Source: a virus. From it: a DNA stretch of 39,563 nucleotides. Within the stretch, counting starts at the first letter, position 1. Each line of letters begins with the position of its first letter. This document shows positions 1 to 39,563 of this stretch, one piece after another. Location of the stretch: the UHGV virus genome UHGV-0170560. One strand, 5' to 3'. A program made the translations under genes and the position numbers. The notes under the pieces were generated by a model. It made no database searches. It was given only the letters and a program-made list of their open reading frames with translations, and was not told the origin of the DNA.

Positions 1-29
1 CGGCAGCGTCAGATGTGTATAAGAGACAG
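1..29. other. Sequencing adapter remnant (Nextera/Tn5 read-1 adapter with mosaic end); not biological
   Basis: Bases 1-29 CGGCAGCGTCAGATGTGTATAAGAGACAG equal the Nextera transposase adapter lacking its first 4 nt. Confidence 0.9.
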
Positions 30-109
30 CCTTAATACGCAATACATTTACTTTCCTCTTTTGATGATCTTAAATGTCTTATTTTTCGTAATGTGTATAA
101 CAAGGAATA

Positions 110-628
110 GTGATGAAATTTAAAAAATGTCTTCTGCCTGTGGTAATGTTAGCGTCATTCACTCTGGCAGGATGCCAGTCAAATGCTGATGATCATGCCG
201 CCGATGTTTATCAAACCGATCAACTGAATACCAAACAAGAAACTAAAACCGTTAATATTATTTCCATTCTTCCCGCAAAAGTTGCCGTAGACAACTCCCA
301 AAATAAACGAAACGCACAAGCCTTCGGCGCGCTTATTGGTGCAGTCGCTGGCGGTGTTATTGGCCACAACGTCGGGTCTGGCAGCAATTCCGGAACGACG
401 GCAGGTGCAGTTGGCGGCGGAGCTGTTGGCGCGGCAGCGGGTTCTATGGTGAATGATAAAACCTTAGTGGAAGGTGTTTCTCTAACGTATAAGGAAGGCA
501 CCAAAGTGTATACCTCCACCCAGGTGGGTAAAGAGTGCCAGTTTACGACAGGTTTAGCCGTTGTTATTACCACGACGTATAACGAAACGCGTATTCAGCC
601 AAATACCAAATGTCCTGAAAAGAGCTAA
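110..628 (+). CDS. Lipoprotein with glycine-zipper-like Gly/Ala-rich segment (cargo/moron)
   Basis: 172-aa ORF; AAGGAA RBS before tandem ATG; N-terminal signal with lipobox LAGC; GAVAGGVIG...GGGAVGAAAG stretch. Confidence 0.7.
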   Translation: MMKFKKCLLPVVMLASFTLAGCQSNADDHAADVYQTDQLNTKQETKTVNIISILPAKVAVDNSQNKRNAQAFGALIGAVAGGVIGHNVGSGSNSGTTAGAVGGGAVGAAAGSMVNDKTLVEGVSLTYKEGTKVYTSTQVGKECQFTTGLAVVITTTYNETRIQPNTKCPEKS

Positions 629-643
629 TAATCAGGAGGAGTC

Positions 644-1183
644 ATGAAGAAAGTTTTTCTTTGCGCCATCTTAGCTTCCTTAAGCTATCCGGCTATCGCC
701 TCATCATTGCAGGATCAACTCTCTGCTGTCGCAGAAGCGGAACAGCAAGGTAAAAATGAAGAGCAAAGGCAGCATGACGAATGGGTCGCGGAGCGCAACA
801 GGGAAATCCAGCAAGAGAAGCAACGTCGCGCAAACGCCCAGGCCGCCGCTAACAAAAGAGCGGCAACGGCAGCGGCAAATAAGAAAGCTCGTCAGGATAA
901 ACTGGACGCCGAAGCCTCTGCGGACAAAAAACGCGATCAAAGTTATCAAGATGAGCTACGCAGCTTAGAGATTCAGAAACAAAAACTGGCGCTGGCGAAA
1001 GAAGAAGCCCGCGTTAAGCGAGAAAACGAATTTATCGATCAGGAACTGAAGCACAAAGCTGCGCAAACCGATGTGGTGCAATCTGAAGCTGACGCAAACA
1101 GGAATATGACTGAGGGCGGTCGAGATCTGATGAAAAGCGTGGGCAAAGCAGAAGAGAACAAATCGGACAGCTGGTTTAATTAA
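644..1183 (+). CDS. Secreted charged coiled-coil protein (cargo/moron), function unknown
   Basis: 179-aa ORF 15 nt after previous stop with AGGAGG RBS; Sec-type signal peptide ending AIA; K/E/Q/A-rich body. Confidence 0.6.
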   Translation: MKKVFLCAILASLSYPAIASSLQDQLSAVAEAEQQGKNEEQRQHDEWVAERNREIQQEKQRRANAQAAANKRAATAAANKKARQDKLDAEASADKKRDQSYQDELRSLEIQKQKLALAKEEARVKRENEFIDQELKHKAAQTDVVQSEADANRNMTEGGRDLMKSVGKAEENKSDSWFN

Positions 1184-1224
1184 TCGATGTAAGTAACTTC
1201 AAGCCTATAATTCTTGAAGATAAA

Positions 1225-1254
1225 AAACCCTCTGTAGTAACAGAGGGTTTTGTT
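1225..1254. terminator. Rho-independent terminator, potentially bidirectional
   Basis: Stem CCCTCTG (1228-1234) / CAGAGGG (1241-1247), loop TAGTAA, A-run upstream and T-run downstream; lies between convergent genes. Confidence 0.7.
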
Positions 1255-1402
1255 CATTCATAGTGCAGGGATCAAAATCATTCCCACTCAATTATTTACG
1301 GCAACCATAACCAATTGAGTGATAACATTTTTCCAAAACTTCATTTTTTTAGTACCGTTTTATATACCGTCACCGGAAATCAGTACCATGAAAAATGCCA
1401 TG

Positions 1403-1885
1403 CTATCTTGTCAGGGTGTCATACTGTTTTTCGCAGACTCTTCCGGCTTCGGCTGCCCGGTCAGCATACTCTGCCAGTTGTCTGTTTCTCTCGAGAGATT
1501 TGCTGAGCACGTCGGCAAGCAAAACTCCGGTGTCTGCGGCTGACGTCCCAGCGCCGACAATGGCGTTATACTGCCTGAGCTGCTCACGGATGGCAACGAG
1601 CTGTTTCTGCAACCGGCCAGCGCGAGCGGCAGCATCAAGAGCATCATTGCGCGCCTGGTCGATCCTCTGCTGCGCTTCACGTTCATTGATCGCTTTCTCC
1701 TGTTCGTAGTGCTGACGAACTTTCTCATCTTCGGCTTTGCGCTCTTCCTTCGCCTGCACATACCCGGCGTCGTACTGACGGCTACCGTGCACATTCCAAG
1801 CAACAATTCCGGATATGACCAGAACAGCAAGCATCACCACGATAATTAACTGTTTCCAGTATGCTTTTGCGAATGCCCAGATCAT
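1403..1885 (-). CDS. Rz-like i-spanin (lysis)
   Basis: 160 aa; N-terminal TM helix then charged coiled-coil periplasmic domain; ATGA start/stop overlap with upstream endolysin; embedded lipoprotein ORF in +1 frame. Confidence 0.75.
   Translation of the reverse strand: MIWAFAKAYWKQLIIVVMLAVLVISGIVAWNVHGSRQYDAGYVQAKEERKAEDEKVRQHYEQEKAINEREAQQRIDQARNDALDAAARAGRLQKQLVAIREQLRQYNAIVGAGTSAADTGVLLADVLSKSLERNRQLAEYADRAAEAGRVCEKQYDTLTR
1411..1686 (-). CDS. Rz1-like o-spanin, embedded in Rz in alternate frame
   Basis: Internal Met followed by basic n-region and MMLLMLPLALAGC lipobox, Pro-rich mature part; start ambiguous (alternative ATGs at 1647/1644). Confidence 0.5.
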   Translation of the reverse strand: MNVKRSRGSTRRAMMLLMLPLALAGCRNSSLPSVSSSGSITPLSALGRQPQTPEFCLPTCSANLSRETDNWQSMLTGQPKPEESAKNSMTP

Positions 1886-2511
1886 ACCGCCAGCACCTTA
1901 CTGGCAGTGATGTACCGCGCGCGCCGGTCGTCGATGCCGTTCCGGCCACCATTGATAATCAGAGTTACACGTGCAATATCGCCGGTATACTTCATGCATC
2001 CTTTGCTGGCAAAGAACCACGCTGCGCTACGAGCCGCATATTCGTCATGCGCCAGCAATTCAGGGCTCTCCAGCAGGTCAACCTTCAGACCGTTTCCGCA
2101 ATCACGATAGTTATTCAAACCGGTTATCTGGATAAGCCCGCGCCCACGGTAATTCCAGCCATCGCCGGGAGCATTGTTACCCATGCGTTTGCTGTACACC
2201 AGATTGGCGATCGCTCGCTGGCGCTCGAGTGGCAATGGAGGTTCGCCTGCGCGGCGACCCAATGCGTTGGCCTGTCCCTGAGTGAGACGCCCAGCCCGAA
2301 CGAAGTTAGCCAGTCCGGTGACACTGTAGTTGAAATTCTCCTGCAACCGGATGAAACCACCAGACTCATGCCCGACCTGAGCAATAAACATTGCCTGATC
2401 TTCAGCTTTGCTGATACCAAACTCTTTCATCGCAGAAGTTATATGCGAGAACCAGCGTGCGGCCAGCGCCTCGCTAATACCAGCAGCTCGCTGGAATTGT
2501 TTAATCTCCAT
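1882..2511 (-). CDS. Endolysin, glycoside hydrolase family 19 (chitinase-like lysozyme)
   Basis: 209 aa; motifs QVGHESGGF and NYRGRGLIQITGLNNY match the GH19 catalytic signature; sits between holin and Rz. Confidence 0.85.
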   Translation of the reverse strand: MEIKQFQRAAGISEALAARWFSHITSAMKEFGISKAEDQAMFIAQVGHESGGFIRLQENFNYSVTGLANFVRAGRLTQGQANALGRRAGEPPLPLERQRAIANLVYSKRMGNNAPGDGWNYRGRGLIQITGLNNYRDCGNGLKVDLLESPELLAHDEYAARSAAWFFASKGCMKYTGDIARVTLIINGGRNGIDDRRARYITASKVLAV

Positions 2512-2809
2512 GTTTAGACCTCGTTATTTTGAAAATCTGAACGACGTTACCGCGAGTTTTAAGAACCGCAGCAAACATGACAGCGTTGATAATGACCTCA
2601 GATAAATCCACAGCCATTGGCGTGCGTAACCAGATTGCATAGACGACACGAACAGGAATACTGGCCGCAGCAACAATAAGGAAATAAGCAAGCCACCCTC
2701 CCCATCTTCGGTGTTGTGAACCGTTACGCCGGAATGTGACAACACGAATTGCTATGCCAGTACAAATAAGTGCATTGGTGATAAGCAAAAAATACTCATG
2801 CGTTACCAT
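2501..2809 (-). CDS. Holin-like small membrane protein
   Basis: 102 aa with 2-3 hydrophobic helices and charged C-terminus; overlaps endolysin start by 11 nt. Confidence 0.6.
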   Translation of the reverse strand: MVTHEYFLLITNALICTGIAIRVVTFRRNGSQHRRWGGWLAYFLIVAAASIPVRVVYAIWLRTPMAVDLSEVIINAVMFAAVLKTRGNVVQIFKITRSKHGD

Positions 2810-3155
2810 CGCCTTTTCTCCCCGGAATTAACTCGCGTGGATTATCGGAGCGGTGATAGAGCCAGATGCCAATTCGCACTGCGACGATTGCTGACACGAA
2901 TGCGCCGGCAGAGAAAACAATCCCTTTCTCGAAGGAATCCTGTGTGATGGTAGGGATCAGGCTGGCTATGCCGATAAGAATTGATGCTGCTGGTTTGTAA
3001 AAAAGAAGGCCGCAAAGAAAGCTGAGCATCGACAGGAGTACCCGGCGGCGGATCGGATATTCGACAGCAGAGGTAACAAAAATCACAGCTCCAGCAAGGG
3101 AGCCTAAAGCCACCTCAGGAGGTGCTCCTGCTATAACCGCCGCCAGAGAACTCAT
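2796..3155 (-). CDS. Holin/antiholin-like membrane protein
   Basis: 119 aa, several predicted TM helices, first gene of the lysis cassette; overlaps next gene by 14 nt. Confidence 0.55.
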   Translation of the reverse strand: MSSLAAVIAGAPPEVALGSLAGAVIFVTSAVEYPIRRRVLLSMLSFLCGLLFYKPAASILIGIASLIPTITQDSFEKGIVFSAGAFVSAIVAVRIGIWLYHRSDNPRELIPGRKGDGNA

Positions 3156-3315
3156 GCTAAGCCACTGATTTAAAGACTCATTGGTTATCTAAACTGACAT
3201 AAAAACCACCGTTTAATGTGCATGAAGAACCACCTTAGTATGGGGTTCACCATGCATATTAAACCATATATGAATAGTTATTACCTCTACATCAATTAAA
3301 TCACTATCATATAAA

Positions 3316-5901
3316 TTACATCTGGTTATTAATTTTCATTTCAATATTTTTAATGCGCTCAACCAATCCTCGCATAATGAAACGATCAAGTTCTTGATCG
3401 CGGAATTGCCACAAATCTCCTGCTTTCTTAACTAATTTTTTTTCACCAGTATTCACAGGAACAATGAATTTTTCACCATTTTGATCCGTAATTAACTCAT
3501 CTTTAATGACATCTTCATATACATCATCCCATTTGTCATACCCTATAAATCCATAATCTCGCCAGTCCAGGCCCTCATCCTCTAAAACAGCAATAACTGC
3601 CTGAACAGTGGTGCCAGAGTGCAACCTTTTAGAATCATCATCAATCCATGTCCAGAAACCTAGCAGATCAGCCACTTTAATTGCTGCATTAATTTCAGAT
3701 TTGGTGAATCCGCGAATCGGGTCTTTAAGACGACCATCTGAACTTGACTGGGTTCCTCCGGCAAAATAACCAATGTTATATCGTAGTGATGCGCTACCTA
3801 TATTTGAAGTGGCATCAGCTCCAGGAGTGATTCCCCCTGATGTTGCTATTTGCATTGCTGGAGTAGATCCAGACCCATCAGGTCTGAACTGTAATTGACC
3901 TACACTGTTGTATTGTGTTCTCATGAACCAAGATGTAGCATTGCCATTACTGAGCAGGCCAAGAATAGCATCAGAACCAGATGGAGCCGATACAGTGTAC
4001 ATTCCTGTCTTAGTGAGTGACGTCATGGTTTTTCCATCCTTGCTGACCAATAGTCTGTCGGAGCTTGCATCCATCATCACTTTCCATCCTGTAGACCCAT
4101 CAGCAGCATTCTTCGTAAACTGAATTGATGCGTCACCAATATTCCCATCAGAGCCAAGAATTGCAACGGTATAACCGCCTGCTGGGTCTTTACCCACAAC
4201 TCCAAATCTACCGTTTAGCGGATCGCCTGAAACTATTATTTTTACAGGAATCACTCCGGCAAAATTGTCATTAAATATCTGAGAAATATAATTCATGCGC
4301 ATGCCATAAAAACTAACACCTCTCTTTACATTCTCAGAACCAATAAAAGTCGGAATATCTGAATTTGTAATACCATAAGGTGATTGCTCTACCACACCAC
4401 CATAAAACTGGATGTTGGATGCGTGATCAAATTCTAATGCATGATTAGCTCTGGTTCTAAACTCACAGCCATAAAAGTAATGCCCATTTATTTCAGCGGA
4501 TGTCGCATTAACATCACCATCTATATAAAGGCATCGCCATGTGTTTGCGCTAGAGTAATAAGAAACAAGCTCTTCATGAGACATTGATGCGCGACTGTGG
4601 TGATCAAGGGTATAAATACCACATTTATCTACTCTAGTTCCGCTGAGACCATAACTTGCAGGCCCAGTGTTTGAACCAAGAATTGCTAAACCGACTCGCC
4701 CCATAGTTGACCCACCAGTAATGGTATTGTAATCAGGGTCATCGTTTCCTTGCTTTGACTGAATTATTGTACCTGCTTTTGAAAAGTATCCGAATACACA
4801 AACATCCTCCTGAAGATTTCTTGCAGAGTCATCGTAATAAACCCCACACTCATAATCTGCACGTTGGTCTTCATCAGGTTTTGTGTGATTACCGATGGAA
4901 TCATAACAAATCATGTCTTGAACCACGGCAATGCCTTTAAGGACAGATCCACTTGAACCATATTCTGGAGAAAGAACTCTCACGCAATATCGAACACTTG
5001 CGAAATGATCGTCTCTGTTATCTGTAGTAGCTATCTTTGTTCCTGCTCCAGAAAATATAAACGTAGCACCAGGCATATTTTCTTTTCTACCTTCAGCAAG
5101 AAAGAATTTGTCATCATCAGTACCAAATCCAAGAACAGGAGAACCATTACCAATGAATCGAAAATCACCAGGTATTTCTATACCATCAGAGAATCGATAA
5201 ACCCCATCAGGAACAAAAAAAGTTTTCTTTCCAGATGCAAGCAAAGCCTGCCACTGCGTTAAGTTGTCCGTTTTATAGTCACCTTTTAATCCAAAATCGG
5301 TTATGCTGACTGTATCTCGCATCTTATCCTGGAACGTTCGATATATCGCACCAGAACCATACTGAATAAACCAACCAAAACCACCAACAACTCCGGCGAT
5401 TGCAGCATCAACATAATTACGCATTGAGCGATTATTTACAGCATCCTGCTCAAGTGATGGATCTGCAAGGTTAGAAATTCTGTTTTGCTTTGCATCGTAA
5501 TATTTTGCAAGCAAAGATGGTTTCATCAATGCACGTCTGAACCACCCAAAACATTGCTGGATCAGCATCGTCAGGTAGTCAAAAGCATCTTCATGCACTT
5601 CGGGGAAAAATTTTCCCTGATTGCGAAGGTCTGTCTCCTGCACTACATCAAGCACACGATCTATCGTAATTCGCCATCCAGCAGCAAGCGGCGACGGAAG
5701 AACAACAGAACCGCCACTATAAGTGCCCGCCCCAGTTACCGTATAACCGGTATCCAGAACCAATTCTGTTACGTTCCCGTTCAGGTCAGACACCTGAACA
5801 ACCAGGTCGGATTTTTTGAAAATACGGAAGGTATACGGAAATGATGTCGTAGCGCCGTTACCGGTGTATTCGTTGTGGTCAACTTCGGTTGAGACCGTCA
5901 T
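3316..5901 (-). CDS. Tail fibre/tailspike with T7 gp17-like N-terminal adaptor domain and C-terminal intramolecular chaperone (peptidase S74-like) domain
   Basis: 861 aa; N-terminal ~110 aa resemble the T7 gp17 adaptor region by recollection; C-terminal ~140 aa begin with SSDGRLKD (S-D-x-R-x-K autoprocessing motif); central part AT-rich. Confidence 0.8.
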   Translation of the reverse strand: MTVSTEVDHNEYTGNGATTSFPYTFRIFKKSDLVVQVSDLNGNVTELVLDTGYTVTGAGTYSGGSVVLPSPLAAGWRITIDRVLDVVQETDLRNQGKFFPEVHEDAFDYLTMLIQQCFGWFRRALMKPSLLAKYYDAKQNRISNLADPSLEQDAVNNRSMRNYVDAAIAGVVGGFGWFIQYGSGAIYRTFQDKMRDTVSITDFGLKGDYKTDNLTQWQALLASGKKTFFVPDGVYRFSDGIEIPGDFRFIGNGSPVLGFGTDDDKFFLAEGRKENMPGATFIFSGAGTKIATTDNRDDHFASVRYCVRVLSPEYGSSGSVLKGIAVVQDMICYDSIGNHTKPDEDQRADYECGVYYDDSARNLQEDVCVFGYFSKAGTIIQSKQGNDDPDYNTITGGSTMGRVGLAILGSNTGPASYGLSGTRVDKCGIYTLDHHSRASMSHEELVSYYSSANTWRCLYIDGDVNATSAEINGHYFYGCEFRTRANHALEFDHASNIQFYGGVVEQSPYGITNSDIPTFIGSENVKRGVSFYGMRMNYISQIFNDNFAGVIPVKIIVSGDPLNGRFGVVGKDPAGGYTVAILGSDGNIGDASIQFTKNAADGSTGWKVMMDASSDRLLVSKDGKTMTSLTKTGMYTVSAPSGSDAILGLLSNGNATSWFMRTQYNSVGQLQFRPDGSGSTPAMQIATSGGITPGADATSNIGSASLRYNIGYFAGGTQSSSDGRLKDPIRGFTKSEINAAIKVADLLGFWTWIDDDSKRLHSGTTVQAVIAVLEDEGLDWRDYGFIGYDKWDDVYEDVIKDELITDQNGEKFIVPVNTGEKKLVKKAGDLWQFRDQELDRFIMRGLVERIKNIEMKINNQM

Positions 5902-6059
5902 GTTAAATCTCCAGATAGTCGCAGCACCCGTTGCGCCGCATATCTGGTTATTCTATTACCTGAAAAACCACATATGGATAGATAACCCATAAATACGAAA
6001 AGATATTACCTTTCAGGTGATTTGCAAAACGTGCTGGATAGCAAACAAATTATTTGATA

Positions 6060-6075
6060 CTGTATATTTATACAG
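6060..6075 (+). promoter_or_regulatory. LexA (SOS) box
   Basis: CTGTATATTTATACAG = CTGT-N8-ACAG with AT-rich spacer, flanked TA..TT, about 20 nt upstream of the 6097 start codon. Confidence 0.65.
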
Positions 6076-6096
6076 TTATTGCATGGAGAAGATAAG

Positions 6097-6354
6097 ATGC
6101 AGCAGTATCACTATCCACTGGAAGACGGATTTACCGAAAGGATTCACACGCCGGGAGGCGTCAGATCACTGGTGGAGGGATCGCACTTGATGAAATTACT
6201 CCGGGATCTCGATAAGGATGGATTTAATGTCGATGGCCCACTTGCCGAACTGACTGCACTGATTAACTACGTCACCAGCTCACAGATGTCTATGCGGGAT
6301 CTGCAAACACATCTCGACTATTGTGCCGAACAATTACGAAAACAAACCAGATAA
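6097..6354 (+). CDS. Small protein paralogous to the C-terminal domain of the downstream antirepressor
   Basis: 85 aa from ATG with GGAGAA RBS (track ORF begins at an upstream TTG); aligns with the last ~65 aa of the 6670..7380 protein (shared pattern IH.P.GV..L.E.S.LM.LL..L..DG..V.G..AELT....Y.......RD.QTH..Y). Confidence 0.6.
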   Translation: MQQYHYPLEDGFTERIHTPGGVRSLVEGSHLMKLLRDLDKDGFNVDGPLAELTALINYVTSSQMSMRDLQTHLDYCAEQLRKQTR

Positions 6355-6490
6355 GGTTTGCAATTACCAAGTGGAGTGCTTATATTTACCTTTGAGGTGA
6401 ATTTACATCGCACTCCTCTTATGCCATAGTAATCGGGCACTGGCAAAATCCAGTGCCGGGATTGGCGTCCCGGGTTACTAAGTGGCGCAT

Positions 6491-6514
6491 ACCACGCCAG
6501 ACGTGGTTTTTTTA
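6491..6514 (+). terminator. Rho-independent terminator-like hairpin
   Basis: Stem ACCACG/CGTGGT with loop CCAGA followed by TTTTTTT. Confidence 0.6.
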
Positions 6515-6669
6515 TGCGTTAAGCACAGCTATATCCGAATTATGGTGGGCTGGGCAGGGGTCCGAAAGGACGCCGGTACCACTTAGGCCGGTACGCCAAC
6601 CTTGTCCAGTTCACCACCAGTAATTGGCGTTGCGGTGGTGATTAAAATCACTAAGTGGAGATAACCACC

Positions 6670-7380
6670 ATGGCTAATGCTCAAACTGCCATCTTCAAAT
6701 TTGAATCTGTTAACCCTATCCGTTCCATCATTATCGATGGCCAACCATGGTTTGTAGCCCAAGACGTTTGTAGTGCGCTGCGTATCCAAAACGTCACCCA
6801 AGCACTTGAAAAACTGGATGATGATGAAAGGTCTATGTTCAACATAGGGCATGAACATCGTGCAATTTTTGACAGCCGAGTAAAAGAGATCAACATCATC
6901 TCCGAGTCAGGCCTCTACACACTGATCCTCCGCTGCCGCGACGCAGTGACACCAGGCACTATCCCCTACCGCTTTCGTAAATGGGTTACAGGTGAGGTTC
7001 TTCCTCAGATCCGCCGCACCGGAAGTTACATTAAAAACTCGCTCCCGCAGGAAGAACGCATAAAGATGGTTGCCGACCAGGTAGCCAACGCCACGGCGTC
7101 AGCAGTAATGCAGGCGATGAAGATAGAGAACAAAACCTACAGCGCCCCGCTGCAGCCCGGCTACCGCAGCCTGATTCACTCGCCGTCTGGTGTTCTCGGC
7201 CTGACGGAGAACTCACTGCTGATGAATCTGCTGAACCAGTTACAGGACGACGGGCACGACGTATCGGGCGCGGCGGCGGAGCTGACCACCATGTTCTGCT
7301 ACATCGTCGGTGTGAGTAAATGCCTGCGTGATATCCAGACCCACGCGGAATACATCAACGACAAGGCAGGGTTCTTCTGA
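6670..7380 (+). CDS. Antirepressor (Bro-N domain protein)
   Basis: 236 aa from ATG preceded by GGAG; N-terminal Bro-N hallmarks (WFVAQDVCSAL, ISESGLYTLIL, FRKWVTGEVLPQIRRTGSY). Confidence 0.8.
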   Translation: MANAQTAIFKFESVNPIRSIIIDGQPWFVAQDVCSALRIQNVTQALEKLDDDERSMFNIGHEHRAIFDSRVKEINIISESGLYTLILRCRDAVTPGTIPYRFRKWVTGEVLPQIRRTGSYIKNSLPQEERIKMVADQVANATASAVMQAMKIENKTYSAPLQPGYRSLIHSPSGVLGLTENSLLMNLLNQLQDDGHDVSGAAAELTTMFCYIVGVSKCLRDIQTHAEYINDKAGFF

Positions 7381-7504
7381 CGGGCGGCGGCACAGGGATG
7401 TGCCTTTAAATAATTCTGTACGATTGCAGACAGGGGGGTGAATAGAGTACTATTACCTTACGGGTGATCCATAGCGATTAGGCACCGATACAGGAGGAGC
7501 CCAC

Positions 7505-7537
7505 ATGAGAAAATTTGACGAGTACGAAGGCGTTTAA
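7505..7537 (+). CDS. Possible 10-codon leader peptide (MRKFDEYEGV)
   Basis: Strong RBS CAGGAGGAG 5-8 nt upstream; located between an operator-like palindrome and a terminator hairpin; too short to call confidently. Confidence 0.25.
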   Translation: MRKFDEYEGV

Positions 7538-7555
7538 CATTCGGATAGTTTAATG

Positions 7556-7579
7556 ACGGGGCCATTAGGCCCCGTTTTC
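7556..7579 (+). terminator. Rho-independent terminator / possible attenuator
   Basis: Stem ACGGGGCC/GGCCCCGT with loop ATTA followed by TTTT; immediately upstream of the 7597 gene. Confidence 0.6.
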
Positions 7580-7596
7580 ATGTCTGGAGACAGTTT

Positions 7597-8136
7597 GTGT
7601 TAAGTGAAGAAATGCAATTTGCCATGGCTGTGGCTCAAATCGTAAGTGCAGTCGCGGTTTCGCTTGGCTTGTTCATAGCTATCGCTACTATTATTTATAA
7701 TGTAAATACAGCGAGAAAAGTACACACTTCAGTATTCCTTGGTGAAAGCAGGTTTGATGTAGATTATAAGAAAGGCCTATCTACTATGCGCCGCATTCAC
7801 GAATCGAACAAATCATTCCGCTCTTATATGTATCCAAGCAATGGGCAGGCTGATCTTACGGATGAAGAAAAGATAGAGAAGAGAGAAATAATTTACTGTC
7901 TAGGTTTCTACGAACGCATGGCTGTGAGCGTGAAGCGGAAAACTTATGATGAGACCATGATTAAGGAAGTATTTTACAGCTCCGTTGTAAATAACTATCA
8001 GATTGCGCTACCTCTTATACAAGCTATTAGAGAAAAAGAAAACATAAACACATATTTTAAAGAATATGAATGGTTGGCAACACGATGGAAGGATTGTCCA
8101 TTGAAGGATAAATCCCCATGGTACAAGTTTTGGTAA
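7597..8136 (+). CDS. Membrane-anchored accessory protein; candidate superinfection-exclusion/defence protein
   Basis: 179 aa, GTG start with GGAG RBS; N-terminal TM helix; markedly AT-rich relative to the structural genes; position matches the P22 immI/sieA neighbourhood next to the tailspike. Confidence 0.55.
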   Translation: MLSEEMQFAMAVAQIVSAVAVSLGLFIAIATIIYNVNTARKVHTSVFLGESRFDVDYKKGLSTMRRIHESNKSFRSYMYPSNGQADLTDEEKIEKREIIYCLGFYERMAVSVKRKTYDETMIKEVFYSSVVNNYQIALPLIQAIREKENINTYFKEYEWLATRWKDCPLKDKSPWYKFW

Positions 8137-8158
8137 GCCCGCAGCGCGGGCTTTTTTG
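8137..8158 (+). terminator. Rho-independent terminator
   Basis: Stem GCCCGC/GCGGGC with loop AGC followed by TTTTTT. Confidence 0.75.
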
Positions 8159-8229
8159 TGGACGAAACAAAAGTCAGTGCTACACTCATTGACGCCACAT
8201 TGAGGTGGCTTATAGATGGAAATTTCACA

Positions 8230-8391
8230 ATGAAAAAAGCATTTGCTGCACTGTTCGTTTTGTTGTCTCTGGTAGCTTCAACTCAGGCCTTTGCCGGTCG
8301 TTGTCAGCACGACAGCGATACTGCCGCTGACGGCTCCCGCTGCGGTGGGCGTTCTGCGGATTCCCGCCCGGGCGGCGGTGGCATTCGTTAA
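8230..8391 (+). CDS. Small secreted peptide, function unknown
   Basis: 53 aa from internal ATG; clean Sec signal MKKAFAALFVLLSLVASTQAFA; two Cys in the ~31-aa mature part. Confidence 0.45.
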   Translation: MKKAFAALFVLLSLVASTQAFAGRCQHDSDTAADGSRCGGRSADSRPGGGGIR

Positions 8392-8413
8392 AAACAAGGC
8401 CGCGAAAGCGGCC
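8391..8413 (-). terminator. Rho-independent terminator for the minus-strand virion operon
   Basis: Stem GGCCGC/GCGGCC with loop GAAA; on the minus strand it is followed by a T-run. Confidence 0.6.
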
Positions 8414-8422
8414 TGTGACATG

Positions 8423-8719
8423 TCACGTTCCTTTTCTGAATGATAGCCGTTCGAAAAATGATGACATTCCACCGCAGACAATAGCAAAGATGATCCCACC
8501 AAAGAAGAGAAGGCCAGCCTGCCACCACTCCCACCGCCATACATCCACAGCACCAACCATACCAACAATCGCTCCAACAAATGGAATATAGCTCACGATG
8601 AAAGCAATGGGGGCTGCAATTATCCAGTGCAATCCCCACCATGATTCAAGCCCAGCCATAATTGCTGCCAACTGAAAAAGGCCAACGACGATATAAACAA
8701 TGAATCCTATCGCTTGCAT
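8423..8719 (-). CDS. Small integral membrane protein
   Basis: 98 aa, 3 hydrophobic helices, GGTG RBS; last gene of the minus-strand virion operon. Confidence 0.55.
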   Translation of the reverse strand: MQAIGFIVYIVVGLFQLAAIMAGLESWWGLHWIIAAPIAFIVSYIPFVGAIVGMVGAVDVWRWEWWQAGLLFFGGIIFAIVCGGMSSFFERLSFRKGT

Positions 8720-8731
8720 GTAGTCACCTAT

Positions 8732-8905
8732 TTACCCAGTAAAAATCAGAGGCCTCCCCTCAATAAGGCTTGCAACAAGAACTATTCCCTGCACAACAAA
8801 GATGAACCAGCAAATAGCTTGAGTCTGAGGGTTAAGAAAATATTTGTAGCGGTCAATAAATAACAACCCACCAGAAATTATCACACTCAAAATAATTAAA
8901 AACAC
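8732..8905 (-). CDS. Possible small membrane protein (57 aa, GTG start)
   Basis: Below the track cutoff; my own translation gives VFLIILSVIISGGLLFIDRYKYFLNPQTQAICWFIFVVQGIVLVASLIEGRPLIFTG with AGGAAG RBS upstream. Confidence 0.3.
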   Translation of the reverse strand: MFLIILSVIISGGLLFIDRYKYFLNPQTQAICWFIFVVQGIVLVASLIEGRPLIFTG

Positions 8906-8914
8906 AACACTTCC

Positions 8915-11389
8915 TTATTGCGGAGTGACATCCTGAGGTCGCCACCAGTATGTCTGATTAAACTCTTTCTTCGAACGTTGCTCCATTTTACGCAAATAGC
9001 CTGGTGAAAAATACTCCTGCATCTGGTTAAAGATCATATGATCGAGAGCCGCCTTTAAGTACCAGAGATTCGCACCTGGCATCAAACCTTTCCCCAGCTT
9101 CACCAGATCACCACCAGTCTGCTCACTCTTCCCTTCCACAGCATTTAACGGTATGCCCTGAGCAATCTTCACTACGTCATCAACCAGACCAGCTACCGGG
9201 CCAAGCATCGACGCCAGCGCGCCGCTTCCGTACCTAGTGTGATCTGACAATAAAAAGTCACCGTAAAGGCCAAGGCCACCACCTTTCAGTAGAGCACCAA
9301 GCCAGAATTTTGCGGCACCTTCTCCTGTCATCTCTCGAGGATTACGACCAGACGCAAGGTCGTTAAGTTGCTGCGACAAAGCGCCAAGAATGGTCGTACT
9401 GGCAATAAACGTCGCAATATATGCCGCACGCCCACCAGCAGACGGCATACTCATAGCGCGTGACCAGTGACGCATAACAACCGAGATAGGGAACGATTTA
9501 AACAGGAAAACACTTCTCGTTAATTCACCTTTCCATGTTCCACGCTGAATACCAGAACCGGTTATCAGTTGCTCACGTGCTCCCGGTGTAATAATAGCCA
9601 TATCAACTTCTTCAGTTACGGCACCGAGCAGTTTACGCATTGCCTCAAATTTCACTCGTTCAGGCTCACCAAGATGTTTAACTGCTGAATCAGGGATACG
9701 CATAATGCTTTCCGGTGTCAGCATCGTATTATTACCGTTCCCCCAGTCCTCCTGTTGCGCCAGCTTCCATACGCTCCAGTCTGTGTCAGTAATCCCTTTG
9801 CTTTTCAGGATACGAAAATCAGAGTCATCGAGGCTACGAAGGTCTGGTGTCCGTGACACTACTTCTCCCAGGCTTCCCATCATGGTTACGCCATAGGCGC
9901 GCTTGTGCGCATCTGACCATGCTGTAAGCCCACTGGCACGCATTACCGCCGTTGCCGCCCAACGAGACACAGACGGCCCCATATTATCCATCGCCCAGCG
10001 GTTAACGCTGCCAAGTAGAGATTCCATCGCCAGGCCAGCGCGGCGCGCCCGCGCAAGCTCAGTACGGTTCGTTGGGTCCATAGCTTCAAGCTGGTTGCGA
10101 AATAACTGGTTCATTGGAAGGTTGGTAACCTTCGCAGACAGATACATGGTTCCAAGATCAGAGAACGATGACAGCAACGCGGATCCGAGTCTGCTGGCAA
10201 CCAGCCAGTTGCGGATATTGTCAGACCATCGCGCGATGTGCGGATTCGCTACAGGCTGTGTTTTTCCGGAAATAAAGTTGTACAGATTCTCTGTGTTGTT
10301 CGCCAGCCGCTCGACTTTACCGGTTTTACTCGGGTTAGCTGTTGCCGTTTCTGCCTTAACCTGATCAAGAAGGGAGCGGAAAACATGATCGGGGTTTGGG
10401 CCATATGTTTCCACCAGCGCAATATCTTTACTGATACCTTCCAGGTGACCGACCATGATTTCCCATAGAGAGCGATCGCCATAAAGTTGCTGATATTGCA
10501 GATAGGAATCTGCATCTTTGAAATGTATCTGTCGTGATGCATTACCACGGTTAGCACGTACGCCGGAAATTCGCATTCCGGTATCAGTAAGCTTATTCAG
10601 CCCACCAGTAGCGATCGTGTTATAAGCCTCTCCAAGAAATGCAGACAACTCGGCATCGTTCATCAGTTGTCCATCGGCTCGGGTATAATATTTGCGATCC
10701 AGCTTACCTATAACATCGCTAACCCATTTATCTTTTGATACCGCCCCAACCTTTTCCATAGAATGATGTTGAGGGATCCCCCAGTTTTCGAGATAGCCAA
10801 TGTCCCCACCAGCATCATTAAACCGGCGGCGCAGTAGATCTGTCACTTCTCTCCACGCCTTAGCACCTTTTCTTGCTTTAGCATTGCCAGTATTTTGCCC
10901 TCGCATTTCATATACCAGGTCACGCACGCCCGCTTCATCTTCAAACAGGCCAAAAAAGCGAGGATCAACTGCTTCAAATGCCTCCTGCAATTGACTCAAT
11001 GCATAATCACGAGTGGCTTTTGTTCTGGATTCAACAGAGAGGAAATTCGATTTACCGTCTGCATTAAAAGCAATAGTACGGTTAAGAGCGCCAAGTTTCC
11101 CATCAGCCCCTTGATAGCTATTGATAAATTTATCCAATCTCTGACGTGCGGCTATAGTGAGGGCCACACGACGTTTCTTTAATGCCGCTTCTCGCTGTAA
11201 TTCTTCAGATGCCAATTGTGCTGCACGATACAACCGTTCTGATTCGGAAAGTTGTCGCCACGACATCGGGTCATCACGAGCAATGGAGCGCATATTTCGA
11301 TAAATGCGGTCTTCAATGTTCTGTATTTCTCGCGCCGTTAACGTGCGCTGCGCCGCCTGCTGGACCGCTTGTATACATTCCTGTCTCAT
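8915..11389 (-). CDS. Internal virion/ejection protein (T7 gp16-like position)
   Basis: 824 aa; translationally coupled within the long minus-strand virion operon. Confidence 0.65.
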   Translation of the reverse strand: MRQECIQAVQQAAQRTLTAREIQNIEDRIYRNMRSIARDDPMSWRQLSESERLYRAAQLASEELQREAALKKRRVALTIAARQRLDKFINSYQGADGKLGALNRTIAFNADGKSNFLSVESRTKATRDYALSQLQEAFEAVDPRFFGLFEDEAGVRDLVYEMRGQNTGNAKARKGAKAWREVTDLLRRRFNDAGGDIGYLENWGIPQHHSMEKVGAVSKDKWVSDVIGKLDRKYYTRADGQLMNDAELSAFLGEAYNTIATGGLNKLTDTGMRISGVRANRGNASRQIHFKDADSYLQYQQLYGDRSLWEIMVGHLEGISKDIALVETYGPNPDHVFRSLLDQVKAETATANPSKTGKVERLANNTENLYNFISGKTQPVANPHIARWSDNIRNWLVASRLGSALLSSFSDLGTMYLSAKVTNLPMNQLFRNQLEAMDPTNRTELARARRAGLAMESLLGSVNRWAMDNMGPSVSRWAATAVMRASGLTAWSDAHKRAYGVTMMGSLGEVVSRTPDLRSLDDSDFRILKSKGITDTDWSVWKLAQQEDWGNGNNTMLTPESIMRIPDSAVKHLGEPERVKFEAMRKLLGAVTEEVDMAIITPGAREQLITGSGIQRGTWKGELTRSVFLFKSFPISVVMRHWSRAMSMPSAGGRAAYIATFIASTTILGALSQQLNDLASGRNPREMTGEGAAKFWLGALLKGGGLGLYGDFLLSDHTRYGSGALASMLGPVAGLVDDVVKIAQGIPLNAVEGKSEQTGGDLVKLGKGLMPGANLWYLKAALDHMIFNQMQEYFSPGYLRKMEQRSKKEFNQTYWWRPQDVTPQ

Positions 11390-11394
11390 TTAAT

Positions 11395-13197
11395 TTAACC
11401 TCTCAAGAAACACGCCACAGCAACATCAAACAGGCTGGAATCCTGTATTGCCTGCTCACTTTCCCTGTTCGCTTCATCCAGTACTTCACGCGCACTGCGC
11501 GATTGTGGATTACCATCATCATCCAGCACGGTGATTATCATGTCCGGAGATTCAAGCAGCGAGTCTTCAGCTATACGCAGATCAATATCTCCTGCCGGAT
11601 CTGCCATCATTTTTTGTTCTGTCTGTTGCAATATCTTACCGGGCTCAAAAGGAGCTACTTCGTCTGGCGTCCTGACCTCTGCTGTTTTATAGAATGAAAC
11701 AGCCTGAGCATTAAGTTCACTTTCTGCCTGCTGTCGCCGTGCCAGTTCTGCTCGAGCTTCAAAAAACTGACCTCCAGGCTCGTGCGGCGCCAACGCGTTA
11801 CGGGAAAATTCCAGGCGTTCTTGTGCCTGCCGGATTCGTTGATCAATATCGCGAAGTCTGGCCTGTTTATCTGATCGAGCACGAGACAAAGCTTTACCGC
11901 TACCGGTTGGCTCTTCTGCAAGAATTTGTGCACGCTGTTCAGTGAGATTGTCGATAATTCGTTGGCTATTAGCGATTTCAGACTGGTAAACCTGTCTATC
12001 GCCACGCGGCAAAAGCTGCGCAGCCTGTTCTTCAAGCAACCGATTTTCGATAGCGCGCGCCGTTACTCCATCATCTACAGATGACAGAGCCTCATTAACT
12101 GCCTGAGACAGCAGATTCTTGCGCCCAGGAATTTCACTGAAAGATGCAGACTCAACAATGCTGGCAACGTCTACAGGTCTCCCCTGGCTAACATCAGACA
12201 TAGCTTTTCGCAGAGCCTGAATGTGAGAATTGCGCGAAAGCACGTTGATCGGCACGCCGGGAGCAATATCAATTTCAGCATGATGAGCGGCATTCGCCGC
12301 CAGTGCAGCATCGATATCAACTGGTGAAAAATTTGGTGCGCTTGTAGACTCGCCGCGAGAGTTAATAAATCTGCCGACACCACCAAACGCCACCCCAAGA
12401 ACAGCATCAATAGCAATTGCCTGTCGATCCAACACATCATACTGGTTAGCCATTTCGCTATAGCCACCATCACGAAGCGTTTTTGCAGTAAGCCCACGCT
12501 GTGCCATACCGAACGCAATATTTGTACCTGCGGCATAGGCAATATCTGGCGTTGCACGTACTGCTGTTGCTGCGGCGCGTCGCACTGAACTCTCACTCGT
12601 CCGCGCAAGCTGAGCCGCCACACCTTCCGCCAGCGCACCACCAGCACGTAACCCGAGGCTCATAGGGATCAGTGTTCCGGCACCAGCAGTAATACCCTGC
12701 ACTAATCCCGCTTCCTGCGCCGTCCTGAAATCAACACCCTGTGCTGTCAGCCGTTCAAACTCAGAAAAACCCTGTAGCGAAGTTACCGCCGCAGCACCTC
12801 CGACCGGACCACCGAGCGTTGTACCGATAACAGCCTGCCCGCCCATATCGAACAACCCATAAAGAACCTGCCCGGCGGTTCCGGTTGTCGCGGCATCAGG
12901 CGTCAGCCGCTTAACCTGCTGCTCTGCTAGTTTTCTCTGCTCGGCAATGTATGAAACTGAAGTGTCATTGAGCGAGGTGTTTTCGTTAACAAACTGAGCA
13001 ATCGGGGATACGATTTTATCCATCCCTGCCCAGAGCAACTGATCAGGCTTTGCCACCAGCCCGGAGTACAAACCAGACAATGCCGCTCCTACAGCATTGT
13101 CGAAAAAACCAACATCGCTGTTAAAGCCCGCTGGATTTGATGCTGCTTCGTCAAGTTGCTGATTCTGGTTTACTGGATTAAGGCCAAAGTAACTCAT
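11395..13197 (-). CDS. Internal virion/ejection protein
   Basis: 600 aa, Ala/Gly-rich N-terminal part and coiled-coil C-terminal part; start abuts upstream stop. Confidence 0.65.
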   Translation of the reverse strand: MSYFGLNPVNQNQQLDEAASNPAGFNSDVGFFDNAVGAALSGLYSGLVAKPDQLLWAGMDKIVSPIAQFVNENTSLNDTSVSYIAEQRKLAEQQVKRLTPDAATTGTAGQVLYGLFDMGGQAVIGTTLGGPVGGAAAVTSLQGFSEFERLTAQGVDFRTAQEAGLVQGITAGAGTLIPMSLGLRAGGALAEGVAAQLARTSESSVRRAAATAVRATPDIAYAAGTNIAFGMAQRGLTAKTLRDGGYSEMANQYDVLDRQAIAIDAVLGVAFGGVGRFINSRGESTSAPNFSPVDIDAALAANAAHHAEIDIAPGVPINVLSRNSHIQALRKAMSDVSQGRPVDVASIVESASFSEIPGRKNLLSQAVNEALSSVDDGVTARAIENRLLEEQAAQLLPRGDRQVYQSEIANSQRIIDNLTEQRAQILAEEPTGSGKALSRARSDKQARLRDIDQRIRQAQERLEFSRNALAPHEPGGQFFEARAELARRQQAESELNAQAVSFYKTAEVRTPDEVAPFEPGKILQQTEQKMMADPAGDIDLRIAEDSLLESPDMIITVLDDDGNPQSRSAREVLDEANRESEQAIQDSSLFDVAVACFLRG

Positions 13198-15707
13198 TGC
13201 GGAATATCTCCGGAGAATCTCTGACGCTTCTGTGTCAGATCAAGAACAACAGGAGAACCATCATCCTTCAGCAGATATCCAGTCCCAAGTTTTACCAAGT
13301 ACTGACTATCGCCGTAACTTTGCAAACCATACTGACCAGGCGGTGTTTTTATCCCTGTGCCGACAACTTGTTCATTCCAAGCCTGATTAACCTGCTTATC
13401 GAATTGCTCTGCAGACATTCCCCACGGCAAAAGAACATTCCCCATTCCGTTATAGTCATGCACGCCACCTGTAGCTACGTTAACAGCCTGTTTCCAGATA
13501 TCATTGTCAATTTCGCCTGATACCACGCCTTTTTTCGCCATCACACCAGCGTAATAGTCCTTTGCGATCTCGTATGCCATTGATGCCCCCTGAGCATCAC
13601 CAGCAAATGCATCCTTCACCATGTCAGAAAACTCAAGGCGAAGATCAGCATCTTTAGGCATCGGAATACCTTTCGCATCATCAGTACCTTTACGAGCCGC
13701 CGCGCCAGCAAGAATTGTCTGCGCAGCGGTTTCAGGTGACACGGAAACATCAGGATTAAACCAGTTTTTTTCTGCCAAAATACCACCAGGTTTATCCATC
13801 AGTATCCCGGCAACGGCAGCAGATGGAGCGTTGGCGCTGATCTGCTGTAGTGCTGACATATACACCTGCCCACCACCAGTGCTCTGCCTGATGGTATCGA
13901 GATATGCTGCCTGTTGGGAAACGGGCGCATCACGAAAGAAAACACCGATCTGATTGGCCTCGTCTTTGGAAAAGAAAGTCAGTGGAGTGCCATATGACTT
14001 GGCAAGGTCACTGACCTGAGCGGCACGCAAGGCAACGCTCTGTCCAAAGTTATCCTTATTGCTCATGTCGATAGGCTTTGCCTGTCCGGCGGCAAGAGAG
14101 AACTGCACAGGATCCGATTGCCGCTGCTTTATCACCTGATTTGCAGCCGAAACAACGTTGTCATAAAGAGCTGCGCGTGCCGCATACCCCTCCCCTGTCT
14201 CACCAGTATCCGGGCGTAATTGCTCAACATATGCTGTAATGCTGCTTGTCGGCATGTTGCGGAAAGAGCCTATATACTGTCCGGCGATCTGCGTATTTCT
14301 GAACTCGGTATATCGCAGGTTTCCTTCTCTGACGCCATAAGCTGCAATAAAATCAGCCTCACCAGGTGGATTAGGAAATTCAACGCCACGCATATACGCA
14401 GCCGTCGCATCGCGAACCTGGCTGTCAATCATCGTTTTATATTCAGCCTGCTGCTGCCGACGCAGTTGATCCGCCTGTCGCATAAAACTTGCCTGCGCCT
14501 CAGGAGAGGCCGCATCGAATGCTGCATTACCGGTATAGCGTTTGGTGTTGGTTGGAATTGTTGATAAACCAAGTGCTGCACTGACACCAGCAGTTAACTG
14601 CTGATCACTGTATGGCTGGCTACCGTTCTCATGATGGATAATGGCTGCACAAAGCGCCTTCAGGGTATCAGGATTTGATGCATCGAGAGGCTCATCAGCA
14701 GAAACGCCAAGTTGTTCGCATACTGCTTTGATATACGACATAGTGTCATTTTTATCAGTAGGCGGTGCCCAGCGATTAATTATCTCGCTGACTGTATCAA
14801 TACCCTGCCGCTGATACGACATCAGGTTCCGCCCTAATGCACGAATCCCGTGTTCAGGTGTTTCGAATTTAGCAAATCGACCATCATCACCGGTCTGGCC
14901 TACCCACGGATTAGTTTTGCTGTATTCGAGATTTCCTGGGTTATTGTTGCGTATGCCACGGGCACGCTCGGAAGAATCACTATCTGCTACAGCACGGCGA
15001 GCTCCAGCAGAAGTATCACTTAACTCGCCATTACTTTGGATGAATGCGGTCGCATTGTTTGCCGACCACTGGGACAATGCGGCATCAGCAACCTTCTCTT
15101 TAAACTCGATTTTCTTGGCCTGGATTTGCTCGTCGCTCCAGCCATGCGCAATGCCGTAATCCTCAATTTGCTGGAAAGTTTGCTTATTAGCCAATACATA
15201 TGCGGCGTTGTCGCCATACAATGCTGCGGCATTTTTACCATTGTTCAGCAGCGTAGCCTGAAACTGGCCTTCTTCGTAGGCATTTATTTGCCCTATCTCG
15301 TGCCGCCCGGCCTGCGTAGTGAACTGAATGCGCTGCTGCTGCGCCTGCTGCATGAAAGCATTACGAGCCTGTTCATCCGGCAGCGACATAGCCAGTTGTT
15401 CGATCTGAGCATCAAACTGCTGCGTATACTCCTGACCTTTTCCAATAGCATTTTTCCCTTTCAGGTTAAGCAATCCTGTTTCAGGATTATTCAGCAGATC
15501 GCTGCTTATCTGACTGAGGTTAAGAGATGCCTCCTGAGCCAGAGCGATATTGGCACGCTGTTTTGCCTGACCAAAAACATCAATTGCCTCTGCCCCTGCC
15601 CGAACAAAAGCATCACCAATACCTGGCTGAGAAAACGCCTGCAAGCCTGCTGACTGAACTCCACGGCTCTCAACCTGACGTCCGGATACTGTTGGTACGA
15701 CTGGCAT
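13194..15707 (-). CDS. Internal virion/ejection protein (T7 gp15-like position)
   Basis: 837 aa from ATG overlapping the upstream stop (TAATG) with GGAGG RBS; the track ORF extends 25 codons further upstream. Confidence 0.65.
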   Translation of the reverse strand: MPVVPTVSGRQVESRGVQSAGLQAFSQPGIGDAFVRAGAEAIDVFGQAKQRANIALAQEASLNLSQISSDLLNNPETGLLNLKGKNAIGKGQEYTQQFDAQIEQLAMSLPDEQARNAFMQQAQQQRIQFTTQAGRHEIGQINAYEEGQFQATLLNNGKNAAALYGDNAAYVLANKQTFQQIEDYGIAHGWSDEQIQAKKIEFKEKVADAALSQWSANNATAFIQSNGELSDTSAGARRAVADSDSSERARGIRNNNPGNLEYSKTNPWVGQTGDDGRFAKFETPEHGIRALGRNLMSYQRQGIDTVSEIINRWAPPTDKNDTMSYIKAVCEQLGVSADEPLDASNPDTLKALCAAIIHHENGSQPYSDQQLTAGVSAALGLSTIPTNTKRYTGNAAFDAASPEAQASFMRQADQLRRQQQAEYKTMIDSQVRDATAAYMRGVEFPNPPGEADFIAAYGVREGNLRYTEFRNTQIAGQYIGSFRNMPTSSITAYVEQLRPDTGETGEGYAARAALYDNVVSAANQVIKQRQSDPVQFSLAAGQAKPIDMSNKDNFGQSVALRAAQVSDLAKSYGTPLTFFSKDEANQIGVFFRDAPVSQQAAYLDTIRQSTGGGQVYMSALQQISANAPSAAVAGILMDKPGGILAEKNWFNPDVSVSPETAAQTILAGAAARKGTDDAKGIPMPKDADLRLEFSDMVKDAFAGDAQGASMAYEIAKDYYAGVMAKKGVVSGEIDNDIWKQAVNVATGGVHDYNGMGNVLLPWGMSAEQFDKQVNQAWNEQVVGTGIKTPPGQYGLQSYGDSQYLVKLGTGYLLKDDGSPVVLDLTQKRQRFSGDIPQ

Positions 15708-16252
15708 TATAATCCTCCGGGTAATCTGGTTCCTGCTGCTGCCCCGATTGGCGCAGGAGTGCTTTGAGTAAACGGACTCCACGTCCCACCAAACATCTGG
15801 TACGCACCGTATGCCTTCAGAGGCGCAGTGAGCAATGTTGTTGCTGCTCCCACATTCCCCTGTTTACGGGCTGAACTGGCTTCTGCTTTATAGTTGGCAG
15901 CCTGAACCTGATAACCGTAAGCCTCGCGTTGCGCGTTATTCACCGTCGTCAGCGAATCAAGAGCGCCAAACTGGGCAGTGTCGCCAAATATATCCAGCGC
16001 GTTACCTGTAGATAAATCAGCGCCGGCAGCCCCCATTGTCGCCGCCTGTGTACCAAGCCGCTGTCGGGTCTCTCTGCGCCGTTGCTCAGCTTCAGCGTTA
16101 CCTCTGTTTATTGCATCATTTGCCTGAGCAGTGGCTATATCTGCGTTCGCTTCTGCAACCTTCGAGGCATACTTTCCCTGTTGGTACTGGGTGTATGCCT
16201 GAATGCCACTCATGGCGAGCATTGCGCCACCAGCAATAACCGGATCGCACAT
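15707..16252 (-). CDS. Internal virion protein (T7 gp14-like position)
   Basis: 181 aa, Ala/Gln-rich; start overlaps upstream stop. Confidence 0.6.
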   Translation of the reverse strand: MCDPVIAGGAMLAMSGIQAYTQYQQGKYASKVAEANADIATAQANDAINRGNAEAEQRRRETRQRLGTQAATMGAAGADLSTGNALDIFGDTAQFGALDSLTTVNNAQREAYGYQVQAANYKAEASSARKQGNVGAATTLLTAPLKAYGAYQMFGGTWSPFTQSTPAPIGAAAGTRLPGGL

Positions 16253-16716
16253 TATTTTCTCTCCATGTGAAATCTGTGGAAATTAAGACCAAGAGCACCA
16301 TAAGGCGCGACTTCTTCAAGCCTGAATCCAAGCCAGTGCAGCCATGCTTTGGCAACATGGTTTCGCTCGTCGACATAGTTTTCCAGGCGCGGATAAACTG
16401 CCAGCATCTGCTGCAATACAGGGCGGCAGTGGCGAAGAAATGTCTTCTGATATTTTTCAATACGGCTGGTACCGACCAGCCATGGCGTCCCATTGCCACC
16501 GATCATTGACGCCGGAGATACACCAAACATGGTTACCAGTTCTCCGTTCGCAAATCCTGACCAGGCCATAGTCGCAGTGCGAAGACCAACACGCAGCGCA
16601 TCTTCGGTAGTCATCAGTGATACCGCATACAGTTCGTCAATATCAGCCTGACGAACATCCGGCAAAATCATCTGAAGATGCTCTTCGGTGGCGGGAATAA
16701 TTTGAACGTCGATCAT
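16252..16716 (-). CDS. Internal virion/assembly protein (T7 gp13-like position)
   Basis: 154 aa; ATGA coupling at both ends. Confidence 0.55.
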   Translation of the reverse strand: MIDVQIIPATEEHLQMILPDVRQADIDELYAVSLMTTEDALRVGLRTATMAWSGFANGELVTMFGVSPASMIGGNGTPWLVGTSRIEKYQKTFLRHCRPVLQQMLAVYPRLENYVDERNHVAKAWLHWLGFRLEEVAPYGALGLNFHRFHMERK

Positions 16717-19187
16717 CAGAATCCCCCAACAGTAAGGCGAGGAATAACGGCAAGAACAGACAGCGGCAACGGGTCAAGCTGACGGATTTTTACACGTCCG
16801 TTTTTGCCCCAGTTACTGTCCAGTTTCACTTCTACTTTTCCGGTAGCGTCATCAACAGGATCATCATAGAACTCGAATTCACGCTGTGGATATTCGTACC
16901 ATTTACCTCCGGGCGTAGTCGCCCAGATGCCGCGACTGGCATTCACAACCAGAGTAACGGAGGGGATCACCTGTTTTTTGTCCAGCAGCGTTTCCTGTCC
17001 GTTGATGTTGATATCCAGTGTTTCGAATTCAGCAGTTATTGGCAGGCCGATGTGCACTACAGCCCCCGGAGATTCCAGCGTGACGGCACCTCCGGAAACC
17101 ACTTTCTGTGGTTCCACGTTCGCATCAGAGAGAATGTTTACGGTCTGGCCTTCAAGATGAGACAGGCCTCCAAATGTCCGGCGCGCCATCTGCCAGTTCG
17201 TGGTGGCCACATTCCTGAGGGATGGCGGGACGTTCCTGTTAGCACGAACCACTACAGCGGTATTGCTGGTTACAGAAATAATGTCGCAACGTAATTCTTT
17301 TGACACCTCATCGCCAGTATCAGGAGCAGTTCCGGTATAAGGGAACTGTAGTTGCGCGCCGACATCACTACTGGTGAAGTACGCACCACCAGAAACACTG
17401 ATTGTATATTCCGCGCGGTAATCCCATTCGCCAGAACCACCAGTGATGATCATCGTTCTGTCAGACGTATTTCTTCCATCATAGCTAAGTCCAGAATCAA
17501 CAAAGAAAGCATCTTCATCGCCGGTAAATAAACGGCTGGACAGCCGCTCGATGTATCTCACTGTTTGCCCGTTAACGGTTCGGTTAACGACGAAATACAC
17601 CGCATCTTCATTGCCTTCGCTGATACTGCATGTGCTTTCATATTTTCCGGTACTGGATTGTGGTGCCCATGCAAAAACCTGCTGATCACGCAAATAGGTC
17701 ATCACCAGTAATTTACCGTCATCACGAATGCAGAAGGCGCTGGAGTAAGGGACAATAGAGAAGCACCAGTCAACAATGCTGTGCTTCTGAAAAAGATGAT
17801 TGGCAAGGATGGTCAGGTCGTTCCCCTGATAGCCGTCAACATCGAATGAGTAGGCCAGATCACGGACAACACTGCCTTTCTCCTGGACGAACAGAGCAAT
17901 ATTCGCCACGGCAATTGGTGGGACATTGCTCGAGCCATTTGATCCCTGAGAGCTGAATGCAAATGATGATGGGGTTAACACTTTGTTCTGGTCGCCGGTG
18001 ATGACGTACTCACCTCCGGAAGTCAGCGCCACCAGCGAACCAACATCAATCAGGTGGCGGATCTCATTAACCTGACGCCCGGCATAGGTGTAGATAATTC
18101 TGTCGTCATCCTGCGTAGGATTGCTTTTGCCAAAATCCTTATAATCCCCGGTACGGCTGGCCCAGATAGTCTGAGGGAACGCAGTAGATGCGGCGAAGTA
18201 AAGACGTTGTTGATAATAAACAACAGTGCCAGGATAACCGTTAATACTGTTCCAGGCATATTTAGCCCATTTATAGCTGGCATTATCCTCGCCAACTACC
18301 TGCGAAGGGATATAGGAAATCACCTCGGCAGTTGCAGTAGTTCCATTTGCAGCAGAGATACGGGCAATGCCAAAACCACTGTGCAGATACTCCCACTCAA
18401 TGCCGGTATCATCATCACCGGATCCGCCCCAGCCATCCCATGATGTGCCTTCTGTATGCGAAGGGCGCAAAGTACCTGTTTTGCCTGCTGTAACGGCGCG
18501 ATAGTAATTACTGTCTGCACGGCGAATATCGCCAATCGACGTACTCTTACTGGTTTCCCATACCGGTACTGAATCCACTGCTGGCTGTTCCAGATAGAAC
18601 AATTTGCCTACCTGCTCCGCGCCAAAAATAGAGGCGCTTGCCGTTAACGTAATTGTCCCGGTGCTGGCGCTGGCATAAACCGTCACTGACTCGTCAATAT
18701 TGATATCTTCAAATGGCCCGTTCTTCGTTACCACATCAACCAGTTGCCAGTTGTCATGAGCATATCGGCGCAACTCTTTCGGCGGGTATGCCGGGTGAAC
18801 CAGCGTAAGCACGTCGGCGCTTTGCGTGAATTTAATTCGGAACAGATCGGCTTCAGTATATGGCGTGGCAATTTCATAAATAACATTGCTGCTGTTCAGC
18901 ACCAACGCACCATCTTTGATAACGCGCATGTACTGGTGTCCGAACTCCAGAGCATAGGTCTGAACCGTCGAGAACTGGAACGGGATCAGGCGGCATTTCC
19001 GATTTGGGTATTTGGCGGCACCGACAAAACGCGTACCAGGTCGATTCTCAACGCCGCCATACTGCCGCACGATAAAATTATCGCACTTGCGCAATGCCAC
19101 CTGGTACTTCGCCATGTCGATACGCCCGTACAACGACGGTCCAATCTCACCACCGGCAAAGCTGGGCTGGATCCAACTGATAGCCAT
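16716..19187 (-). CDS. Tail tubular protein B-like (nozzle)
   Basis: 823 aa; size and position after the gp11-like gene match the T7-type tail module. Confidence 0.6.
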   Translation of the reverse strand: MAISWIQPSFAGGEIGPSLYGRIDMAKYQVALRKCDNFIVRQYGGVENRPGTRFVGAAKYPNRKCRLIPFQFSTVQTYALEFGHQYMRVIKDGALVLNSSNVIYEIATPYTEADLFRIKFTQSADVLTLVHPAYPPKELRRYAHDNWQLVDVVTKNGPFEDINIDESVTVYASASTGTITLTASASIFGAEQVGKLFYLEQPAVDSVPVWETSKSTSIGDIRRADSNYYRAVTAGKTGTLRPSHTEGTSWDGWGGSGDDDTGIEWEYLHSGFGIARISAANGTTATAEVISYIPSQVVGEDNASYKWAKYAWNSINGYPGTVVYYQQRLYFAASTAFPQTIWASRTGDYKDFGKSNPTQDDDRIIYTYAGRQVNEIRHLIDVGSLVALTSGGEYVITGDQNKVLTPSSFAFSSQGSNGSSNVPPIAVANIALFVQEKGSVVRDLAYSFDVDGYQGNDLTILANHLFQKHSIVDWCFSIVPYSSAFCIRDDGKLLVMTYLRDQQVFAWAPQSSTGKYESTCSISEGNEDAVYFVVNRTVNGQTVRYIERLSSRLFTGDEDAFFVDSGLSYDGRNTSDRTMIITGGSGEWDYRAEYTISVSGGAYFTSSDVGAQLQFPYTGTAPDTGDEVSKELRCDIISVTSNTAVVVRANRNVPPSLRNVATTNWQMARRTFGGLSHLEGQTVNILSDANVEPQKVVSGGAVTLESPGAVVHIGLPITAEFETLDININGQETLLDKKQVIPSVTLVVNASRGIWATTPGGKWYEYPQREFEFYDDPVDDATGKVEVKLDSNWGKNGRVKIRQLDPLPLSVLAVIPRLTVGGF

Positions 19188-19792
19188 CAGGACAACCTCG
19201 CAATGGTAAACTCATCAACCGGTGGCTGTGGTTCCTGTGATTCATTCTGGCTATGCGAGCCAGCACTAAGAATCACGCGATTGTACATATTGAGGGCAAA
19301 CGTACCGAGGTCTGCATTCCCAGTCAGCGCCATGTTAATAGCTGCCGCAAGACGCCAGGCCAACGCCTCCATAAAAATGGCATCAAACATGTTCACATCT
19401 GAAACGCGAGAGACATACTTGAGCCATGCCTGCGGCTGGTCTGTGTAGATCAACTTTCCTGTTCCGTTGGTGTCTGCACCAACTTCGTACTGAACGCGCA
19501 TTGCTGCTGTTGGATTGCGTACACCAGGAAGCATAATTTCAGTAATGCGCAGACAATCGGACGGGTACTGATACGCATATTCCCAGTCAGGCGGTGGATT
19601 GCTCGTATCTGCAAGCGCCACGCGTTTGGTAGCAAAGTTCCAGTCAAAATCAGAAAGCACAGCATCACGGCAGGCCTCAAAGTGCAGCGAACATTCCCCC
19701 GCTTCCTTGCTGGCTTCCGTCAGGCTGTTAATGCTGCGGCTATTGCCAATATTGGACAGCGCACGATTGCAGATCTCTACTACAGAGGCCAT
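19187..19792 (-). CDS. Tail tubular protein A-like (adaptor)
   Basis: 201 aa; weak recalled resemblance to T7 gp11 at N- and C-termini; synteny. Confidence 0.55.
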   Translation of the reverse strand: MASVVEICNRALSNIGNSRSINSLTEASKEAGECSLHFEACRDAVLSDFDWNFATKRVALADTSNPPPDWEYAYQYPSDCLRITEIMLPGVRNPTAAMRVQYEVGADTNGTGKLIYTDQPQAWLKYVSRVSDVNMFDAIFMEALAWRLAAAINMALTGNADLGTFALNMYNRVILSAGSHSQNESQEPQPPVDEFTIARLS

Positions 19793-20121
19793 TACTCACC
19801 CCCATTGCCGTACAGGGTTTCAGCCGCTGATTTTTCTACATCCCCGGAAACAGGAGCGATCGCCATATCAGTGATCTGCAGATCGGCGCTGCGATTAACA
19901 CCATCGTCAGTTTCTCTGGCAGACAGGCCTCGAATAACAGCTTTTGCAGTTATCATCACTTCTGTTCCGACGCCCTGAGGTTGCGCCTTCAGCTTATTCA
20001 ATGTGTCGTTATTAAGAGTGATGCACAGCCCCCACGGGTATTCATCGCGAGTTCTGGTTTCTCCGCTCTCATCCTGGTAGCTGTCAGTGCCGGTTTTGAG
20101 GTTTACGAGTTCCATATACAC
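19792..20121 (-). CDS. Hypothetical virion-associated protein
   Basis: 109-aa ORF in the head-tail gene block. Confidence 0.5.
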   Translation of the reverse strand: MYMELVNLKTGTDSYQDESGETRTRDEYPWGLCITLNNDTLNKLKAQPQGVGTEVMITAKAVIRGLSARETDDGVNRSADLQITDMAIAPVSGDVEKSAAETLYGNGGE

Positions 20122-20127
20122 TCCTGC

Positions 20128-20148
20128 AATAAAGGGGCCGAAGCCCCT
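20128..20148 (-). terminator. Rho-independent terminator inside the late gene cluster
   Basis: Minus-strand stem GGGGC/GCCCC with loop TTCG followed by TTTATT. Confidence 0.55.
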
Positions 20149-20165
20149 TGTCGGATTCGCGAGGC

Positions 20166-20510
20166 TTACACGCCTAGTTCTTTACGCTTATCTGCGATCT
20201 TCTCGCGGAGCGTTTCGGCTTTAGCGTTATGGTGTGGCTTCTCGTTAAAGAGCAATTCGTACTCTTCACGGAGCTTATCCAGTTCACCATCATCTGACAC
20301 ATCGTTGATGATTTTGGTGCTGGTTGCTGCCATTGACACCTTTCCTGCAACTTTTGCTTTTGCCTGTCTGGCTGCATCGTTAACAGGTTCCAGTGCGCTA
20401 CCAGGCTCACCTTCGTATTCGATTTCTGCCCCCTCCGGCCACAGAGTGTTATGGATATGAGAGAGGCGCAGAACGCGGTATCTTGGTTTCTCACCTGACA
20501 TCGATATCAC
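20166..20510 (-). CDS. Hypothetical head protein
   Basis: 114-aa ORF directly after the 145-aa gene. Confidence 0.5.
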   Translation of the reverse strand: MISMSGEKPRYRVLRLSHIHNTLWPEGAEIEYEGEPGSALEPVNDAARQAKAKVAGKVSMAATSTKIINDVSDDGELDKLREEYELLFNEKPHHNAKAETLREKIADKRKELGV

Positions 20511-20511
20511 C

Positions 20512-20949
20512 TTAACCAGTTACTTTTGAGCGGATCGGATACGGCGTATTGGCATCAACATCAAGACTGATACCAGCAGTGAATTCGCCAGCCGTTAGTG
20601 GGCCAGTTGCGACGGAGTAGTTAACACGCAGATATCGCTGAACACCGGCAGGCACCTTTGCAGAAACAACTCGTTTACCTGCTGTCAGGGTGGTCTTTGC
20701 CAGTGCACCACTATCATAAATAGTGGTCCATGAGCTGTTATCCTCACTCGTCTGCAACTGGATGTTTACAGTTGCATTACCGCTTGCTGCGGCGGCTGTG
20801 TTAACCAGCGCCCAAAACTCAAGCGGGTAACCCACGCCGATATCACGACGTTTTCCGTCAATTGGACCGAGATCGATTACGTCAGTAGAAGCCGCGGTAT
20901 CAGTTACCGCCTGTGCTTCGGAGAACATCAACAGTTTGTCGGTGATCAT
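20512..20949 (-). CDS. Putative capsid decoration/minor capsid protein
   Basis: 145 aa, Thr/Ala/Gly-rich beta-type composition, immediately after the major capsid gene. Confidence 0.45.
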   Translation of the reverse strand: MITDKLLMFSEAQAVTDTAASTDVIDLGPIDGKRRDIGVGYPLEFWALVNTAAAASGNATVNIQLQTSEDNSSWTTIYDSGALAKTTLTAGKRVVSAKVPAGVQRYLRVNYSVATGPLTAGEFTAGISLDVDANTPYPIRSKVTG

Positions 20950-21000
20950 CTTCTTTCTCCATTAGTGGGTCTGTTACGACCCACAGGTTAATAACAGGCG

Positions 21001-21993
21001 TTACACCACGCGGGCTTCTGTTTCCAGAAGCGTATCAGTTTCACGGATTGGTACACCACGGAATGACGTCCACCACTCGCCTTCAGTCTCTTTTACGCTG
21101 ATCGCCAGAGATGTTTTCTCCAGAGACTGCAAATCAAGAGCCTGGCCTACAGTGCGGTTCATGTAGAACACCGGGCGCCCCATGCCACGGTTCGGAATGC
21201 GATGCAGTGCTTTAACCATCAACTTCGCAATATTTGCGGTAGAGGAAGGTTCTGAAAGATTGCTGACATCGATGTTTGCAATGCGAACAACATAACGCCA
21301 GTCACGCAGAGCAAGTCCGTTGTCCCATTTGTAATGGGTTCGGTAGCCTTCGTACTTGCCACCATTAGCATCTTCCAGTGTCACCTGGCCTTTATCTTCC
21401 ATCTGGATGCCAGCCTTCTGCCCTTTCGGGAAGATGCCATGCACGGTGTTTTCGCCCCACACCACTAACCAGATTGAGGTGTTATCTGTACCCGTGCCAC
21501 CAGCATCAATGATGTTCTGAGCATTACCTGCAGACAGGCTGGAATAGCGGGAGGACAGTCCCATAAACTGCTGAGGGTTAACGCTGGAATCACCATAAAA
21601 CAGCGTCTGCGCCATCTGCTGATTCATCGCTTCAATAAATGCGCGGTCTTCAGACAGGCGGAATTCGGCGGTATTGCCGTTCAGATCAGCCAGTGACTTA
21701 TCGACTTCAGCATAGGTTTCCAGCATGCCAACGGAATCGGTTACCTGCACTGTGGTTGATTTGCTTGGCTGTACGCCATAGTTCAGCAAACGCCAAGTAG
21801 CTGAAGGTAAACCAGAACGAATGGTGGTTCGGTGTCCGGTAGGAAGGTTCCCTTCGACAAAAGGCATATCCTGAAGGATCGGGTTAGTTTGACCGAGAAG
21901 CTCGATAATCTTATCGACTTTCCCGTTTGGATCGACGCGCTTACCCCAGTCAGCCAGCGTTAGCGCAGTTAAGCCTTTAACAGCCATTGTCAT
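21001..21993 (-). CDS. Major capsid protein
   Basis: 330 aa; position directly after the scaffold-like gene; size and composition typical of an HK97-fold coat protein. Confidence 0.7.
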   Translation of the reverse strand: MTMAVKGLTALTLADWGKRVDPNGKVDKIIELLGQTNPILQDMPFVEGNLPTGHRTTIRSGLPSATWRLLNYGVQPSKSTTVQVTDSVGMLETYAEVDKSLADLNGNTAEFRLSEDRAFIEAMNQQMAQTLFYGDSSVNPQQFMGLSSRYSSLSAGNAQNIIDAGGTGTDNTSIWLVVWGENTVHGIFPKGQKAGIQMEDKGQVTLEDANGGKYEGYRTHYKWDNGLALRDWRYVVRIANIDVSNLSEPSSTANIAKLMVKALHRIPNRGMGRPVFYMNRTVGQALDLQSLEKTSLAISVKETEGEWWTSFRGVPIRETDTLLETEARVV

Positions 21994-22001
21994 TTCCTCT
22001 C

Positions 22002-22703
22002 TTATTTGCCATAGAGCACTTCGGCCGCACTACGCTGGCCTTCATTACCACCGGTGACCATGCCATCTTCAGACATCGCCTTTCCGATTTTCACGAACGT
22101 TTTAACCAGATCAGGGTGATTACCCAGCCCGGTGGTGTTCAGATATTCTTTGAGTTCAGGTGTCCCGAACTGGTCAAGCGCACGCTGTGCGGCGCTAAGG
22201 TTAGAAATCAACTTGTCGCCACCGATTTCTTTGTCAGCTTTTACATCAGCAGCCCACTGCTCGGTCGTTTTCTGCCAGGCTTCTGCCTGACGCTGCTGCA
22301 CACCTGCCAGAATCTTCGGATAAGCATCAACCAGCTTTTGCGCTTGCTCGTTGGTCAGGTTAAGGTCTCGCGCCACCGGCTCGAATTCCTTCAACGCTTC
22401 TGTATCCAGCTCTACGCCTTCGGCAGCCTGAAACTCGTACTTCTCAGGCGCACCATCTGGTTTATCGCCGTCCTTTTTTTCATCCTGCTTATCGTTTTCA
22501 GACTTTTTGTCATCAGTAGGTTTATCGCCATCAGCAACAGGTTGTGGCTTATCACCTTCCTGTTGTGATGGCTCACCAACTGGAGCAGGGTTATCACCTG
22601 CAGGCGCTGACGATTCTGACGCAGCCGGAGCTGCTCCACCATCGACTGGTTGCTCATTGCAAAGACGGCGATACAGCAAACGCTCAAATAAATTCATGAT
22701 CAC
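22002..22703 (-). CDS. Scaffolding protein
   Basis: 233 aa, acidic low-complexity Pro/Asp/Lys-rich middle and helical C-terminus, between portal and capsid. Confidence 0.65.
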   Translation of the reverse strand: MIMNLFERLLYRRLCNEQPVDGGAAPAASESSAPAGDNPAPVGEPSQQEGDKPQPVADGDKPTDDKKSENDKQDEKKDGDKPDGAPEKYEFQAAEGVELDTEALKEFEPVARDLNLTNEQAQKLVDAYPKILAGVQQRQAEAWQKTTEQWAADVKADKEIGGDKLISNLSAAQRALDQFGTPELKEYLNTTGLGNHPDLVKTFVKIGKAMSEDGMVTGGNEGQRSAAEVLYGK

Positions 22704-22996
22704 TCCTGTTCACTGGCCTCTTTGGCCATCTTCAAATACTGTTCAGGGCAATGCGCCATAACGCGCTGAAACAGTTCCAGCGCCAGATTGCGTTGCCCCT
22801 CATTAAATGCCATTGCCATAGCGTCCATCGGCGAGATAGCGGAAAACACACGGCCTTTCTCCAGCACCGACCAGACAACGCGACGCCCCTGTTCACTGCT
22901 CATGACAAAGCGAATGTCATCAATTTCACGCTGCGCCATGTCACGTTGCTTACGGGCGTTTTCTTCTTTCAGATGATCGTCTTCGTAATCTGTCAT
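22700..22996 (-). CDS. Hypothetical protein between portal and scaffold
   Basis: 98-aa ORF, overlap coupling at both ends. Confidence 0.5.
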   Translation of the reverse strand: MTDYEDDHLKEENARKQRDMAQREIDDIRFVMSSEQGRRVVWSVLEKGRVFSAISPMDAMAMAFNEGQRNLALELFQRVMAHCPEQYLKMAKEASEQE

Positions 22997-24672
22997 TGTG
23001 ATTGCCCACCCTGGCCACTAACTGCATTCGCCATAGCTGACAAAACACTCGGATCCGAAGTTTTAGCTTCGCTAAGCGTCTTGGCACCCTGTGCCGCCGC
23101 CATCCCCATCGCCATCATTTGTTGCTGCTGTTGCTGCTGTGCCCGTTGCTGGCGAGCCTGCTCAACCTGTTCCTGCGGAACAATGACGGTTGGAGACACT
23201 CCGGACATATCAGCGAATGCATCGATCGCCTGATCAACGTTGAGTTTGTCGAGAGCTTCTGGTTTCGCTTGCGCAAGTTGACCAATGAAGTTGACCGTGG
23301 ACGCCAGACTGGACAAGCCGATAGACTTCTGCGCCTGAGCCATGACGGAAATGTATTCGACCTTCAGGGGCATACCTTCCATCACGTCTGGCGGTGGCGG
23401 CAGCATGTTTTTACGCACCATCATCGAGAAAGCGCGGTCAATGAGAGGATTAAGACATTCGTCGTTCAGACGCTCCAGAACCGGCCCCAACATCAGAAGT
23501 TTTTCTTCTTTCATTTCGATCACCGCTTCAACAGGCATCGAGCGGGTATTGATGTTCTGCAACATCATGAACAGATCGACAAAGTAGGCGCTGTTAATGA
23601 TTTGACGAGTGTCCTGAATGTCTGCCACCAAATCTGCTGTACTGGGGTTAACCAGATAAGCAGGCCTGAAACCATCCTGACCAGTAATCTGATCGATATA
23701 CGTGATGTCGCCAGGAAGAAGGGAGGCACGCTGATTCTTGAGGGAAGTCGGAGCAACCATCGGCGGATTGGTGGCTTTATCAATCAACTGCGACTTGCGC
23801 TTCTGGAGAAGCTGCAATGCCTTAACAGGTCCAAGCGCCAGCATACCCGGGCATGATGATCCATAAACATCTTCGCCGTTAACTTCCCAGCGCGGAGCCA
23901 TAATTGGAAACTCATCGAATCCGGACTCACGCAACAACTTGTCGTTATCGCCGCCAACCTCGTAATAAACCGATTTGAATGGCTTGTTCTTGCTATCCAG
24001 CTTCGATGTATCGCGGTCAATGTTCGGGTAAACCGAATGCATCACTTCAATCCACTTCTCGTAGGTGCCGCTTTCCCACATGCTTTTTACGGATTCGCTG
24101 ACGTTATTTAGCCCGAACTCCTGAACAAGCTGACGAACAGTCATAGAGAACTTGCGAAAACAGGTGTCCACACTGCCACGAGGTGAGTTAGCCAGGTAGT
24201 AACTGCCTATCGGGAATGGCATTGTGCGAATGATGTCCTCGTCATCCTCCAGCACTGCCATTGCACCAGTGCTGTATGTGCCGAGGCTTCCGTATAACTG
24301 CGGCAGCGACTGATAGAGATTCGACTTATTGAACATATCGTTCATGCGGTTCTGCACCGCCTCAAGCCACAACTTAACAGGGCCATAATCCATCATTTCA
24401 GGATCTGGCGTAGCCAGGCGAAACCACGGACGCGCGGGGCTTGTGATGCCTGACATCATGCCGCTGGCGAGAGTGCGCGCCGCCATAGTCCCGGTCGAAT
24501 CAATAATGCGTGTATTGCGCCGATCGTTACGGTTGACCTCAGAAGTCAGAAAGCGGGAACCACGCGGGTTGATGTAATCACTCAACTCGCGCCAGTGCGG
24601 CTCGAACGACTGACGCTCGCTTTCAAGTTGTGCGAACTGTTTGTTCAATCGCTCTTTAGTTGTTTCCGCCAT
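22993..24672 (-). CDS. Portal protein (T7 gp8-like)
   Basis: 559 aa; C-terminal Q-rich/MAMGMAAAQG region resembles the T7 gp8 C-terminus by recollection; lies after the terminase region. Confidence 0.8.
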   Translation of the reverse strand: MAETTKERLNKQFAQLESERQSFEPHWRELSDYINPRGSRFLTSEVNRNDRRNTRIIDSTGTMAARTLASGMMSGITSPARPWFRLATPDPEMMDYGPVKLWLEAVQNRMNDMFNKSNLYQSLPQLYGSLGTYSTGAMAVLEDDEDIIRTMPFPIGSYYLANSPRGSVDTCFRKFSMTVRQLVQEFGLNNVSESVKSMWESGTYEKWIEVMHSVYPNIDRDTSKLDSKNKPFKSVYYEVGGDNDKLLRESGFDEFPIMAPRWEVNGEDVYGSSCPGMLALGPVKALQLLQKRKSQLIDKATNPPMVAPTSLKNQRASLLPGDITYIDQITGQDGFRPAYLVNPSTADLVADIQDTRQIINSAYFVDLFMMLQNINTRSMPVEAVIEMKEEKLLMLGPVLERLNDECLNPLIDRAFSMMVRKNMLPPPPDVMEGMPLKVEYISVMAQAQKSIGLSSLASTVNFIGQLAQAKPEALDKLNVDQAIDAFADMSGVSPTVIVPQEQVEQARQQRAQQQQQQQMMAMGMAAAQGAKTLSEAKTSDPSVLSAMANAVSGQGGQSQ

Positions 24673-24686
24673 TTCAATGACTCCGG

Positions 24687-24893
24687 TTACTGACCAAGTA
24701 GCGTTTTACCGCTGGTATTAGCGGTTGATGTGTCGCCCTGAGAACCGGTAAGCAGCGTAGAACTACGACCAGCAGCAGCGCGACGGCGACGAGTTTCTTC
24801 GTCGCGGGCATCAACAACGGCGGCATCCTGCTCCTGTGGTGCTGCCTGAACTTCTGGTGTTGCAGGCACTGATGGTGAGCTACCCATGCACAT
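24687..24893 (-). CDS. Hypothetical small Ala/Gln-rich protein upstream of portal
   Basis: 68 aa with GGAG RBS at 9-nt spacing; preferred over the overlapping 79-aa ORF, which would need a TTG start. Confidence 0.4.
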   Translation of the reverse strand: MCMGSSPSVPATPEVQAAPQEQDAAVVDARDEETRRRRAAAGRSSTLLTGSQGDTSTANTSGKTLLGQ

Positions 24894-25320
24894 ATCAATG
24901 ACTCCGTACGCAATTAAATTATTACCAATTTAACCACATATGATTTATTTATCGTAGATAGTTGACATTTTATGCACGAATTATTACCTTTTGGGTAACC
25001 AAAGAGTTCATTCCGGTTACTAACCTGACTGGCTTGTCGTTAAATTGAACAGGTGGAGTGAGCTTTTATTTTGAGCAGTACGGCGTATGGCACATGCGCC
25101 GATAGCGGTCTGGATACGTTTAAGGGGCACCCTCCCTTGCTCGGGCAAACGAACCAGGTAGCCGGAATGTGCAAGTCGAGCGGTTTTATTCCGCGCACGG
25201 GGATTCACCATCCCGGCGATTCGGTGTGACGCCTCGGAAGAGACGAGGGTACAACGATGAGAGCATTTATGGAGCCGCGACAAAGTGTGGCGCCTTAACA
25301 GGCTAAGTGCTCTCAGCGTT

Positions 25321-25397
25321 GTGGCATTAGCTCAGTTGGACAGAGCAACCGCCTTCTAAGCGGTTGGCCGCAGGTTCGAATCCTGCATGCCACGCCA
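25321..25397 (+). tRNA. tRNA-Arg (anticodon UCU), CCA encoded
   Basis: Hand-folded cloverleaf: acceptor GTGGCAT/ATGCCAC, D-stem GCTC/GAGC, anticodon stem ACCGC/GCGGT with loop CTTCTAA, T-stem GCAGG/CCTGC with TTCGAAT loop; argU-like. Confidence 0.9.
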
Positions 25398-25439
25398 GAA
25401 TCACGCCTAAGGACCGTGATGCCAGAAGTTCAAGGGCTT

Positions 25440-25481
25440 GGCGGTGATGGTTTCCCTTGAAGGACTATCACCGCCCTTTTT
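25440..25481 (+). terminator. Terminator-like hairpin after the tRNA
   Basis: 9-bp stem GGCGGTGAT/ATCACCGCC followed by CTTTTT. Confidence 0.6.
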
Positions 25482-25559
25482 ACAGCAGGACGCCATTGCG
25501 ATGACTTCATGCTGTAAACCAGTACAGCCACGGAAGGCATAACTCATTGCTTCCAGTTC

Positions 25560-25584
25560 GCCCGGTTCGTCCGGGCATTTTTTT
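25560..25584 (+). terminator. Rho-independent terminator
   Basis: Stem GCCCGG/CCGGGC with loop TTCGT followed by a 7-T run. Confidence 0.7.
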
Positions 25585-25637
25585 GCCTGTAGGTTACCTT
25601 ACAGGTATCATCGAAATTCACATAGCAAGGAGGAATT

Positions 25638-25820
25638 ATGACTGACCAGGTTTATGATTTAACTAAAATTACCGAGATTGAACAGACTAACGATGCGCAA
25701 AGAGCAAACTTCCTTTTAGGAAGCGGATGGGTATTACTCAAGGTAACTGAAACGCAATTCCATGATAACTATGGTGCTTTAAAAGCAGACGTGGTTTTCA
25801 CATTAGGCAATCCACAGTAA
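25638..25820 (+). CDS. Hypothetical small protein (moron)
   Basis: 60 aa, AGGAGG RBS, followed by a hairpin at 25829-25851. Confidence 0.5.
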   Translation: MTDQVYDLTKITEIEQTNDAQRANFLLGSGWVLLKVTETQFHDNYGALKADVVFTLGNPQ

Positions 25821-25895
25821 TTGTTAATAGCCCGCCCTATGCGGGCTCTTTAGTGTGGCAAGATCAGTTATATTATTTTCCGCAGCGAGCCAGCA

Positions 25896-26177
25896 ATGAA
25901 ATTAAAACAGAAGATCGTTAATGCCTTTGTGAATTCAACACATGAGTGGAATATGGCAATGCACAATGCCATCGAGAGAAAAGTACATGAAGGATTTAAA
26001 GATACCTTCCCAAATGGACTGAAGGATCCAGAGGAAACAGAGGAAAGAATCGAGTCCATGCGCACATTCTATTACCAGCGAATGATGAATACAGCCTCCT
26101 TGCTTCTAACAGGCTCATCGCTAATCATCGCTTTAATAGCTCTGCTTGTGGCAATGGTCTCAATCCACTATGCATAG
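25896..26177 (+). CDS. Hypothetical small C-terminally membrane-anchored protein (moron)
   Basis: 93 aa, AT-rich, C-terminal TM helix; converges on the TerL 3' end. Confidence 0.5.
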   Translation: MKLKQKIVNAFVNSTHEWNMAMHNAIERKVHEGFKDTFPNGLKDPEETEERIESMRTFYYQRMMNTASLLLTGSSLIIALIALLVAMVSIHYA

Positions 26178-27643
26178 GGGTCGTAATCTGTGACCGCTTT
26201 CCCCTGCTGGCTCTCCTGACCAAGAATGCGCAGGCGCTTCGTAACCGGGAACGCAAACGTCAGCAGTAGCGCATCGCCTTTACCCGGCGAACGCCCAAGC
26301 CGCTCCTTGATATCTTCCTTCGGTTCGATAACGATTTTACCGTCCACGCGAACTTTGTACTCTGCCGCCGACAGGTCGTCCGCTGTTTCCTGGTCATCCA
26401 GCATGCCGCCCAGCCTCAGCCATGTCTTGCATGAGTTGAACATCTCCCCACGCTTGTTAAGCATCTGCGGGTCAGTAGACGCGCCACCGAACGGAACAAG
26501 TTGCCATGTACGCCCCCAACCGTCACCGATTGACTTCAGACCGGTACCGTAACCGAAGTCGATGAACACCGCGTCAGCCTGGTACTGGTCTTCAAAGTCA
26601 GCGATACGCTTCGCCATAATCAGATCGTCGGTGGTCTTGTTACCAGTCCATAGCACCTTACTGTGCAGCCCCTGCCGCAGGTATATCACCGCGTCATCAA
26701 CGCCGGAGTATGCAGGGTCAACGCCGATTATCACCGGAGCATGTGCAACCTGCGCAGCAGTTACCACCCGTTTCATTGCCTCGTCAGTAAGTCCGGTAGG
26801 GATAAACTGCAATTCAGATGCATCCGGGAATATGCCGCGCACACGGATTTTAACGAAGTCGCTGTCTTCCCCGTAGTCATCAACCCATTTCTGCAACTGC
26901 TGTTTGTTAGTGCCTTCCACCGTCCGGCTGTCAATCTGCGCAGTTTTCCAGCGGTGTTTATATTTGCGGAAACATTCGCGGAAACGACCGGTATTACGCG
27001 TCGGGTTCCCGAACGCCACCCAGATGATTTCGGTGTCTTCGTCCGTCAGCGCACCCTCTGCTACCTCCCACACCAGATCCGCAATGTTCGACGCTTCATC
27101 GAATACCACGATGATGCGTTTGCGCTCGTTGTGTAGTCCGGCGAATGCCTCAGTGTTGTGCTCAGACCAGGGGATTGCGTCAGCTCGCCACCGCTTGTCG
27201 TGCCCAGGGTCATTGCTGTACATCGCGGTAGCGGTACAGGTAAACCAGTCTTTCGTGATAGCAAGGTTCGACCACTTGATAATTTCCGGCCAGGTCTTCG
27301 TTCGTAGCTGGTTGTCGGTGTTGGCGGTCACCACGACCTTACAATCCTCGCAAGTGGACATGCCCCAGTTGATCAGCATTGAGATGAATGCTGATTTACC
27401 AATACCGTGACCAGAAGCACGTGCCAGCATAATCGGCTGATAGCGCGTCTCTGGATTCTGCAGGTGGTCACGTATCTCTCGGAACGCATCAGCCTGCCAC
27501 TGACGTGGGCCGGTAGCATGTGCCAGTTCAGTCCCCTCTTCCCCCCACGGGAACGCATAGAGGGCATAGCCAAGCGGATCGTGAGTGAACCCTGCAATAT
27601 CCTCGATTAACTGCTCTTCAGGAGATAACGCTGTATCTGTCAC
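26168..27643 (-). CDS. Terminase large subunit
   Basis: 491 aa; Walker A-like GHGIGKS, Walker B-like IIVVFDEAS, C-terminal nuclease-type acidic motifs; ATGA-coupled to TerS. Confidence 0.85.
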   Translation of the reverse strand: MTDTALSPEEQLIEDIAGFTHDPLGYALYAFPWGEEGTELAHATGPRQWQADAFREIRDHLQNPETRYQPIMLARASGHGIGKSAFISMLINWGMSTCEDCKVVVTANTDNQLRTKTWPEIIKWSNLAITKDWFTCTATAMYSNDPGHDKRWRADAIPWSEHNTEAFAGLHNERKRIIVVFDEASNIADLVWEVAEGALTDEDTEIIWVAFGNPTRNTGRFRECFRKYKHRWKTAQIDSRTVEGTNKQQLQKWVDDYGEDSDFVKIRVRGIFPDASELQFIPTGLTDEAMKRVVTAAQVAHAPVIIGVDPAYSGVDDAVIYLRQGLHSKVLWTGNKTTDDLIMAKRIADFEDQYQADAVFIDFGYGTGLKSIGDGWGRTWQLVPFGGASTDPQMLNKRGEMFNSCKTWLRLGGMLDDQETADDLSAAEYKVRVDGKIVIEPKEDIKERLGRSPGKGDALLLTFAFPVTKRLRILGQESQQGKAVTDYDPYA

Positions 27644-28236
27644 TGATTACCATCCTGACGTTCTTTGAGTCGCTTCCTGGCTGCTGCTATGCGATCAGCA
27701 ATTGTCACATTCACATTAACATCCAGACGTTCTTTGAACGCGTTGACATCAACATGCTTACCAATCAGTTCTAGGTTCTTCACCTTGTCAGGCCATTTAA
27801 TTTTTTTGAGGATTGTCTCTATCGAGTCCTCGTTCATGTTCATGATGGTCGATGACAGATCAAAGCCGCTAAGCGTAGTGCGCCAGATTTTCGGCCACTC
27901 ACGGATTGGTTTAAGGCTCCCATCGTCGTTGAGGATATCGATCACGTCCATCTGGTCGATCTCCACCAGGCGCATGAGAACGTAATCAGCACTGACGCGC
28001 ATTCGTTTGTTGCGCTCCTCCATCAACTCGGCAATCCGTTTTTGAATGCGTTCATCGCGCATCATAACACTGGCTTTAACTGCCGCTGTATTTGGGGAGA
28101 ATCCAGCGTTAATCGCAGCCTGAGTCTGGTTTTCAGGCGTTTTGATGTATGACTGGCAATAAGCCTCCTGCATTGCTGTGAGCGGCTTAAATTGCGTTGA
28201 TTTGCGTTTATAGGTTTTAGGTTCAGCAGGCATCAT
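27640..28236 (-). CDS. Terminase small subunit
   Basis: 198 aa from ATG (the track ORF starts at an upstream TTG); basic helix-rich protein immediately upstream of TerL. Confidence 0.6.
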   Translation of the reverse strand: MMPAEPKTYKRKSTQFKPLTAMQEAYCQSYIKTPENQTQAAINAGFSPNTAAVKASVMMRDERIQKRIAELMEERNKRMRVSADYVLMRLVEIDQMDVIDILNDDGSLKPIREWPKIWRTTLSGFDLSSTIMNMNEDSIETILKKIKWPDKVKNLELIGKHVDVNAFKERLDVNVNVTIADRIAAARKRLKERQDGNQ

Positions 28237-28354
28237 AACCACCCTGGTAATTGTTACCGTTGTGGTAATAGTACCATGCAAAATAAAGCCACCATAGTTG
28301 GCGGCAGTATTCAAAACCCATCAAATTCATCATGCATAATCTACTCGTGACATG

Positions 28355-28696
28355 TCACACTATTAATTTAGTTTCATGCCAGCCTTTAGTCACCCAGCAT
28401 TGCGAGTCACCATTACACGGGCATGAATTAACGGGAACTTTCTCGCCGCACTTACCGCAACGTTTTCTGCTAATCGATTTTATACGCCCGCGCACGCGTG
28501 CATCATCCTGGCGGATCAGTAACGCTATATACTCACCAAATTCGTAAGGAGAACGCCCGGGGCGACGCGTGGCACAGTTACGTTCCAGCATTTCAATTTC
28601 CTGAGTATCAAGCACAATCTCCAGCTTACGTACACCGGATTCAGCTTGTCTGGCTCTCTGAGCGGCTTTGCGCTCTGCTGCTGATTTAGCCATCAA
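28355..28696 (-). CDS. Hypothetical Cys-rich protein (possible zinc-binding)
   Basis: 113 aa with CGKCGE...CPCNG cluster; no HNH His signature recognised. Confidence 0.45.
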   Translation of the reverse strand: MMAKSAAERKAAQRARQAESGVRKLEIVLDTQEIEMLERNCATRRPGRSPYEFGEYIALLIRQDDARVRGRIKSISRKRCGKCGEKVPVNSCPCNGDSQCWVTKGWHETKLIV

Positions 28697-28967
28697 TATT
28701 TACCTTTATCGCGAACACCTTTACCGGTTTATCACCGAAGTGCGGATGTGTGATTGTCTTGATTTCATATCCGTCATACGGGACGTTAATTCTGCGACTG
28801 GAGTCGTCGCGCTTCGGATATCCCCTTGTGATAATCAGGCGGTCATACTTACGGTTAACGAGGCGCTTATTCCAGTAGTCATTACACAGGCGATACTCTT
28901 CCGTTTTCTCCCCGCGAATCATGGCATCGAAGTATTCACCTTTAACGGCAAGTTGCAGGTTAGCCAT
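28686..28967 (-). CDS. ASCH-like domain protein
   Basis: 93 aa from internal ATG; N-terminal G-x-K-T-x-E-x-R pattern typical of ASCH. Confidence 0.45.
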   Translation of the reverse strand: MANLQLAVKGEYFDAMIRGEKTEEYRLCNDYWNKRLVNRKYDRLIITRGYPKRDDSSRRINVPYDGYEIKTITHPHFGDKPVKVFAIKVNIDG

Positions 28968-29227
28968 TACCGCACCTCCAGTCTCCATACCGCCTGACCA
29001 ATCCGGCTGGCATAGGTATCTTTGGATACTGCTCCGTCTTTAGCCAGCTCCATAAGAATTTTGCGCAAATCTGCCGAACGCCATTCTTCATCAGGAAATT
29101 CCTTCTCCATTGCCAACCGCAGATTCCAGGTTGCCATCCTGAATTGATATTCCCCGCCGAGAGCTTTATCTTGCAGGGCAGCCCGGGAACGCATCACCTG
29201 CAAAACCTTCTCTTTTACATCCATCAT
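28967..29227 (-). CDS. Hypothetical protein
   Basis: 86 aa from ATG overlapping the upstream stop (ATGA). Confidence 0.45.
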   Translation of the reverse strand: MMDVKEKVLQVMRSRAALQDKALGGEYQFRMATWNLRLAMEKEFPDEEWRSADLRKILMELAKDGAVSKDTYASRIGQAVWRLEVR

Positions 29228-29799
29228 TTCGCCTCCTGCGGCGGTTCTGGTAGCGGCATCCAGTGTGACGGTTTCCACGACGCACCAGGAATTATCCACC
29301 CATCATTAGCGTCAGGATGACCCGGGATGTAAGTCGCCCATTTCATTCGCCAGTCACCTTTCCTGCCAAACTCCACGGCAACAAGAACGGCTGTTTTGGT
29401 ATCCGGCATTCGCTCACTACAGCTTATCCAACCATCCGGAGTTACCGGAGAGTTGCCATTTACATCGAAGTTTGGCTCTGCGTCCTGAACCAGGAGGATG
29501 TAACCATTCTTGGCCGTATCAAGTTCTAACGCCTCGGTGACGGTGCCGAAATAGCGATTACCTAAATCAGCATCACAAGTGCTTACATCAATGGAAACTT
29601 CCATCCCTTCGATTAATTCTGGCAAGTTGTAAGTTTGGCTTACAGGTTCTGCACTATCAGCTTCGCGCCGCTTCTGTAGCTCTGCTGCCATCGCTCTCAC
29701 GACTTCAACTGGTGCCCTTGCAGCAAACTCTATGTTGGTGATTAGCTCATTAAGATATTGCTCGCCTGGATACTGTTTCTTATCGGTTATAGTGGTCAT
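29224..29799 (-). CDS. DUF551-like protein
   Basis: 191 aa; C-terminal HWMPLPEPP motif characteristic of DUF551. Confidence 0.6.
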   Translation of the reverse strand: MTTITDKKQYPGEQYLNELITNIEFAARAPVEVVRAMAAELQKRREADSAEPVSQTYNLPELIEGMEVSIDVSTCDADLGNRYFGTVTEALELDTAKNGYILLVQDAEPNFDVNGNSPVTPDGWISCSERMPDTKTAVLVAVEFGRKGDWRMKWATYIPGHPDANDGWIIPGASWKPSHWMPLPEPPQEAK

Positions 29800-29800
29800 A

Positions 29801-30253
29801 TCACTCTCCTTTTCCCTGAAGCATGGCGGCACGACAGGCGTTCCAGCCTCTCACCTCTGCAATAGCGGCAACAGCATCGACCGCGTACATTTTAAGAGGG
29901 TTAGGCATTGGTTTTTCTTCAGGTACTACTGGAATGGGTGGGGCGGCGTAGACCTCAATAATTCCATTATCAATAGGCCATTCTCCATCCTTGAGGTAGT
30001 CACTTGTGCCGTCAACTTGCTGTTCTGCAATGTGGAATGCACCTATTGGTTTTGCCTCAAGCGATGCCAGAGCAATCCGCGCCAGCTCACGCACAACTTC
30101 AGGGGGAGCGTGACGGTCATTCAGGTCATCCCACAGACGTAGCATGTTATCGCTACCAGGGTGAACATCCTCATTAGTTCCGGCCAGCGCACTAATAACC
30201 TCATCGGCTGCTTCAATAATTTTCTGTGCCTGTTCTCTGGTAATAGTGGTCAT
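29801..30253 (-). CDS. Hypothetical protein (shares MTTIT N-terminus with the adjacent gene)
   Basis: 150-aa ORF with GAGGA RBS. Confidence 0.5.
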   Translation of the reverse strand: MTTITREQAQKIIEAADEVISALAGTNEDVHPGSDNMLRLWDDLNDRHAPPEVVRELARIALASLEAKPIGAFHIAEQQVDGTSDYLKDGEWPIDNGIIEVYAAPPIPVVPEEKPMPNPLKMYAVDAVAAIAEVRGWNACRAAMLQGKGE

Positions 30254-30459
30254 TTGTTAATCCTCAAAACTTTATGCCCTGGCGCAAAAGCACGCGTTTT
30301 GTCTTTGCTTATTCGCCAGCCATCCTTGCGCGCCTCTTTTGCACAGCCAGCCCATGACGTACCTATATACTCACCGAAGTCTGGCACTGGATATACACCT
30401 TCCGTACACTGGCGGCAGTCACAATAGAGATGCATGGTGTAACTTGCGGCAATAGACAT
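30250..30459 (-). CDS. Hypothetical small Cys-rich protein
   Basis: 69 aa from ATG with AGGAG RBS at 7 nt; CDCRQC...C pattern. Confidence 0.45.
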   Translation of the reverse strand: MSIAASYTMHLYCDCRQCTEGVYPVPDFGEYIGTSWAGCAKEARKDGWRISKDKTRAFAPGHKVLRINK

Positions 30460-30460
30460 A

Positions 30461-30652
30461 TCAGGCTCCTTTAGTGCGCAAGTGGTTTTTCCAGCGGTTT
30501 TGCGCCGCGCTGCGCTTATCTTTGATTCCCTCTCTGGCAATTCCAGAATATAAGTACAACACCACACGGCGATTGCTAACTCTCAACCACTGGCTGGGAT
30601 AGCAACGTCTGTATACACGGGAAATAAGCATCTTTGCCTTACGGTTTTTCAT
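30461..30652 (-). CDS. Hypothetical small basic protein
   Basis: 63 aa; ATGA overlap with the upstream gene. Confidence 0.4.
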   Translation of the reverse strand: MKNRKAKMLISRVYRRCYPSQWLRVSNRRVVLYLYSGIAREGIKDKRSAAQNRWKNHLRTKGA

Positions 30653-30825
30653 CGTTTTGCTCTCCTGCGTTTCTTTGCTTCGCGTCGTGCAGCCGCAATA
30701 CCGGTATGGCGGCGCTTTGGTGCCGGGATGATGTTGTCAGCCATCAGTACATGCGGCTTTGCAATTAGCGCAGAAGCCCAAAATCGAGTCGGATACGGTA
30801 ACAAGCCGATACATGCCACACGCAT
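30649..30825 (-). CDS. Hypothetical small protein with basic C-terminus
   Basis: 58 aa, below track cutoff; GGAGG RBS 7 nt upstream of ATG; my translation MRVACIGLLPYPTRFWASALIAKPHVLMADNIIPAPKRRHTGIAAARREAKKRRRAKR. Confidence 0.4.
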   Translation of the reverse strand: MRVACIGLLPYPTRFWASALIAKPHVLMADNIIPAPKRRHTGIAAARREAKKRRRAKR

Positions 30826-30828
30826 TAC

Positions 30829-31524
30829 TCACCTCCTTTGATGCGAATGCCAGCGGCGTGGCACATTAACTTCCACGATGCGCACAGTTGGTTTGTACAT
30901 CTCAATCGCTGTCAGCCAGTCAGCGCCAGTCATGCGCTTTTCTGCATCGCCATTAGTCCACTTAACCGGTACACCAATAGCCTTCATCGCGATTTCTATT
31001 TCCCCGGCAATGGCGCTTTTTCCGCAACCAGTAAAACCAGAAACAACGACAAGAACTTCACCTTTGGCTGGTTTTATTTCCCGTGCTTCCAGTTCTGCAA
31101 TACGCTTACTCCCATCCGAGATAACACCTTCGTAATACTCGCGTTGCTCGTTGAGTTTTGATTTTGCTTCCTCAAGCTCAACACGCAGCTTCCCTACCGT
31201 TAGCGCAATTTCCTCGTTCTCCTGGTCGCGGCGTTTGATGTATTGCTGGTTTCTTTCCCGTTCATCCAGAAGCGCCAGCACAGTAGCCGGATTGGCTGCG
31301 GCGATGAATTCAGCATTGGCCTGCTGTTCAGTTTGGAAATCTTCATCGAAACCGCTTTCAGGATGCGCTCCTTCAATTCTGCAAATGGGAATATATCCAG
31401 CAACTTCACGATGAATTAGTGCATCATCACCATCAAATCGGCCATCTCCATATTCGAGCGACCACTCGCCACACGTTGCTTTCTCTGCCGCCTCGCGCAG
31501 TGCCTGATAGTTAATTTCGCTCAC
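30829..31524 (-). CDS. Ea22-like protein with C-terminal Walker-A-like motif
   Basis: 231 aa; N-terminus MSEINYQALREAAEKATCGEWSLEY resembles lambdoid Ea22-family proteins; C-terminal GFTGCGKS. Confidence 0.55.
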   Translation of the reverse strand: MSEINYQALREAAEKATCGEWSLEYGDGRFDGDDALIHREVAGYIPICRIEGAHPESGFDEDFQTEQQANAEFIAAANPATVLALLDERERNQQYIKRRDQENEEIALTVGKLRVELEEAKSKLNEQREYYEGVISDGSKRIAELEAREIKPAKGEVLVVVSGFTGCGKSAIAGEIEIAMKAIGVPVKWTNGDAEKRMTGADWLTAIEMYKPTVRIVEVNVPRRWHSHQRR

Positions 31525-31828
31525 TGGCTGCCTCCTTTGCTGGGCTTTCTAACTTCTGAGTGGTTGTATCAAACTCAAACAACTTAACCACGTCATCAAA
31601 CAGGACATAATCGCCATCAGAATCTTCAGTCATGTCAGCGCCACAATCCTGACCGAACGAGTCACAACCATCCATATCAAGTTCGTATCGCTTGAGTTTT
31701 GCGATATTTGATAAATTCAGCGCCAGTACAGCAAGGTCATAAACCTCATCAGCGGTATACCCGGCACCATGCCCATACATTTCAATACGGGATATGATTT
31801 CTTCTACACGTTGTTTTGTGATCGTCAT
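31511..31828 (-). CDS. Hypothetical acidic protein
   Basis: 105-aa ORF in the nin-like block. Confidence 0.45.
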   Translation of the reverse strand: MTITKQRVEEIISRIEMYGHGAGYTADEVYDLAVLALNLSNIAKLKRYELDMDGCDSFGQDCGADMTEDSDGDYVLFDDVVKLFEFDTTTQKLESPAKEAASERN

Positions 31829-31830
31829 TT

Positions 31831-32349
31831 TTACTCACCTTCCTGTTCTTCCAGAAAAATACGCATAGCCTCAAGCATCTCTTCGGTGTCATACGGTGAC
31901 AACTTGTCACGCAGGATGTGTTCAATGCTGTTAATGAACTTGCGGATTGCTTTGCGTTCAATTTCAGCAAGGAATGCGTCGGTGGCCGGGGTTTTGATTT
32001 CGTTAAGTGCATCACTGAATCCACCTCTCTCCATACCTAGCTCTGCTTCGTAATCGGCATCGAATGCAGCGTCTTTGCAGAACTTCTTCAGCCCCGCATT
32101 CTCCGCAGCCAGCGCCGAAAATTTCTCGTGTGCCAACTTAACAGCTGCATCAGCCTGCTTAATTGACTCAATCGCTTTCTGCTGGTCTTCGGCCAGCGCA
32201 TTAGCACGCACCAGTTGCACTTCCAGTTGCGTTGCCAAATCGCTGATCAGCTTTGCCACACTGCGCATATCAACGGCACCACATTCTGCTTTCAGTTCCG
32301 AAGCCATCTCATGCCCGGCGGCAACTAACCCTTTGATATTACTTTCCAT
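31831..32349 (-). CDS. Hypothetical coiled-coil protein
   Basis: 172-aa ORF. Confidence 0.45.
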   Translation of the reverse strand: MESNIKGLVAAGHEMASELKAECGAVDMRSVAKLISDLATQLEVQLVRANALAEDQQKAIESIKQADAAVKLAHEKFSALAAENAGLKKFCKDAAFDADYEAELGMERGGFSDALNEIKTPATDAFLAEIERKAIRKFINSIEHILRDKLSPYDTEEMLEAMRIFLEEQEGE

Positions 32350-32410
32350 CTTTACCCTCGCTTATCCACATAACTTATTGATTACATTGATAACTAAAAA
32401 GATCGTCGAT

Positions 32411-32755
32411 TCAGAACTCTTCGATGTTCCAGCCACCACCCGCTTTCTTTGTCTTAACCGTTACCCCGATGATGCGAAACGGGTACTGGTCTGCTGCGAC
32501 TTTGGTTTTCACCCTGGCGTCGTCGGTCCAGAAACCTTTCACTTCGTGTAGTTCCATCTCGCCGGTGGCGAGCATCACAGCAAAATCGGGCGTATAGAAC
32601 GTGTTGTCAGCTAACCGCAGCTTGATACCCTCGAATCGATACCAGGCGATTTCCCCTGCACGTTTACGCAGCTCAAGGTGCTGGCAATACGCAGATTCTG
32701 TTTTGTTCATCTGGCCTGTTTTGAGTCGACCAAGAGCCTGTATCTGTTTTCTCAT
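32411..32755 (-). CDS. DUF1064-like protein
   Basis: 114 aa; YTPDFAV...ELHEVKGFWTDDARVK pattern recalled for DUF1064. Confidence 0.5.
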   Translation of the reverse strand: MRKQIQALGRLKTGQMNKTESAYCQHLELRKRAGEIAWYRFEGIKLRLADNTFYTPDFAVMLATGEMELHEVKGFWTDDARVKTKVAADQYPFRIIGVTVKTKKAGGGWNIEEF

Positions 32756-32872
32756 GATTTACCCCTTAGGTAATTAAAAACCACATAAGACATGAAATCA
32801 ATAGAAGTTAGAAGATTTTATTACCTTCTAGGTAATCATATAGACGTAAAAAAATGCGCTATCGCGCTGGTA

Positions 32873-33673
32873 TTACTTGATAAATCCTGCCGCCTTTCCC
32901 CGCCTGTATTCCTCCATCAGCCACTGCGCCGGTGTTATTCCCCCAAGGGTGGCGGCGTTAGGCATGCACCCGAAACTTCGCCCTGGTGGATGGTAAACGT
33001 CTCTCCCTGTGTCCGGAGGCGTACTCATGGGTTCTGGCTTTGCCTGTATGCTGATCACCGGATCGGGTATCTGCTGTCCGGAAGCCACCTTTTTCGCCCA
33101 ATCATCGAGCAGCCTGCGCGCGTGTTTCTCAACCTCAATCTCGCTAAGCTGGCGCTGATACATTGCACGGCGGGTATCACATACGACCCAGTACATAACC
33201 GGATGTCGCCACGGGAATCTTTCCGGACCACCAGGATATAAACTTTTTTCCTTGCTGTACCGGTGAAACTCCGCCATCACATCGTCAATGGTGATGCCAA
33301 GAACCATCTTGCTGTCTTTACACCACTTGATGAATTGCCCTGGCGACGGCCAGAACGGAGATTCACTGGCGCGGGCGTGGCGCATACCAGCAGAAACCTG
33401 TTCACGGGTTCGGATCCCACCTTCGGCAAACGCAGCAATCCACTGCTGTTTTGCAGCGACTTCCTGCTCTGGCGTCTTCAGGTTGGTTACCACTGCCGCC
33501 GGAAACAGTTGTTTCAGCTGTTTGAAAAGGGCATCAACAAGCCTCTCTGCTGACATGTTCACCACATTGTCATTGTTGACGTACTGATGCTCATAACCTG
33601 ACATGCGAGAAAGGGCTTCTCCGTCACGGTTTTGTATCGCGGTAAAAACGTTGTTCACAAGAAATCCTCCCAC
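32873..33673 (-). CDS. Replication protein P-like (helicase loader)
   Basis: 266 aa; QWIAAFAEGGIRTREQVSAGMRHARASESPFWPSPGQFIKWCKD closely parallels lambda P by recollection. Confidence 0.8.
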   Translation of the reverse strand: MGGFLVNNVFTAIQNRDGEALSRMSGYEHQYVNNDNVVNMSAERLVDALFKQLKQLFPAAVVTNLKTPEQEVAAKQQWIAAFAEGGIRTREQVSAGMRHARASESPFWPSPGQFIKWCKDSKMVLGITIDDVMAEFHRYSKEKSLYPGGPERFPWRHPVMYWVVCDTRRAMYQRQLSEIEVEKHARRLLDDWAKKVASGQQIPDPVISIQAKPEPMSTPPDTGRDVYHPPGRSFGCMPNAATLGGITPAQWLMEEYRRGKAAGFIK

Positions 33674-34470
33674 GCTTCAGGGCTGTTCCAGTGCGGAACG
33701 TTGTTATCAGGTAATGTTGATTGCTTCTGTCTGCTAATCTGCAGCCGCCTTGCCAGCTTCTGCTCCCACTGTGCCTGATGGTATGCCTTACCCTCAGCCA
33801 TCCAGTAAATTCTGAACTCTGCAAGTTCCTGTGCCGTTGGCAGACTGTCCAGGTAGATTCCCTGCAATGAGCTTTTTCGAAGAAAGTCATCTGATGGCTG
33901 CCATTGTTCATGCATGACAAATTTGCCTAATTGCCCTGGCCCACCAGGAGGAACAAAGTTATTCATCACGGCGTTGTTTGCGCCGGGGTCATGAGGCACA
34001 GAATCCCCGGTTTTTGTCCTGCTCTCCCTCTCTTGGTTAAATGACTGGTTATATGACTGGTTCTGGATCCCGTTTTTGGGATCATTCAACATCCCGTTTT
34101 TGGGATCATTCAACATCCCGTTTTTGGGTATATTCCCGTTTTCGGGAACATTACCGTTTTCGGGTTCATTACCCCCCTCCCGGTTGCCTTTAATGTTCCC
34201 GTTTTTGGTTATATTAAGAGAGAAAACCCGCACTCTTTTCGTCGCTCCCTTTCTCTCTCCGGTATCTAAAATAAGCCCCATTTTCATGAGCGATATAAGC
34301 CCGGCCTGCACGGTTTTTTTATTCAGGCAAGTGTCTTTAACGAGGCGTTCTATGCTGGGGTAGCAGAGGTTATATTCATCGGCTCTGTCAGCCATCGAGA
34401 GCAGTATGAGCTTTAATGACGAGCTACCTGGATCTGTCTCCCAGGCCCAATCTGTTGCATGTCTGCTCAT
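33655..34470 (-). CDS. Replication initiator O-like protein (iterons inside the gene)
   Basis: 271 aa; N-terminal HTH-like domain; internal NGN.P.NG repeat region encoded by the iteron array; overlaps the P-like gene. Confidence 0.75.
   Translation of the reverse strand: MSRHATDWAWETDPGSSSLKLILLSMADRADEYNLCYPSIERLVKDTCLNKKTVQAGLISLMKMGLILDTGERKGATKRVRVFSLNITKNGNIKGNREGGNEPENGNVPENGNIPKNGMLNDPKNGMLNDPKNGIQNQSYNQSFNQERESRTKTGDSVPHDPGANNAVMNNFVPPGGPGQLGKFVMHEQWQPSDDFLRKSSLQGIYLDSLPTAQELAEFRIYWMAEGKAYHQAQWEQKLARRLQISRQKQSTLPDNNVPHWNSPEAWEDFL
34066..34215. repeat. Iteron array, probable replication origin within the O-like gene
   Basis: Two perfect 24-bp copies ATCCCGTTTTTGGGATCATTCAAC (34066-34089, 34090-34113) plus 3-4 degenerate copies. 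Confidence 0.75.
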
Positions 34471-34485
34471 GATTAATCTCCGCTA

Positions 34486-34686
34486 TCAGCTTGAATGTTG
34501 TGGGGAGGAATTAATCATGATCTGCTTAATCTCTGCCCTGATACGACGGTTTGATTCCATGGTGCACTCAACACAGTGTCCGTTGTAAACCCAGCGTTCA
34601 CTGTCATGTCCGTGCTTACATGTTTTTCCGGTGTAGTAGCGTTTAAGTCCGCGCTTTGCGGCATCAATACGTGTAATGATTTCCAT
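34486..34686 (-). CDS. Small putative zinc-ribbon protein at the cII position
   Basis: 66 aa from internal ATG (start uncertain); CKHGH...CVEC motif. Confidence 0.4.
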   Translation of the reverse strand: MEIITRIDAAKRGLKRYYTGKTCKHGHDSERWVYNGHCVECTMESNRRIRAEIKQIMINSSPQHSS

Positions 34687-34790
34687 GGTAAGCCCTGTTA
34701 TTAGTATTGGGATTACGGTCATTTTGTGCTGACACAAAAAAAAGATCAACCAGATTTGGTTTTTTATTACCTTTGAGGTGCGAATAGATA

Positions 34791-34814
34791 TGAAAAGACC
34801 GCCGGGTGGCGGTC
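34791..34814 (-). terminator. Rho-independent terminator downstream of the Cro-like gene (tR1-like position)
   Basis: Stem GACCGCC/GGCGGTC with loop GGGT; T-run on the minus strand. Confidence 0.65.
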
Positions 34815-34836
34815 TACAGAGGGTTGTAGCTGGATA

Positions 34837-35067
34837 TCATGAGTAGAAGAAGTATGCCAGTTCTGCTTTTGAGCGCAGCCATTGTCTTGTTTTACAGGCT
34901 TTAAAAAGCCCATTCATCAATACTTTACCTGGCATTTTGCGCTTACCTGTTAAGTGAGTCTGGATATAGTGACTCGTCGTTCCGGCTTCCTGTGCGAAGG
35001 CTTCACGCTCATCCGGAGTAAGTGCAAGCCAGTGCTTTTTGAAATCGAAATGTCCGTTATCGCTCAT
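34837..35067 (-). CDS. Cro-like HTH regulator
   Basis: 76 aa with HTH-like segment EAFAQEAGTTSHYIQTHLTG; divergent from the repressor gene across an operator-rich intergenic region. Confidence 0.55.
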   Translation of the reverse strand: MSDNGHFDFKKHWLALTPDEREAFAQEAGTTSHYIQTHLTGKRKMPGKVLMNGLFKACKTRQWLRSKAELAYFFYS

Positions 35068-35103
35068 AGCTATTGCCTGATATTTATTTCAGATAATAAA
35101 TAT

Positions 35104-35166
35104 TCACCCATAAGGTAACAAAAATCAAGGATAGTTACCTATGGGGTGCATTTACCTGTTGGGTAA
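35104..35166. promoter_or_regulatory. Three adjacent operator-like palindromes in the repressor/cro intergenic region
   Basis: TCACC-CATAA-GGTAA (35104-35118), TTACC-TATGG-GGTGC (35135-35149), TTACC-TGTTG-GGTAA (35152-35166). Confidence 0.6.
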
Positions 35167-35221
35167 TATTGCTTTAAATTGAATCATCTACTGATTCATA
35201 TATGAGGCGATTTTCCAGAAA

Positions 35222-35806
35222 ATGAAAAGTATCCAGGACGTCCGCAGGCAAAATCTCAACGACTTGATCGACCGTGAATTCAATGGTGTTCAGACGCGGA
35301 TGGCAGAAAAACTTGGAACTCAGGCAAATCTGGTAAACCGCTGGGCTCTTGGCAAGAAGGTTATCGGCGACCAGGTTGCGCGAAAAATTGAAGCTGCCGC
35401 CAATAAACCACGTAACTGGCTTGATATCGATCGCTCGCTTTCTCAGGAAGGTTTTCAGCCTGTCGGCCCAAGCGACATTGGTCAGCTGGCGGCTCACAAC
35501 CTGGAACGCTGGATGAGCGAAAGCCGCGACCTTTCAACACAGGGAAAACTTCACCGCGCATCCGGCGTCGCCCAGGTGACAATCAGCCGCCTGTTAAACA
35601 ATGAGGTCAGCGTTTCCATTTCCACCCTGGAGAATGTTGCATCTGCATTCGGGCGTCACGGATATGAATTACTGATTCACCCGCACGACCCCGCGACTAT
35701 CAACTATGACCGCTCGCGCTACGCATTGTTACCTGAAACAGAGAAGGCAAAGATCGAAAGTTACATTGAATTTGTCATCAACCAGAACGAAAAAAGCAAA
35801 CAATAA
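35222..35806 (+). CDS. CI-like repressor without recognisable S24 autocleavage domain
   Basis: 194 aa with two HTH-like segments; no Ser/Lys peptidase-type C-terminal motifs recognised. Confidence 0.6.
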   Translation: MKSIQDVRRQNLNDLIDREFNGVQTRMAEKLGTQANLVNRWALGKKVIGDQVARKIEAAANKPRNWLDIDRSLSQEGFQPVGPSDIGQLAAHNLERWMSESRDLSTQGKLHRASGVAQVTISRLLNNEVSVSISTLENVASAFGRHGYELLIHPHDPATINYDRSRYALLPETEKAKIESYIEFVINQNEKSKQ

Positions 35807-35828
35807 AACTATAGTTTTCAGCAAGTAA

Positions 35829-35850
35829 GCCGCCTCATGGCGGCTTTTTT
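35829..35850 (+). terminator. Rho-independent terminator after the repressor gene
   Basis: Stem GCCGCC/GGCGGC with loop TCAT followed by TTTTTT. Confidence 0.75.
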
Positions 35851-35959
35851 ATTGCCCATGAAATTACCTTACGGGTAATTTTTTTAACTCATATCTATTG
35901 ACATCAAACCAAATACGAATAATCATTACCTCAACAGTAACAAGCCGAGGTAACAAGTT

Positions 35960-36112
35960 ATGCAGTGGAAAATCATCAACGGTTGGTACTGCGTTACTGC
36001 ATGCGGATTCATGAGCTGGAAGTTCCGCACCTTACAGGAAGGCATTAAGTGGGCTTTCGTCAGCAAAGAAGCTCGCGATGTGGCCAACGATAACGAGATA
36101 TGGGAGGGCTGA
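35960..36112 (+). CDS. Hypothetical small protein, first gene of the leftward-early-like operon
   Basis: 50 aa, below track cutoff, GAGG RBS; preceded by an operator-like palindrome at 35864-35878. Confidence 0.4.
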   Translation: MQWKIINGWYCVTACGFMSWKFRTLQEGIKWAFVSKEARDVANDNEIWEG

Positions 36113-36114
36113 TA

Positions 36115-36414
36115 ATGAACGTTAATCAGCAGAAAAATCTTCAAAAAATCATGCTGGCATTCGACAAGGACTACCGCCTGTCAGAACAGCTATATGACCG
36201 ACAAGTTGAACTGATTGAGAGCATCCGACTTCATCAACTGTCCTCAACTTTCGACGTTGTAACAGGCAAAGGCGTTCGCCAGGAAGTACTGGAGGCTGCT
36301 AAAGACAGCCCTGAGTTCGAAGAACTGATGGATGCATACCGGCGCGAGGCAATGGCAATTATCGCCCGCTGGGATCTGGCGGATCAGCTTGATGGGCAGA
36401 GGGACGCGGCATGA
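36115..36414 (+). CDS. Hypothetical protein
   Basis: 99 aa from ATG preceded by GGGAGGG; coupled to the exonuclease gene. Confidence 0.5.
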   Translation: MNVNQQKNLQKIMLAFDKDYRLSEQLYDRQVELIESIRLHQLSSTFDVVTGKGVRQEVLEAAKDSPEFEELMDAYRREAMAIIARWDLADQLDGQRDAA

Positions 36415-37232
36415 AAGCGGGAATTTATTTCGACATCAGCAACGAAGACTACCACGCCGGTGACGGCGTGAGTAAATCGCAACTGGACATGGTTGCCAAG
36501 AATCCGGCGCTTCTTAAATGGGTTCAGGCAGCACCAGAAGACGAAGAGAAAAAGTCTGCACTGGATATGGGAACCGCATTGCACTGTCTGCTTCTGGAGC
36601 CTGGAGAGTTCGACAAACGCTTCATTGTTTCACCGAAATTCGAACGTCGGACGAAACAAGGTAAAGCTGACGAAGAGGCATTTCTTCGTGATGTGGCGGA
36701 TATGGGGATTACGGTACTTGATGCCGAGCAGTGGCGGAAACTGGAGCTGATGCGTGATAGCGCAATGGCTCACCCGGCGGCACGCTGGATGCTGGAAGCA
36801 CCTGGTTACTGCGAAGCATCAATGTACTGGAACGATGAAGATACTGGTGAGTTGTGCCGCATTCGTCCAGACAAATGGCTGAACGAGCACAACGTGATCG
36901 TCGACGTGAAAAAGGTTGCAGATATGGACCGTTTTGCACGCCACATCGAGGAATTCCGCTACCACGTGCAGGACGCAATGTACCGCGAAGGCGCAATGAG
37001 GGTTACTGGTCAGCCGCATGGTTTTTTCTTTCTTGCCGTGAGCGAAAGCATTGATTGTGGTCGATATCCGGTACGCGTGTTCGAGCTGGATGCGCCGGAT
37101 GTCGATGCCGGGCACGCTCTGTTCCGCCGGGATCTGAATACCTATCACGAATGCCGCATCAACGATGAGTGGGGCGGAGTGGAAATTATTAAACGCCCTG
37201 ACTGGGCACGCAAACAGGATATGTACATATGA
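36411..37232 (+). CDS. PD-(D/E)xK-type recombination exonuclease
   Basis: 273 aa; D...E/D-x-K-like motifs (RIRPDKW, VIVDVKK); directly upstream of and coupled to the annealing-protein gene. Confidence 0.6.
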   Translation: MKAGIYFDISNEDYHAGDGVSKSQLDMVAKNPALLKWVQAAPEDEEKKSALDMGTALHCLLLEPGEFDKRFIVSPKFERRTKQGKADEEAFLRDVADMGITVLDAEQWRKLELMRDSAMAHPAARWMLEAPGYCEASMYWNDEDTGELCRIRPDKWLNEHNVIVDVKKVADMDRFARHIEEFRYHVQDAMYREGAMRVTGQPHGFFFLAVSESIDCGRYPVRVFELDAPDVDAGHALFRRDLNTYHECRINDEWGGVEIIKRPDWARKQDMYI

Positions 37233-38170
37233 GCAACGACATCGCAAACATCAACGCACCAGTAGACACAGCAATCGCTGGAACTGCTGCAACTATTTTC
37301 AGCCCAGACGGCTTGAACCAACTGATGAAATTCGCCGAGGTAATGGCGCAAAGCCGCGTAACGGTACCGGCGCATCTCGCCGGGAAACCAGCTGATTGCA
37401 TGGCCGTGGCAATGCAAGCTGCGCAGTGGGGAATGAACCCGTTTGCCGTGGCTCAGAAAACCCATGTTGTGAACGGCACGCTAGGTTATGAAGCCCAATT
37501 AGTAAACGCAGTTATCTCAACGATGTCGCCAACAAAAGATCGCATCAACTACGAGTGGTTCGGGCCGTGGGAACGCGTGATCGGTAAGTTTGTTGAGAAA
37601 ACATCCAAAAACGGCAATCCATATATCGCACCAGGCTGGACTCTAAAAGACGAAGAAGGCTGCGGTGTTCGCGTATGGGCAACCATGAAGGGCGAGGATC
37701 AACCTCGAGTGCTTGAGTTAATGCTGTCTCAAGCACAGGTAAGAAACTCCACACTTTGGGCCAGTGATCCGAAACAACAACTCGCATACCTTGCGACAAA
37801 ACGCTGGTCTCGCTTGCACTGTCCTGACGTAATCATGGGCGTCTACACACCAGACGAATTACAGGAAACGGCACCGCGCGTTGAGCGAGACATTACTCCG
37901 CAAACGACCACTGCTGCGGGAATGAACAGTCTGATCAACGCTAAACAAGTGAAAAAGCCTGATGAGCAAACGCGTAAAGCGGATAGCCGTGATCCAGAAG
38001 AAATGCTGATGGCCTTTACCAGCGCAGCGATGAATTACAGCACTGTCTCCGAACTGGATAAAGCTTACAAATACATTGCACAAAAACTTTCAGATGATGA
38101 CGAACTGCTGGCAAAAGCCACCGACGTTTACAGCGTTCGTCGGGAAGAATTAAACGAAACATCTATGTAA
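37229..38170 (+). CDS. Single-strand annealing protein, Redbeta/RecT-like
   Basis: 313 aa; QWGMNPF...NGTLGYEAQ and ERDITPQ resemble lambda Redbeta regions (QYGLNPW, ERDITPV) by recollection. Confidence 0.6.
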   Translation: MSNDIANINAPVDTAIAGTAATIFSPDGLNQLMKFAEVMAQSRVTVPAHLAGKPADCMAVAMQAAQWGMNPFAVAQKTHVVNGTLGYEAQLVNAVISTMSPTKDRINYEWFGPWERVIGKFVEKTSKNGNPYIAPGWTLKDEEGCGVRVWATMKGEDQPRVLELMLSQAQVRNSTLWASDPKQQLAYLATKRWSRLHCPDVIMGVYTPDELQETAPRVERDITPQTTTAAGMNSLINAKQVKKPDEQTRKADSRDPEEMLMAFTSAAMNYSTVSELDKAYKYIAQKLSDDDELLAKATDVYSVRREELNETSM

Positions 38171-38219
38171 CCACCACCGCGGCGCCACGCGCGTCGCACT
38201 GCAACCAAGAGAGGTATTT

Positions 38220-38468
38220 ATGAAAGGTGCATTAGGTAAGAAGGAACTCCTGGCGGTGGTGCCACTGTCATGGAGCACTATCGACCGCATGGAGCGCGCA
38301 GGGGAATTTCCTAAACGCTGGTATATCACTGACAAACGCTGCGCATGGAACCGTGATGAAGTTGAGCGTTGGCTTGATGAACGTCAGGCAGCAAGCCCGG
38401 CAGAGTTCCAGGGTAAAAAGCCTCCTGTTCAGCAACGTGTATATCGTCCTGTGAGCAACGCTGCATGA
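38220..38468 (+). CDS. AlpA/excisionase-like HTH regulator
   Basis: 82 aa; LSWSTIDRMERAGEFPKRWYIT...WNRDEVERWL fits the AlpA-type HTH pattern. Confidence 0.6.
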   Translation: MKGALGKKELLAVVPLSWSTIDRMERAGEFPKRWYITDKRCAWNRDEVERWLDERQAASPAEFQGKKPPVQQRVYRPVSNAA

Positions 38469-38577
38469 GTGTGCTGCTAAGGCACTGGAGCAAATGGTCA
38501 GGATGGTACTTATTCCTGGCCTCTGTTTCAGCATGGCTTTATCTGCTGGCATTAATTTTCAGAGAGGGTTGGATTAA

Positions 38578-38877
38578 GTGAAAAAGTTAAGCCGACTTGA
38601 AAAATATCACATGAACAAGGTTTCAATGCGCAGTCCGTCAAAGATTGTCGCCGTTACTCCTGCGGCGATAGAGATCGAAAAACGCGCGATTGAAAGAGAG
38701 AAAAAAGGGCAGTTCCGCATTGCCGCTCACCTTTGGCTTCAGTGTATGGATGTTGCTTCTGGTGATGTTGAGCGTGCGAGGATCGCGGTTCGCAGGGACC
38801 AATGTATCACAAAAGGTAACGGCCTTCGCCGTGGCGACTATAGCGGCATAGGATGTTGTGGGGTGGTTTATGACTAA
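38578..38877 (+). CDS. Hypothetical protein (weak, uncertain resemblance to PerC-type small regulators)
   Basis: 99-aa ORF, GTG start, weak GAGGG RBS. Confidence 0.35.
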   Translation: MKKLSRLEKYHMNKVSMRSPSKIVAVTPAAIEIEKRAIEREKKGQFRIAAHLWLQCMDVASGDVERARIAVRRDQCITKGNGLRRGDYSGIGCCGVVYD

Positions 38878-39520
38878 GAAATACACACTAATCTATGCAG
38901 ATCCACCCTGGGTATACCGGGACAAAGCCGCAGATGGTAATCGCGGTGCCGGTTTTAAATATCCGGTTATGAGTGTGCTGGACATCTGCCGCCTTCCTGT
39001 GTGGGATTTGGCCGATGAAAACTGTCTGTTGGCCATGTGGTGGGTGCCAACACAACCACTCGAAGCACTAAAAGTTGTTGAAGCCTGGGGATTCCGTCTG
39101 ATGACCATGAAGGGATTCACGTGGATAAAATGTGGTAGTCGACAACCAGATAAACTGGTTATGGGTATGGGACACATGACTCGCGCCAATAGTGAAGATT
39201 GCCTGTTTGCGGTAAAGGGAAAACTACCTCCGCGCATTAATGCAGGTATCGTTCAGTCATTTACCGCACCGCGGCTTGAGCACTCAAGAAAACCAGATGT
39301 CGTTCGTGAAAAACTTGTGCAATTGTTAGGCGATGTTTCTCGCATTGAACTGTTCGCCCGCCAGTCGTCTCATGGCTTCGATGTTTGGGGTAATCAGTGC
39401 GAAGACCCGGCAGTGCAACTACACCCTGGATACGCGTTGGATATTGGCGGATTAACAAATGCATTCAGCAATTCTCCGCTGTCACCAACAGACAACCAGG
39501 GGCGGGAGCGTGCAGCATGA
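38870..39520 (+). CDS. DNA N6-adenine methyltransferase, MT-A70 family
   Basis: 216 aa from ATG; DPPW catalytic motif in IYADPPWVY near the N-terminus; stop codon lies 2 nt before the adapter. Confidence 0.75.
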   Translation: MTKKYTLIYADPPWVYRDKAADGNRGAGFKYPVMSVLDICRLPVWDLADENCLLAMWWVPTQPLEALKVVEAWGFRLMTMKGFTWIKCGSRQPDKLVMGMGHMTRANSEDCLFAVKGKLPPRINAGIVQSFTAPRLEHSRKPDVVREKLVQLLGDVSRIELFARQSSHGFDVWGNQCEDPAVQLHPGYALDIGGLTNAFSNSPLSPTDNQGRERAA

Positions 39521-39522
39521 AC

Positions 39523-39563
39523 CTGTCTCTTATACACATCTGACGCTGCCGACGATCGCATAA
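39523..39563. other. Sequencing adapter remnant (reverse complement of Nextera read-1 adapter plus 8-nt index-like tail); not biological
   Basis: CTGTCTCTTATACACATCTGACGCTGCCGACGA followed by TCGCATAA. Confidence 0.9.

Follow-up and report, generated by a model that had tools for sequence, protein, structure and literature searches.

Nextera adapter sequence at both ends of a contig carrying a truncated phiV10-like prophage of Escherichia coli

Our analysis has shown that the window, by which we mean the whole 39,563-nt stretch of DNA that was studied, consists of an i5-side Nextera adapter, genomic DNA, and a second i5-side adapter followed by the index S522, with both mosaic ends directed towards the insert. 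Both termini are almost certainly untrimmed Illumina Nextera (Tn5 tagmentation) adapter that was carried into the contig by an assembler. Five features by which such an artefact is recognized were found here, namely a mosaic end, an A14 tail, a catalogued index, a terminal and outward position, and absence from independent sequence of the same locus. In total, the artefact makes up 70 of the 39,563 bases. This adapter contamination is a known and ordinary artefact and is not biological. An earlier, sequence-only reading of this DNA had correctly described the left adapter and had passed over the right one; the matching adapter and index at 39523-39563 are what the present work adds.

Results

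Adapter sequence at the left terminus

Positions 1-29 of the window (CGGCAGCGTCAGATGTGTATAAGAGACAG) reproduce the 33-nt Nextera read-1 transposase adapter (TCGTCGGCAGCGTCAGATGTGTATAAGAGACAG) from its fifth base to its end, with identity at 29 of 29 bases. Given the base composition of the window, the chance of this 29-mer occurring at a fixed position is 2.3e-18 and its expected count anywhere, on both strands, is 1.8e-13. Two parts of the adapter can be distinguished:

1-10, + strand: 3′ part of the A14 / read-1 sequencing-primer tail, CGGCAGCGTC; exact, 10 of the 14 nt of TCGTCGGCAGCGTC
11-29, + strand: 19-nt Tn5 mosaic end, AGATGTGTATAAGAGACAG; 19/19, the sole + strand copy at ≤3 mismatches

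The first 4 nt of the A14 tail are missing because the contig begins there, leaving 29 of the 33 adapter nt, and the insert-proximal side of the mosaic end lies towards the genomic DNA. When the window was compared base by base with an E. coli sequence (L002), identity was 6/29 over positions 1-29 and 71/71 over positions 30-100. Likewise, when the first 3 kb were searched by megablast in a set of 5,426 complete E. coli genomes, the top matches all started at query base 30. The sequence-only reading had assigned 1-29 to the Nextera read-1 adapter with its Tn5 mosaic end, and both the assignment and the coordinates proved exact.

Adapter and index sequence at the right terminus

The other end of the window carries the same adapter on the opposite strand, where all 33 nt are reproduced exactly, as their reverse complement, at 39523-39555, and the adapter is followed by an index:

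39523-39541, - strand: second 19-nt Tn5 mosaic end, reading CTGTCTCTTATACACATCT; 19/19, exact
39542-39555, - strand: complete 14-nt A14 / read-1 primer tail, reading GACGCTGCCGACGA; exact reverse complement of TCGTCGGCAGCGTC
39556-39563, - strand: i5 index S522 (TTATGCGA), reading TCGCATAA; identified from a published primer table (PMC9010798)

S522 is a Nextera XT v2 i5 index, and its published primer is AATGATACGGCGACCACCGAGATCTACAC[TTATGCGA]TCGTCGGCAGCGTC (PMC9010798); the same pairing of the S522 name with TTATGCGA is found in a second publication (PMC7589761). Since the 8-mer that follows the A14 tail is S522, the last base of the window is also the last base of the index, and the P5 flow-cell sequence would come next. 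The terminal 41-mer of adapter and index matches at 41 of 41 positions, with a fixed-position chance of 3e-25. Identity to a reference sequence (L001) was 51/52 up to 39522 and 9/41 beyond it, and alignments obtained by megablast of the last 3 kb stop at window positions 39521-39524. Ten contigs encoding an MT-A70 methyltransferase identical in protein sequence to that of the window all part from it at 39521/39522, and nine of them carry on past the junction with a common sequence (AGGGCATCACCAGCAGATTTAAG...).

There were no further copies of the mosaic end in the window at ≤3 mismatches. We rejected a 12-mer at 13567-13578 (ATCTCGTATGCC) as internal adapter; it matches reverse-complemented P7 by chance and has no adjoining adapter. 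This 12-mer is part of a phage structural gene, and trimming should leave it in place.

Mosaic ends in this arrangement would also be seen if the contig ended in real transposon copies belonging to the strain's genome, as after an in-vivo Tn5/IS50 or EZ-Tn5 insertion. In keeping with this, positions 11-29 and 39523-39541 are the recognition end of Tn5 transposase, and its outer end lies against genomic DNA as it does in a real insertion. However, the end is the synthetic mosaic end, an engineered hybrid that differs from the outside end at 3 positions and from the inside end at 4. Neither of these natural IS50 ends was present in the window at ≤2 mismatches. Further, the would-be transposon interior is an A14 primer tail and S522, followed elsewhere by P5, and holds no transposase or resistance gene. 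The two real ends show no 9-bp Tn5 target duplication (CCTTAATAC versus AGCATGAAC), and a search of the 5,426 complete E. coli genomes for the 41-mer gave no match with the E-value limit set as high as 10. In addition, identical or near-identical DNA from independent assemblies is without an insertion at either site. We consider an insertion in vivo to be extremely unlikely.

Genomic DNA between the adapters

The DNA enclosed by the two adapters matched E. coli genomes and phages by megablast. Its main features are as follows:

30-39522, no strand: real DNA, 39,493 bp; E. coli chromosome segment with a phiV10/epsilon15-like prophage
110-628, strand not given: yfgH, E. coli chromosome, untouched by adapter
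644-1183, strand not given: yfgI, E. coli chromosome
1276-1292, + strand: 17-bp att core AATCATTCCCACTCAAT, the true prophage/host boundary; duplicates the 3′ end of guaA (...IEWE stop)
38870-39520, strand not given: MT-A70 methyltransferase gene, the last prophage gene in the window, untouched by adapter
39517-39522, + strand: remnant of a DUF1382 gene, ATGAAC, its first two codons, as placed by the gene tables of L001 and L161-L171

Host chromosome spans position 30 to about 1275 and phage homology runs from 1276 onwards, so the window holds a prophage in its integrated state, flanked on one side by 1.2 kb of host DNA. In complete genomes, the sequence leftward of base 30 leads to yfgG, pdeF and ppx, and the sequence rightward of 39522 leads to a 195-bp DUF1382 gene, a 1,251-bp tyrosine integrase gene and guaA. 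The partner att 17-mer overlaps the guaA stop codon (...PPATIEWE stop, in L171) and lies 1634-1650 nt past the real right end. About 1.6 kb is thus missing on the right, comprising the DUF1382 gene, the integrase gene and the guaA-side att. What is left of the DUF1382 frame runs into the adapter and then reaches a stop, giving MNLSLIHI.

These findings bear on whether the window could have a biological terminal inverted repeat, or end at the terminus of a linear phage or plasmid or at a cos, pac or att site. The window is about the size of a phage, and the pair 1-29 and 39523-39551 is its only perfect inverted repeat. Nevertheless, that repeat consists wholly of adapter, and no related phage genome has it at its physical ends. 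Host chromosome with yfgH and yfgI takes up the left 1.2 kb, related phage records align only from 1276, and the att core at 1276-1292 has its partner about 1.6 kb past the right end. All ten of the MT-A70 contigs run on to the integrase gene and guaA, nine of them by way of the DUF1382 gene. As for an att site, it is the 17-mer at 1276-1292, and not 1-29, that recurs as a direct repeat at the prophage boundaries. A terminal structure of this kind is vanishingly improbable. The view put forward in the sequence-only reading, that the left terminus is neither an att nor a cos site nor the end of a genome, agrees with the position of base 30, which sits 80 nt upstream of chromosomal yfgH, and with that of the att core.

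Several other observations were made on this segment. The 3′ end of guaA is the phage integration site, and the phage brings a replacement 3′ end together with a terminator-like hairpin; the original hairpin has been displaced to 1215-1260, adjoining yfgI. A completeness tool would overrate the intactness of the "phage" in the window, 1.2 kb of which is host DNA. The top phiV10-type phage records cover 78-83% of window positions 1-25000. An 861-aa tailspike is encoded at 3316-5901 (- strand), with weak pectate-lyase-like and Peptidase_S74 (C-terminal chaperone) Pfam matches; the exact tailspike protein was read on only 6 contigs, and it may represent a rare receptor-specificity allele. Lastly, three tandem 24-nt units (ATCCCGTTTTTGGGATCATTCAAC; 100%, 100% and 75% identity) are present at 34067-34138, inside an HTH_36/DnaT-like replication gene at 33655-34470 (- strand). 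These repeats look like iterons of a lambda-style origin located within the initiator gene.

Independent sequence of the same locus

Two independent assemblies cover the locus. The first is a 43,526-bp metagenome scaffold (ENA ERZ28624579, scaffold_218; L158) that is 100.000% identical to the window over 30-15901; in place of the left adapter of the window, it continues for 53 more bases as ordinary E. coli sequence. With this scaffold reading through 29|30 into normal chromosomal sequence, the earlier statement that the left terminus is a library artefact is borne out. The second is an isolate contig of 147,655 bp (RZVK01000026.1), which is 99.987% identical over 30-15901 and 99.972% identical over 21833-39522. 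The two are collinear, with a constant offset of 95487-95489, and the isolate contig reads through both junctions into the chromosome, reaching yfgG, pdeF, ppx and ppk to the left of base 30, and the DUF1382 gene, the integrase gene and guaA to the right of 39522. Read-through on 100%-identical DNA applies to the left junction only, and the evidence for the right junction comes from RZVK01000026.1 (99.97% identical) and the ten MT-A70 contigs.

Three additional contigs, all of them low-coverage SPAdes contigs (3.5-5.4x), are 100% identical to the window and end in adapter at other places. One (L159, ERZ653770) ends at window position 9235 with the read-1 adapter. In the other two, both from ERZ654257, the adapter is of the read-2 type and is accompanied by an i7 index and P7; of these, L160 ends at 6270, whereas L173 has its adapter junction at 29631|29632. 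Since adapters are joined to identical DNA at three other window positions, the adapter is not tied to a genomic site. The presence of the identical prophage on adapter-ended contigs also indicates that it was sequenced in several untrimmed Nextera metagenome libraries. The i7 index on L160 and L173 was read as ATCTCAGG; N727 was considered as its identity and rejected, as N727 has a different sequence in the PMC9010798 primer table.

The sequence-only reading had suggested testing for a circular or permuted genome; in such a genome 39522 would be joined to 30, with the adapters masking the junction. At 39.5 kb, the window is indeed close in size to phiV10-type genomes (39.1-39.9 kb). Against such a junction, the longest exact overlap of the two real ends is 0, and in RZVK01000026.1 these ends lie about 39.5 kb apart and go on into different genes. 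Moreover, with 1.2 kb of host DNA and no integrase, the window is not a phage-genome unit. A circular origin is exceedingly improbable, and the junction raised for testing in that reading was not borne out.

Another possibility accepts the adapters as artefact and takes the break points to be real DNA ends, those of a packaged or mis-excised linear molecule that carried yfgH-yfgI and most of the prophage. It is established that tagmentation under-represents the true ends of molecules and that contigs tend to stop nearby, and host DNA is present on one side only. In contrast, the metagenome scaffold reaches 53 nt further left and is longer than the window, and the adapter-ended siblings of the window stop at three unrelated internal sites. 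Because these three sites are unrelated, adapter-capped ends appear to arise wherever coverage is thin. We find a packaged or mis-excised molecule very unlikely. The same low standing is given to a laterally packaged fragment with yfgH-yfgI and the prophage minus its integrase, in which a collapse of coverage would let adapter read-through survive.

Occurrence of the 41-mer on unrelated contigs

The terminal 41-mer was found in 34 IMG/VR stretches and in at least 120 GTDB genome stretches, the latter from Collinsella, Clostridiales, Planctomycetaceae, Limnohabitans, Peribacillus and others. The matches listed comprise 163 occurrences in 154 stretches (L003-L156) from unrelated organisms. Every one of these 163 listed occurrences is ≤74 nt from an end and faces outward, and reverse-complemented P5 (GTGTAGATCTC...) follows the index in 152 of the 155 that have further bases. 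The genomic 9-mers adjoining the adapter are also diverse, with 160 distinct sequences at the 163 listed junctions. The window itself was not among the IMG/VR matches to the 41-mer or among those listed for GTDB, and searches with its right junction in the JGI metagenomes and with its left junction in IMG/VR did not recover it either.

Over the 9 bp beside the mosaic end, the bases at these 163 junctions are biased position by position, and the bias is roughly palindromic (chi-square p down to 3e-9 against the local background). Position -1 favours C and position -9 favours G; A is favoured at -2, T at -8, a purine at -4, a pyrimidine at -6 and A/T at -5. Such a footprint would be expected of a transposase that acts as a dimer and makes cuts staggered by 9 bp. 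Tn5 favours G and C at the outermost positions of its 9-bp target.

Sources of the 41-mer include IMG/VR metagenome 3300045988 and, in GTDB, UMGS and SRR12456171 MAGs, among others, and several contigs in the IMG/VR and GTDB sets carry it at both ends. Evidently, public catalogues of viruses and MAGs include whole assemblies for which the reads had not been trimmed. One IMG/VR contig of 11,462 bp (L016, IMGVR_UViG_3300045988_015885) is bounded by an exact terminal inverted repeat of 304 bp, in which adapter and index come first at both ends and real sequence follows. This repeat is probably a fold-back assembly artefact, and the contig could pass for a complete viral genome bounded by inverted terminal repeats.

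Spurious annotation

Five ORFs of ≥20 aa in the window rely on adapter bases:

13-123, + strand: 36-aa ORF MCIRDSLNTQ..., ATG inside the mosaic end; spurious
39394-39561, - strand: 55-aa ORF MRSSAASDVYKRQ..., ATG inside the i5 index; spurious
39397-39543, + strand: ORF ending ...NLSLIHI and stop, uses adapter bases; spurious
39459-39563, + strand: ORF ending ...VSYTHLTLPTIA and stop, uses adapter bases; spurious
39465-39539, - strand: ORF MCIRDR..., uses adapter bases; spurious

Because the adapter stands in opposite orientations at the two ends, it also creates a false 29-bp perfect terminal inverted repeat. This was the sole perfect inverted repeat returned by the repeat finder for the window, with arms at 1-29 and 39523-39551 that are 100% complementary. 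The sequence-only reading had warned that any ORF or repeat call touching the adapter would be spurious, and these five ORFs and one inverted repeat are the calls to which the warning applies.

Discussion

We can propose how the two adapters came to be part of the contig based on the established workings of Nextera libraries. In vitro, Tn5 carrying A14-ME and B15-ME oligonucleotides would have attached the mosaic end where it cut the DNA, at 29|30 in one library fragment and at 39522|39523 in another, unrelated one, and index PCR would then have added S522 and P5. With inserts that fell short of the read length, read 2 would have run on into ME-A14-index-P5, and the reads would have been left without adapter trimming. 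At a point of low coverage or at a branch in the graph, the assembler would have extended the contig along the adapter read-through, and this extension would have halted because adapter k-mers are common to thousands of reads. Both ends of the window are i5-side, which fits read-2 read-through on opposite strands. As there are two adapter types and hence a 50% prior chance of matching ends, no weight is placed on the match. Nothing in the sequence speaks against this account.

The adapters could make the contig pass for a complete linear phage genome or for one bounded by inverted terminal repeats. Trimming the window to 30-39522 and taking 1276-1292 as the prophage edge clears the false repeat, the spurious ORFs and the genome-end reading. 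Peptide motifs encoded by the adapter (MCIRDS, SDVYKRQ, VSYTHLTLP and LSLIHI) can also seed false protein families. With the 41-mer present on well over a hundred IMG/VR and GTDB contigs, screening of both collections would be worthwhile. VecScreen/UniVec and NCBI FCS-adaptor serve to catch adapter contamination of this kind.

The prophage in the window is one of the phiV10 / epsilon15-like (Uetakevirus-type) prophages that integrate at the 3′ end of guaA in E. coli; its place is between yfgI and guaA, and the 17-bp att core is present. phiV10, phiv142-3, HEMP4 and related epsilon15-like phages are about 97% identical to it from 1276 onwards, over the structural genes. Unlike the full phiV10 / epsilon15-like prophages, it is without the DUF1382 gene, the integrase gene and the guaA-side att. 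With respect to its termini, the window shares with genuine Tn5 / IS50 ends a 19-nt end that is recognized by the same transposase, and the same geometry of end and target. It differs from them in that its interior is sequencing primer and index (with flow-cell sequence elsewhere) and in that the joining took place in vitro.

Illumina adapter contamination of deposited assemblies is well documented (PMC13182109). Similar to the adapter and barcode contamination described for GenBank (PMC13182109), the window has library oligonucleotides that were kept near the termini after incomplete trimming and that have spread into public records and their annotation. That survey concerned Oxford Nanopore adapters, whereas the window is a product of Illumina tagmentation, and its junctions are therefore transposase cut sites with the target-site bias of Tn5. 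The closest likeness is to read-1, i5-side contamination from Nextera and Nextera XT libraries, which has the same A14 tail and mosaic end with a catalogued index in the expected place. In comparison with the full Nextera adapter, the left copy has 29 of 33 nt and the right copy stops before P5, and nothing else of substance sets them apart. Taken together, Nextera contamination is terminal, faces outward, is absent from independent assemblies and caps many unrelated contigs, and the same is true of the adapter sequence in the window.

Follow-up and report, generated by a model that had tools for sequence, protein, structure and literature searches.

SlyB is a stress-induced lipoprotein of the outer membrane that makes rings round lipid nanodomains (PDB 7OJF/7OJG). 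Its paralogue, rather than orthologue, YfgH has been shown by fractionation to reside in the outer membrane (preprint 10.64898/2025.12.22.696046), and this localisation has been described together with SDS/EDTA phenotypes (preprint 10.64898/2025.12.22.696046; PMC3219608). The same preprint reports that YfgH has a stabilising effect on the outer membrane and outer-membrane proteins when cells face detergent/EDTA or biogenesis stress, and its AF3 models depict YfgH as SlyB-like rings round lipid/protein nanodomains. The genetic suppressors differ, being clsA for yfgH and the Mla pathway for slyB. In that study YfgH alone complemented a yfgH deletion, which means that additional YfgI is not a strict requirement for YfgH, and yfgI is never mentioned; for SlyB no yfgI-like partner gene has been described in the literature cited here. 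Elsewhere yfgHI has been handled as one operon or locus, and srgI-srgL (T0351-T0350) of Salmonella Typhi, likewise an operon, has been described as its orthologous pair; srgI-srgL is SdiA/AHL-regulated in Typhi, whereas an E. coli yfgHI reporter is not SdiA-regulated (PMC11619404). Mutants of yfgI are hypersensitive to nalidixic acid (PMC3536626). On the phage side, phiV10, epsilon15 and vB_EcoP_ZX5 use attgagtgggaatgatt, at the guaA 3' end, as their attP/attB core, which has been published and verified by experiment (PMC9782041).

The DNA analysed here (the window) is the whole 39,563-nucleotide stretch UHGV-0170560, in which two genes for exported proteins precede a phage lysis cassette. The original prediction read this pair chiefly as secreted prophage cargo, a moron that might be a lysogenic-conversion factor, and gave as an alternative that the genes belong to the host and flank a prophage end. 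In our analysis the two genes prove to be yfgH and yfgI, which belong to the normal E. coli chromosome and are not phage cargo, so that the prediction is borne out in its alternative and not in its main reading. The features of the region are as follows.

1..29, no strand: adapter sequence (…AGATGTGTATAAGAGACAG), non-biological, with its reverse complement at 39521-39553
30..109, plus strand: remainder of the host yfgG-yfgH intergenic region, cut down to 80 bp from about 310 bp (in K-12 locus numbering yfgG ends at 7482 and yfgH starts at 7793)
110..628, plus strand: yfgH, GTG start, 172 aa, outer-membrane lipoprotein and SlyB homologue, annotated by RefSeq at the identical position in EC21 and ETEC4068
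634..639, plus strand: Shine-Dalgarno AGGAGG for yfgI, 4 nt before the ATG, read from the sequence
644..1183, plus strand: yfgI (RefSeq name), 179 aa, DUF5384, Sec signal peptide
1224..1251, no strand: host bidirectional intrinsic terminator (A-tract, 12-bp stem, T-tract), identical in K-12
1276..1292, no strand: 17-bp att core AATCATTCCCACTCAAT, the int-distal prophage junction, 93 bp beyond the yfgI stop
1293..1402, no strand: phage-derived att arm, holding AATTGAGTG (1313-1321), which is inverted relative to CACTCAATT (1285-1293)
1403-1885, minus strand: Rz-like DUF2514 gene of the prophage lysis cassette
1882-2511, minus strand: GH19 endolysin gene of the same cassette
2501-2809, minus strand: holin gene of the same cassette
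2796-3155, minus strand: putative holin gene of the same cassette

The stretch from 30 to 1400 finds matches in 5422 of 5426 complete E. coli genomes, at a median of one place per genome and at 0 places on plasmids, and the genes there are annotated as yfgH and yfgI; the homology search that had been proposed for deciding between phage and chromosomal origin thus points to the chromosome. In K-12, which is phage-free at this site, the gene order is ppk-ppx-pdeF-yfgG-yfgH-yfgI followed by the convergent guaA-guaB, and no mobility genes lie beside the pair. The window equals K-12 b2505/b2506 in protein lengths (172 and 179 aa), gene order, 15-nt spacing, terminator and guaA 3' end, and each protein differs from its K-12 counterpart by one residue, V12A in YfgH and Q102E in YfgI. 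With a probe running from the 3' end of K-12 yfgI to the 3' end of guaA, scored as a contiguous match, the junction between yfgI and guaA was found to be uninterrupted in 4463 of the 5426 complete genomes. The host-prophage junction, probed with window 1143-1443, is contiguous in 524 complete genomes, while matches in the remaining genomes stop at window 1292 and then run into guaA. The synteny ppx-pdeF-yfgG-yfgH-yfgI-guaA also holds in Escherichia species, Shigella, Citrobacter and Pseudocitrobacter. No observation in the window speaks against a chromosomal status of the pair. Inside the window the host context is thin, just 80 bp upstream of yfgH, and the chromosomal case therefore rests on the comparison of complete genomes. 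The yfgH promoter was probably cut off by the contig end, where the upstream region stops; a promoter scan of window 1-1500 returned no sigma-70-like site.

The prophage ends at the att core. In the alignment, the window and K-12 part at 1292/1293, within the final codons of guaA, of which 1278-1292 retain a left-behind copy of four and the stop (IEWE*, minus strand). Positions 1276-1292 match the published core exactly, and the Uetakevirus prophages epsilon15, phiV10 and vB_EcoP_ZX5 at the guaA 3' end have this same 17-bp core and the same attB. The 17-mer is the longest exact repeat common to both prophage ends in EC21 and occurs as a single copy in K-12. Its second copy in EC21 lies at the other prophage end, at the guaA stop beside the integrase, which is the duplication that characterises a Uetakevirus inserted at guaA. 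For phiv142-3 and HEMP4, both phage records, the match to the window has its limit exactly at 1294. Because the prophage begins at 1293, yfgH and yfgI are no part of it, and the phage does not carry them. Compared with K-12, the chromosome is broken by the prophage 93 bp after yfgI, and guaA has been moved about 39 kb away, outside the window. The named core genes of E. coli, the phage integration site and the att core are all already known and published.

The lysis cassette (1403..3155), which is context and lies outside the host pair, consists of genes that have identical, RefSeq-annotated counterparts in EC21 and ETEC4068. Across the lysis, tail and internal-protein region, identity to HEMP4, phiv142-3 and phiV10 amounts to 95-97% in the parts that match, and these parts make up 61-73% of window 1294-12000; the coverage is partial because the tailspike region of this prophage differs from theirs. 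Unlike phiV10 and TL-2011b, the prophage is without the O-acetyltransferase gene oac, and its integrase end is missing from the window. An Rfam search found no structured RNA in the yfgH-yfgI region, its matches being confined to the prophage. A Uetakevirus like phiV10, epsilon15 or ZX5 has inserted here, through recombination by its tyrosine integrase, at the 17-bp attB that overlaps the guaA stop codon. The gene guaA normally converges on yfgI, and the contig has caught the host flank together with the prophage.

As the original prediction had recognised, the context is truncated by adapters. The sequence at the window ends (1-29 and 39521-39553), which we take to be the Nextera transposase adapter, raises the question of whether the host-phage junction is a chimeric join made in library preparation or assembly. 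Against the adapters at both contig ends stand the identical junction, contiguous in 524 complete genomes and at 99.7% identity in EC21, and the position of the join, which falls exactly at the published att core. We therefore regard an artefact as scarcely credible.

Some features of the pair do resemble those of a moron or lysogenic-conversion cassette that is expressed in the lysogen and modifies the envelope through serum resistance or exclusion. The pair adjoins the lysis cassette and, as predicted, is encoded on the opposite strand to it (plus, against minus for the genes at 1403-3155), with a hairpin terminator behind it. The hairpin, with its 12-bp stem at 1224-1251 after yfgI, is real, but it is not the pair's own: it is a host bidirectional terminator, common to the convergent yfgI and guaA in uninterrupted strains and kept here on the yfgI side of the prophage. 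For guaA, a near-identical hairpin comes from the phage. Both proteins match PHROG families, and the sequence TL-2011b, deposited as a phage (JQ011317 and NC_019445, one sequence under two accessions), holds the pair at 99.4% identity. These are the only phage records with a copy above 99%, but TL-2011b was recorded from a prophage and extends past its end, wrongly taking in about 3.5 kb of host DNA with yfgH-yfgI, yfgG and part of pdeF, and the PHROGs family of YfgH is mislabelled "DNA methyltransferase". YfgH also has a sub-threshold similarity to TraT (Pfam 28.0 bits versus 31; PDB E 0.011). The pair, however, lies on the host side of the att core at 1276-1292 and occurs in 5422 of the 5426 E. 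coli genomes, 4463 of which have an empty attB, whereas phiV10, HEMP4, phiv142-3, PAS61 and typing phages 9 and 10 have no copy. The known conversion gene of the family, oac, sits between tailspike and holin and not beyond Rz, and that slot is empty here. Lysogeny by ZX5, moreover, left serum sensitivity and stress phenotypes unchanged (PMC9782041). In strains without the phage, K-12 among them, both genes sit side by side on the chromosome as a conserved pair. The original prediction had named this very observation as one that would refute it, and prophage cargo is thereby refuted and extremely improbable. A search of phage resources for homologues would have given the idea false confirmation, through TL-2011b and PHROGs; it is the comparison with empty-site genomes that settles phage versus chromosomal origin.

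We are accordingly close to certain of the following account: window 30-1292 is E. coli chromosome with the core operon yfgH-yfgI and its terminator, a Uetakevirus prophage at guaA starts at 1293, and YfgI would act as a partner of YfgH.

The first protein had been described as a glycine-zipper-type lipoprotein at 110-628, and this description is correct. YfgH has the lipobox LAGC at residues 19-22, with Gln following the Cys, that is, a lipoprotein signal with a non-Asp +2 residue as in outer-membrane sorting. The Gly-zipper 2TM domain PF05433 scores above its cutoff (E 4.8e-8, 33.2 bits versus 24.2), with the 2TM hairpin at approximately residues 72-113. YfgH and SlyB (PDB 7OJF) align over their full length, with YfgH residues 10-163 covered at E 4.1e-10, and the two share the lipobox, the Gly-zipper hairpin and a C-terminal domain of small size. 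YfgH is a Lol-sorted outer-membrane lipoprotein of the SlyB type whose glycine-zipper hairpin inserts in the outer membrane. The F-plasmid protein TraT (PDB 9FS5, 9E2V) is, like YfgH, an outer-membrane lipoprotein with a Gly/Ala-rich membrane segment, and there is weak similarity over YfgH residues 56-161. YfgH was rejected as a member of this complement-resistance and surface-exclusion family, the PF05818 score of 28.0 bits being below the gathering cutoff of 31 and the PDB TraT chains giving E 0.011-0.14; the resemblance is distant. TraT confers complement resistance and surface exclusion, whereas neither an exclusion nor a serum-resistance role is known for YfgH.

The second protein had been described as a signal-peptide coiled-coil protein at 644-1183. 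The signal peptide holds, with cleavage between AIA and SS, and the mature part of roughly 159 aa is highly charged, all-helical and periplasmic. The coiled coil is not demonstrated: no heptad signal at 3.5 residues rises above shuffles (fraction 0.27), and the a/d positions reach an occupancy of no more than 4-5 of 8. A hydrophobic periodicity of 3.6 residues (fraction 0.003 of 2000 shuffles) fits an amphipathic helix instead. An ER/K single-alpha-helix was also rejected, with 11 i/i+4 salt-bridge pairs against a shuffle expectation of 11.8 ± 3.0. YfgI matches PF17358 (DUF5384) across 145 of 145 profile positions (E 7.3e-61, 204.9 bits versus a cutoff of 25). Its C-terminal half, residues 94-179 with WF at the end, is conserved. 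The AlphaFold2 monomer is one continuous helix over residues 2-178 (mean pLDDT 85.8, pTM 0.37), with pLDDT above 90 for roughly residues 40-140, and an 11-sequence profile found no relative of solved structure at E up to 1. Export by Sec takes YfgI to the periplasm, where it forms a long charged helix of about 159 residues. A search of PADLOC-DB with YfgH and YfgI gave no match at E up to 0.01, and a known anti-phage defence system was rejected on this ground.

Only 15 nt separate the yfgH stop from yfgI, and the pair therefore makes up an operon. In 25 of 25 informative genome loci the DUF5384 gene directly follows one for a YfgH-like protein, and likewise in P7 and pZF34-7kb. Throughout the family YfgI is invariably encoded behind a yfgH-type gene, 3-20 bp downstream, and from this gene linkage we infer that it is the periplasmic partner or accessory of YfgH. 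The nalidixic-acid hypersensitivity of yfgI mutants may then reflect an outer-membrane permeability defect rather than a role in DNA repair.

Diverged copies of the pair are found elsewhere. P1-family phage-plasmids, including P7, SJ46 and RCS47, carry a pair that is 69% (YfgH) and 47% (YfgI) identical, located between tubA and the c4-icd-ant immunity region, and about 188 PLSDB plasmids of 82-146 kb, which match like P1-family phage-plasmid records, carry it as well. In P7 the genes are Upf50.5/Upf50.0 (also in SJ46, RCS47 and JL22), and they resemble yfgH-yfgI in that a Gly-zipper lipoprotein is followed 3 nt on by a signal-peptide DUF5384 protein. These P7/P1-like copies lie inside the phage-plasmid, between tail-tube genes and the immI region, and are truly mobile, unlike the copy in the window. 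A 7.5-kb mobilizable ColRNAI (ColE1-type) plasmid also carries the pair, with a YfgI homologue 61% identical. There is thus a grain of truth in the idea of cargo, in that diverged paralogues occur on P7/P1-like phage-plasmids and on a small ColE1-type plasmid, at other loci than the window copy. Escherichia sp. E1V33 has a second, decayed copy beside an integrase fragment, and Kluyvera, Xenorhabdus, Pantoea and Acetobacteraceae carry the pair in unrelated surroundings. In Salmonella its distribution is patchy, being present in S. Typhi and absent from S. Typhimurium (PMC11619404).

The patchiness outside Escherichia and Citrobacter, the plasmid copies, the PHROG families and the low GC3 of yfgH (0.43, against 0.53-0.60 in its neighbours) together suggest that the module was once mobile. 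It is conceivable, though on present evidence rather unlikely, that the pair is an anciently acquired mobile envelope module that was fixed by guaA in Escherichia and Citrobacter while sister copies still circulate, a history that would be compatible with the chromosomal account given above. The diverged pairs on phage-plasmids and the ColRNAI plasmid, the decayed copy near an integrase fragment in E1V33, the scattered occurrence in Salmonella, the unrelated contexts in the four other taxa and the GC3 of yfgH all argue for such an origin. The synteny, however, is stably kept in every Escherichia species and in Shigella, Citrobacter and Pseudocitrobacter, the K-12 pair is without flanking mobility genes, the deviation in GC3 is modest and transfer may have run from chromosome to plasmid or the reverse.

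Within the account that we prefer, that of a core chromosomal operon beside a guaA prophage, the finding offers a modest lead. On chromosomes, phage-plasmids and small plasmids alike, YfgI shows strict linkage to YfgH, and the sole mechanistic study of YfgH leaves YfgI out. The "DNA-damage" label of yfgI may be a permeability artefact. More speculatively still, and with considerable doubt, the yfgH-yfgI family could be a module of two obligate components that fortifies the outer membrane, with a ring lipoprotein like SlyB and a periplasmic helical partner of about 24 nm, and that has been repeatedly captured by P1/P7-family phage-plasmids and ColE1-type plasmids and would serve there in TraT-like exclusion or envelope protection, as a true lysogenic-conversion cassette. 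If this were true, the chromosomal copy in the window would be a domesticated or ancestral version of the module.

The two genes at 110-1183 are yfgH and yfgI of E. coli, host genes that lie beside the end of a Uetakevirus prophage, and this copy of the pair is not phage cargo. The features at this end of the window, together with the adapters, are as follows.

1-29 and 39521-39563: adapter at both contig ends (the true insert is 30-39520)
110-628, plus strand: YfgH ORF, 172 aa
644-1183, plus strand: YfgI ORF, 179 aa
1224-1251: hairpin after yfgI, 12-bp stem with an A-tract and a T-tract on its flanks
1403-1885, minus strand: Rz-like phage lysis gene
1882-2511, minus strand: GH19 endolysin, phage lysis gene
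2501-2809, minus strand: holin, phage lysis gene
2796-3155, minus strand: holin, phage lysis gene
3316-5901, minus strand: tailspike

The original prediction described a glycine-zipper lipoprotein and a signal-peptide protein on the strand opposite to the lysis genes, followed by a terminator, and this description is accurate. YfgH has the lipobox LAGC at residues 19-22, with Gln as the next residue, and a glycine-zipper 2TM domain (PF05433, 33.2 bits against a cutoff of 24.2). Its stop codon lies 15 bases from the yfgI start, and an AGGAGG Shine-Dalgarno sequence lies 4 nt ahead of the yfgI ORF. YfgI has a Sec-type signal peptide (…YPAIA/SS) and matches DUF5384 over its full length (PF17358, E 7.3e-61). 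Each protein differs from its K-12 counterpart by one residue.

In our analysis window 30-1400, annotated as yfgH/yfgI, was found in 5422 of 5426 complete E. coli genomes, with a median of one per genome and no plasmid copies among these matches. In K-12 MG1655, where the phage is absent, the gene order is ppk-ppx-pdeF-yfgG-yfgH-yfgI, followed by the convergent guaA-guaB, and only 92 bp separate the yfgI stop from the guaA stop. The pair are therefore conserved chromosomal neighbours in phage-free strains, which confirms the alternative that had been offered, that of host genes beside a prophage end. A 301-bp empty-site probe, from the K-12 yfgI 3' end to the guaA 3' end, was contiguous in 4463 of the 5426 genomes, and a 301-bp prophage-junction probe (window 1143-1443) in 524 of them; in genomes without the junction, the match to the latter ends at base 150 (window 1292), beyond which the annotation is that of guaA. 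About 440 of the 5426 have neither the empty site nor the window's junction, and these presumably carry other insertions between yfgI and guaA. Inserts at this position of ~0.8 kb in E. whittamii (L012), ~4.8 kb in Escherichia sp. E1V33 (L013) and ~2.7 kb in Citrobacter sp. ANG330 (L021) fit the same pattern, that of a general hotspot for integration, as the guaA 3' end appears to be.

The boundary itself can be placed precisely. The window and K-12 are nearly identical through the terminator to 1292, within the last guaA codons (…IEWE*, minus strand), and unrelated past it. The complete genome EC21 has the same junction at 99.7-99.9% identity, and its other prophage end, ~39 kb off, reads guaA-integrase-DUF1382-MT-A70 methylase; the window lacks the integrase, the DUF1382 gene and guaA that complete the EC21 prophage. 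The longest exact repeat common to both EC21 ends is the 17-mer AATCATTCCCACTCAAT at window 1276-1292, present in K-12 as a single copy spanning the guaA stop. On the other strand it reads attgagtgggaatgatt, verified by PCR and Sanger sequencing as the attP/attB core of vB_EcoP_ZX5, and the same core, with attB at the guaA 3' end, has been reported for phiV10 and epsilon15 (PMC9782041). On the phage side, HEMP4, phiv142-3 and phiV10 match 61-73% of window 1294-12000 at 95-97% identity, and the match to the phiv142-3 and HEMP4 records starts or ends exactly at 1294. It follows that yfgI ends 93 bp outside the prophage. The att mapping and the empty-site counts thus rule out the prophage moron cassette that was the headline of the original prediction. 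The locus is already known: yfgH and yfgI are named core genes, and the phage family, attB and core are published.

By way of the core, integration restores the 3' end of guaA. The EC21 GuaA still terminates in IEWE*, and a 15-nt leftover copy of these codons lies at window 1278-1292. The host hairpin remains beside yfgI and faces the minus-strand lysis operon as well; the terminator scan scored it on that side. A comparison of window 1228-1250 with about 6800-6830 of the guaA/integrase side of EC21 (L006) shows a phage-supplied guaA hairpin, 45 bp past the core, with 10-bp stems identical to those of the host, AACCCTCTGT…CAGAGGGTT, the loop alone differing. This indicates that the phage-host similarity extends past the 17-bp core. 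A 9-bp inverted repeat, CACTCAATT (1285-1293) and AATTGAGTG (1313-1321), bridges the edge of the core and the phage arm; its two halves may serve the integrase as core-type binding sites.

In this phage family the known conversion gene is the O-antigen-modifying oac, which lies between tailspike and holin in phiV10 and TL-2011b. The O-acetyltransferase gene is not present in the window prophage, where the tailspike-holin interval (3156-3315) is only ~160 bp and empty. No effect of ZX5 lysogeny on serum sensitivity, stress responses or virulence was measured (PMC9782041). Elsewhere in the prophage, Rfam matches to isrK (67.7 bits) and C4 antisense RNA (66 bits) at 6437-6513 and 6538-6621 lie directly upstream of an ORF at 6655-7380 and form a P1/P7-style immI-like antirepressor control module, and a phage-borne tRNA lies at 25321-25394 (73.3 bits).

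Phage databases could mislead on the origin of the pair. In a tblastn search of YfgH and YfgI against 50,697 phage records, 13 matched, two of which are the TL-2011b prophage (JQ011317, NC_019445; 99.4%). In this 44.8-kb record the annotated genes continue after the Rz-like spanin with yfgI, yfgH, yfgG and a small ORF and reach part of pdeF, that is, ~3.5 kb of host flank (41251-44784) beyond the att core at 41251, so that host genes within a "complete phage genome" are listed as phage genes gp54-gp57. The TL-2011b authors themselves place the phage in guaA (PMC3293862). The other 11 records are P7 and P1-like phage-plasmids with a diverged pair (69% and 47% identity). The proteins also match the PHROGs families phrog_1277 (YfgH, E 1e-110) and phrog_1094 (YfgI, E 1e-103). 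In PHROGs v4 the former is labelled "DNA methyltransferase", though the family is that of YfgH-like glycine-zipper lipoproteins, and the same label in RefSeq phage records (NC_019445 gp55, NC_050152 upf50.5, NC_031129, NC_042128) looks like a propagated mis-annotation.

Diverged pairs on phage-plasmids and plasmids show that such a cassette can be cargo elsewhere. In P7 (AF503408) the pair upf50.5/upf50.0, at 5508-6572 with 3-nt spacing and noted in the annotation as similar to K-12 proteins, is flanked on one side by tubA, with the late promoter LPsit, and on the other by the c4-icd-ant immunity region. YfgI relatives occur on 200 PLSDB plasmids. Approximately 188 of these are non-mobilizable replicons of 82-146 kb whose relatives fall under 60% identity and whose matches resemble those of the P1-family phage-plasmid records (47-49% identity). 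Eight others have relatives at 60-80% identity, including the 7.5-kb mobilizable ColRNAI plasmid pZF34-7kb, in which the pair lies at 836-1943, with a YfgI homologue of 61% identity and no annotation of the DUF5384 gene. A second diverged pair in E1V33 (L023, 4707-6228), with a YfgI homologue 61% identical and a YfgH homologue shortened to 92 aa, immediately precedes a partial tyrosine-integrase ORF; it is probably what remains of a decayed mobile element.

The DUF5384 family has very few members (237 proteins at E ≤ 1e-3 among 5.8 billion), and the matches with a named source are almost all from Enterobacteriaceae, save a few short fragments assigned to other taxa. A one-genome-per-species scan gave 26 loci, with gene order determined by scripted tblastn. 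The order ppx-pdeF-yfgG-yfgH-yfgI-guaA(-guaB) is kept in E. coli, Shigella, E. ruysiae, E. whittamii, E. albertii and other Escherichia species, and in Pseudocitrobacter, Citrobacter and unnamed Enterobacteriaceae. Wherever a locus has enough DNA (25 of 25), the DUF5384 gene is directly preceded by a YfgH-like gene, and this includes the non-syntenic copies of Kluyvera, Xenorhabdus, Pantoea, a Pseudomonas sp., Acidisoma and Acetobacter. S. Typhi has the pair (srgIL, SdiA-regulated) and Typhimurium is without it (PMC11619404).

YfgH gives a full-length alignment with SlyB (PDB 7OJF, E 4.1e-10). It fractionates with the outer membrane and has been modelled as SlyB-like rings; its deletion worsens LptD, Bam and Lpt depletion, with clsA mutations as suppressors (preprint 10.64898/2025.12.22.696046), and causes SDS/EDTA sensitivity, more NPN uptake and OMP loss (same preprint; earlier genetics PMC3219608). 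In that preprint ΔyfgH is complemented by YfgH alone, and yfgI appears nowhere. YfgI had been proposed to be a signal-peptide coiled-coil protein; the signal peptide stands and the coiled coil is weak. The AlphaFold2 model (28-sequence alignment; mean pLDDT 85.8, pTM 0.37) has one unbroken helix over residues 2-178. Hydrophobicity repeats every 3.6 residues (shuffle fraction 0.003), the heptad periodicity of 3.5 was not seen (shuffle fraction 0.27), and the a/d positions are about half occupied. With 39% D/E/K/R and neither Pro nor Cys, YfgI is, in this model, a long amphipathic, strongly charged helix. E. coli alleles of 179, 177, 175, 173 and 170 aa result from in-frame deletions in the N-terminal Ala/Lys-rich part, the variation falling in Ala-rich codons 65-77 (window 836-880; hexamer repeat AGCGGC x3.2 at 859-877). 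In rarer alleles (165 and 160 aa) other helical stretches are deleted.

Three observations lead us to infer that YfgI acts with YfgH: the translational closeness and constant co-inheritance of the two genes, the conservation of the C-terminal half of YfgI (residues 94-179), and an N-terminal part whose length differs even between E. coli alleles. In the periplasm, after export, YfgI would be a long helix, and its ~159 residues would span ~24 nm if this were single and straight. Hydrophobic quinolones are kept out by an intact LPS barrier. Given this and the predicted export of YfgI, a permeability defect may be a simpler explanation of the selective nalidixic acid sensitivity of a yfgI mutant (7% survival), which has been read as a DNA-damage phenotype (PMC3536626). 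In Typhi, an sdiA-dependent change in nalidixic acid or UV sensitivity was not found (PMC11619404). The remaining value of the locus lies in the database caveats and in the suggested partnership of YfgH and YfgI, a pair with mobile paralogues.

Follow-up and report, generated by a model that had tools for sequence, protein, structure and literature searches.

A LexA-controlled antirepressor gene and an adjoining isrK/C4 RNA cassette predicted in a temperate Escherichia coli podophage

The module and its setting

The window examined here is a stretch of 39,563 nucleotides, UHGV-0170560, from a temperate E. coli podophage of the phiV10/epsilon15-like kind (Uetakevirus). On either side of a plus-strand regulatory module lie minus-strand genes, one for the tailspike (3316-5901) and one for a structural protein of the virion (8915-11389). 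This is the setting given for it by the original prediction, which was made from the sequence alone and placed it between internal virion genes and a tail fibre gene. The module comprises two protein genes and, between them, two RNA genes:

6097-6354, plus strand: ant, encoding an 85-residue antirepressor, orthologue of SPC32H Ant (PDB 5D50_E, E 1.4e-46)
6437-6513, plus strand: isrK small RNA (Rfam RF01394, 67.7 bits against a gathering threshold of 50)
6538-6621, plus strand: C4 antisense RNA (Rfam RF01695, full length, 66 bits against a gathering threshold of 45)
6670-7380, plus strand: gene for a 236-residue Bro-N::Ant fusion protein (Pfam Bro-N, E 9.7e-20, with an Ant-like C-terminus)

The module was matched in 534 of 5,426 complete E. 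coli genomes. The isrK/C4/Bro-N::Ant cassette downstream of ant is an optional, accessory part of it that is mosaic among relatives: the whole Bro-N block is missing from SPC32H, epsilon15, BUCT554 and PAS61, and in the Salmonella relatives, SPC32H included, ant stands alone, with either the next gene or a terminator after it.

The small antirepressor and its LexA box

The product of the small gene at 6097-6354 matched chain E of PDB entry 5D50, named 'Anti-repressor protein', with residues 2-84 aligned to residues 3-85 (phmmer). It is ~87% identical to Ant of SPC32H and 98.8% identical to its counterpart in vB_EcoP_ZX5 (ZX5), and tblastn placed homologues in 35 phage records, among them SPC32H and SPC32N, where the orthologue has the GenBank name 'ant: anti-repressor protein'. 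Ant has no family in Pfam or NCBIfam, belongs in PHROGs to phrog_450 ('unknown function') and is labeled 'hypothetical protein' in RefSeq, and the value of this assignment for annotation lies in the persistence of that label though the module is common in E. coli genomes.

6035-6063, plus strand: candidate ant promoter (-35 TGGATA at 6035-6040, 17-nt spacer, -10 TACTGT at 6058-6063)
6058-6077, no strand assigned: LexA (SOS) box TACTGTATATTTATACAGTT, unique in the window and conserved in relatives

A near-perfect SOS box had been predicted at 6060-6075, about 20 nt upstream of the small gene, and the closer analysis bears this out. The core CTGTATATTTATACAG at these positions is part of a 20-mer, TACTGTATATTTATACAGTT, that has two mismatches to the LexA consensus TACTGTATATATATACAGTA (18/20), is the sole match in the window at three or fewer mismatches (0.00 expected, 100 shuffles), and has the form of a CTGT-N8-ACAG palindrome with an AT-rich spacer; the ATG at 6097 begins 21 nt 3' of it. 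The CTGT-N8-ACAG sequences at 20971 and 25512 were rejected on account of their GC-rich spacers, the lack of a nearby regulatory gene and their having more than three mismatches to the consensus. The box is kept, with a variable spacer, in nine relatives, and its position is unchanged in those from E. coli, Salmonella and Enterobacter (e.g., SPC32H and epsilon15); in Klebsiella relatives it is weakened, its left arm reading ATGT. SPC32N differs from SPC32H at only two positions in 5.2 kb, one of which is a C-to-A change within the box that turns ACAG into AAAG (C6073A in the numbering of the window). LexA binding and DNA-damage inducibility are predicted for the box at 6058-6077, with the SPC32N variant and the induction of ZX5 by mitomycin C as indirect evidence.

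A generic sigma-70 promoter scan called no promoter at the LexA box, so we took the -35 and -10 elements of ant from hexamers that are conserved in alignments of the E. coli, Salmonella and Enterobacter relatives and whose flanking bases vary (near-matches in Klebsiella are TGGAAA and TATATG). This conserved TGGATA-17-TACTGT arrangement leads us to suspect that the LexA box overlaps the ant promoter, which is likely. The hexamer TTGATA (6054-6059) was set aside as the -35 of ant, since both it and the matching -10 vary among relatives. We conclude that the gene at 6097-6354 is, by prediction, the LexA-controlled antirepressor itself; the logic of LexA control in the original prediction stands, while its choice of the Bro-N protein as the antirepressor under LexA, with no role given to the small gene, is not supported, the small gene being the one that encodes the orthologue of SPC32H Ant.

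The repressor and its operators

The target expected of Ant is encoded in the immunity region, and sites for it recur in the module:

35222-35806, plus strand: rep, encoding a 194-residue prophage repressor, orthologue of SPC32H Rep (PDB 5D50_A, E 3.5e-42, and 5D4Z)
34837-35067, minus strand: gene for a cro-like early regulator, divergent from rep (PHROG 35, transcriptional repressor, 5.6e-13)
35121-35093, leftward: lytic promoter, TTGTTA-17-TATTAT
35104-35118, 35135-35149 and 35152-35166, no strand assigned: Rep operators of the immunity region (motif scan)
6006-6020, no strand assigned: Rep operator 1, TTACCTTTCAGGTGA, 5' of the ant promoter (motif enrichment)
6386-6400, no strand assigned: Rep operator 2, TTACCTTTGAGGTGA, directly next to the isrK promoter -35 (motif enrichment)
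7453-7467, no strand assigned: Rep operator 3, TTACCTTACGGGTGA, at the boundary of the cassette, 3' of the Bro-N::Ant gene (motif)

Rep aligned over residues 1-190 with the 'Repressor' of PDB 5D50_A/5D4Z. Its identity to SPC32H Rep is moderate by the look of the alignment, though the match is strong, and relative to SPC32H it has diverged much more than Ant; the ZX5 paper reported 42% identity to the epsilon15 repressor (PMC9782041). Profile matches to Rep were HTH families only (Pfam, NCBIfam), and Peptidase_S24 was absent from the matches when the E cutoff was raised to 10 for Pfam and to 1 for NCBIfam, as well as from the alignment to PDB, in agreement with the earlier statement that no LexA-type peptidase C-terminus is recognisable in the repressor at 35222-35806.

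The Rep operator motif, a TTACC-N5-GGT(A/G)A palindrome, is strongly enriched (14 matches against 0.38 expected, or 13 against 1.08 in another scan). The operator at 35104-35118 falls within the leftward lytic promoter, between its -35 and -10, and the three copies inside the module had been missed by the original prediction. Their placement is regular: in relatives the distance from an operator to the LexA box downstream of it is always 54 nt, and the corresponding site upstream of gp19 is annotated as repressor-binding in the epsilon15 GenBank record; operator 2 starts 51 nt upstream of the isrK +1 in all seven cassette-bearing phages (7/7); and ZX5 and TL-2011b have an operator at the place equivalent to operator 3. 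The operators at 6006 and 6386 sit upstream of their -35 elements, where Rep may repress, activate or loop.

Homology, box conservation and operator positions in this phage, taken with Ant-Rep binding and LexA control as published for the orthologues, make it very probable that the induction switch in the window is a Rep/Ant system of the SPC32H type. That induction proceeds by an SOS-derepressed antirepressor rather than by repressor cleavage, as first proposed, gains support from the 5D50 orthologues, the conserved box and the box change in SPC32N.

isrK and C4 RNAs upstream of the Bro-N::Ant gene

The gap at 6355-6669 had been passed over in the original prediction, and it holds two RNAs recognised at the level of Rfam families, with the following elements:

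6402-6430, plus strand: isrK promoter (TTTACA, 17-nt spacer, CATAGT, with TG before the -10; promoter scan)
6462-6468, plus strand: isrK target mimic a1, UUGGCGU, covarying with C4
6478-6485, plus strand: isrK target mimic b1, CUAAGUGG, covarying with C4
6491-6513, plus strand: predicted Rho-independent terminator of isrK (6491-6507 plus T run)
6579-6586, plus strand: C4 b' loop, CCACUUAG (pairing tables)
6593-6599, plus strand: C4 a' segment, ACGCCAA (pairing tables)
6624-6660, plus strand: C4 target on the Bro-N::Ant mRNA (a2 UUGGCGU at 6624-6630, b2 CUAAGUGG at 6651-6658)

The isrK promoter ends 7 nt upstream of the start of the isrK model match, and the pair of isrK and C4 was found again in six relatives. 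The MFE fold of C4 agrees with the expected C4 structure, and its a' and b' segments are perfectly complementary to their targets over 7 bp and 8 bp, respectively. The b2 element overlaps the Shine-Dalgarno GGAG (6657-6660) of the Bro-N::Ant gene, and an overlap with the Shine-Dalgarno region is present in 5/5 specificity types. Across these five types a1/a'/a2 and b1/b'/b2 covary three ways, and pairing across types drops to 4-6 bp for most type pairs. These comparisons used element-wise pairing tables, as full-length RNAduplex of C4 and target ignores intramolecular structure and was uninformative. The 3' end of C4 is the invariant CACCACCA, from which RNase P dependence would be expected.

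Two further candidates in this region were rejected. A third copy of the b element, AAGTGGAG in the ant-isrK spacer (6369-6376), shows no covariation in ZX5 or phiV10. An upstream ORF from a conserved ATG has 14 codons in the window, where it ends in the C4 loop, and over the five types runs to 14, 35, 15, fused and 15 codons; with its reading frame not conserved among them, a coupling ORF like orf45 or icd was dismissed.

The Bro-N::Ant fusion protein

The gene at 6670-7380 was a Bro-N gene in the original prediction as well, and its product has two recognisable parts:

Residues 17-112 (nt 6718-7005, plus strand): Bro-N domain (PF02498, 71.4 bits against a gathering threshold of 25.6)
Residues 155-231 (nt 7132-7362, plus strand): Ant-like domain (BLASTP, 5D50_E)

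The C-terminal homology, which had gone unnoticed, amounts to 43% identity with the phage's own Ant (BLASTP, E 3e-16) and extends to 5D50_E (E 1.6e-13); the Ant-like C-terminus is present in the Bro-N proteins of all relatives. From about residue 85 on, the protein is nearly identical to ZX5 ORF4, and its phiV10 counterpart is truncated by a frameshift. Because the C-terminus is an Ant paralogue and C4 is complementary to the Shine-Dalgarno region, we predict that the Bro-N gene is an optional, RNA-gated second antirepressor gene of the P1 immI or Gifsy-1 isrK-anrP kind. It is no simple member of a LexA operon, as it had been taken to be, since a Rep operator, a separate promoter, the isrK terminator and C4 intervene.

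A proposed two-tier circuit and its alternatives

Ant-Rep binding, LexA binding and RNA pairing in this phage are predictions from homology and covariation, and from them the following course of events may be proposed. In a lysogen, host LexA on the box at 6058-6077 would keep Ant off. DNA damage would lead to RecA-stimulated self-cleavage of LexA and Ant would be made and bind the tandem-HTH Rep, which has no S24 domain and would stay uncleaved; Ant-bound Rep would then leave its TTACC-N5-GGT(A/G)A operators, including that at 35104-35118 in the leftward lytic promoter. Further downstream, pairing of C4 b' with b2 over the Shine-Dalgarno sequence and of a' with a2 would block translation of Bro-N::Ant, as c4 does in P1 and P7. 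Because isrK carries identical copies of both C4 targets (a1 and b1), we infer that it would act as a mimic that titrates C4. No plus-strand terminator is predicted between 6354 and 6491, and because there is none between ant and isrK, LexA-derepressed transcripts should add to the mimic; loss of Rep should also change the activity of the isrK promoter. Bro-N::Ant would thereby serve as a delayed, amplifying second antirepressor. The mimic role would account for trans-activation by IsrK in Gifsy-1, a reading that is ours and not that of the IsrK paper (PMC4825925).

Joined together, these steps would form a two-tier, self-reinforcing feed-forward circuit, in which release of LexA yields Ant and a rise in isrK titrates C4 and frees Bro-N::Ant, and in which the a and b types act as a specificity code for cross-talk among co-resident Uetakevirus prophages. 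We offer the whole of this circuit tentatively, as a scheme that is somewhat unlikely to hold in full.

A real possibility, even if we lean away from it, is that the cassette provides mainly secondary immunity of the immI type at infection, outside SOS induction, such that C4 from a resident prophage shuts off the antirepressor when a phage of its own type enters, whereas a phage of another type escapes and can induce the resident. Its map position, which we take to be like that of P22 immI, would fit such a role, as would its optional, mosaic occurrence and the five covarying RNA types in close relatives with weak cross-pairing between most. A parallel exists in the c4-based heteroimmunity of P1 and P7 (PMC12197685). 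However, the homologous Gifsy-1 cassette contributes to prophage induction (PMC4825925), and the Rep operator fixed 51 nt upstream of isrK, together with the position of the cassette right after ant with no terminator, suggests that it is coupled to the switch. One cassette could serve in both roles.

It is also conceivable, although we think it unlikely, that C4 promotes transcription termination upstream of the Bro-N gene, like the P4 CI RNA with seqA/seqC or the N15 CA RNA, and does not block the ribosome-binding site. The b1 element is directly 5' of the isrK terminator, whose 5' arm contains CCAC (6493-6496), complementary to GUGG (6483-6486); pairing of the two would form a possible anti-terminator that C4 could disrupt; the P4 analogy was raised in the IsrK paper (PMC4825925). 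The position of b2 over the Shine-Dalgarno region in all five types speaks for the ribosome-binding site instead, no such anti-terminator pairing can be seen in sequences of the ZX5 type, and control in Gifsy-1 is mainly translational (139-fold, against 8-fold for transcription, PMC4825925).

Still less probable, in our judgment, is a single LexA-controlled transcript over 6097-7380 in which the antirepressor derepressed by SOS would be the Bro-N protein, with the small protein as an accessory. In ZX5 the Bro-N protein functions as an antirepressor, it has an Ant-like domain, and some read-through from the LexA promoter could cross the terminator-free gap between ant and isrK. Against these points, the small protein is the one that corresponds to a crystallised antirepressor, ant stands alone in the Salmonella relatives including the experimentally studied SPC32H, a terminator, a separate promoter and a Shine-Dalgarno-complementary C4 separate both genes, and the Bro-N::Ant of phiV10 is frameshift-truncated. 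That Rep is inactivated by RecA-stimulated self-cleavage like lambda CI, with the LexA box incidental, is scarcely credible: nothing we found supports it, the mitomycin-inducibility of ZX5 fits both models, an S24 domain is absent at any threshold, the alignment of Rep with its SPC32H orthologue runs from end to end, and the LexA box occurs once in the window, is conserved and has changed in SPC32N.

At its core, the LexA-controlled Ant acting on a non-cleavable Rep adds no new biology, having already been established by genetics and by structure in the same genus. As far as we found, no earlier description exists of a LexA-gated Ant combined with an Ant paralogue that is gated by RNA. If the two-tier reading is true, common prophages would join a trigger made of protein to a gate made of mimic and antisense RNAs, and the module would be a compact model of irreversible, type-specific induction.

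Comparison with known systems

The likeness to P22 immI (mnt-arc-ant-sar) is one of map position only. In the window an Rfam search returned no sar and no RNA family other than isrK, C4 and a tRNA, and no Arc/Mnt ORF was evident in the module from the ORF list and a profile search of part of the small ORFs. Phages with a lambda CI/LexA-type repressor differ in that the Rep of the window is without a C-terminal Peptidase_S24. The LexA-controlled antirepressors 186 Tum, N15 AntC and the Gifsy GfoA/GftA (PMC3121763) are functional analogues and not family members, with no sequence relationship to the window detected, so that the comparison with Gifsy and 186 Tum in the original prediction is sound as analogy, and SPC32H is a much closer, orthologous and experimentally studied relative.

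In the immI region of P1 and P7 (c4-icd-ant), c4 blocks translation of ant at the ribosome-binding site and sets heteroimmunity (PMC12197685). Shared with the window are a C4-family RNA with two exposed segments directed against a ribosome-binding-site target and its upstream duplicate, an antirepressor in the target operon, and sequence types that differ between related phages. The window differs in having no icd-like conserved ORF and in packaging the upstream duplicate as a separate, terminated small RNA (isrK); its antirepressor is unrelated to P1 Ant beyond the general Bro/ANT class, and in place of C1 it has an HTH protein, Rep, as primary repressor.

The isrK-orf45(STnc1160)-anrP region of Gifsy-1 likewise has an isrK with a leaky terminator, a stable C4-like RNA region and an antirepressor-like gene, and there IsrK pairs with orf45/STnc1160 RNA sequence and acts in trans to switch on translation of anrP (PMC4825925). 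Unlike Gifsy-1, where the orf45 frame is needed for translation of the downstream antirepressor, the window does not conserve that frame; its cassette follows a LexA-controlled ant and carries an operator of the resident repressor, and its downstream protein has a C-terminal domain of the SPC32H Ant type.

ZX5 and phiV10 have the same module order as the window, which differs from them in the N-terminal segment of its Bro-N protein and in its C4/isrK specificity type. For ZX5, overexpression of the Bro-N protein ORF4 cut lysogens ~1000-fold, overexpression of its Rep, ORF21, prevented lysis, and with mitomycin C the titre rose from 10^7 to 10^9 (PMC9782041). This only functional paper on E. 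coli relatives credited the Bro-N protein alone, as its sole named anti-repressor, with the small Ant, LexA and the RNAs unmentioned (PMC9782041).

The closest comparison is with SPC32H, which belongs to the same genus, Uetakevirus, and whose Ant and Rep are orthologous to those of the window (PDB 5D50, 5D4Z). In work attributed to Kim & Ryu 2013 (J Virol 87:11775) and Kim et al. 2016 (PNAS 113:E2480), SPC32H Ant reportedly binds Rep and releases it from its operator, LexA is said to control ant, and Rep is said not to be cleaved on SOS induction. The distance from the LexA box to the start of ant is equal in the two phages, the same palindromic operator lies 54 nt upstream of the box, and the map position is likewise adjacent to the tailspike gene. 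The difference is that in SPC32H ant is alone, whereas the window adds the isrK/C4/Bro-N::Ant cassette and two more Rep operators.

A probable LexA-controlled antirepressor in a Uetakevirus genome

The segment 5900-7600 matched phiV10/epsilon15-like podophages of E. coli (genus Uetakevirus), the closest being HEMP4 (98.8%), TL-2011b, vB_EcoP_ZX5 (39,565 bp) and phiV10, and the 39.5-kb length of the window suggests a more or less complete genome of such a phage. The antirepressor module was matched in 534 of 5,426 complete E. coli genomes, with at least 80% of it covered in 212 of these, and is flanked by two genes:

3316-5901, minus strand: tailspike gene
8915-11389, minus strand: virion structural gene

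The small gene of the module (6097-6354, plus strand) encodes an 85-residue protein, Ant, which has no family in Pfam or NCBIfam and matches chain E of PDB 5D50, "Anti-repressor protein" (E 1.4e-46). The prophage repressor, Rep (35222-35806, plus strand), aligns along its entire length with chain A of 5D50 and with 5D4Z, "Repressor" (E 3.5e-42). Both structures come from work on the Rep-Ant complex in Salmonella phage SPC32H, an assignment confirmed by the SPC32H GenBank record and by citing papers. By tblastn, Ant homologues occur in 35 phage records and are annotated "ant: anti-repressor protein" in SPC32H and SPC32N, while the annotation gap elsewhere is evident from PHROG 450 ("unknown function") and RefSeq E. 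coli genomes ("hypothetical protein"). Rep (194 residues) has matches to helix-turn-helix families only, one to HTH_3 (residues 106-147) and a weaker YdaS/Cro-like one (21-61). The original prediction that the repressor has no autocleavage domain was borne out, as Peptidase_S24 was not found in Rep by Pfam profile search even at E up to 10, and NCBIfam at E up to 1 gave only HTH matches. Rep is far more diverged from its Salmonella orthologue than is Ant (about 87% identity), raising the question of how the specificity of Ant is maintained.

The primary studies of SPC32H are those of Kim & Ryu (2013, J Virol 87:11775) and Kim et al. (2016, PNAS 113:E2480); the former reportedly found that SOS induction leaves Rep uncleaved and that the small Ant inactivates it instead, that LexA represses ant, and that Ant is constitutive in SPC32N from one base change in the LexA site. 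Papers citing this work concur on the Ant/Rep mechanism.

An SOS box had also been predicted ahead of the small gene, and we found that CTGTATATTTATACAG (6060-6075) is the core of a 20-mer (6058-6077) matching the LexA consensus TACTGTATATATATACAGTA at 18 of 20 positions, 21 nt 5' of the ant ATG. It is the sole site in the window at three or fewer mismatches, and 100 shuffles yielded none. CTGT-N8-ACAG, with a variable N8 spacer, keeps its spacing to the start of ant in ZX5, phiV10, TL-2011b, PAS61, SPC32H, epsilon15, Tyrion and BUCT554. An alignment of SPC32H with SPC32N over 5,249 bases shows two differences, and one of them is a C-to-A change that turns the right arm of the LexA box from ACAG into AAAG. 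Three Klebsiella Uetakevirus relatives (L007, L008 and L010, at about 2455-2480) retain ant and its upstream operator and have ATGT in place of CTGT in the left arm, a weaker box, and their SOS regulation may be reduced or changed. No promoter was called at the LexA box by a generic scan; the hexamers TGGATA (6035-6040) and TACTGT (6058-6063), with 17 nt between them, recur unchanged among the E. coli, Salmonella and Enterobacter relatives and have near-matches (TGGAAA, TATATG) in the Klebsiella relatives. They form a candidate ant promoter, whose -10 and transcription start the LexA box would cover.

Rep operators

With up to one mismatch allowed, the window holds 14 copies of the motif TTACCTNNNNGGTGA (0.38 expected); the palindrome TTACC-N5-GGTAA is present at 13 sites (1.08 expected). 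Sites and other features noted are:

6006-6020, 6386-6400 and 7453-7467: Rep operators within the module, by motif search
34837-35067, minus strand: cro-like gene, divergent from rep, with three Rep operator sites between the two
25321-25397: tRNA-Arg gene, anticodon UCU (Rfam 73.3 bits, confirmed by ARAGORN)

Of the three sites between the cro-like gene and rep, the one at 35104-35118 occupies the spacer of the leftward promoter, flanked by its -35 and -10, a classical repressing position. In relatives, the equivalent of operator 6006-6020 precedes the LexA box by a constant 54 nt and is marked as a repressor-binding site in the epsilon15 GenBank record. Further palindromes, several intergenic, are found outside the immunity region and ant module (24984, 25594, 28236/28254, 32759/32821 and 35864/35926); one precedes a gene that begins at 25638, and a second overlaps with the -10 of a TTGACA promoter at 35898. 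Rep control may extend to promoters beyond the classical pair.

A second Ant in an optional RNA cassette

The Bro-N gene predicted at 6670-7380 (plus strand) was corroborated by Pfam (Bro-N, 9.7e-20). Residues 155-231 of its product, Bro-N::Ant, align to the phage's own Ant (43% identity, E 3e-16) and to 5D50 chain E (E 1.6e-13). These are the only two Ant-like segments in the window by tblastn, and every Bro-N protein of these cassettes carries such a domain; on sequence grounds, the Bro-N gene thus encodes a second Ant. The phiV10 gene (3768-4447 of locus L002) is frameshifted to 194 residues with loss of most of the Ant-like domain, so that phiV10, the type phage of the group, probably has no working second antirepressor. 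ZX5 ORF4 is nearly identical to Bro-N::Ant from about residue 85 on. The first ~80 residues differ sharply between the window (6670-6920) and ZX5 (3771-4010 of locus L001), and the Bro-N domain seems to contain a mosaic junction. In ZX5, overexpression of ORF4 lowered lysogens about 1000-fold, overexpression of Rep abolished free phage and mitomycin C raised titre 100-fold; that paper makes no mention of LexA or the RNAs and left the small Ant unrecognized (PMC9782041).

Two RNAs, absent from the original prediction, precede the Bro-N gene:

6437-6513: isrK sRNA (Rfam 67.7 bits, gathering score 50)
6491-6507 plus T run: terminator closing isrK
6538-6621: C4 antisense RNA (Rfam 66 bits, gathering score 45)

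The promoter-like sequence TTTACA-17-CATAGT stops 7 nt short of isrK position 1, and a Rep operator starts 51 nt upstream of isrK in every cassette-bearing relative. The isrK and C4 pair is also present in ZX5, phiV10, TL-2011b, Tyrion and two Klebsiella phages. SPC32H, epsilon15, BUCT554 and PAS61 have none of the isrK/C4/Bro-N block, the next gene or a terminator directly following ant, and we therefore consider the block an optional cassette. Operator 7453-7467 is followed by TCCATAGCGATTAGGCAC, which resembles a truncated P_isrK -10 and isrK 5' end (compare 6424-6441), then by an ORF of 10 codons (7506-7538) and, near 7555-7580, by a terminator-like hairpin; the region 7453-7580 may be a recombination scar at the cassette boundary. 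The cargo 3' of the cassette varies, being a DUF4760 protein in the window (7597-8136; Pfam 1.6e-30), a YafO-family toxin in TL-2011b (4903-5252 of locus L011) and hypothetical proteins in ZX5, and the site resembles a moron-like variable slot beside a Rep operator.

The sequence of the C4 loop, CCACUUAG (6579-6586), complements CUAAGUGG (6651-6658); the latter 8-mer overlaps the Bro-N Shine-Dalgarno GGAG and recurs in the single-stranded linker of isrK (6478-6485). A second C4 segment, ACGCCAA (6593-6599), complements UUGGCGU, found both at 6624-6630 and in the loop of isrK hairpin 2 (6462-6468). Over five sequence types (the window; ZX5/phiV10/TL-2011b; Tyrion; Kp-OXA245phi3.2; Kp4865-1) all three copies of each element covary and keep 7-9 bp of pairing, a pattern that speaks strongly, on comparative grounds, for functional pairing.

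Proposed induction pathway and comparison with known systems

LexA would repress ant until SOS removes it, whereupon Ant would be made and inactivate the non-cleavable Rep, allowing lytic promoters to fire; this switch is well supported by orthology. The simplest reading of the cassette, supported by covariation and published homologous cassettes, is that C4 occludes the Shine-Dalgarno region, keeping Bro-N::Ant untranslated, and that isrK is a target mimic that would titrate C4 and relieve the block. No terminator was predicted between ant and isrK, and transcripts made on SOS induction are therefore expected to contribute isrK mimic. With its fixed position, the Rep operator would tie P_isrK to Rep occupancy, by either repression or activation. 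Pairing between different types amounts to only 4-6 bp for most type pairs, and the cassette might, in place of or in addition to a part in induction, confer RNA-type-specific superinfection immunity of the immI kind, a role that we regard as possible but lean against.

The induction logic of the original prediction is thus correct, by orthology to SPC32H Rep/Ant, but the direct target of LexA control is the small Ant and not the Bro-N protein. That logic is already established for this phage genus; the addition to it of an Ant paralogue gated by RNA is a minor novelty assembled from known parts. The C4/target arrangement has the same layout as P1/P7 immI, where c4 blocks ant translation at the ribosome-binding site and determines heteroimmunity (PMC12197685). 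In Gifsy-1, IsrK pairs in trans with the orf45/STnc1160 region and switches on translation of the antirepressor-like AnrP (PMC4825925). The orf45/icd-type coupling reading frame is not conserved in these cassettes, comprising 14 codons in the window and 35, 15, fused and 15 in the other types.

Follow-up and report, generated by a model that had tools for sequence, protein, structure and literature searches.

The window, that is, the whole 39,563-nucleotide stretch of viral DNA analysed here, is the genome, complete or nearly so, of an epsilon15/phiV10-like temperate podovirus of the genus Uetakevirus. Over positions 5900-7450 it shares 98.8% identity with Escherichia phage HEMP4 and 92-94% with the phages TL-2011b, ZX5, and phiV10. 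Two neighbouring genes in this region, ant and the gene of a Bro-N fusion protein, encode products that share a domain, and the locus has the following features:

3316-5901, minus strand: tailspike gene, which adjoins ant and is divergent from it
6006-6020, no strand: 15-bp palindrome TTACC-N5-GGTGA, a putative Rep operator, between the tailspike gene and ant
6060-6075, plus strand: LexA (SOS) box CTGTATATTTATACAG, 21 nt 5' of the ant start codon, holding a TATATT -10-like hexamer (6063-6068)
6097-6354, plus strand: ant, encoding the predicted stand-alone antirepressor Ant (85 aa), with the SD sequence GGAG at 6085-6088
6670-7380, plus strand: gene of the putative Bro-N/Ant-domain fusion antirepressor (236 aa), assigned from Pfam, a PDB match, and an AF2 model
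6718-7005, plus strand: Bro-N domain, residues 17-112 of the fusion (PF02498, E=1e-19, 71.4 bits against a cut-off of 25.6)
7132-7365, plus strand: Ant-like domain, residues 155-232 of the fusion (match to 5d50_E)
8915-11389, minus strand: large virion protein gene, the other flank of the ant/Bro-N locus

The ORF list opens the small reading frame at a TTG codon (6079..6354). The start was placed at ATG 6097, because this codon is preceded by the GGAG of the SD and because the resulting product of 85 residues fits the 86-residue Ant of phage SPC32H. A search of PDB sequences with this protein (phmmer) returned a single match, 5d50_E, annotated as 'Anti-repressor protein' (86 aa, E=1.4e-46), in which residues 2-84 align with residues 3-85, thus covering the whole length. 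The protein is 85-87% identical to SPC32H Ant over its full length and is assigned to phrog_450. Its exact sequence, present on at least 1000 contigs, is named 'Anti-repressor protein' in UniRef; most NCBI records call it 'hypothetical protein'. The small ORF is kept in 35 phage records at 60-100% amino-acid identity and, at full length, in 147 protein clusters, so it stands up well to comparison with related genomes. The Bro-N domain (PF02498) is absent from the 85-residue protein, which is therefore not a member of the Bro-N antirepressor family. No Pfam or NCBIfam model was found for the Ant domain, and in this respect its earlier description as uncharacterised is right; it is wrong in that the structure of Ant has been solved (5D50) and that UniRef already names the sequence. 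The sole Pfam match of the small protein, DUF724 at 17 bits, lies far under the cut-off and was dismissed.

In SPC32H, a Salmonella phage of the same genus, ant (SPC32H_020, annotated as such) occupies the same slot as in the window, divergent from the tailspike gene. The SPC32H Ant system was reportedly described by Kim & Ryu in J Virol in 2013 and by Kim et al. in PNAS in 2016. Secondary descriptions present SPC32H Ant as an antirepressor under SOS/LexA control, the tetramer of which splits the DNA-binding Rep tetramer into two dimers and in this way brings about the lytic switch. The PDB entry 5D50 contains SPC32H Ant (chains E-H) crystallised with the repressor Rep (chain A, 'Repressor').

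The window has three CTGT-N8-ACAG sites against 0.49 expected, and the LexA box upstream of ant is one of them. The 20-nt consensus of LexA boxes is TACTGTATATATATACAGTA, and the box with its flanks agrees with this generally known sequence at 18 of 20 positions. Both the predicted box and the ribosome-binding site of ant are kept in all five aligned phages (the window, SPC32H, Tyrion, Kp4865-1, and PAS61), which bears out the original prediction in placing the small gene directly under a LexA box. No sigma-70 promoter matching at 9/12 positions or better was detected near the box. The candidate TTGATA-17-TATTGC was rejected as the ant promoter, since a transcript starting from it would lose the SD; a transcription start from the TATATT within the LexA box is more plausible, albeit unproven. 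In the palindrome at 6006-6020, the half-sites are kept and the spacer is free to vary among five phages.

The window also encodes a homologue of the SPC32H repressor, which lies beside a group of palindromes:

35104-35166, no strand: three TYACC-N5-GGTRM palindromes, putative operators, in the intergenic gap between rep and a cro-like gene
35222-35806, plus strand: rep, encoding the repressor Rep (194 aa; match to 5d50_A 'Repressor', E=3.5e-42; HTH_3)

This Rep is 43-44% identical to SPC32H Rep (53% in the N-terminal and 41% in the C-terminal domain), and PAS61 has the same Rep as the window (99% identity). The TYACC-N5-GGTRM pattern is found 12 times in the window, where 0.3 would be expected, with three of these sites in the rep-cro gap, and SPC32H has the same palindrome pattern, including the equivalent triplet; these palindromes are putative Rep operators. 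Judged by sequence, the ORF at 6097-6354 is the orthologue of SPC32H Ant and would be an antirepressor itself, not an accessory to one, as argued for by the 5d50_E match, the same slot, the shared LexA box, and the Rep homologue in the window. SPC32H Ant is thus alike in length, sequence, locus, LexA box, and presumptive partner; the window differs from it in that ant is separated from its own terminator by a 2-kb insertion and in the low conservation of Rep. Since Ant is 85-87% identical between the two phages while Rep is just 43-44% identical, cognate binding of Ant to Rep in the window is extrapolated. Among other known proteins, Tum of coliphage 186 and GfoA/GfhA of the Gifsy prophages are, according to secondary sources, LexA-repressed small antirepressors that bind and inactivate a non-cleavable repressor. 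They share the LexA logic of ant as a functional analogy only; the Pfam and PHROG searches with the small protein showed no family in common with them.

The original prediction had started from a resemblance between the small protein and the C-terminus of the Bro-N antirepressor, and this resemblance is real. BLASTP aligns residues 2-75 of the 85-residue protein with residues 155-228 of the 236-residue protein, ungapped and with 32 identities in 74 positions (43%, E=3e-16). The Smith-Waterman score of 164 lies far above the scores of 2000 shuffles (26.7 +/- 4.4, maximum 61; z about 31), a control that had been set beforehand. Searches of PDB sequences lead from either protein to 5d50_E: the small one matches it with E=1.4e-46, and the Bro-N protein, over its residues 155-231, with E=1.6e-13. 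At the nucleotide level, the codon-aligned segments are 48% identical, and just 31% at third positions, so the divergence of the two domains is old. A recent duplication as the source of the shared domain is excluded by the third-position identity.

The AF2 model of the Bro-N protein, built from an alignment of 36 sequences (pLDDT 36.7 with a single sequence), has a pLDDT of 77 overall and above 85 in the C-domain. Its N-terminal domain adopts a Bro-N / SKI-Dachshund-like fold, and a helical linker joins the Bro-N domain to the Ant-like domain. In a Foldseek comparison of the model with the PDB, the top match was again 5d50_E (target-normalised TM 0.83, rmsd 1.2 A, 67 columns, 39% identity). 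The positions common to the free and fused forms, in Ant numbering, are Y4, P7, G21, L25, S29, L34, L35, D41, G42, E51, Y58, and H72. The Bro-N protein is most likely a second, modular antirepressor, and its homology to Ant suggests that its C-terminal domain contacts the same Rep. Its closest known counterparts are the 'anti-repressor' ORF4 of E. coli phage vB_EcoP_ZX5 (ZX5) and p23 of phiV10; ORF4 is 80% identical to the protein of the window and agrees with it in architecture and position. When ORF4 was overexpressed in ZX5, the lysogen titre fell from 1e9 to 1e6 and repressor transcription by 75% (PMC9782041). The same paper makes no mention of the small Ant, LexA, SPC32H, the C4/IsrK RNAs, or the likeness between SPC32H Ant and the C-domain (PMC9782041). 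The Bro-N gene is frameshifted in phiV10 and missing from PAS61 despite the same Rep, which indicates that the fusion is dispensable.

An exhaustive profile search of 1.84 billion representatives found just 58 clusters with the Ant domain, mostly as free-standing proteins of 80-95 residues. In the longer members, the domain is C-terminal and lies behind one of three N-terminal domains that are characteristic of phage antirepressors, Bro-N (P0124, P0144, P0174), AntA (P0122), or Rha (P0131, P0173); the AntA protein carries a C-domain nearly identical to that of the window, and the Bro-N halves of the fusion proteins are also mosaic. Read most simply, the Ant domain would be a repressor-binding effector module that usually occurs alone and appears to have been fused repeatedly to interchangeable N-terminal modules. 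The derivation implied at the outset, in which the small protein was a free copy of the fused domain, is consequently turned around, since the free form of about 86 residues predominates and fusions are the minority. HEMP4 and TL-2011b each have a third Ant copy; none was found in the window.

The segment downstream of ant contains the Bro-N gene together with a set of RNA elements:

6355-8395, no strand: insertion of 2,041 bp relative to PAS61 and SPC32H (blastn breakpoints), from the ant stop codon to the original terminator of ant
6386-6400, no strand: another TTACC-N5-GGTGA palindrome, immediately next to the -35 of the isrK promoter
6402-6430, plus strand: sigma-70-like promoter TTTACA-17-CATAGT, TG-extended, with a predicted start about 7 nt 3', at the first base of the isrK match (6437)
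6437-6513, plus strand: IsrK-like / c4-a1b1 small RNA (isrK 67.7 bits against a gathering score of 50)
6462-6468, plus strand: a1, TTGGCGT, within the IsrK-like RNA
6478-6485, plus strand: b1, CTAAGTGG, within the IsrK-like RNA
6491-6507 (stem) plus T-run to 6513, plus strand: isrK intrinsic terminator, the end of the IsrK-like RNA
6538-6621, plus strand: C4-type antisense RNA (Rfam C4, 66 bits against a gathering score of 45)
6579-6586, plus strand: b', CCACTTAG, in the C4 loop of the fold
6593-6599, plus strand: a', ACGCCAA, single-stranded in the C4 fold
6624-6672, plus strand: predicted C4 target region in the leader of the Bro-N mRNA, from its complementarity to C4
6624-6630, plus strand: a2, TTGGCGT, complement of C4 a'
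6651-6658, plus strand: b2, CTAAGTGG, overlapping the SD GGAG at 6657-6660
6665-6671, plus strand: CCACCAT, overlapping the Bro-N ATG and complementary to the 5' end of C4
7597-8136: DUF4760 ORF (from Pfam/PHROG matches for the ORFs of the insertion)
8158-8391: ORF of 77 aa, cargo of the insertion
8396-8430, no strand: displaced bidirectional terminator GGCCGC-GAAA-GCGGCC, which lies directly 3' of ant in PAS61 and SPC32H

The boundaries of the insertion are seen directly: homology with PAS61 and SPC32H ends exactly at the ant stop codon (6354) and returns at 8396-8430. To judge by this comparison, the Bro-N gene is a later addition, apparently brought in on the 2-kb insertion. The window, ZX5, phiV10, Tyrion, and Kp4865-1 carry the RNA cassette, whereas SPC32H and PAS61 have neither the cassette nor the Bro-N gene. 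Sequences related to isrK-C4 were found in 253 phage records, most of them from Stx-converting phages, so the cassette itself is common. The small RNA at 6437-6513 scores 44.1 bits with the c4-a1b1 model of Rfam, just under the gathering score of 46.7; Rfam catalogues C4 as RF01695 and c4-a1b1 as RF03163 (Weinberg, 2010; PMC2864571).

The a' (7 nt) and b' (8 nt) elements of C4 are exact complements of a1 and b1 in IsrK and equally of a2 and b2, and the a1/a'/a2 and b1/b'/b2 sets are observed to covary in five phages (the window, ZX5, phiV10, Tyrion, and Kp4865-1). For the a element, the window, ZX5, and phiV10 share TTGGCGT, Tyrion has TTGGTCT, and Kp4865-1 has TTGAGAC. For the b element, the window has CTAAGTGG, ZX5 and phiV10 have CTAAAAGG, and Tyrion and Kp4865-1 have CTACAAAGG, b1 of Tyrion showing a single G-U wobble. 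On comparative grounds, this covariation argues strongly for functional C4 pairings that differ in specificity from phage to phage, as P1 and P7 do.

The immI locus of P1/P7 (c4, icd, ant1/2) has the same order of elements, a1 b1 - c4(a' b') - a2 b2 - antirepressor gene, with a2/b2 at the ribosome-binding site, and there, too, the specificity elements vary between related phages. In contrast to immI, the window has no icd-like leader ORF, so that a2/b2 lie around the SD and ATG of the antirepressor gene itself. No conserved ORF was found from C4 to the ATG of the Bro-N gene, and a reading frame that starts at 6543 ends after 14 codons; an 'ash family protein' ORF, which in ZX5 is annotated across C4 and was considered as an equivalent of icd or orf45, was rejected because it has only 14 codons in the window. 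The antirepressor of the window consists of Bro-N plus the Ant domain, of which Pfam finds Bro-N only; it is likened to that of P1 by the layout of the locus. A second parallel is the isrK-orf45-anrP locus of Gifsy-1, in which a read-through transcript that is silent by itself is translated into an antirepressor-like protein once the short IsrK activates it (Hershko-Shalev, 2016; PMC4825925). The terminator of this IsrK is leaky, and the locus contributes to stationary-phase prophage induction (PMC4825925). Gifsy-1 and the window have in common an IsrK with its own promoter, a downstream RNA complementary to IsrK (in Gifsy-1 the stable STnc1160), and then an RNA-gated antirepressor-like gene. 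They differ in that the window has no conserved coupled upstream ORF of the orf45 type, and AnrP is likened by locus layout, not by sequence.

Taken together, it is very probable that ant encodes an SOS antirepressor acting on Rep and that the Bro-N protein is a second antirepressor with the same effector domain under a separate RNA switch. In the lysogen, host LexA bound to the box at 6060-6075 would hold ant off. DNA damage would remove LexA, and the Ant then made would bind Rep (35222-35806) and inactivate it. As regards the second gene, the a'/b' elements of C4 would pair with a2/b2 at the ribosome-binding site of the Bro-N gene and block its translation, and the IsrK-like RNA could lift this block by offering a1/b1 as a decoy, a sign of control that we infer. 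The balance between C4 as the blocker and IsrK/a1b1 as the decoy would thus set how much of the Bro-N/Ant-domain protein is translated; this protein most likely acts on Rep as well, through its Ant-type domain and with a presumed contribution of its Bro-N domain. Two signals, SOS and the RNA switch, would in this manner converge on one repressor through one type of effector domain. Rep is accordingly the presumed target of both domains.

It is possible, if unlikely, that the two Ant-type domains divide the labour by recognising different repressors; for example, one domain could bind the Rep of the phage itself and the other could bind Rep variants from relatives that are co-resident or superinfected, which would amount to anti-immunity or prophage cross-talk comparable to that of P22, P1, and Gifsy. 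The divergence of the two domains is old (43% amino-acid and 31% third-position identity), and the small Ant has kept 85% identity in phages that share just 44% in Rep. P1-type antirepressors controlled by C4 function in superinfection immunity, and the annotators of phiV10 labelled the protein 'anti-immunity'. Trans-acting antirepressors are documented in Salmonella prophages, according to secondary sources. The identities of the Bro-N C-domain (98/78/52%) roughly track those of Rep (about 100/78/46%; the ZX5 Rep figure is from PMC9782041), but this comparison covers only three or four phage pairs. Moreover, the conserved motif positions are the same in both domains, and the ZX5 orthologue acted on the lysogeny of its own phage (PMC9782041). 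Since the Bro-N fusion is dispensable, its role could be directed at other phages, which speaks against the preferred reading, in which both proteins act on Rep.

Quite unlikely, but of interest for the wiring of the locus, is an SOS cascade in which read-through from ant supplies the a1/b1 decoy RNA, C4 is titrated, and the Bro-N/Ant-domain protein is translated, perhaps to form mixed tetramers with small Ant on Rep. Because the insertion has separated ant from its terminator, LexA-derepressed ant transcripts should carry the a1/b1 decoy; their synthesis would stop at the isrK terminator (6491-6513) or continue past it. In TL-2011b and Kp4865-1, ant and isrK are set apart by an additional 1.1-1.2 kb, so this coupling of the two inputs is not a conserved feature. 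If the cascade did operate, the locus would be a protein-plus-RNA feed-forward switch that arose from an immI-type cassette inserted at the 3' end of an SOS gene.

The role given to the small protein by the original prediction, that of a modulator of the Bro-N antirepressor (a competitor, anti-antirepressor, or co-factor working through mixed oligomers or a shared surface on Rep), is very unlikely. SPC32H Ant is a tetramer according to the secondary descriptions, the 43% identity with a common conserved core makes hetero-oligomers conceivable, and the two genes are adjacent. However, SPC32H, epsilon15, and PAS61 have the small Ant without a Bro-N partner, the SPC32H copy is, in those same descriptions, a characterised SOS-controlled antirepressor, the stand-alone form predominates in the family, and the Bro-N gene was inserted later and is frameshifted in phiV10. 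The small protein does not, therefore, fit as an accessory of the Bro-N protein. The shortness of the small ORF and the 'hypothetical' label of most NCBI records might suggest that it is decaying or has no function, as what was left of a partial duplication of the Bro-N gene, but this is practically untenable given its full-length conservation in 147 clusters and on at least 1000 contigs, its PDB match at 85-87% identity to a protein of solved structure and demonstrated function, its intact SD and LexA box, and a nucleotide divergence that excludes recent duplication.

The small antirepressor, the Bro-N antirepressor, and the RNA families between them are each already known; what appears not to have been described is the way they are combined. 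In the literature that could be searched, neither the identity of the Bro-N C-terminal domain with the Ant domain nor the joint presence of an SOS-wired and a C4/IsrK-wired antirepressor in this lineage has been described. The kind of mechanism is not new, and the value of the finding lies in a useful annotation and a reasonable experimental system. It is mainly corrective, as a protein listed as 'hypothetical protein' by NCBI would be an SOS-controlled antirepressor that decides on induction in a prophage group widespread in E. coli, Salmonella, Enterobacter, and Klebsiella. Through homology to the solved Rep-Ant complex, the C-terminal part of Bro-N, AntA, and Rha 'antirepressors', a common class in which this part had been uncharacterised, is a probable repressor-binding module. 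With an SOS-wired and an RNA-wired antirepressor directed at one repressor, these phages would offer a tractable system for studying how temperate phages integrate DNA damage with other signals.

Everything downstream of ant, the gene of the 85-aa small antirepressor Ant (6097-6354), up to position 8395 is an insertion relative to the related phages PAS61 and SPC32H, and it has pushed the bidirectional terminator of ant (8396-8430) 2 kb away. The Bro-N antirepressor gene (6670-7380) is further cargo of this block (6355-8395), which also holds the following features:

6402-6672, complete RNA cassette like P1 immI and Gifsy-1 IsrK, between ant and the Bro-N gene
7597-8136, DUF4760 ORF (phrog_2284)
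8158-8391, 77-aa ORF (phrog_3117/14503, 'membrane associated')

Since TL-2011b has a YafO toxin in the equivalent position, the insertion site is a variable cargo (moron) site.

The cassette resembles the arrangements of P1 immI and Gifsy-1 IsrK, with a promoter followed by the IsrK/a1b1 RNA, the C4 antisense RNA and then a2/b2 at the Bro-N ribosome-binding site. Across five phages, a1, the C4 element a' and a2 covary three ways, as do b1, b' and b2, and these phages comprise at least three a and at least three b specificities. In ZX5, a CDS labelled 'ash family protein' (2152-2265 of the record, corresponding to about 6543-6587 in the window) sits over the C4 RNA, and its window equivalent is shortened to 14 codons; it is probably a spurious call on a non-coding RNA. 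At the isrK promoter, the inverted repeat GGAGTGC...GCACTCC (6373-6379 and 6410-6416) flanks both the -35 and an operator-like palindrome; the repeat is kept in ZX5 and phiV10, and is not found in Tyrion or Kp4865-1.

Three genes of relatives that include an Ant-type domain:

phiV10 3774-4444, Bro-N/Ant-domain gene, split and annotated as p23 and the 29-aa p22
HEMP4 1603-1968, third gene with a terminal Ant-type domain
TL-2011b 6777-7252, third gene with a terminal Ant-type domain, gp42 'anti-repressor Ant'

Because a frameshift divides the phiV10 gene, the type phage may lack an active fused antirepressor; alternatively, the frameshift may be a sequencing error in the record. The Ant-type domains of the third genes are 73-82% identical to the C-terminal domain of the window's Bro-N protein, with a different N-terminal module, and this third copy is absent from the window.

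Elsewhere in the window, two features lie about 120 bp apart:

25321-25394, tRNA gene (Rfam, 73 bits)
25512-25527, second CTGT-N8-ACAG match, CTGTAAACCAGTACAG

When the E. coli lineage (window) is compared with the Salmonella lineage (SPC32H), Ant is 85% identical, whereas Rep (35222-35806), its supposed binding partner, is only 44% identical. The two identities are not coupled, as the pair SPC32H and Kp4865-1 has 64% for Rep and 60% for Ant. Either Ant reads a conserved surface of Rep, or recombination acts on the ant locus separately from the immunity region.

The 15-bp palindrome TTACC-N5-GGTAA occurs at 12 sites in the window, versus 0.3 expected:

6006, 6386, 7453, 24984, 28254, 32759, 32821, 34767, 35104, 35135, 35152, 35864 (15 bp each)

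Ten of them lie outside every ORF of at least 90 aa. Three cluster in the gap that separates rep from the divergent cro-like gene, a single one lies upstream of ant, and another adjoins the -35 of the isrK promoter. SPC32H also has 12 sites, with the same motif and layout, despite the identity of only 44% for its Rep. The palindrome is probably the operator of Rep, which would therefore also contact the ant and isrK promoters.

Follow-up and report, generated by a model that had tools for sequence, protein, structure and literature searches.

The stretch of DNA analysed here (hereafter the window; 39,563 nucleotides, virus genome UHGV-0170560) belongs to an epsilon15/phiV10-like temperate podophage that is integrated in the chromosome. 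Between its tailspike gene and internal virion protein gene lies a 315-bp gap, bounded by the stop codon of a small ORF (6354) and the ATG of the antirepressor gene ant (6670). A sequence-only reading made before this analysis had placed these borders correctly (6355–6669). All stranded features below are given on the plus strand. The gene downstream of the gap, which we take as the regulated gene, encodes a 236-aa Bro-N antirepressor (6670–7380; Pfam Bro-N, 9.7e-20) and also matches the PHROG anti-repressor Ant families. In the related phage ZX5, overexpression of its Bro-N Ant, which is 39% identical to the Ant of phiV10, reduces lysogeny (PMC9782041).

Two conserved tandem promoter candidates and a repressor-operator motif occupy the first part of the gap. 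The upstream candidate (6358–6386; TTGCAA, 17-nt spacer, TATATT) scored 9/12 matches in a consensus scan, and it runs into the operator with its −10 end and predicted start. Relatives with a wholly different spacer carry a −35/−10 pair in the same place (e.g. TTGATT-18-TATCAT, TTGAAA-18-TATTAT), which is consistent with promoter function. The palindrome noticed in the sequence-only reading is present at 6386–6400, between the upstream −10 and the −35 of the second promoter candidate, reads TTACCTTTGAGGTGA and is an operator-type motif. Allowing one mismatch, the window holds 14 copies of TTACCT-N4-GGTGA where 0.38 are expected, and 0/100 shuffles reached 14; three of the copies cluster in the cro/repressor intergenic region (35104–35166). 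In most relatives a perfect palindrome, TTACC-N5-GGTAA, stands at the position of 6386–6400. We infer that the operator is bound by the 194-aa repressor (35222–35806), which has two HTH domains. No LexA-like peptidase (S24) domain was detectable with Pfam in this protein, so a repressor of the epsilon15/phiV10 type can probably not be self-cleaved.

The second promoter candidate, PisrK (6402–6430; TTTACA, 17-nt spacer, (TG)CATAGT), has a predicted start at ~6437, coinciding with position 1 of the isrK model and with the first position of the Rfam isrK match. Both of its hexamers are identical in every relative variant among those listed. The consensus scan found no promoter-like site between the terminator and ant, and none on the minus strand in 5850–7700. 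An inverted repeat around the operator, GGAGTGC/GCACTCC (6373–79 / 6411–17), lacks its left arm in one spacer variant and is probably not functional.

A covariance-model search, one of the checks proposed by the sequence-only reading, matched two Rfam families above their thresholds within the gap. The first match is an IsrK-type sRNA at 6437–6513 (RF01394 isrK; 67.7 bits versus a threshold of 50, E = 1.6e-12 for the whole window), full-length over model positions 1–77. It is also a c4-a1b1 element, although the corresponding model (RF03163) reached 44.1 bits at 6424–6476, over hairpins 1 and 2, just under its threshold of 46.7. The element folds into hairpin 1 (6437–6456), hairpin 2 (6457–6472), a single-stranded stretch and a terminator hairpin with U-run (6491–6513), and fold and terminator scan together gave the three-hairpin IsrK shape with a Rho-independent terminator at its end. 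Hairpin 1 had been recognised at 6436–6457 as GGCACTGG/CAAAAT/CCAGTGCC. Likewise, the terminator-like ACCACG..CGTGGT followed by T7 was found in both the sequence and the terminator scan, at 6491–6513, with a modest stem of 6 bp.

Two short sites stand out in IsrK. The a1 site (TTGGCGT, 6462–6468) lies in the loop of hairpin 2 and is the exact complement of a' (6593–6599), and the b1 site (CTAAGTGG, 6478–6485) lies in the single-stranded part and is the exact complement of b' (6579–6586). The minimum free energy (MFE) structure of the long transcript contains a further helix that encloses the terminator (6484–6520; GGCGCAT at 6484–90 with ATGCGTT at 6514–20), possible in read-through transcripts only.

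The second match, at 6538–6621, is a C4 antisense RNA of the P1/P7 type (RF01695; 66 bits versus a threshold of 45, E = 8.4e-11 for the whole window, full-length match 1–87). It comprises a 17-bp closing stem (6543–59 with 6600–16), hairpin A (6560–71) and hairpin B (6572–92). Within it, b' (CCACTTAG, 6579–6586) occupies the loop of hairpin B, is unpaired in the MFE structure and is complementary to both b1 and b2, and a' (ACGCCAA, 6593–6599) forms the single-stranded joint from hairpin B to the closing stem. The P1/P7 architecture of long stem, two hairpins, b' in the second loop and a' in the joint was thus found in full. The exposed b' segment can also be written CCACUUAG. Folding, likewise proposed beforehand, gave an energy of −43.6 kcal/mol for the C4 segment on the plus strand (z = −5.0), with MFE and centroid structures identical. 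The minus strand of the same segment showed no significant fold compared with shuffles (z = −1.2). Directly after the acceptor-like closing stem stands CCA (6617–19), which is compatible with release by RNase P; the mature C4 may then comprise ~76 nt (6544–6619). For P1 C4, RNase P processing figures in the reference list of PMC4919922, and by analogy C4 of the window may be processed in the same way. The sequence-only reading had seen 'about 150 nt' ahead of the antirepressor start as following the structured elements. No other part of the gap is as structured, since C4 sits there.

The leader of ant carries a second copy of each site. The a2 target (TTGGCGT, 6624–6630) is an exact 7-nt complement of a', and the b2 target (CTAAGTGG, 6651–6658) an exact 8-nt complement of b' that overlaps the ant Shine–Dalgarno (GGAG, 6657–60), with the ATG 9 nt downstream of the latter. 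Across the 39.5 kb, CTAAGTGG occurs at 6478 and 6651 only and its reverse complement once only, in the C4 loop (6579); TTGGCGT has one additional, unrelated copy in the window, at 2617. The b duplexes have an energy of −12.6 kcal/mol, equalled in 0/500 shuffles. The C4 3' strand TCACCACC (6611–18) can also pair with leader GGTGGTGA (6634–41) as an alternative hairpin (6611–6641), which would set a2 in a 15-nt loop. This hairpin and the C4 closing stem are mutually exclusive. No ORF lies between b2 and ant, which starts 11 nt after b2. An AUG in the C4 5' strand, itself conserved, opens an ORF (6542–6586) of 14 codons in the window that ends 83 nt upstream of ant.

The octamer AAGTGGAG had been read as a recurring pair at 6370 and 6644. 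The repeat exists, at 6369 and 6653, but the two copies do not form one system. Only the 6653 copy belongs to it, and its true partner is the copy at 6478–85 within IsrK. The copy at 6369, considered as a third target, was rejected: it lies in the promoter spacer, has unrelated sequence in its place in many relatives and stays constant in relatives with different b sites.

We compared the module with its relatives (~100 distinct related modules; 93 distinct modules in the column tests). Sequence and structure are both conserved, with compensatory covariation in the 93 distinct modules. Hairpin 1 of IsrK was 100% paired, with compensatory changes in 5/7 pairs, and the C4 closing stem 98.7% paired, with compensatory changes in 10/17. 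The five core pairs of the terminator-enclosing helix (6486–90 with 6514–18) were paired in 86.6%, 4/5 changing on both sides, and the 6611–6641 alternative hairpin in 95.4%, 5/8 changing on both sides. Columns of the terminator (52% paired) and of hairpin A (45%) were poorly aligned, and these figures say little.

Covariation extends from the elements to the contacts between them. The a and b sites are hypervariable (~20 a types and 54 b' loops among ~100 distinct modules) and their three copies covary. Across the 93 distinct modules, a1:a' columns were 98.8% paired and a':a2 columns 95–98%, with 6/7 pairs changing on both sides in each case. The b-site columns were poorly paired in the MAFFT alignment (63% and 30–52%), which we interpret as an inability of MAFFT to align hypervariable loops of 7–15 nt. 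With b columns only 30–63% paired, the case for b pairing rests on an alignment-free comparison of self and non-self combinations. Pairing of at least 8 nt was found between b' and b1 in 82% of modules versus 1.5% of non-self combinations, and between b' and b2 in 88% versus 6%. All four pairings reached at least 7 nt in 98/109 modules. The end of b2 usually falls 7–11 nt upstream of the start codon in relatives, and the gene directly downstream of the module encodes a Bro-N type protein (76–294 aa) in 74 of them and an Icd homologue in 14. Hypervariable, covarying a and b sites fit a specificity function.

The order of elements in the gap is that of the P1 immI region, with the operator-type motif and tandem promoter candidates followed by a1, b1, C4, a2, b2 and the antirepressor gene. 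The P1 record lists Oc4, tandem promoters, a1 (7 nt), b1 (8 nt) and c4 (77 nt), with a2 3 nt after c4 and the start codon 10 nt after b2 (8 nt); in the window a2 begins 4 nt after the CCA, b2 is also 8 nt long and the ATG follows 11 nt later. Both C4 RNAs have the same fold, a hairpin loop presenting b' and a 3' joint presenting a', and comparable covariance-model scores, P1's own c4 reaching 68.8 bits on RF01695. There are also differences. In P1, icd separates C4 from ant, which requires icd to be translated; an icd-type small ORF as direct target is absent in the window, where b2 sits on ant's own Shine–Dalgarno. The isrK model finds a weak match in the a1/b1 leader of P1 (35 bits), whereas in the window that place is taken by a complete IsrK whose terminator is strong. 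P1 and the window have different a and b sequences, P1 Ant1/2 is not a Bro-N protein as Ant of the window is, and P1 is a plasmid myophage rather than a podophage integrated in the chromosome.

Most probably, therefore, the gap represents an RNA control module of the P1 immI type that acts on ant in an epsilon15/phiV10-like temperate podophage. Transcription would start from one or two promoters flanking, or overlapped by, the operator of the prophage repressor. Most transcripts would end at the terminator to give the ~77-nt IsrK, and some, as in Gifsy-1, would read through into C4 and ant. The read-through RNA is predicted to fold into C4 with its tRNA-like long stem, CCA and two internal hairpins, and the ~76-nt RNA would probably be released by RNase P, as in P1. 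C4 would then pair, through the hairpin loop b' and the single-stranded joint a', with b2 and a2 of the ant leader. Since the Shine–Dalgarno is partly covered by b2, this would block ant translation and, following P1/P7, the lysogen would stay immune; with no ORF between C4 and ant, the target would be the ant ribosome-binding site itself. IsrK duplicates both sites, with a1 presented by the loop of a hairpin and b1 by a single-stranded region, and would therefore compete for C4. Where IsrK is abundant enough to titrate C4, or the C4 portion of the long transcript, ant may be translated, as Gifsy-1 suggests. The earlier proposal of a short terminated sRNA or a leader controlling the antirepressor was thus partly right in that an IsrK homologue and RNA-based antirepressor control are both recognisable, and it overlooked C4. 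Its attenuator fared less well: the module is not a classical attenuator, and the three-way covariation points to loop-to-target pairing at the ant ribosome-binding site.

The isrK – orf45 (STnc1160) – anrP locus of Gifsy-1 is homologous throughout (isrK, C4 and antirepressor gene; isrK 79 bits, C4 69 bits). Its a specificity (TTGGCGT / ACGCCAA) is the one found in the window, and b2 overlaps the antirepressor Shine–Dalgarno in both. The b specificity of Gifsy-1 is ATCACCG, in contrast to CTAAGTGG in the window, whose b site is common to several other contigs. In the lambdoid Gifsy-1 the locus lies beside antQ, and it differs from that of the window, which carries a repressor-operator motif at the promoter. 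The G28–C162 and G31–C159 base pairs established there by compensatory mutations map onto a1 and a' (PMC4825925). The authors explained their results by alternative folds of the long mRNA and coupling to orf45, with no processed antisense RNA (PMC4825925). Constitutive STnc1160, which covers the C4 region, gave no relief of IsrK toxicity, and when a1 was mutated in cis, basal translation of anrP went up and not down (PMC4825925), which a pure decoy model does not predict.

Applied to the window, the published Gifsy-1 model would make the gap a cis-acting leader switch, in which a silent isrK-ant mRNA fold is refolded in trans by the short IsrK and the C4-like segment merely belongs to the mRNA, or is a small ORF, with no need for a separate processed C4. 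Besides the Gifsy-1 genetics and native gels (PMC4825925), the predicted fold of the window leader, GGUGGU : ACCACC just upstream of the AUG (z = −3.1), agrees with this, and the conserved helix between the C4 3' strand and the leader suggests conformational switching. Coupling to orf45 cannot be general, however, because the 45-codon ORF of Gifsy-1 corresponds to 14 codons here, ending far from ant, and the ORF from the conserved AUG ranges from 8 to 399 codons among relatives, its length not being conserved; no orf45-type translational coupling to the antirepressor was found in the window. Compensatory changes in 10 pairs maintain the 17-bp closing stem, which is what a discrete folded RNA should show, the C4 score is as strong as that of P1 c4, a stable STnc1160 species arises from the C4 region in Salmonella (PMC4825925), and the A/B fold model does not accommodate the covariation of a2 and b2. 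We consider this switch unlikely. The same range of ORF lengths bears on the idea that the gap codes for a small protein, for instance from a 56-aa GTG ORF (6453–6623) or the 14-codon AUG ORF, both present in the mechanical ORF listing. Although orf45 of Gifsy-1 was SPA-tagged and its mutation affected anrP, substitutions in the module obey base-pair and not codon rules and loop indels are not multiples of three, making a coding function highly improbable.

Control of the kind exerted by the CI RNA of P4 is possible, although we regard it with some doubt. C4 bound to nascent a1/b1 would favour termination at the IsrK terminator and, bound to a2/b2, premature Rho-dependent termination, so that mainly transcription elongation and not translation would be controlled; it may act alongside the P1-type block. 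In P1, ant transcription reportedly stops when icd translation is blocked, a result attributed to Biere, Citron and Schuster in 1992. The P4 CI RNA, with seqA and seqC, exerts control of this type, and PMC4825925 describes IsrK as structurally homologous to seqA. CI is a processed, tRNA-like RNA with copies of its own target (seqA, seqC) on either side, an organisation that C4 would share; in P4 it makes transcription of the replication operon terminate prematurely, and controls no antirepressor. In the window b1 directly precedes the terminator stem, and the raised downstream expression of the Gifsy-1 cis a1 mutants is what loss of C4-dependent termination predicts. Against this, b2 lies directly on the Shine–Dalgarno, the classic signature of a translational block, and the terminator-enclosing helix is not a classical antiterminator because its 3' strand follows the U-run. 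The analogy drawn by the sequence-only reading to antisense control of ant in P22 has the mechanism wrong, all elements being on the same strand as ant. P22 sar, like the module, represses antirepressor translation at the RNA level by pairing at the ribosome-binding site, but it is read from the other strand inside the ant leader and is not homologous to the module, whose regulator lies upstream of ant and makes short loop-to-target contacts. Given the lack of a minus-strand promoter-like site in 5850–7700, a minus strand of C4 that folds no better than shuffles and covarying elements that are all read on the plus strand, a sar-type RNA over the ant start is hardly conceivable. An ordinary intergenic region, with a terminator for the small gene, a promoter for ant and hairpins of no regulatory meaning, would account for a terminator-like hairpin with U-run after the small gene. 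It would not account for two Rfam families above curated thresholds, nor for extensive compensatory covariation within and between elements, and no promoter-like site lies between terminator and ant; this reading, too, has very little probability. The microRNA-size 24B_1 of Stx phage, proposed to control d_ant, was set aside as a parallel, as it is encoded between lom and vb_24B_43, not upstream of d_ant.

Knowledge of the P1/P7 mechanism dates from 1990, and the RNA motifs have been in the catalogues since 2010. The gap is a real and ordinary member of this known phage immunity switch, conceptually nothing new, that is unannotated in the epsilon15/phiV10-like podophages. It unites P1 c4, the c4-a1b1 motif and Salmonella IsrK, each described on its own before, in a single module whose specificity sites are demonstrably hypervariable, and it could explain how phages of the epsilon15/phiV10 type keep ant silent. 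More speculatively, IsrK, C4 and the ant leader might constitute a combinatorial RNA lock-and-key code, in which ~20 a types and >50 b loops reassort, IsrK serves as a repressor-controlled anti-antisense decoy, prophages affect one another and Gifsy-1 'orf45' is really C4. If so, unrelated prophages can hold the same keys, and IsrK or C4 made by one could switch the antirepressor of another on or off, so that prophages sharing a host would cross-induce or cross-immunise each other at the RNA level; the published Gifsy-1 model would then need re-interpretation. The module was present in 406/5426 complete E. coli genomes and in 255 phage records. Among the matches listed, the annotation beneath it consisted of nothing or the Bro-N gene only, so two regulators that Rfam recognises are routinely missed in annotation.

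The gap between the 85-aa ORF (ATG 6097, stop 6354) and ant, which encodes a 236-aa Bro-N antirepressor (ATG 6670), carries homologues of two known phage RNAs on the + strand. Searching the whole window at curated Rfam thresholds returned three matches, namely a tRNA-Arg (anticodon TCT; 25321–25397, + strand) far from the gap and, inside it, isrK (RF01394; 6437–6513, 67.7 bits versus a threshold of 50) and C4 antisense RNA (RF01695; 6538–6621, 66 bits versus 45). The c4-a1b1 family (RF03163, 'a1, b1 targets of C4 antisense RNA') matched 6424–6476 in a permissive search only (44.1 bits versus 46.7). On the a1/b1 leader of phage P1, c4-a1b1 scored 51 bits and the isrK model a weak 35 bits, from which we conclude that IsrK and c4-a1b1 are the same element. 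Predicted folds agreed with both models. C4 folded at −43.6 kcal/mol (z = −5.0 on the + strand, −1.2 on the − strand) and IsrK formed three hairpins (z = −2.4).

The sequence-only reading had proposed a short terminated transcript or a leader controlling antirepressor expression here, a view that covariance-model search, folding and comparison with relatives supported in part. The hairpin (6436–6457) and terminator (ACCACG/CGTGGT plus T7, 6491–6513) it described are present, as the first and the last of the three IsrK hairpins; it missed C4, which lies in the stretch of about 150 nt before the start codon. Its octamer AAGTGGAG does recur, at 6369 and 6653 rather than 6644. The region 5900–7600 shares 98.8% identity with Escherichia phage HEMP4 and 92–94% with phiV10, TL-2011b and vB_EcoP_ZX5, all of them Uetakevirus phages (temperate podophages resembling epsilon15). 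In the phiV10 record only a 'putative rho-independent terminator', without an RNA gene, is annotated in the same interval.

Both RNAs and the ant leader are connected by exact complementarity. Two C4 segments are unpaired in the predicted fold: b' (CCACUUAG, 6579–6586), in the loop of the second hairpin, and a' (ACGCCAA, 6593–6599), between this hairpin and the closing stem. Each has two exact complements in the gap. For a' these are TTGGCGT at 6462–6468 (a1, loop of IsrK hairpin 2) and at 6624–6630 (a2, ant leader). For b' they are CTAAGTGG at 6478–6485 (b1, a single-stranded stretch of IsrK) and at 6651–6658 (b2, ant leader), the only two copies in the whole 39.5 kb. The b duplexes reached −12.6 kcal/mol, a strength seen in none of 500 shuffles, and b2 overlaps the ant Shine-Dalgarno sequence (GGAG, 6657–6660), 9 nt after which the ATG follows.

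We then compared this arrangement across related isrK-C4-leader modules. Loci were gathered via the Ant protein (79 IMG/VR loci) and via a pattern for IsrK hairpins 1–2 with the loop left free (120 loci); 109 distinct modules were represented, among which ~20 a types and 54 b' loop sequences occurred. Pairs of the named structure were counted in a MAFFT alignment of 95 modules (93 distinct). The a1:a' helix was paired in 98.8% of cells, with 6/7 pairs changed on both sides, and a':a2 in 95–98% (6/7), demonstrating three-way covariation. The C4 closing stem (98.7%; 10/17) and IsrK hairpin 1 (100%; 5/7) were similarly conserved. For the full helix set, 87% of cells paired compared with ~40% in slid controls, and no shuffle matched the observed covariation. 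The b columns were only 30–63% paired, which we attribute to hypervariable loops of unequal length that are not alignable. An alignment-free test, requiring 8 or more consecutive paired nt, found b'-b1 pairing in 82% of modules versus 1.5% of non-self combinations, and b'-b2 pairing in 88% versus 6%. The start codon usually lay 7–11 nt past the end of b2.

The a and b types reassort among modules. Locus L076 shares its b sites with the window and differs in a; phiV10 shares a and differs in b. In a few modules the IsrK sites mismatch their own C4, yet the C4-leader match is intact. This included L130:11053–11382 (− strand), mismatched in both a and b, and the − strand module of L054. On some contigs two isrK-C4-ant modules face opposite ways; in L054 (670–999, −; 1683–2017, +), the a site in the IsrK of one module fits the C4 of the other module and not its own C4. 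Such mismatched modules are possibly recombinants, or may represent deliberate cross-talk between modules. Directly after b2, 74 modules had a gene of the Bro-N type, 14 an Icd homologue and a few an unrelated small ORF, so the RNA module is coupled to different first genes. Icd is a cell-division inhibitor of P1.

The P1 GenBank record lists the C1 operator Oc4, promoters P2c4 and P1c4, a1 (7 nt), b1 (8 nt) and the 77-nt c4 RNA, then a2 at 3 nt from c4, b2 (8 nt) and, after 10 nt, the start of icd. The window matches this list element by element, in order and nearly in spacing, except that it lacks icd; the ribosome-binding site targeted is that of ant itself. In the Gifsy-1 record (NC_010392, our locus L203), isrK (79 bits) and C4 (69 bits) lie directly upstream of anrP, with a sequences identical to those of the window and different b sequences. 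There, G28 and G31 fall within a1 (nt 26–32) and C159 and C162 within a' (nt 158–164; numbering of PMC4825925), and thus the published compensatory mutations test a1:a' pairing. Translation of anrP rose >100-fold when short IsrK was provided in trans, and IsrK carrying G28A or G31A gave no such rise (PMC4825925). Double mutants with a1:a' restored and a':a2 not were still derepressed (224 and 327 units versus 4; PMC4825925), as repression by a C4 antisense RNA would predict.

The module most likely works by C4 repressing ant, with IsrK as a second, competing target. By analogy with P1/P7, C4 would be cut out of read-through transcripts by RNase P and, by pairing at a2/b2, would block translation and hence antirepressor synthesis, thereby setting immunity specificity. 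As in Gifsy-1, most transcripts would stop at the IsrK terminator, and surplus IsrK would pair with the a'/b' region and so activate ant. The IsrK:C4 balance would then decide whether Ant is made. The Gifsy-1 authors likened IsrK to P4 seqA and suggested that the stable orf45-region RNA STnc1160 may resemble P4 CI (PMC4825925). A P4-like mechanism may also contribute, with C4 on a1/b1 promoting termination at the IsrK terminator; this would account for the higher expression that a1 mutations in cis cause in Gifsy-1 (PMC4825925). Coupling through orf45 cannot apply in the window. At L203 34072–34316 (− strand), the 45-codon Gifsy-1 'orf45' spans the C4 RNA and the a2/b2 leader, its first AUG (nt 107) being the conserved AUGG in the C4 5' strand. 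The equivalent ORF in the window has 14 codons and its end is 83 nt short of ant; in relatives its length varies between 8 and 399 codons.

Two further + strand helices were conserved. One encloses the IsrK terminator (GGCGCAT, 6484–6490, with ATGCGTT, 6514–6520); its core (6486–6490 with 6514–6518) was 86.6% paired, with 4/5 pairs compensatory. Its 3' strand follows the U-run, it is absent from the Rfam isrK model and it is formable only in read-through RNA, where it may mark a site of processing or stabilise the transcript. The other pairs the C4 3' strand (6611–6618) with the conserved GGTGGTGA in the leader (6634–6641; 95.4% paired, 5/8 compensatory). It would put a2 in a loop and cannot coexist with the C4 closing stem. 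In the window fold, GGUGGU of this leader segment can also pair with ACCACC (6663–6668) just before the AUG. Both helices suggest that unprocessed read-through RNA switches between folds.

Earlier publications described the P1/P7 c4 mechanism, the c4 and c4-a1b1 motifs (Weinberg et al. 2010, PMC2864571) and the IsrK-antirepressor link (PMC4825925). We found no description of a C4/IsrK module in epsilon15/phiV10-type phages; the study of ZX5, a Uetakevirus phage, tested the Bro-N Ant and the repressor by overexpression and does not mention an sRNA. The module is common, occurring in 255 phage records, many of them Stx phages, and in 406/5426 complete E. coli genomes. Among the matches listed, the annotation beneath it was nothing or the Bro-N gene alone.

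Two promoter-like sites precede IsrK on the + strand, TTGCAA-17-TATATT (6358–6386) and TTTACA-17-tgCATAGT (6402–6430), the predicted start from the latter (~6437) being position 1 of the isrK model. Both were kept in all relative variants listed, even where the first spacer was replaced by unrelated sequence. The palindrome TTACCTTTGAGGTGA noted in the sequence-only reading is indeed present between them (6386–6400), an arrangement paralleling Oc4 with P2c4 and P1c4 in P1. Its motif (TTACCT-N4-GGTGA, one mismatch allowed) has 14 copies in the window versus 0.38 expected. Three (35104–35166) lie between a divergent cro-like gene (34837–35067) and the gene for a 194-aa protein with two HTH domains (35222–35806), likely the prophage repressor. 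Pfam detected no S24 peptidase domain in this protein, which fits induction by antirepressors, not self-cleavage. We infer that the palindrome is an operator at which this repressor represses the IsrK promoters.

The 85-aa gene is 43% identical to Ant residues 155–228 (E = 3e−16) and thus duplicates the Ant C-terminal domain as a gene of its own. Upstream of it lies a near-consensus LexA box (TACTGTATATTTATACAGTT, 6058–6077; 0 expected by chance), with an operator motif nearby (6006–6020). The gene appears to encode an SOS-inducible mini-antirepressor, comparable to those of Gifsy phages or to 186 Tum. Since no terminator was found between this gene and the IsrK promoters, SOS transcription might read into the RNA module. 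Further operator motif copies (TTACC-N5-GGT(G/A)A) occur at 7453–7467, 10434, 24984, 32759–32835, 34767, 34943 and 35864. The copy at 7453, shortly past ant, precedes a DUF4760 gene (7597–8136), which may thus share the repressor regulon. Also downstream of ant, beyond a short ORF, ggggccattaggcccc is a GC-rich hairpin with gttttc behind it (7540–7575) and probably terminates the ant transcription unit.

What the first reader, a model, noticed from the sequence alone, without database searches (positions are those of the whole stretch)
8230..8905. Cluster of three tiny secreted or membrane proteins at the end of the virion operon
A 53-aa signal-peptide protein with two Cys (8230..8391, plus strand) converges on two minus-strand membrane proteins (8423..8719, 98 aa; 8732..8905, 57 aa, GTG start) that terminate the internal-virion-protein operon. 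These could be injection accessory factors or exclusion proteins. The 57-aa ORF is below the track cutoff and rests on my hand translation.
Basis: seen in the sequence. Interest (0 to 1): 0.4.

Follow-up and report, generated by a model that had tools for sequence, protein, structure and literature searches.

The report
Swappable small envelope-protein genes in prophage
Three tiny genes at the end of a phage's DNA-injection operon are real and conserved, but they are interchangeable accessory cargo encoding cell-envelope proteins of untested function, most plausibly blocking entry of rival phages, not parts of the virus particle.

Summary
All three ORFs sit at the stated coordinates and are under purifying selection against a Klebsiella relative (dN/dS 0.19, 0.026, 0.05). 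The window is an epsilon15/phiV10-like (Uetakevirus) E. coli phage.

The three genes are not one unit. The 57-aa two-helix and 98-aa three-helix membrane proteins are the last genes of the ejection-protein operon. The 53-aa gene is a separate, self-contained moron. It has a conserved upstream terminator, a conserved sigma-70-like promoter, a 5' hairpin, a cleavable signal peptide and a 31-residue two-cysteine mature peptide.

In 111 related loci the slot after the gp17-like gene is hypervariable, although the C-terminal 200 residues of gp17 are about 90-100% identical in the enterobacterial phage loci. It holds unrelated two-helix mini-proteins, lipoproteins, secreted proteins or the 98-aa gene. 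This argues against essential injection factors.

The 98-aa protein belongs to a large undescribed membrane-domain family (737 cluster representatives, no Pfam model). It also occurs beside an integrase and on a plasmid-like contig.

The position parallels P22 sieA, but no homology to SieA exists and no lysogenic promoter was found for the 57/98 pair. Exclusion is therefore inferred, not shown. Verdict: new members of a known kind, of moderate interest.

The parts
8915..11389 (-). Context: 824-aa gp17-like internal virion (ejection) protein, the last large gene of the ejectosome gene string.
   Evidence: It matches phrog_684 'virion structural protein' at E=0. It is homologous to phiV10p20 and epsilon15 gp17. 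A T7_gp14-family gene lies upstream at 15707..16252.
8910..8916 (-). Shine-Dalgarno AAGGAAG for the 57-aa gene, overlapping the gp17 TAA stop codon (translational coupling).
   Evidence: Read from the sequence. It is conserved as AAGGAGG or AAGGGGGA in relatives with GTG, TTG or ATG starts.
8732..8905 (-). F0: 57-aa two-helix membrane mini-protein with a GTG start and a conserved basic loop DRYKYFL. GC is 37%, against 49% for the operon.
   Evidence: Sequence and ORF. dN/dS is 0.19. The family has 13 clusters across Enterobacteriaceae. GC. It has no Pfam, NCBIfam or PADLOC hit and only a non-significant PHROG match (phrog_17645, E=0.064). It is unannotated in the phage records and in ETEC H10407.
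8423..8719 (-). F1: 98-aa three-helix membrane protein, predicted N-out/C-in, with a basic C-tail. Conserved motifs are GLxQLAAI and WxWEWWQAGLLFFG. SD AGGTGA lies at 8724-8729.
   Evidence: dN/dS is 0.026. It matches phrog_3075. The AlphaFold2 model has pLDDT 90 with helices 2-27, 31-41/45-58 and 64-96. The family has 737 cluster representatives and no Pfam model. Charge distribution.
8397..8414 (.). Shared hairpin terminator between the convergent units (GGCCGCTTTCGCGGCC). It has a T-run on the minus strand and an A-run on the plus strand. It is the conserved junction of cassette exchange.
   Evidence: Terminator scan. RNA fold is -16.5 kcal/mol, z = -2.9. It is retained in phiV10, where the flanking genes differ.
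8230..8391 (+). S53: 53-aa secreted pre-peptide. The signal peptide is residues 1-22 (cleavage AFA|G). The mature peptide is 31 residues with C25 and C38 and an almost invariant DTAADGSRCGGRSADSRPGG.
   Evidence: ORF. It matches phrog_14503 'membrane associated protein', category moron. The family has 57 clusters, named 'transmembrane anchored protein' by NCBI. Alignment A3. dN/dS is 0.05.
8159..8186 (+). Candidate sigma-70 promoter of S53: TGGACG (8159-8164), 16-nt spacer, TACACT (8181-8186). It is conserved as TGGAYG-N16/17-TACAMT in divergent homologs. A window-only alternative is TTGACG (8189-8194)-N16-TATAGA (8211-8216).
   Evidence: Alignment of 61 distinct upstream regions. Neither candidate was returned by the strict consensus scan; the alternative ends in A, which that scan rejects by rule.
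8194..8209 (+). Conserved 5-bp hairpin GCCAC-N6-GTGGC in the predicted 5' UTR of S53.
   Evidence: 98.5% of cells are paired across 13 distinct sequences. There is one compensatory A-U to G-C change (L104) and G-U wobbles. Support is modest.
8135..8157 (+). Upstream terminator (AAGCCCGCAGCGCGGGCTT + T-run) that insulates S53 from the antirepressor/cargo operon and marks the left edge of the S53 cassette.
   Evidence: Terminator scan. The same hairpin follows at least 10 different upstream cargo genes.

Best explanation
The region is the meeting point of two independent accessory ('moron'-type) gene slots in a temperate epsilon15/phiV10-like podovirus.

Slot 1 (minus strand). The 57-aa hairpin protein (F0) and the 98-aa three-helix protein (F1) are appended to the last ejection-protein gene. 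They are translationally coupled to it and are transcribed at least with the late operon up to the terminator at 8397-8414.

Slot 2 (plus strand). The 53-aa gene is a self-contained cassette of terminator, promoter, 5' hairpin, ORF and terminator. Its product is exported by Sec and cleaved to a 31-residue periplasmic peptide that probably carries one disulfide.

All occupants of slot 1 in relatives are cell-envelope proteins, and they are exchanged by recombination while the ejection proteins stay nearly constant. The genes are therefore dispensable for virion function.

The most likely role is inferred, not shown. The proteins would sit in the inner membrane or periplasm of the infected or lysogenic cell. 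There they would interfere with DNA delivery by incoming related podoviruses, as P22 SieA does from the equivalent genome position. Alternatively they would alter the envelope in some other way that benefits the host.

Shown: gene reality, topology class, operon structure, cassette mobility, independence of the three genes.

Inferred: the exclusion mechanism and expression in lysogens.
For: - Purifying selection acts on all three ORFs.
- SD sequences and start codons are conserved.
- In 111 loci with a gp17-like gene, slot 1 holds varied contents (counts): a 46-aa two-helix protein of the phiV10 p21 type (28 loci); F0>F1 (41); unrelated lipoproteins F7 (11) and F9 (8); F0 plus other two-helix proteins (F24 in 3, the epsilon15 gp18 type in 1); secreted proteins (F48, F51) and a further lipoprotein (F53). 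The gp17 C-terminal 200 residues are about 90-100% identical across the enterobacterial phage loci.
- F1 at 93-99% identity also sits behind a gp17-like gene that is only 27% identical. There a secreted protein precedes it instead of F0.
- F1 homologs also occur directly after divergent gp17-like genes in Cronobacter and Salmonella prophages. They occur next to an integrase away from virion genes and after RepA on a MobA/T4CP plasmid-like contig.
- F0 GC is 37% against 49% for the operon.
- S53 shows conserved insulation and promoter elements with at least 10 different upstream genes. It is present or absent independently of slot 1. It also occurs in other phage types.
- Position parallels P22, where sieA lies between the last ejection gene and the immI/tailspike region. 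[quoted passage not shown]
Against: - There is no sequence or profile similarity to SieA (hhalign probability below 1%), and no PADLOC hit.
- No sigma-70-like promoter was found upstream of F0 or F1 on the minus strand between 8720 and 9600.
- There is no excess synonymous conservation at the gp17 3' end that would betray an embedded promoter. Expression from the prophage is therefore unproven, and the pair may be made only late in infection.
- No occupant family of the slot has a known function, so guilt by association has no anchor.
- In the phiv142-3 lysogen the homologous orf11 and orf12 were not among the serum-induced genes, and no phenotype is reported for them (PMC7724020).
- Some F1 homologs lie beside a PG_binding_1/CHAP protein, which would also fit a lysis-related role.
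Confidence: 0.5

Rival explanations
1. Host-directed lysogenic-conversion factors. The envelope proteins and the secreted peptide would change host physiology (serum or stress resistance, envelope homeostasis, interbacterial interactions) and would not act on incoming phages.
For: The neighbouring accessory gene orf10 of phiv142-3 is reported to raise serum resistance, and the prophage as a whole improves APEC survival (PMC7724020). The F1 domain is widespread in bacteria and is fused to cellular membrane domains DUF805, RDD and MORN. S53 has its own constitutive-looking promoter.
Against: No phenotype has been assigned to these three genes, and orf11/orf12 are not serum-induced. The tight positional link of slot 1 to ejection-protein genes across gp17 lineages of 25-100% identity is not explained by a purely host-directed role.
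Confidence: 0.2
2. Injection or assembly accessory factors. F0 and F1 would help the ejection proteins assemble, be packaged, or insert into the inner membrane of the next host.
For: They are co-transcribed and translationally coupled with the gp17-like gene. F1 is repeatedly the gene after gp17-like genes in three divergent lineages.
Against: Phage loci whose gp17 C-terminal 200 residues are about 90-100% identical lack both genes. They carry unrelated lipoproteins, secreted proteins or a different 46-aa protein instead. phiV10 and epsilon15 are viable without F0 or F1. F1 homologs occur away from virion genes and on a plasmid-like contig. Integral membrane proteins made in the producing cell are unlikely virion cargo.
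Confidence: 0.1
3. Lysis-related membrane proteins (an extra holin or antiholin). F1 has a class-I-holin-like topology of three helices, N-out/C-in, with a basic tail. F0 has a two-helix, pinholin-like shape.
For: There is a weak Pfam hit of F1 to Phage_holin_5_2 (E=0.027, 15 bits). Some distant F1 homologs follow a PG_binding_1/CHAP protein.
Against: The hit is far below the gathering score of 29.2 bits. Only 4 of 27 family members show it, alongside equally weak hits to unrelated membrane families. The window already has a complete lysis cassette at 1403-3155: Phage_holin_8, Phage_holin_3_7, a GH19 endolysin and an Rz-like spanin. Sister phages fill the slot with lipoproteins and secreted proteins that cannot be holins. 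No structural match to holins was found.
Confidence: 0.07
4. Chance ORFs or decaying remnants with no function.
For: The ORFs are very short, one has a non-ATG start, and the 57-aa ORF is left out by most annotators.
Against: dN/dS is 0.03-0.19 with third-position-biased change. The reading frames are intact across genera. SD sequences and start positions are conserved.
Confidence: 0.02

Closest known systems
P22 SieA superinfection-exclusion protein (Leavitt et al. 2024, PMC10883804)
   Same: It is a temperate podovirus gene placed between the last ejection-protein gene and the antirepressor (immI)/tailspike region. It is an inner-membrane protein with three predicted helices. It is present in only some members of the phage group and exists as several unrelated sequence types.
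   Different: SieA is 162-164 aa, is transcribed convergently from its own promoter, and carries the motif FxRYPxEAxxFNK. F0 and F1 show no homology to it. They are co-oriented with the ejection genes and have no detected promoter of their own. No exclusion phenotype is known for them.
Morons of lambdoid phages, e.g. the HK97 gp15 exclusion moron, lambda bor/lom, and cor of phi80/N15 (from established literature, not tested here)
   Same: These are small envelope proteins inserted into late operons. They are present or absent between otherwise near-identical phages, are often bounded by a promoter and terminator, and often have atypical GC content. S53 fits this anatomy fully. F0 fits on GC and polymorphism.
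   Different: There is no sequence relationship. The F0/F1 pair lacks a demonstrable promoter. S53 is a soluble two-cysteine peptide and is not a lipoprotein (no lipobox).
epsilon15 gp18 (64 aa) and phiV10 p21 (46 aa, 'putative integral membrane protein')
   Same: They occupy the same position immediately after the gp17 homolog and have the same two-helix hairpin with a short basic loop.
   Different: They are not detectably homologous to F0 (hhalign probability below 1%). They are analogous occupants of the same slot. Their function is equally unknown (phrog_7892 and phrog_29212 are 'unknown function').
T4 Imm and conjugative entry-exclusion proteins (TraS, Eex) (from established literature, not tested here)
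   Same: They are small polytopic inner-membrane proteins that stop incoming DNA at the cytoplasmic membrane. One F1 homolog lies on a MobA/T4CP/RepA plasmid-like contig.
   Different: No sequence or structural similarity was detected. The analogy rests on size, location and carriage by mobile elements only.

Membership tests
P22 SieA family | Sequence homology to SieA types A-C, including the cytoplasmic motif FxRYPxEAxxFNK | tested here: not met
   hhalign of the F1 family (A2) and the F0 family (A1) against P22 SieA gives probabilities of 0.2% and 0.1%. The motif is absent from both sequences by inspection.
P22 SieA family | Gene located between the last ejection-protein gene and the tailspike gene of a temperate podovirus | tested here: met
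   The window order is gp17-like gene, F0, F1, terminator, S53 / cargo / Ant, tailspike. The P22 order is gene 16, sieA, immI, gene 9.
P22 SieA family | Expressed from the prophage by its own promoter | tested here: inconclusive
   The consensus scan found no promoter on the minus strand between 8720 and 9600. There is no synonymous-site conservation peak at the gp17 3' end. Weak promoters cannot be excluded without transcript data.
P22 SieA family | Blocks DNA injection of related phages, with escape mutations mapping to ejection proteins | not testable with these tools
   This requires plating, potassium-efflux or DNA-entry assays and selection of escape mutants.
Moron (autonomous accessory cassette in a phage late or regulatory region) | Own promoter and terminator flanking a single gene | tested here: met
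   This applies to S53 only. It has an upstream terminator at 8135-8157, conserved -35/-10-like boxes at 8159-8186 and a downstream terminator at 8397-8414. For F0/F1 the terminator is present but no promoter was found.
Moron (autonomous accessory cassette in a phage late or regulatory region) | Presence/absence or replacement polymorphism between otherwise near-identical phages | tested here: met
   Slot 1 shows 18 distinct gene arrangements among 111 loci, including loci whose gp17 C-terminal 200 residues are about 90-100% identical. S53 is present in some loci and absent in others for each main slot-1 type tallied.
Moron (autonomous accessory cassette in a phage late or regulatory region) | Base composition differing from flanking phage genes | tested here: met
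   F0 is 37.4% GC and S53 58.0%, against 49-51% for the ejection genes. F1 at 46.8% does not differ.
Holins (Pfam Phage_holin_5_2 / Hol44) | Score above the Pfam gathering threshold | tested here: not met
   The score is 15.1 bits against a 29.2-bit cut-off. Only 4 of 27 family members show it.
Holins (Pfam Phage_holin_5_2 / Hol44) | Gene adjacent to the endolysin and spanin genes | tested here: not met
   The complete lysis cassette lies at 1403-3155, about 5 kb away.
Virion or ejection proteins of Uetakevirus | Conserved co-occurrence with the other virion genes in all members | tested here: not met
   F0 and F1 are absent from phiV10, epsilon15 and about half of the surveyed loci.
Lipoprotein exclusion factors (Cor, Llp type) | Lipobox [LVI][ASTVI][GAS]C at the end of the signal peptide | tested here: not met
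   S53 has ...QAFAGRC. Cys25 is two residues past the AXA site, so there is no lipobox. Alternative slot occupants F7, F9 and F53 do have lipoboxes.

The most novel reading that the evidence does not exclude
The slot directly behind the ejectosome genes of epsilon15-like and related temperate podoviruses is a dedicated diversification hotspot for envelope-located factors that jam the trans-envelope DNA conduit of incoming phages. At least ten unrelated, wholly uncharacterised families rotate through it (two-helix mini-proteins, the F1 three-helix domain, lipoproteins, secreted proteins). On this reading the F1 domain is a general blocker of DNA entry at the inner membrane. It has 737 cluster representatives, no Pfam model, and also occurs beside integrases and on a relaxase/T4CP plasmid-like contig. 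It would be shared by phages and conjugative elements.
Probability: 0.22. Interest if true: 0.65.

Novelty: new member of a known kind. Interest (0 to 1): 0.35.

Why it matters
If the slot encodes exclusion factors, it would supply a panel of very small, genetically tractable proteins for probing how podovirus ejection proteins cross the periplasm and inner membrane. That step is still poorly understood beyond T7 and P22. It would also help explain the host-range limits of O-antigen-specific phages considered for biocontrol of E. coli, Salmonella and Klebsiella.

In practical terms, the work shows that a conserved 57-aa gene is missing from most annotations. It defines an undescribed three-helix membrane-domain family. 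It also documents a widely travelling secreted-peptide moron present in about 3% of complete E. coli genomes as part of this cluster.

Tried and rejected
- Pfam, NCBIfam and PADLOC gave no significant hit for any of the three proteins. PHROGs gave only 'unknown function' families, apart from the moron label on S53.
- The holin idea was rejected.
- SieA homology was rejected.
- Homology between F0 and the two-helix proteins of phiV10 and epsilon15 was rejected.
- The promoter search for the F0/F1 pair was negative by both the consensus scan and the synonymous-site conservation profile.
- The literature holds nothing on 'transmembrane anchored protein', on the RefSeq protein ids, or on exclusion in Uetakevirus.
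- The phiv142-3 transcription table lists only serum-induced genes and does not include orf11 or orf12.
- The epsilon15 genome paper (PMC2698709) could not be read.
- Rfam found no RNA family inside 8140-8920.
- Repeat searches found only chance-level matches.
- The N-terminally extended 77-aa reading of the 53-aa gene (GTG at 8158) was rejected because the extension is not conserved in Klebsiella.
Full report
**Identity of the window.** The 2-kb region around the finding matches Uetakevirus (epsilon15/phiV10-like) E. coli phages at about 98% identity. Examples are phiv142-3 (MN187550) and HEMP4. Pfam and PHROG scans show the expected layout.
- A complete lysis cassette lies at 1403-3155: Phage_holin_8, Phage_holin_3_7, a GH19 endolysin and an Rz-like DUF2514 protein.
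- A tailspike gene lies at 3316-5901.
- A T7_gp14-family internal virion protein lies at 15707-16252. It is followed by 862-, 600- and 824-aa proteins. The last matches phrog_684 'virion structural protein' and is the homolog of epsilon15 gp17 and phiV10 p20.

**The observation.** The ORF listing returns the three ORFs at exactly the stated coordinates. On the minus strand the gp17-like gene stops at TAA (8917-8915). An AAGGAAG Shine-Dalgarno sequence overlaps that stop, and the 57-aa ORF starts at GTG 8905. Its TAA stop is followed 12 nt later by the ATG of the 98-aa ORF, behind AGGTGA. The 98-aa ORF ends 9 nt before a GC-rich hairpin plus T-run at 8414-8397. The plus-strand 53-aa ORF ends 6 nt before the same hairpin.

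**Are the genes real?** Klebsiella phage vB_KpnP_BUCT711 has all three ORFs in the same arrangement at only 74-82% nucleotide identity.

| ORF | Differences at codon positions 1/2/3 | dN/dS |
|---|---|---|
| 57 aa | 9/6/17 | 0.19 |
| 98 aa | 7/1/45 | 0.026 |
| 53 aa | 7/5/27 | 0.05 |

The 57-aa start is GTG in 36 loci, TTG in 7 and ATG in 2. It is always at the same position, behind an SD that overlaps the gp17 stop. Searches of the protein collection give 13 clusters for the 57-aa protein across Escherichia, Citrobacter, Klebsiella, Salmonella and Enterobacter. They give 52 close clusters for the 98-aa protein and 57 for the 53-aa protein. The 785-bp cluster is intact in 144 of 5426 complete E. 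coli genomes, including ETEC H10407. The 57-aa gene is unannotated in phiv142-3, BUCT711 and H10407. In phiv142-3 the 98-aa gene is annotated from an upstream start that gives 118 aa.

**The 57-aa protein (F0).** It is a two-helix hairpin. The short loop DRYKYFL is invariant in the family and holds the only basic residues apart from R51. By the positive-inside rule the loop would be cytoplasmic.

**The 98-aa protein (F1).** It has three hydrophobic stretches. AlphaFold2 with the family alignment gives a confident model (pLDDT 90) with helices 2-27, 31-41/45-58 (kinked at SYIP) and 64-96.
- The only net-positive segment is the C-tail ERLSFRKGT. The Trp-rich acidic loop is DVWRWEWWQ. Together these predict an N-out/C-in topology.
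- Invariant residues are G12, Q15, A18, G28, P45, G52, G55, A56, W62, A67, L70 and F71.
- A profile search of 1.84 billion cluster representatives finds 737 relatives (311 at E<=1e-10). Most are about 100 aa. Some are fused to DUF805, RDD or MORN domains or repeated in tandem. No Pfam model covers the family.
- Among 50,697 phage records the family appears only in these few Uetakeviruses.
- Fold searches give nothing meaningful.

**The 53-aa protein (S53).** It has a classical Sec signal peptide (MKK, hydrophobic core, AFA|G). The mature 31-residue peptide has an almost invariant sequence, CQHD.DTAADGSRCGGRSADSRPGG, while the signal peptide itself varies. There is no lipobox.

**The three genes are not one unit.** I collected 111 loci containing a gp17-like gene from IMG/VR, GTDB genomes and earlier look-ups, and classified what follows the gp17 stop. 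Counts below are totals.
- A 46-aa two-helix protein of the phiV10 p21 type (F2): 28 loci.
- F0 followed by F1: 41 loci.
- A 120-137-aa lipoprotein (F7): 11 loci.
- A 126-aa lipoprotein (F9): 8 loci.
- F0 with a 92-aa two-helix protein (F24): 3 loci. F0 with an epsilon15 gp18-type protein (F25): 1 locus.
- F1 alone, directly after gp17-like genes only 25-29% identical in their C-terminal part (Cronobacter, Salmonella): 6 loci.
- Secreted proteins (F48, F51) and a further lipoprotein (F53): single loci.

In the enterobacterial phage loci the C-terminal 200 residues of gp17 are about 90-100% identical. The cassette is therefore exchanged behind a nearly constant ejection gene.

A second set of 80 viral loci found with the F1 profile shows F1 at 93-99% identity behind a gp17-like gene only 27% identical. 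There it is preceded by a 123-aa secreted protein instead of F0. Other first-position partners are 103- and 112-aa two-helix proteins, a 175-aa secreted protein and the F51-type secreted protein. Every occupant has transmembrane helices, a signal peptide or a lipobox. None has an annotated function.

The exchange junctions are the gp17 stop/SD on one side and the terminator on the other. phiV10 shares both with the window but has a different gene between them. S53 is present in some loci and absent in others for each main slot-1 type.

**S53 is an autonomous moron.** An alignment of 61 distinct upstream regions shows the following.
- The same terminator hairpin, AAGCCCGC...GCGGGC plus a T-run, follows at least ten different upstream genes. 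These include DUF4760 (this window), a YafO toxin (TL-2011b) and a DUF2335 protein (BUCT711).
- Conserved -35/-10-like boxes, TGGAYG-N16/17-TACAMT, lie at 8159-8186 in the window.
- A conserved 5-bp hairpin, GCCAC-N5/6-GTGGY, lies at 8194-8209. It is paired in 98.5% of cells, with one compensatory A-U to G-C change. This is modest support.

S53 homologs also sit alone on the opposite strand inside a tail operon of a Pectobacterium prophage. In another E. coli phage type they follow a lysis cassette plus a RelB/YafQ pair.

**Expression of F0/F1.** No sigma-70-type promoter was found on the minus strand between 8720 and 9600. Synonymous-site conservation along gp17 shows no distinctive peak at the 3' end: 0.53 against other peaks of 0.52 and a mean near 0.43. 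The safest statement is that F0 and F1 are made with the late operon. Prophage expression is not excluded but is unsupported. Elsewhere F1 homologs are clearly autonomous. One lies 185 bp downstream of a divergent gene, next to an integrase, at a prophage end. Another follows RepA on a contig with a MobA relaxase and a T4SS coupling protein.

**Mechanism.** Replacement of the cassette behind a nearly constant ejection protein, together with the viability of phiV10 and epsilon15 without F0 or F1, argues against essential injection or assembly factors.

The holin idea fails on three counts.
- The Pfam score is 15 bits against a 29-bit cut-off, and only 4 of 27 family members show the hit.
- A complete lysis cassette lies elsewhere in the window.
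- Sister phages fill the slot with lipoproteins and secreted proteins.

What remains is an accessory envelope function. The closest precedent is P22. There sieA lies between the last ejection gene (16) and the immI/tailspike region. [quoted passage not shown] Escape mutations map to ejection proteins gp16 and gp20. The gene is present in only a third of P22-like phages, in three mutually dissimilar types (PMC10883804).

The window has the same architecture, including an immI-like antirepressor module (see below). However, F0 and F1 are not SieA homologs, and no defence-system model matches. I therefore rate 'envelope accessory cassettes, most likely acting on DNA entry of superinfecting phages' at about 0.5. 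A host-directed conversion role rates about 0.2, injection accessory about 0.1, lysis about 0.07 and non-functional about 0.02.

**Novelty and interest.** Morons and small exclusion proteins in late operons are a well-known kind. These particular families are uncharacterised, and the F1 domain is undescribed. The systematic rotation of at least ten envelope-protein families through the slot behind the ejectosome genes is a useful, testable observation but is not surprising to a phage biologist. Interest is 0.35.

**Side observations.** Rfam finds isrK (6437-6513), C4 antisense RNA (6538-6621) and its a1/b1 targets (6424-6476) just upstream of the Bro-N antirepressor gene (6655-7380). This is a P1/P7-type c4-ant immunity module. 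The cargo position between the antirepressor gene and S53 holds DUF4760 here (38.5% GC). In relatives it holds a YafO toxin, DUF2335 or HicA/DUF1902. A RelB/YafQ pair precedes S53 in a different phage type. phiV10 retains only the last ~20 nt of S53 next to the terminator, which looks like a deletion scar.

Noticed in passing
window 6424-6621 (+): Rfam hits lie immediately upstream of the Bro-N antirepressor gene (6655-7380). isrK (67.7 bits) and C4 antisense RNA (66 bits) are above their gathering scores. The c4 a1/b1 target element (44.1 bits against 46.7) is just below. Together they form a P1/P7-type immI (c4-ant) control module in a Uetakevirus.
   Followed up: partly
window 7597-8136 (+): A DUF4760 protein (179 aa, 38.5% GC) occupies a variable cargo position between the antirepressor gene and the 53-aa gene. 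Relatives carry a YafO toxin, DUF2335 or HicA/DUF1902 there, and a RelB/YafQ pair precedes the 53-aa gene in a different phage type. Where the 53-aa gene is present, the cargo gene ends at the same terminator hairpin. This looks like a toxin-antitoxin or defence-like hotspot, but there is no PADLOC hit.
   Followed up: partly
L001 (phiV10) about 6001-6050: phiV10 lacks the 53-aa gene but keeps its last ~20 nt (ggcggaggcggcattcgttaa) fused to the shared terminator. This looks like a deletion or recombination scar at the cassette junction.
   Followed up: partly
window 8732-8905; L002 6288-6644; L120: The conserved 57-aa gene is not annotated in phiv142-3, BUCT711 or RefSeq ETEC H10407. In phiv142-3 the 98-aa gene is annotated from an upstream start as 118 aa, overlapping the 57-aa gene.
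   Followed up: yes
window 8194-8209 (+): A conserved 5-bp hairpin, GCCAC-N6-GTGGC, lies in the predicted 5' UTR of the 53-aa gene. It shows one compensatory change (GCCGC/GCGGC in L104) and G-U wobbles. It could be a stabilising RNA 5' stem-loop or a palindromic operator.
   Followed up: partly
L244/L245 3875-5344; L257 31-5264: Distant homologs of the 98-aa protein lie between a PG_binding_1/CHAP protein and a DUF6804 membrane protein. Another lies directly after RepA on a contig with a MobA relaxase and a T4SS coupling protein. The domain therefore travels on several kinds of mobile element.
   Followed up: partly
P0131, P0141, P0146, P0148, P0244 (one search hits): The 98-aa domain occurs in tandem (four matched stretches in a 427-aa protein). 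It is also fused to DUF805, RDD and MORN-repeat regions. No Pfam family covers it.
   Followed up: partly
L079, L096, L106, L101, L094, L160, L195 (slot after the gp17-like gene): Alternative occupants of the slot include three unrelated lipoproteins (lipoboxes LISAC, LVGC, LSGC) and several signal-peptide proteins. All are PHROG 'unknown function' or have no hit.
   Followed up: partly
L002 5692-5850 (phiv142-3 orf10): In phiv142-3 the gene just upstream of the 53-aa gene (orf10, 52 aa) is reported to raise serum resistance and K1 capsule gene expression in APEC (PMC7724020). That gene is not annotated at the corresponding position in this window, where DUF4760 sits instead.
   Followed up: no
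L263 4001-4168; L264 4001-4162: Homologs of the 53-aa gene occur in unrelated phage backgrounds. One is a lone opposite-strand gene between a MuF_C protein gene and tail genes in Pectobacterium. Another follows a lysis cassette plus RelB/YafQ in E. coli.
   Followed up: partly
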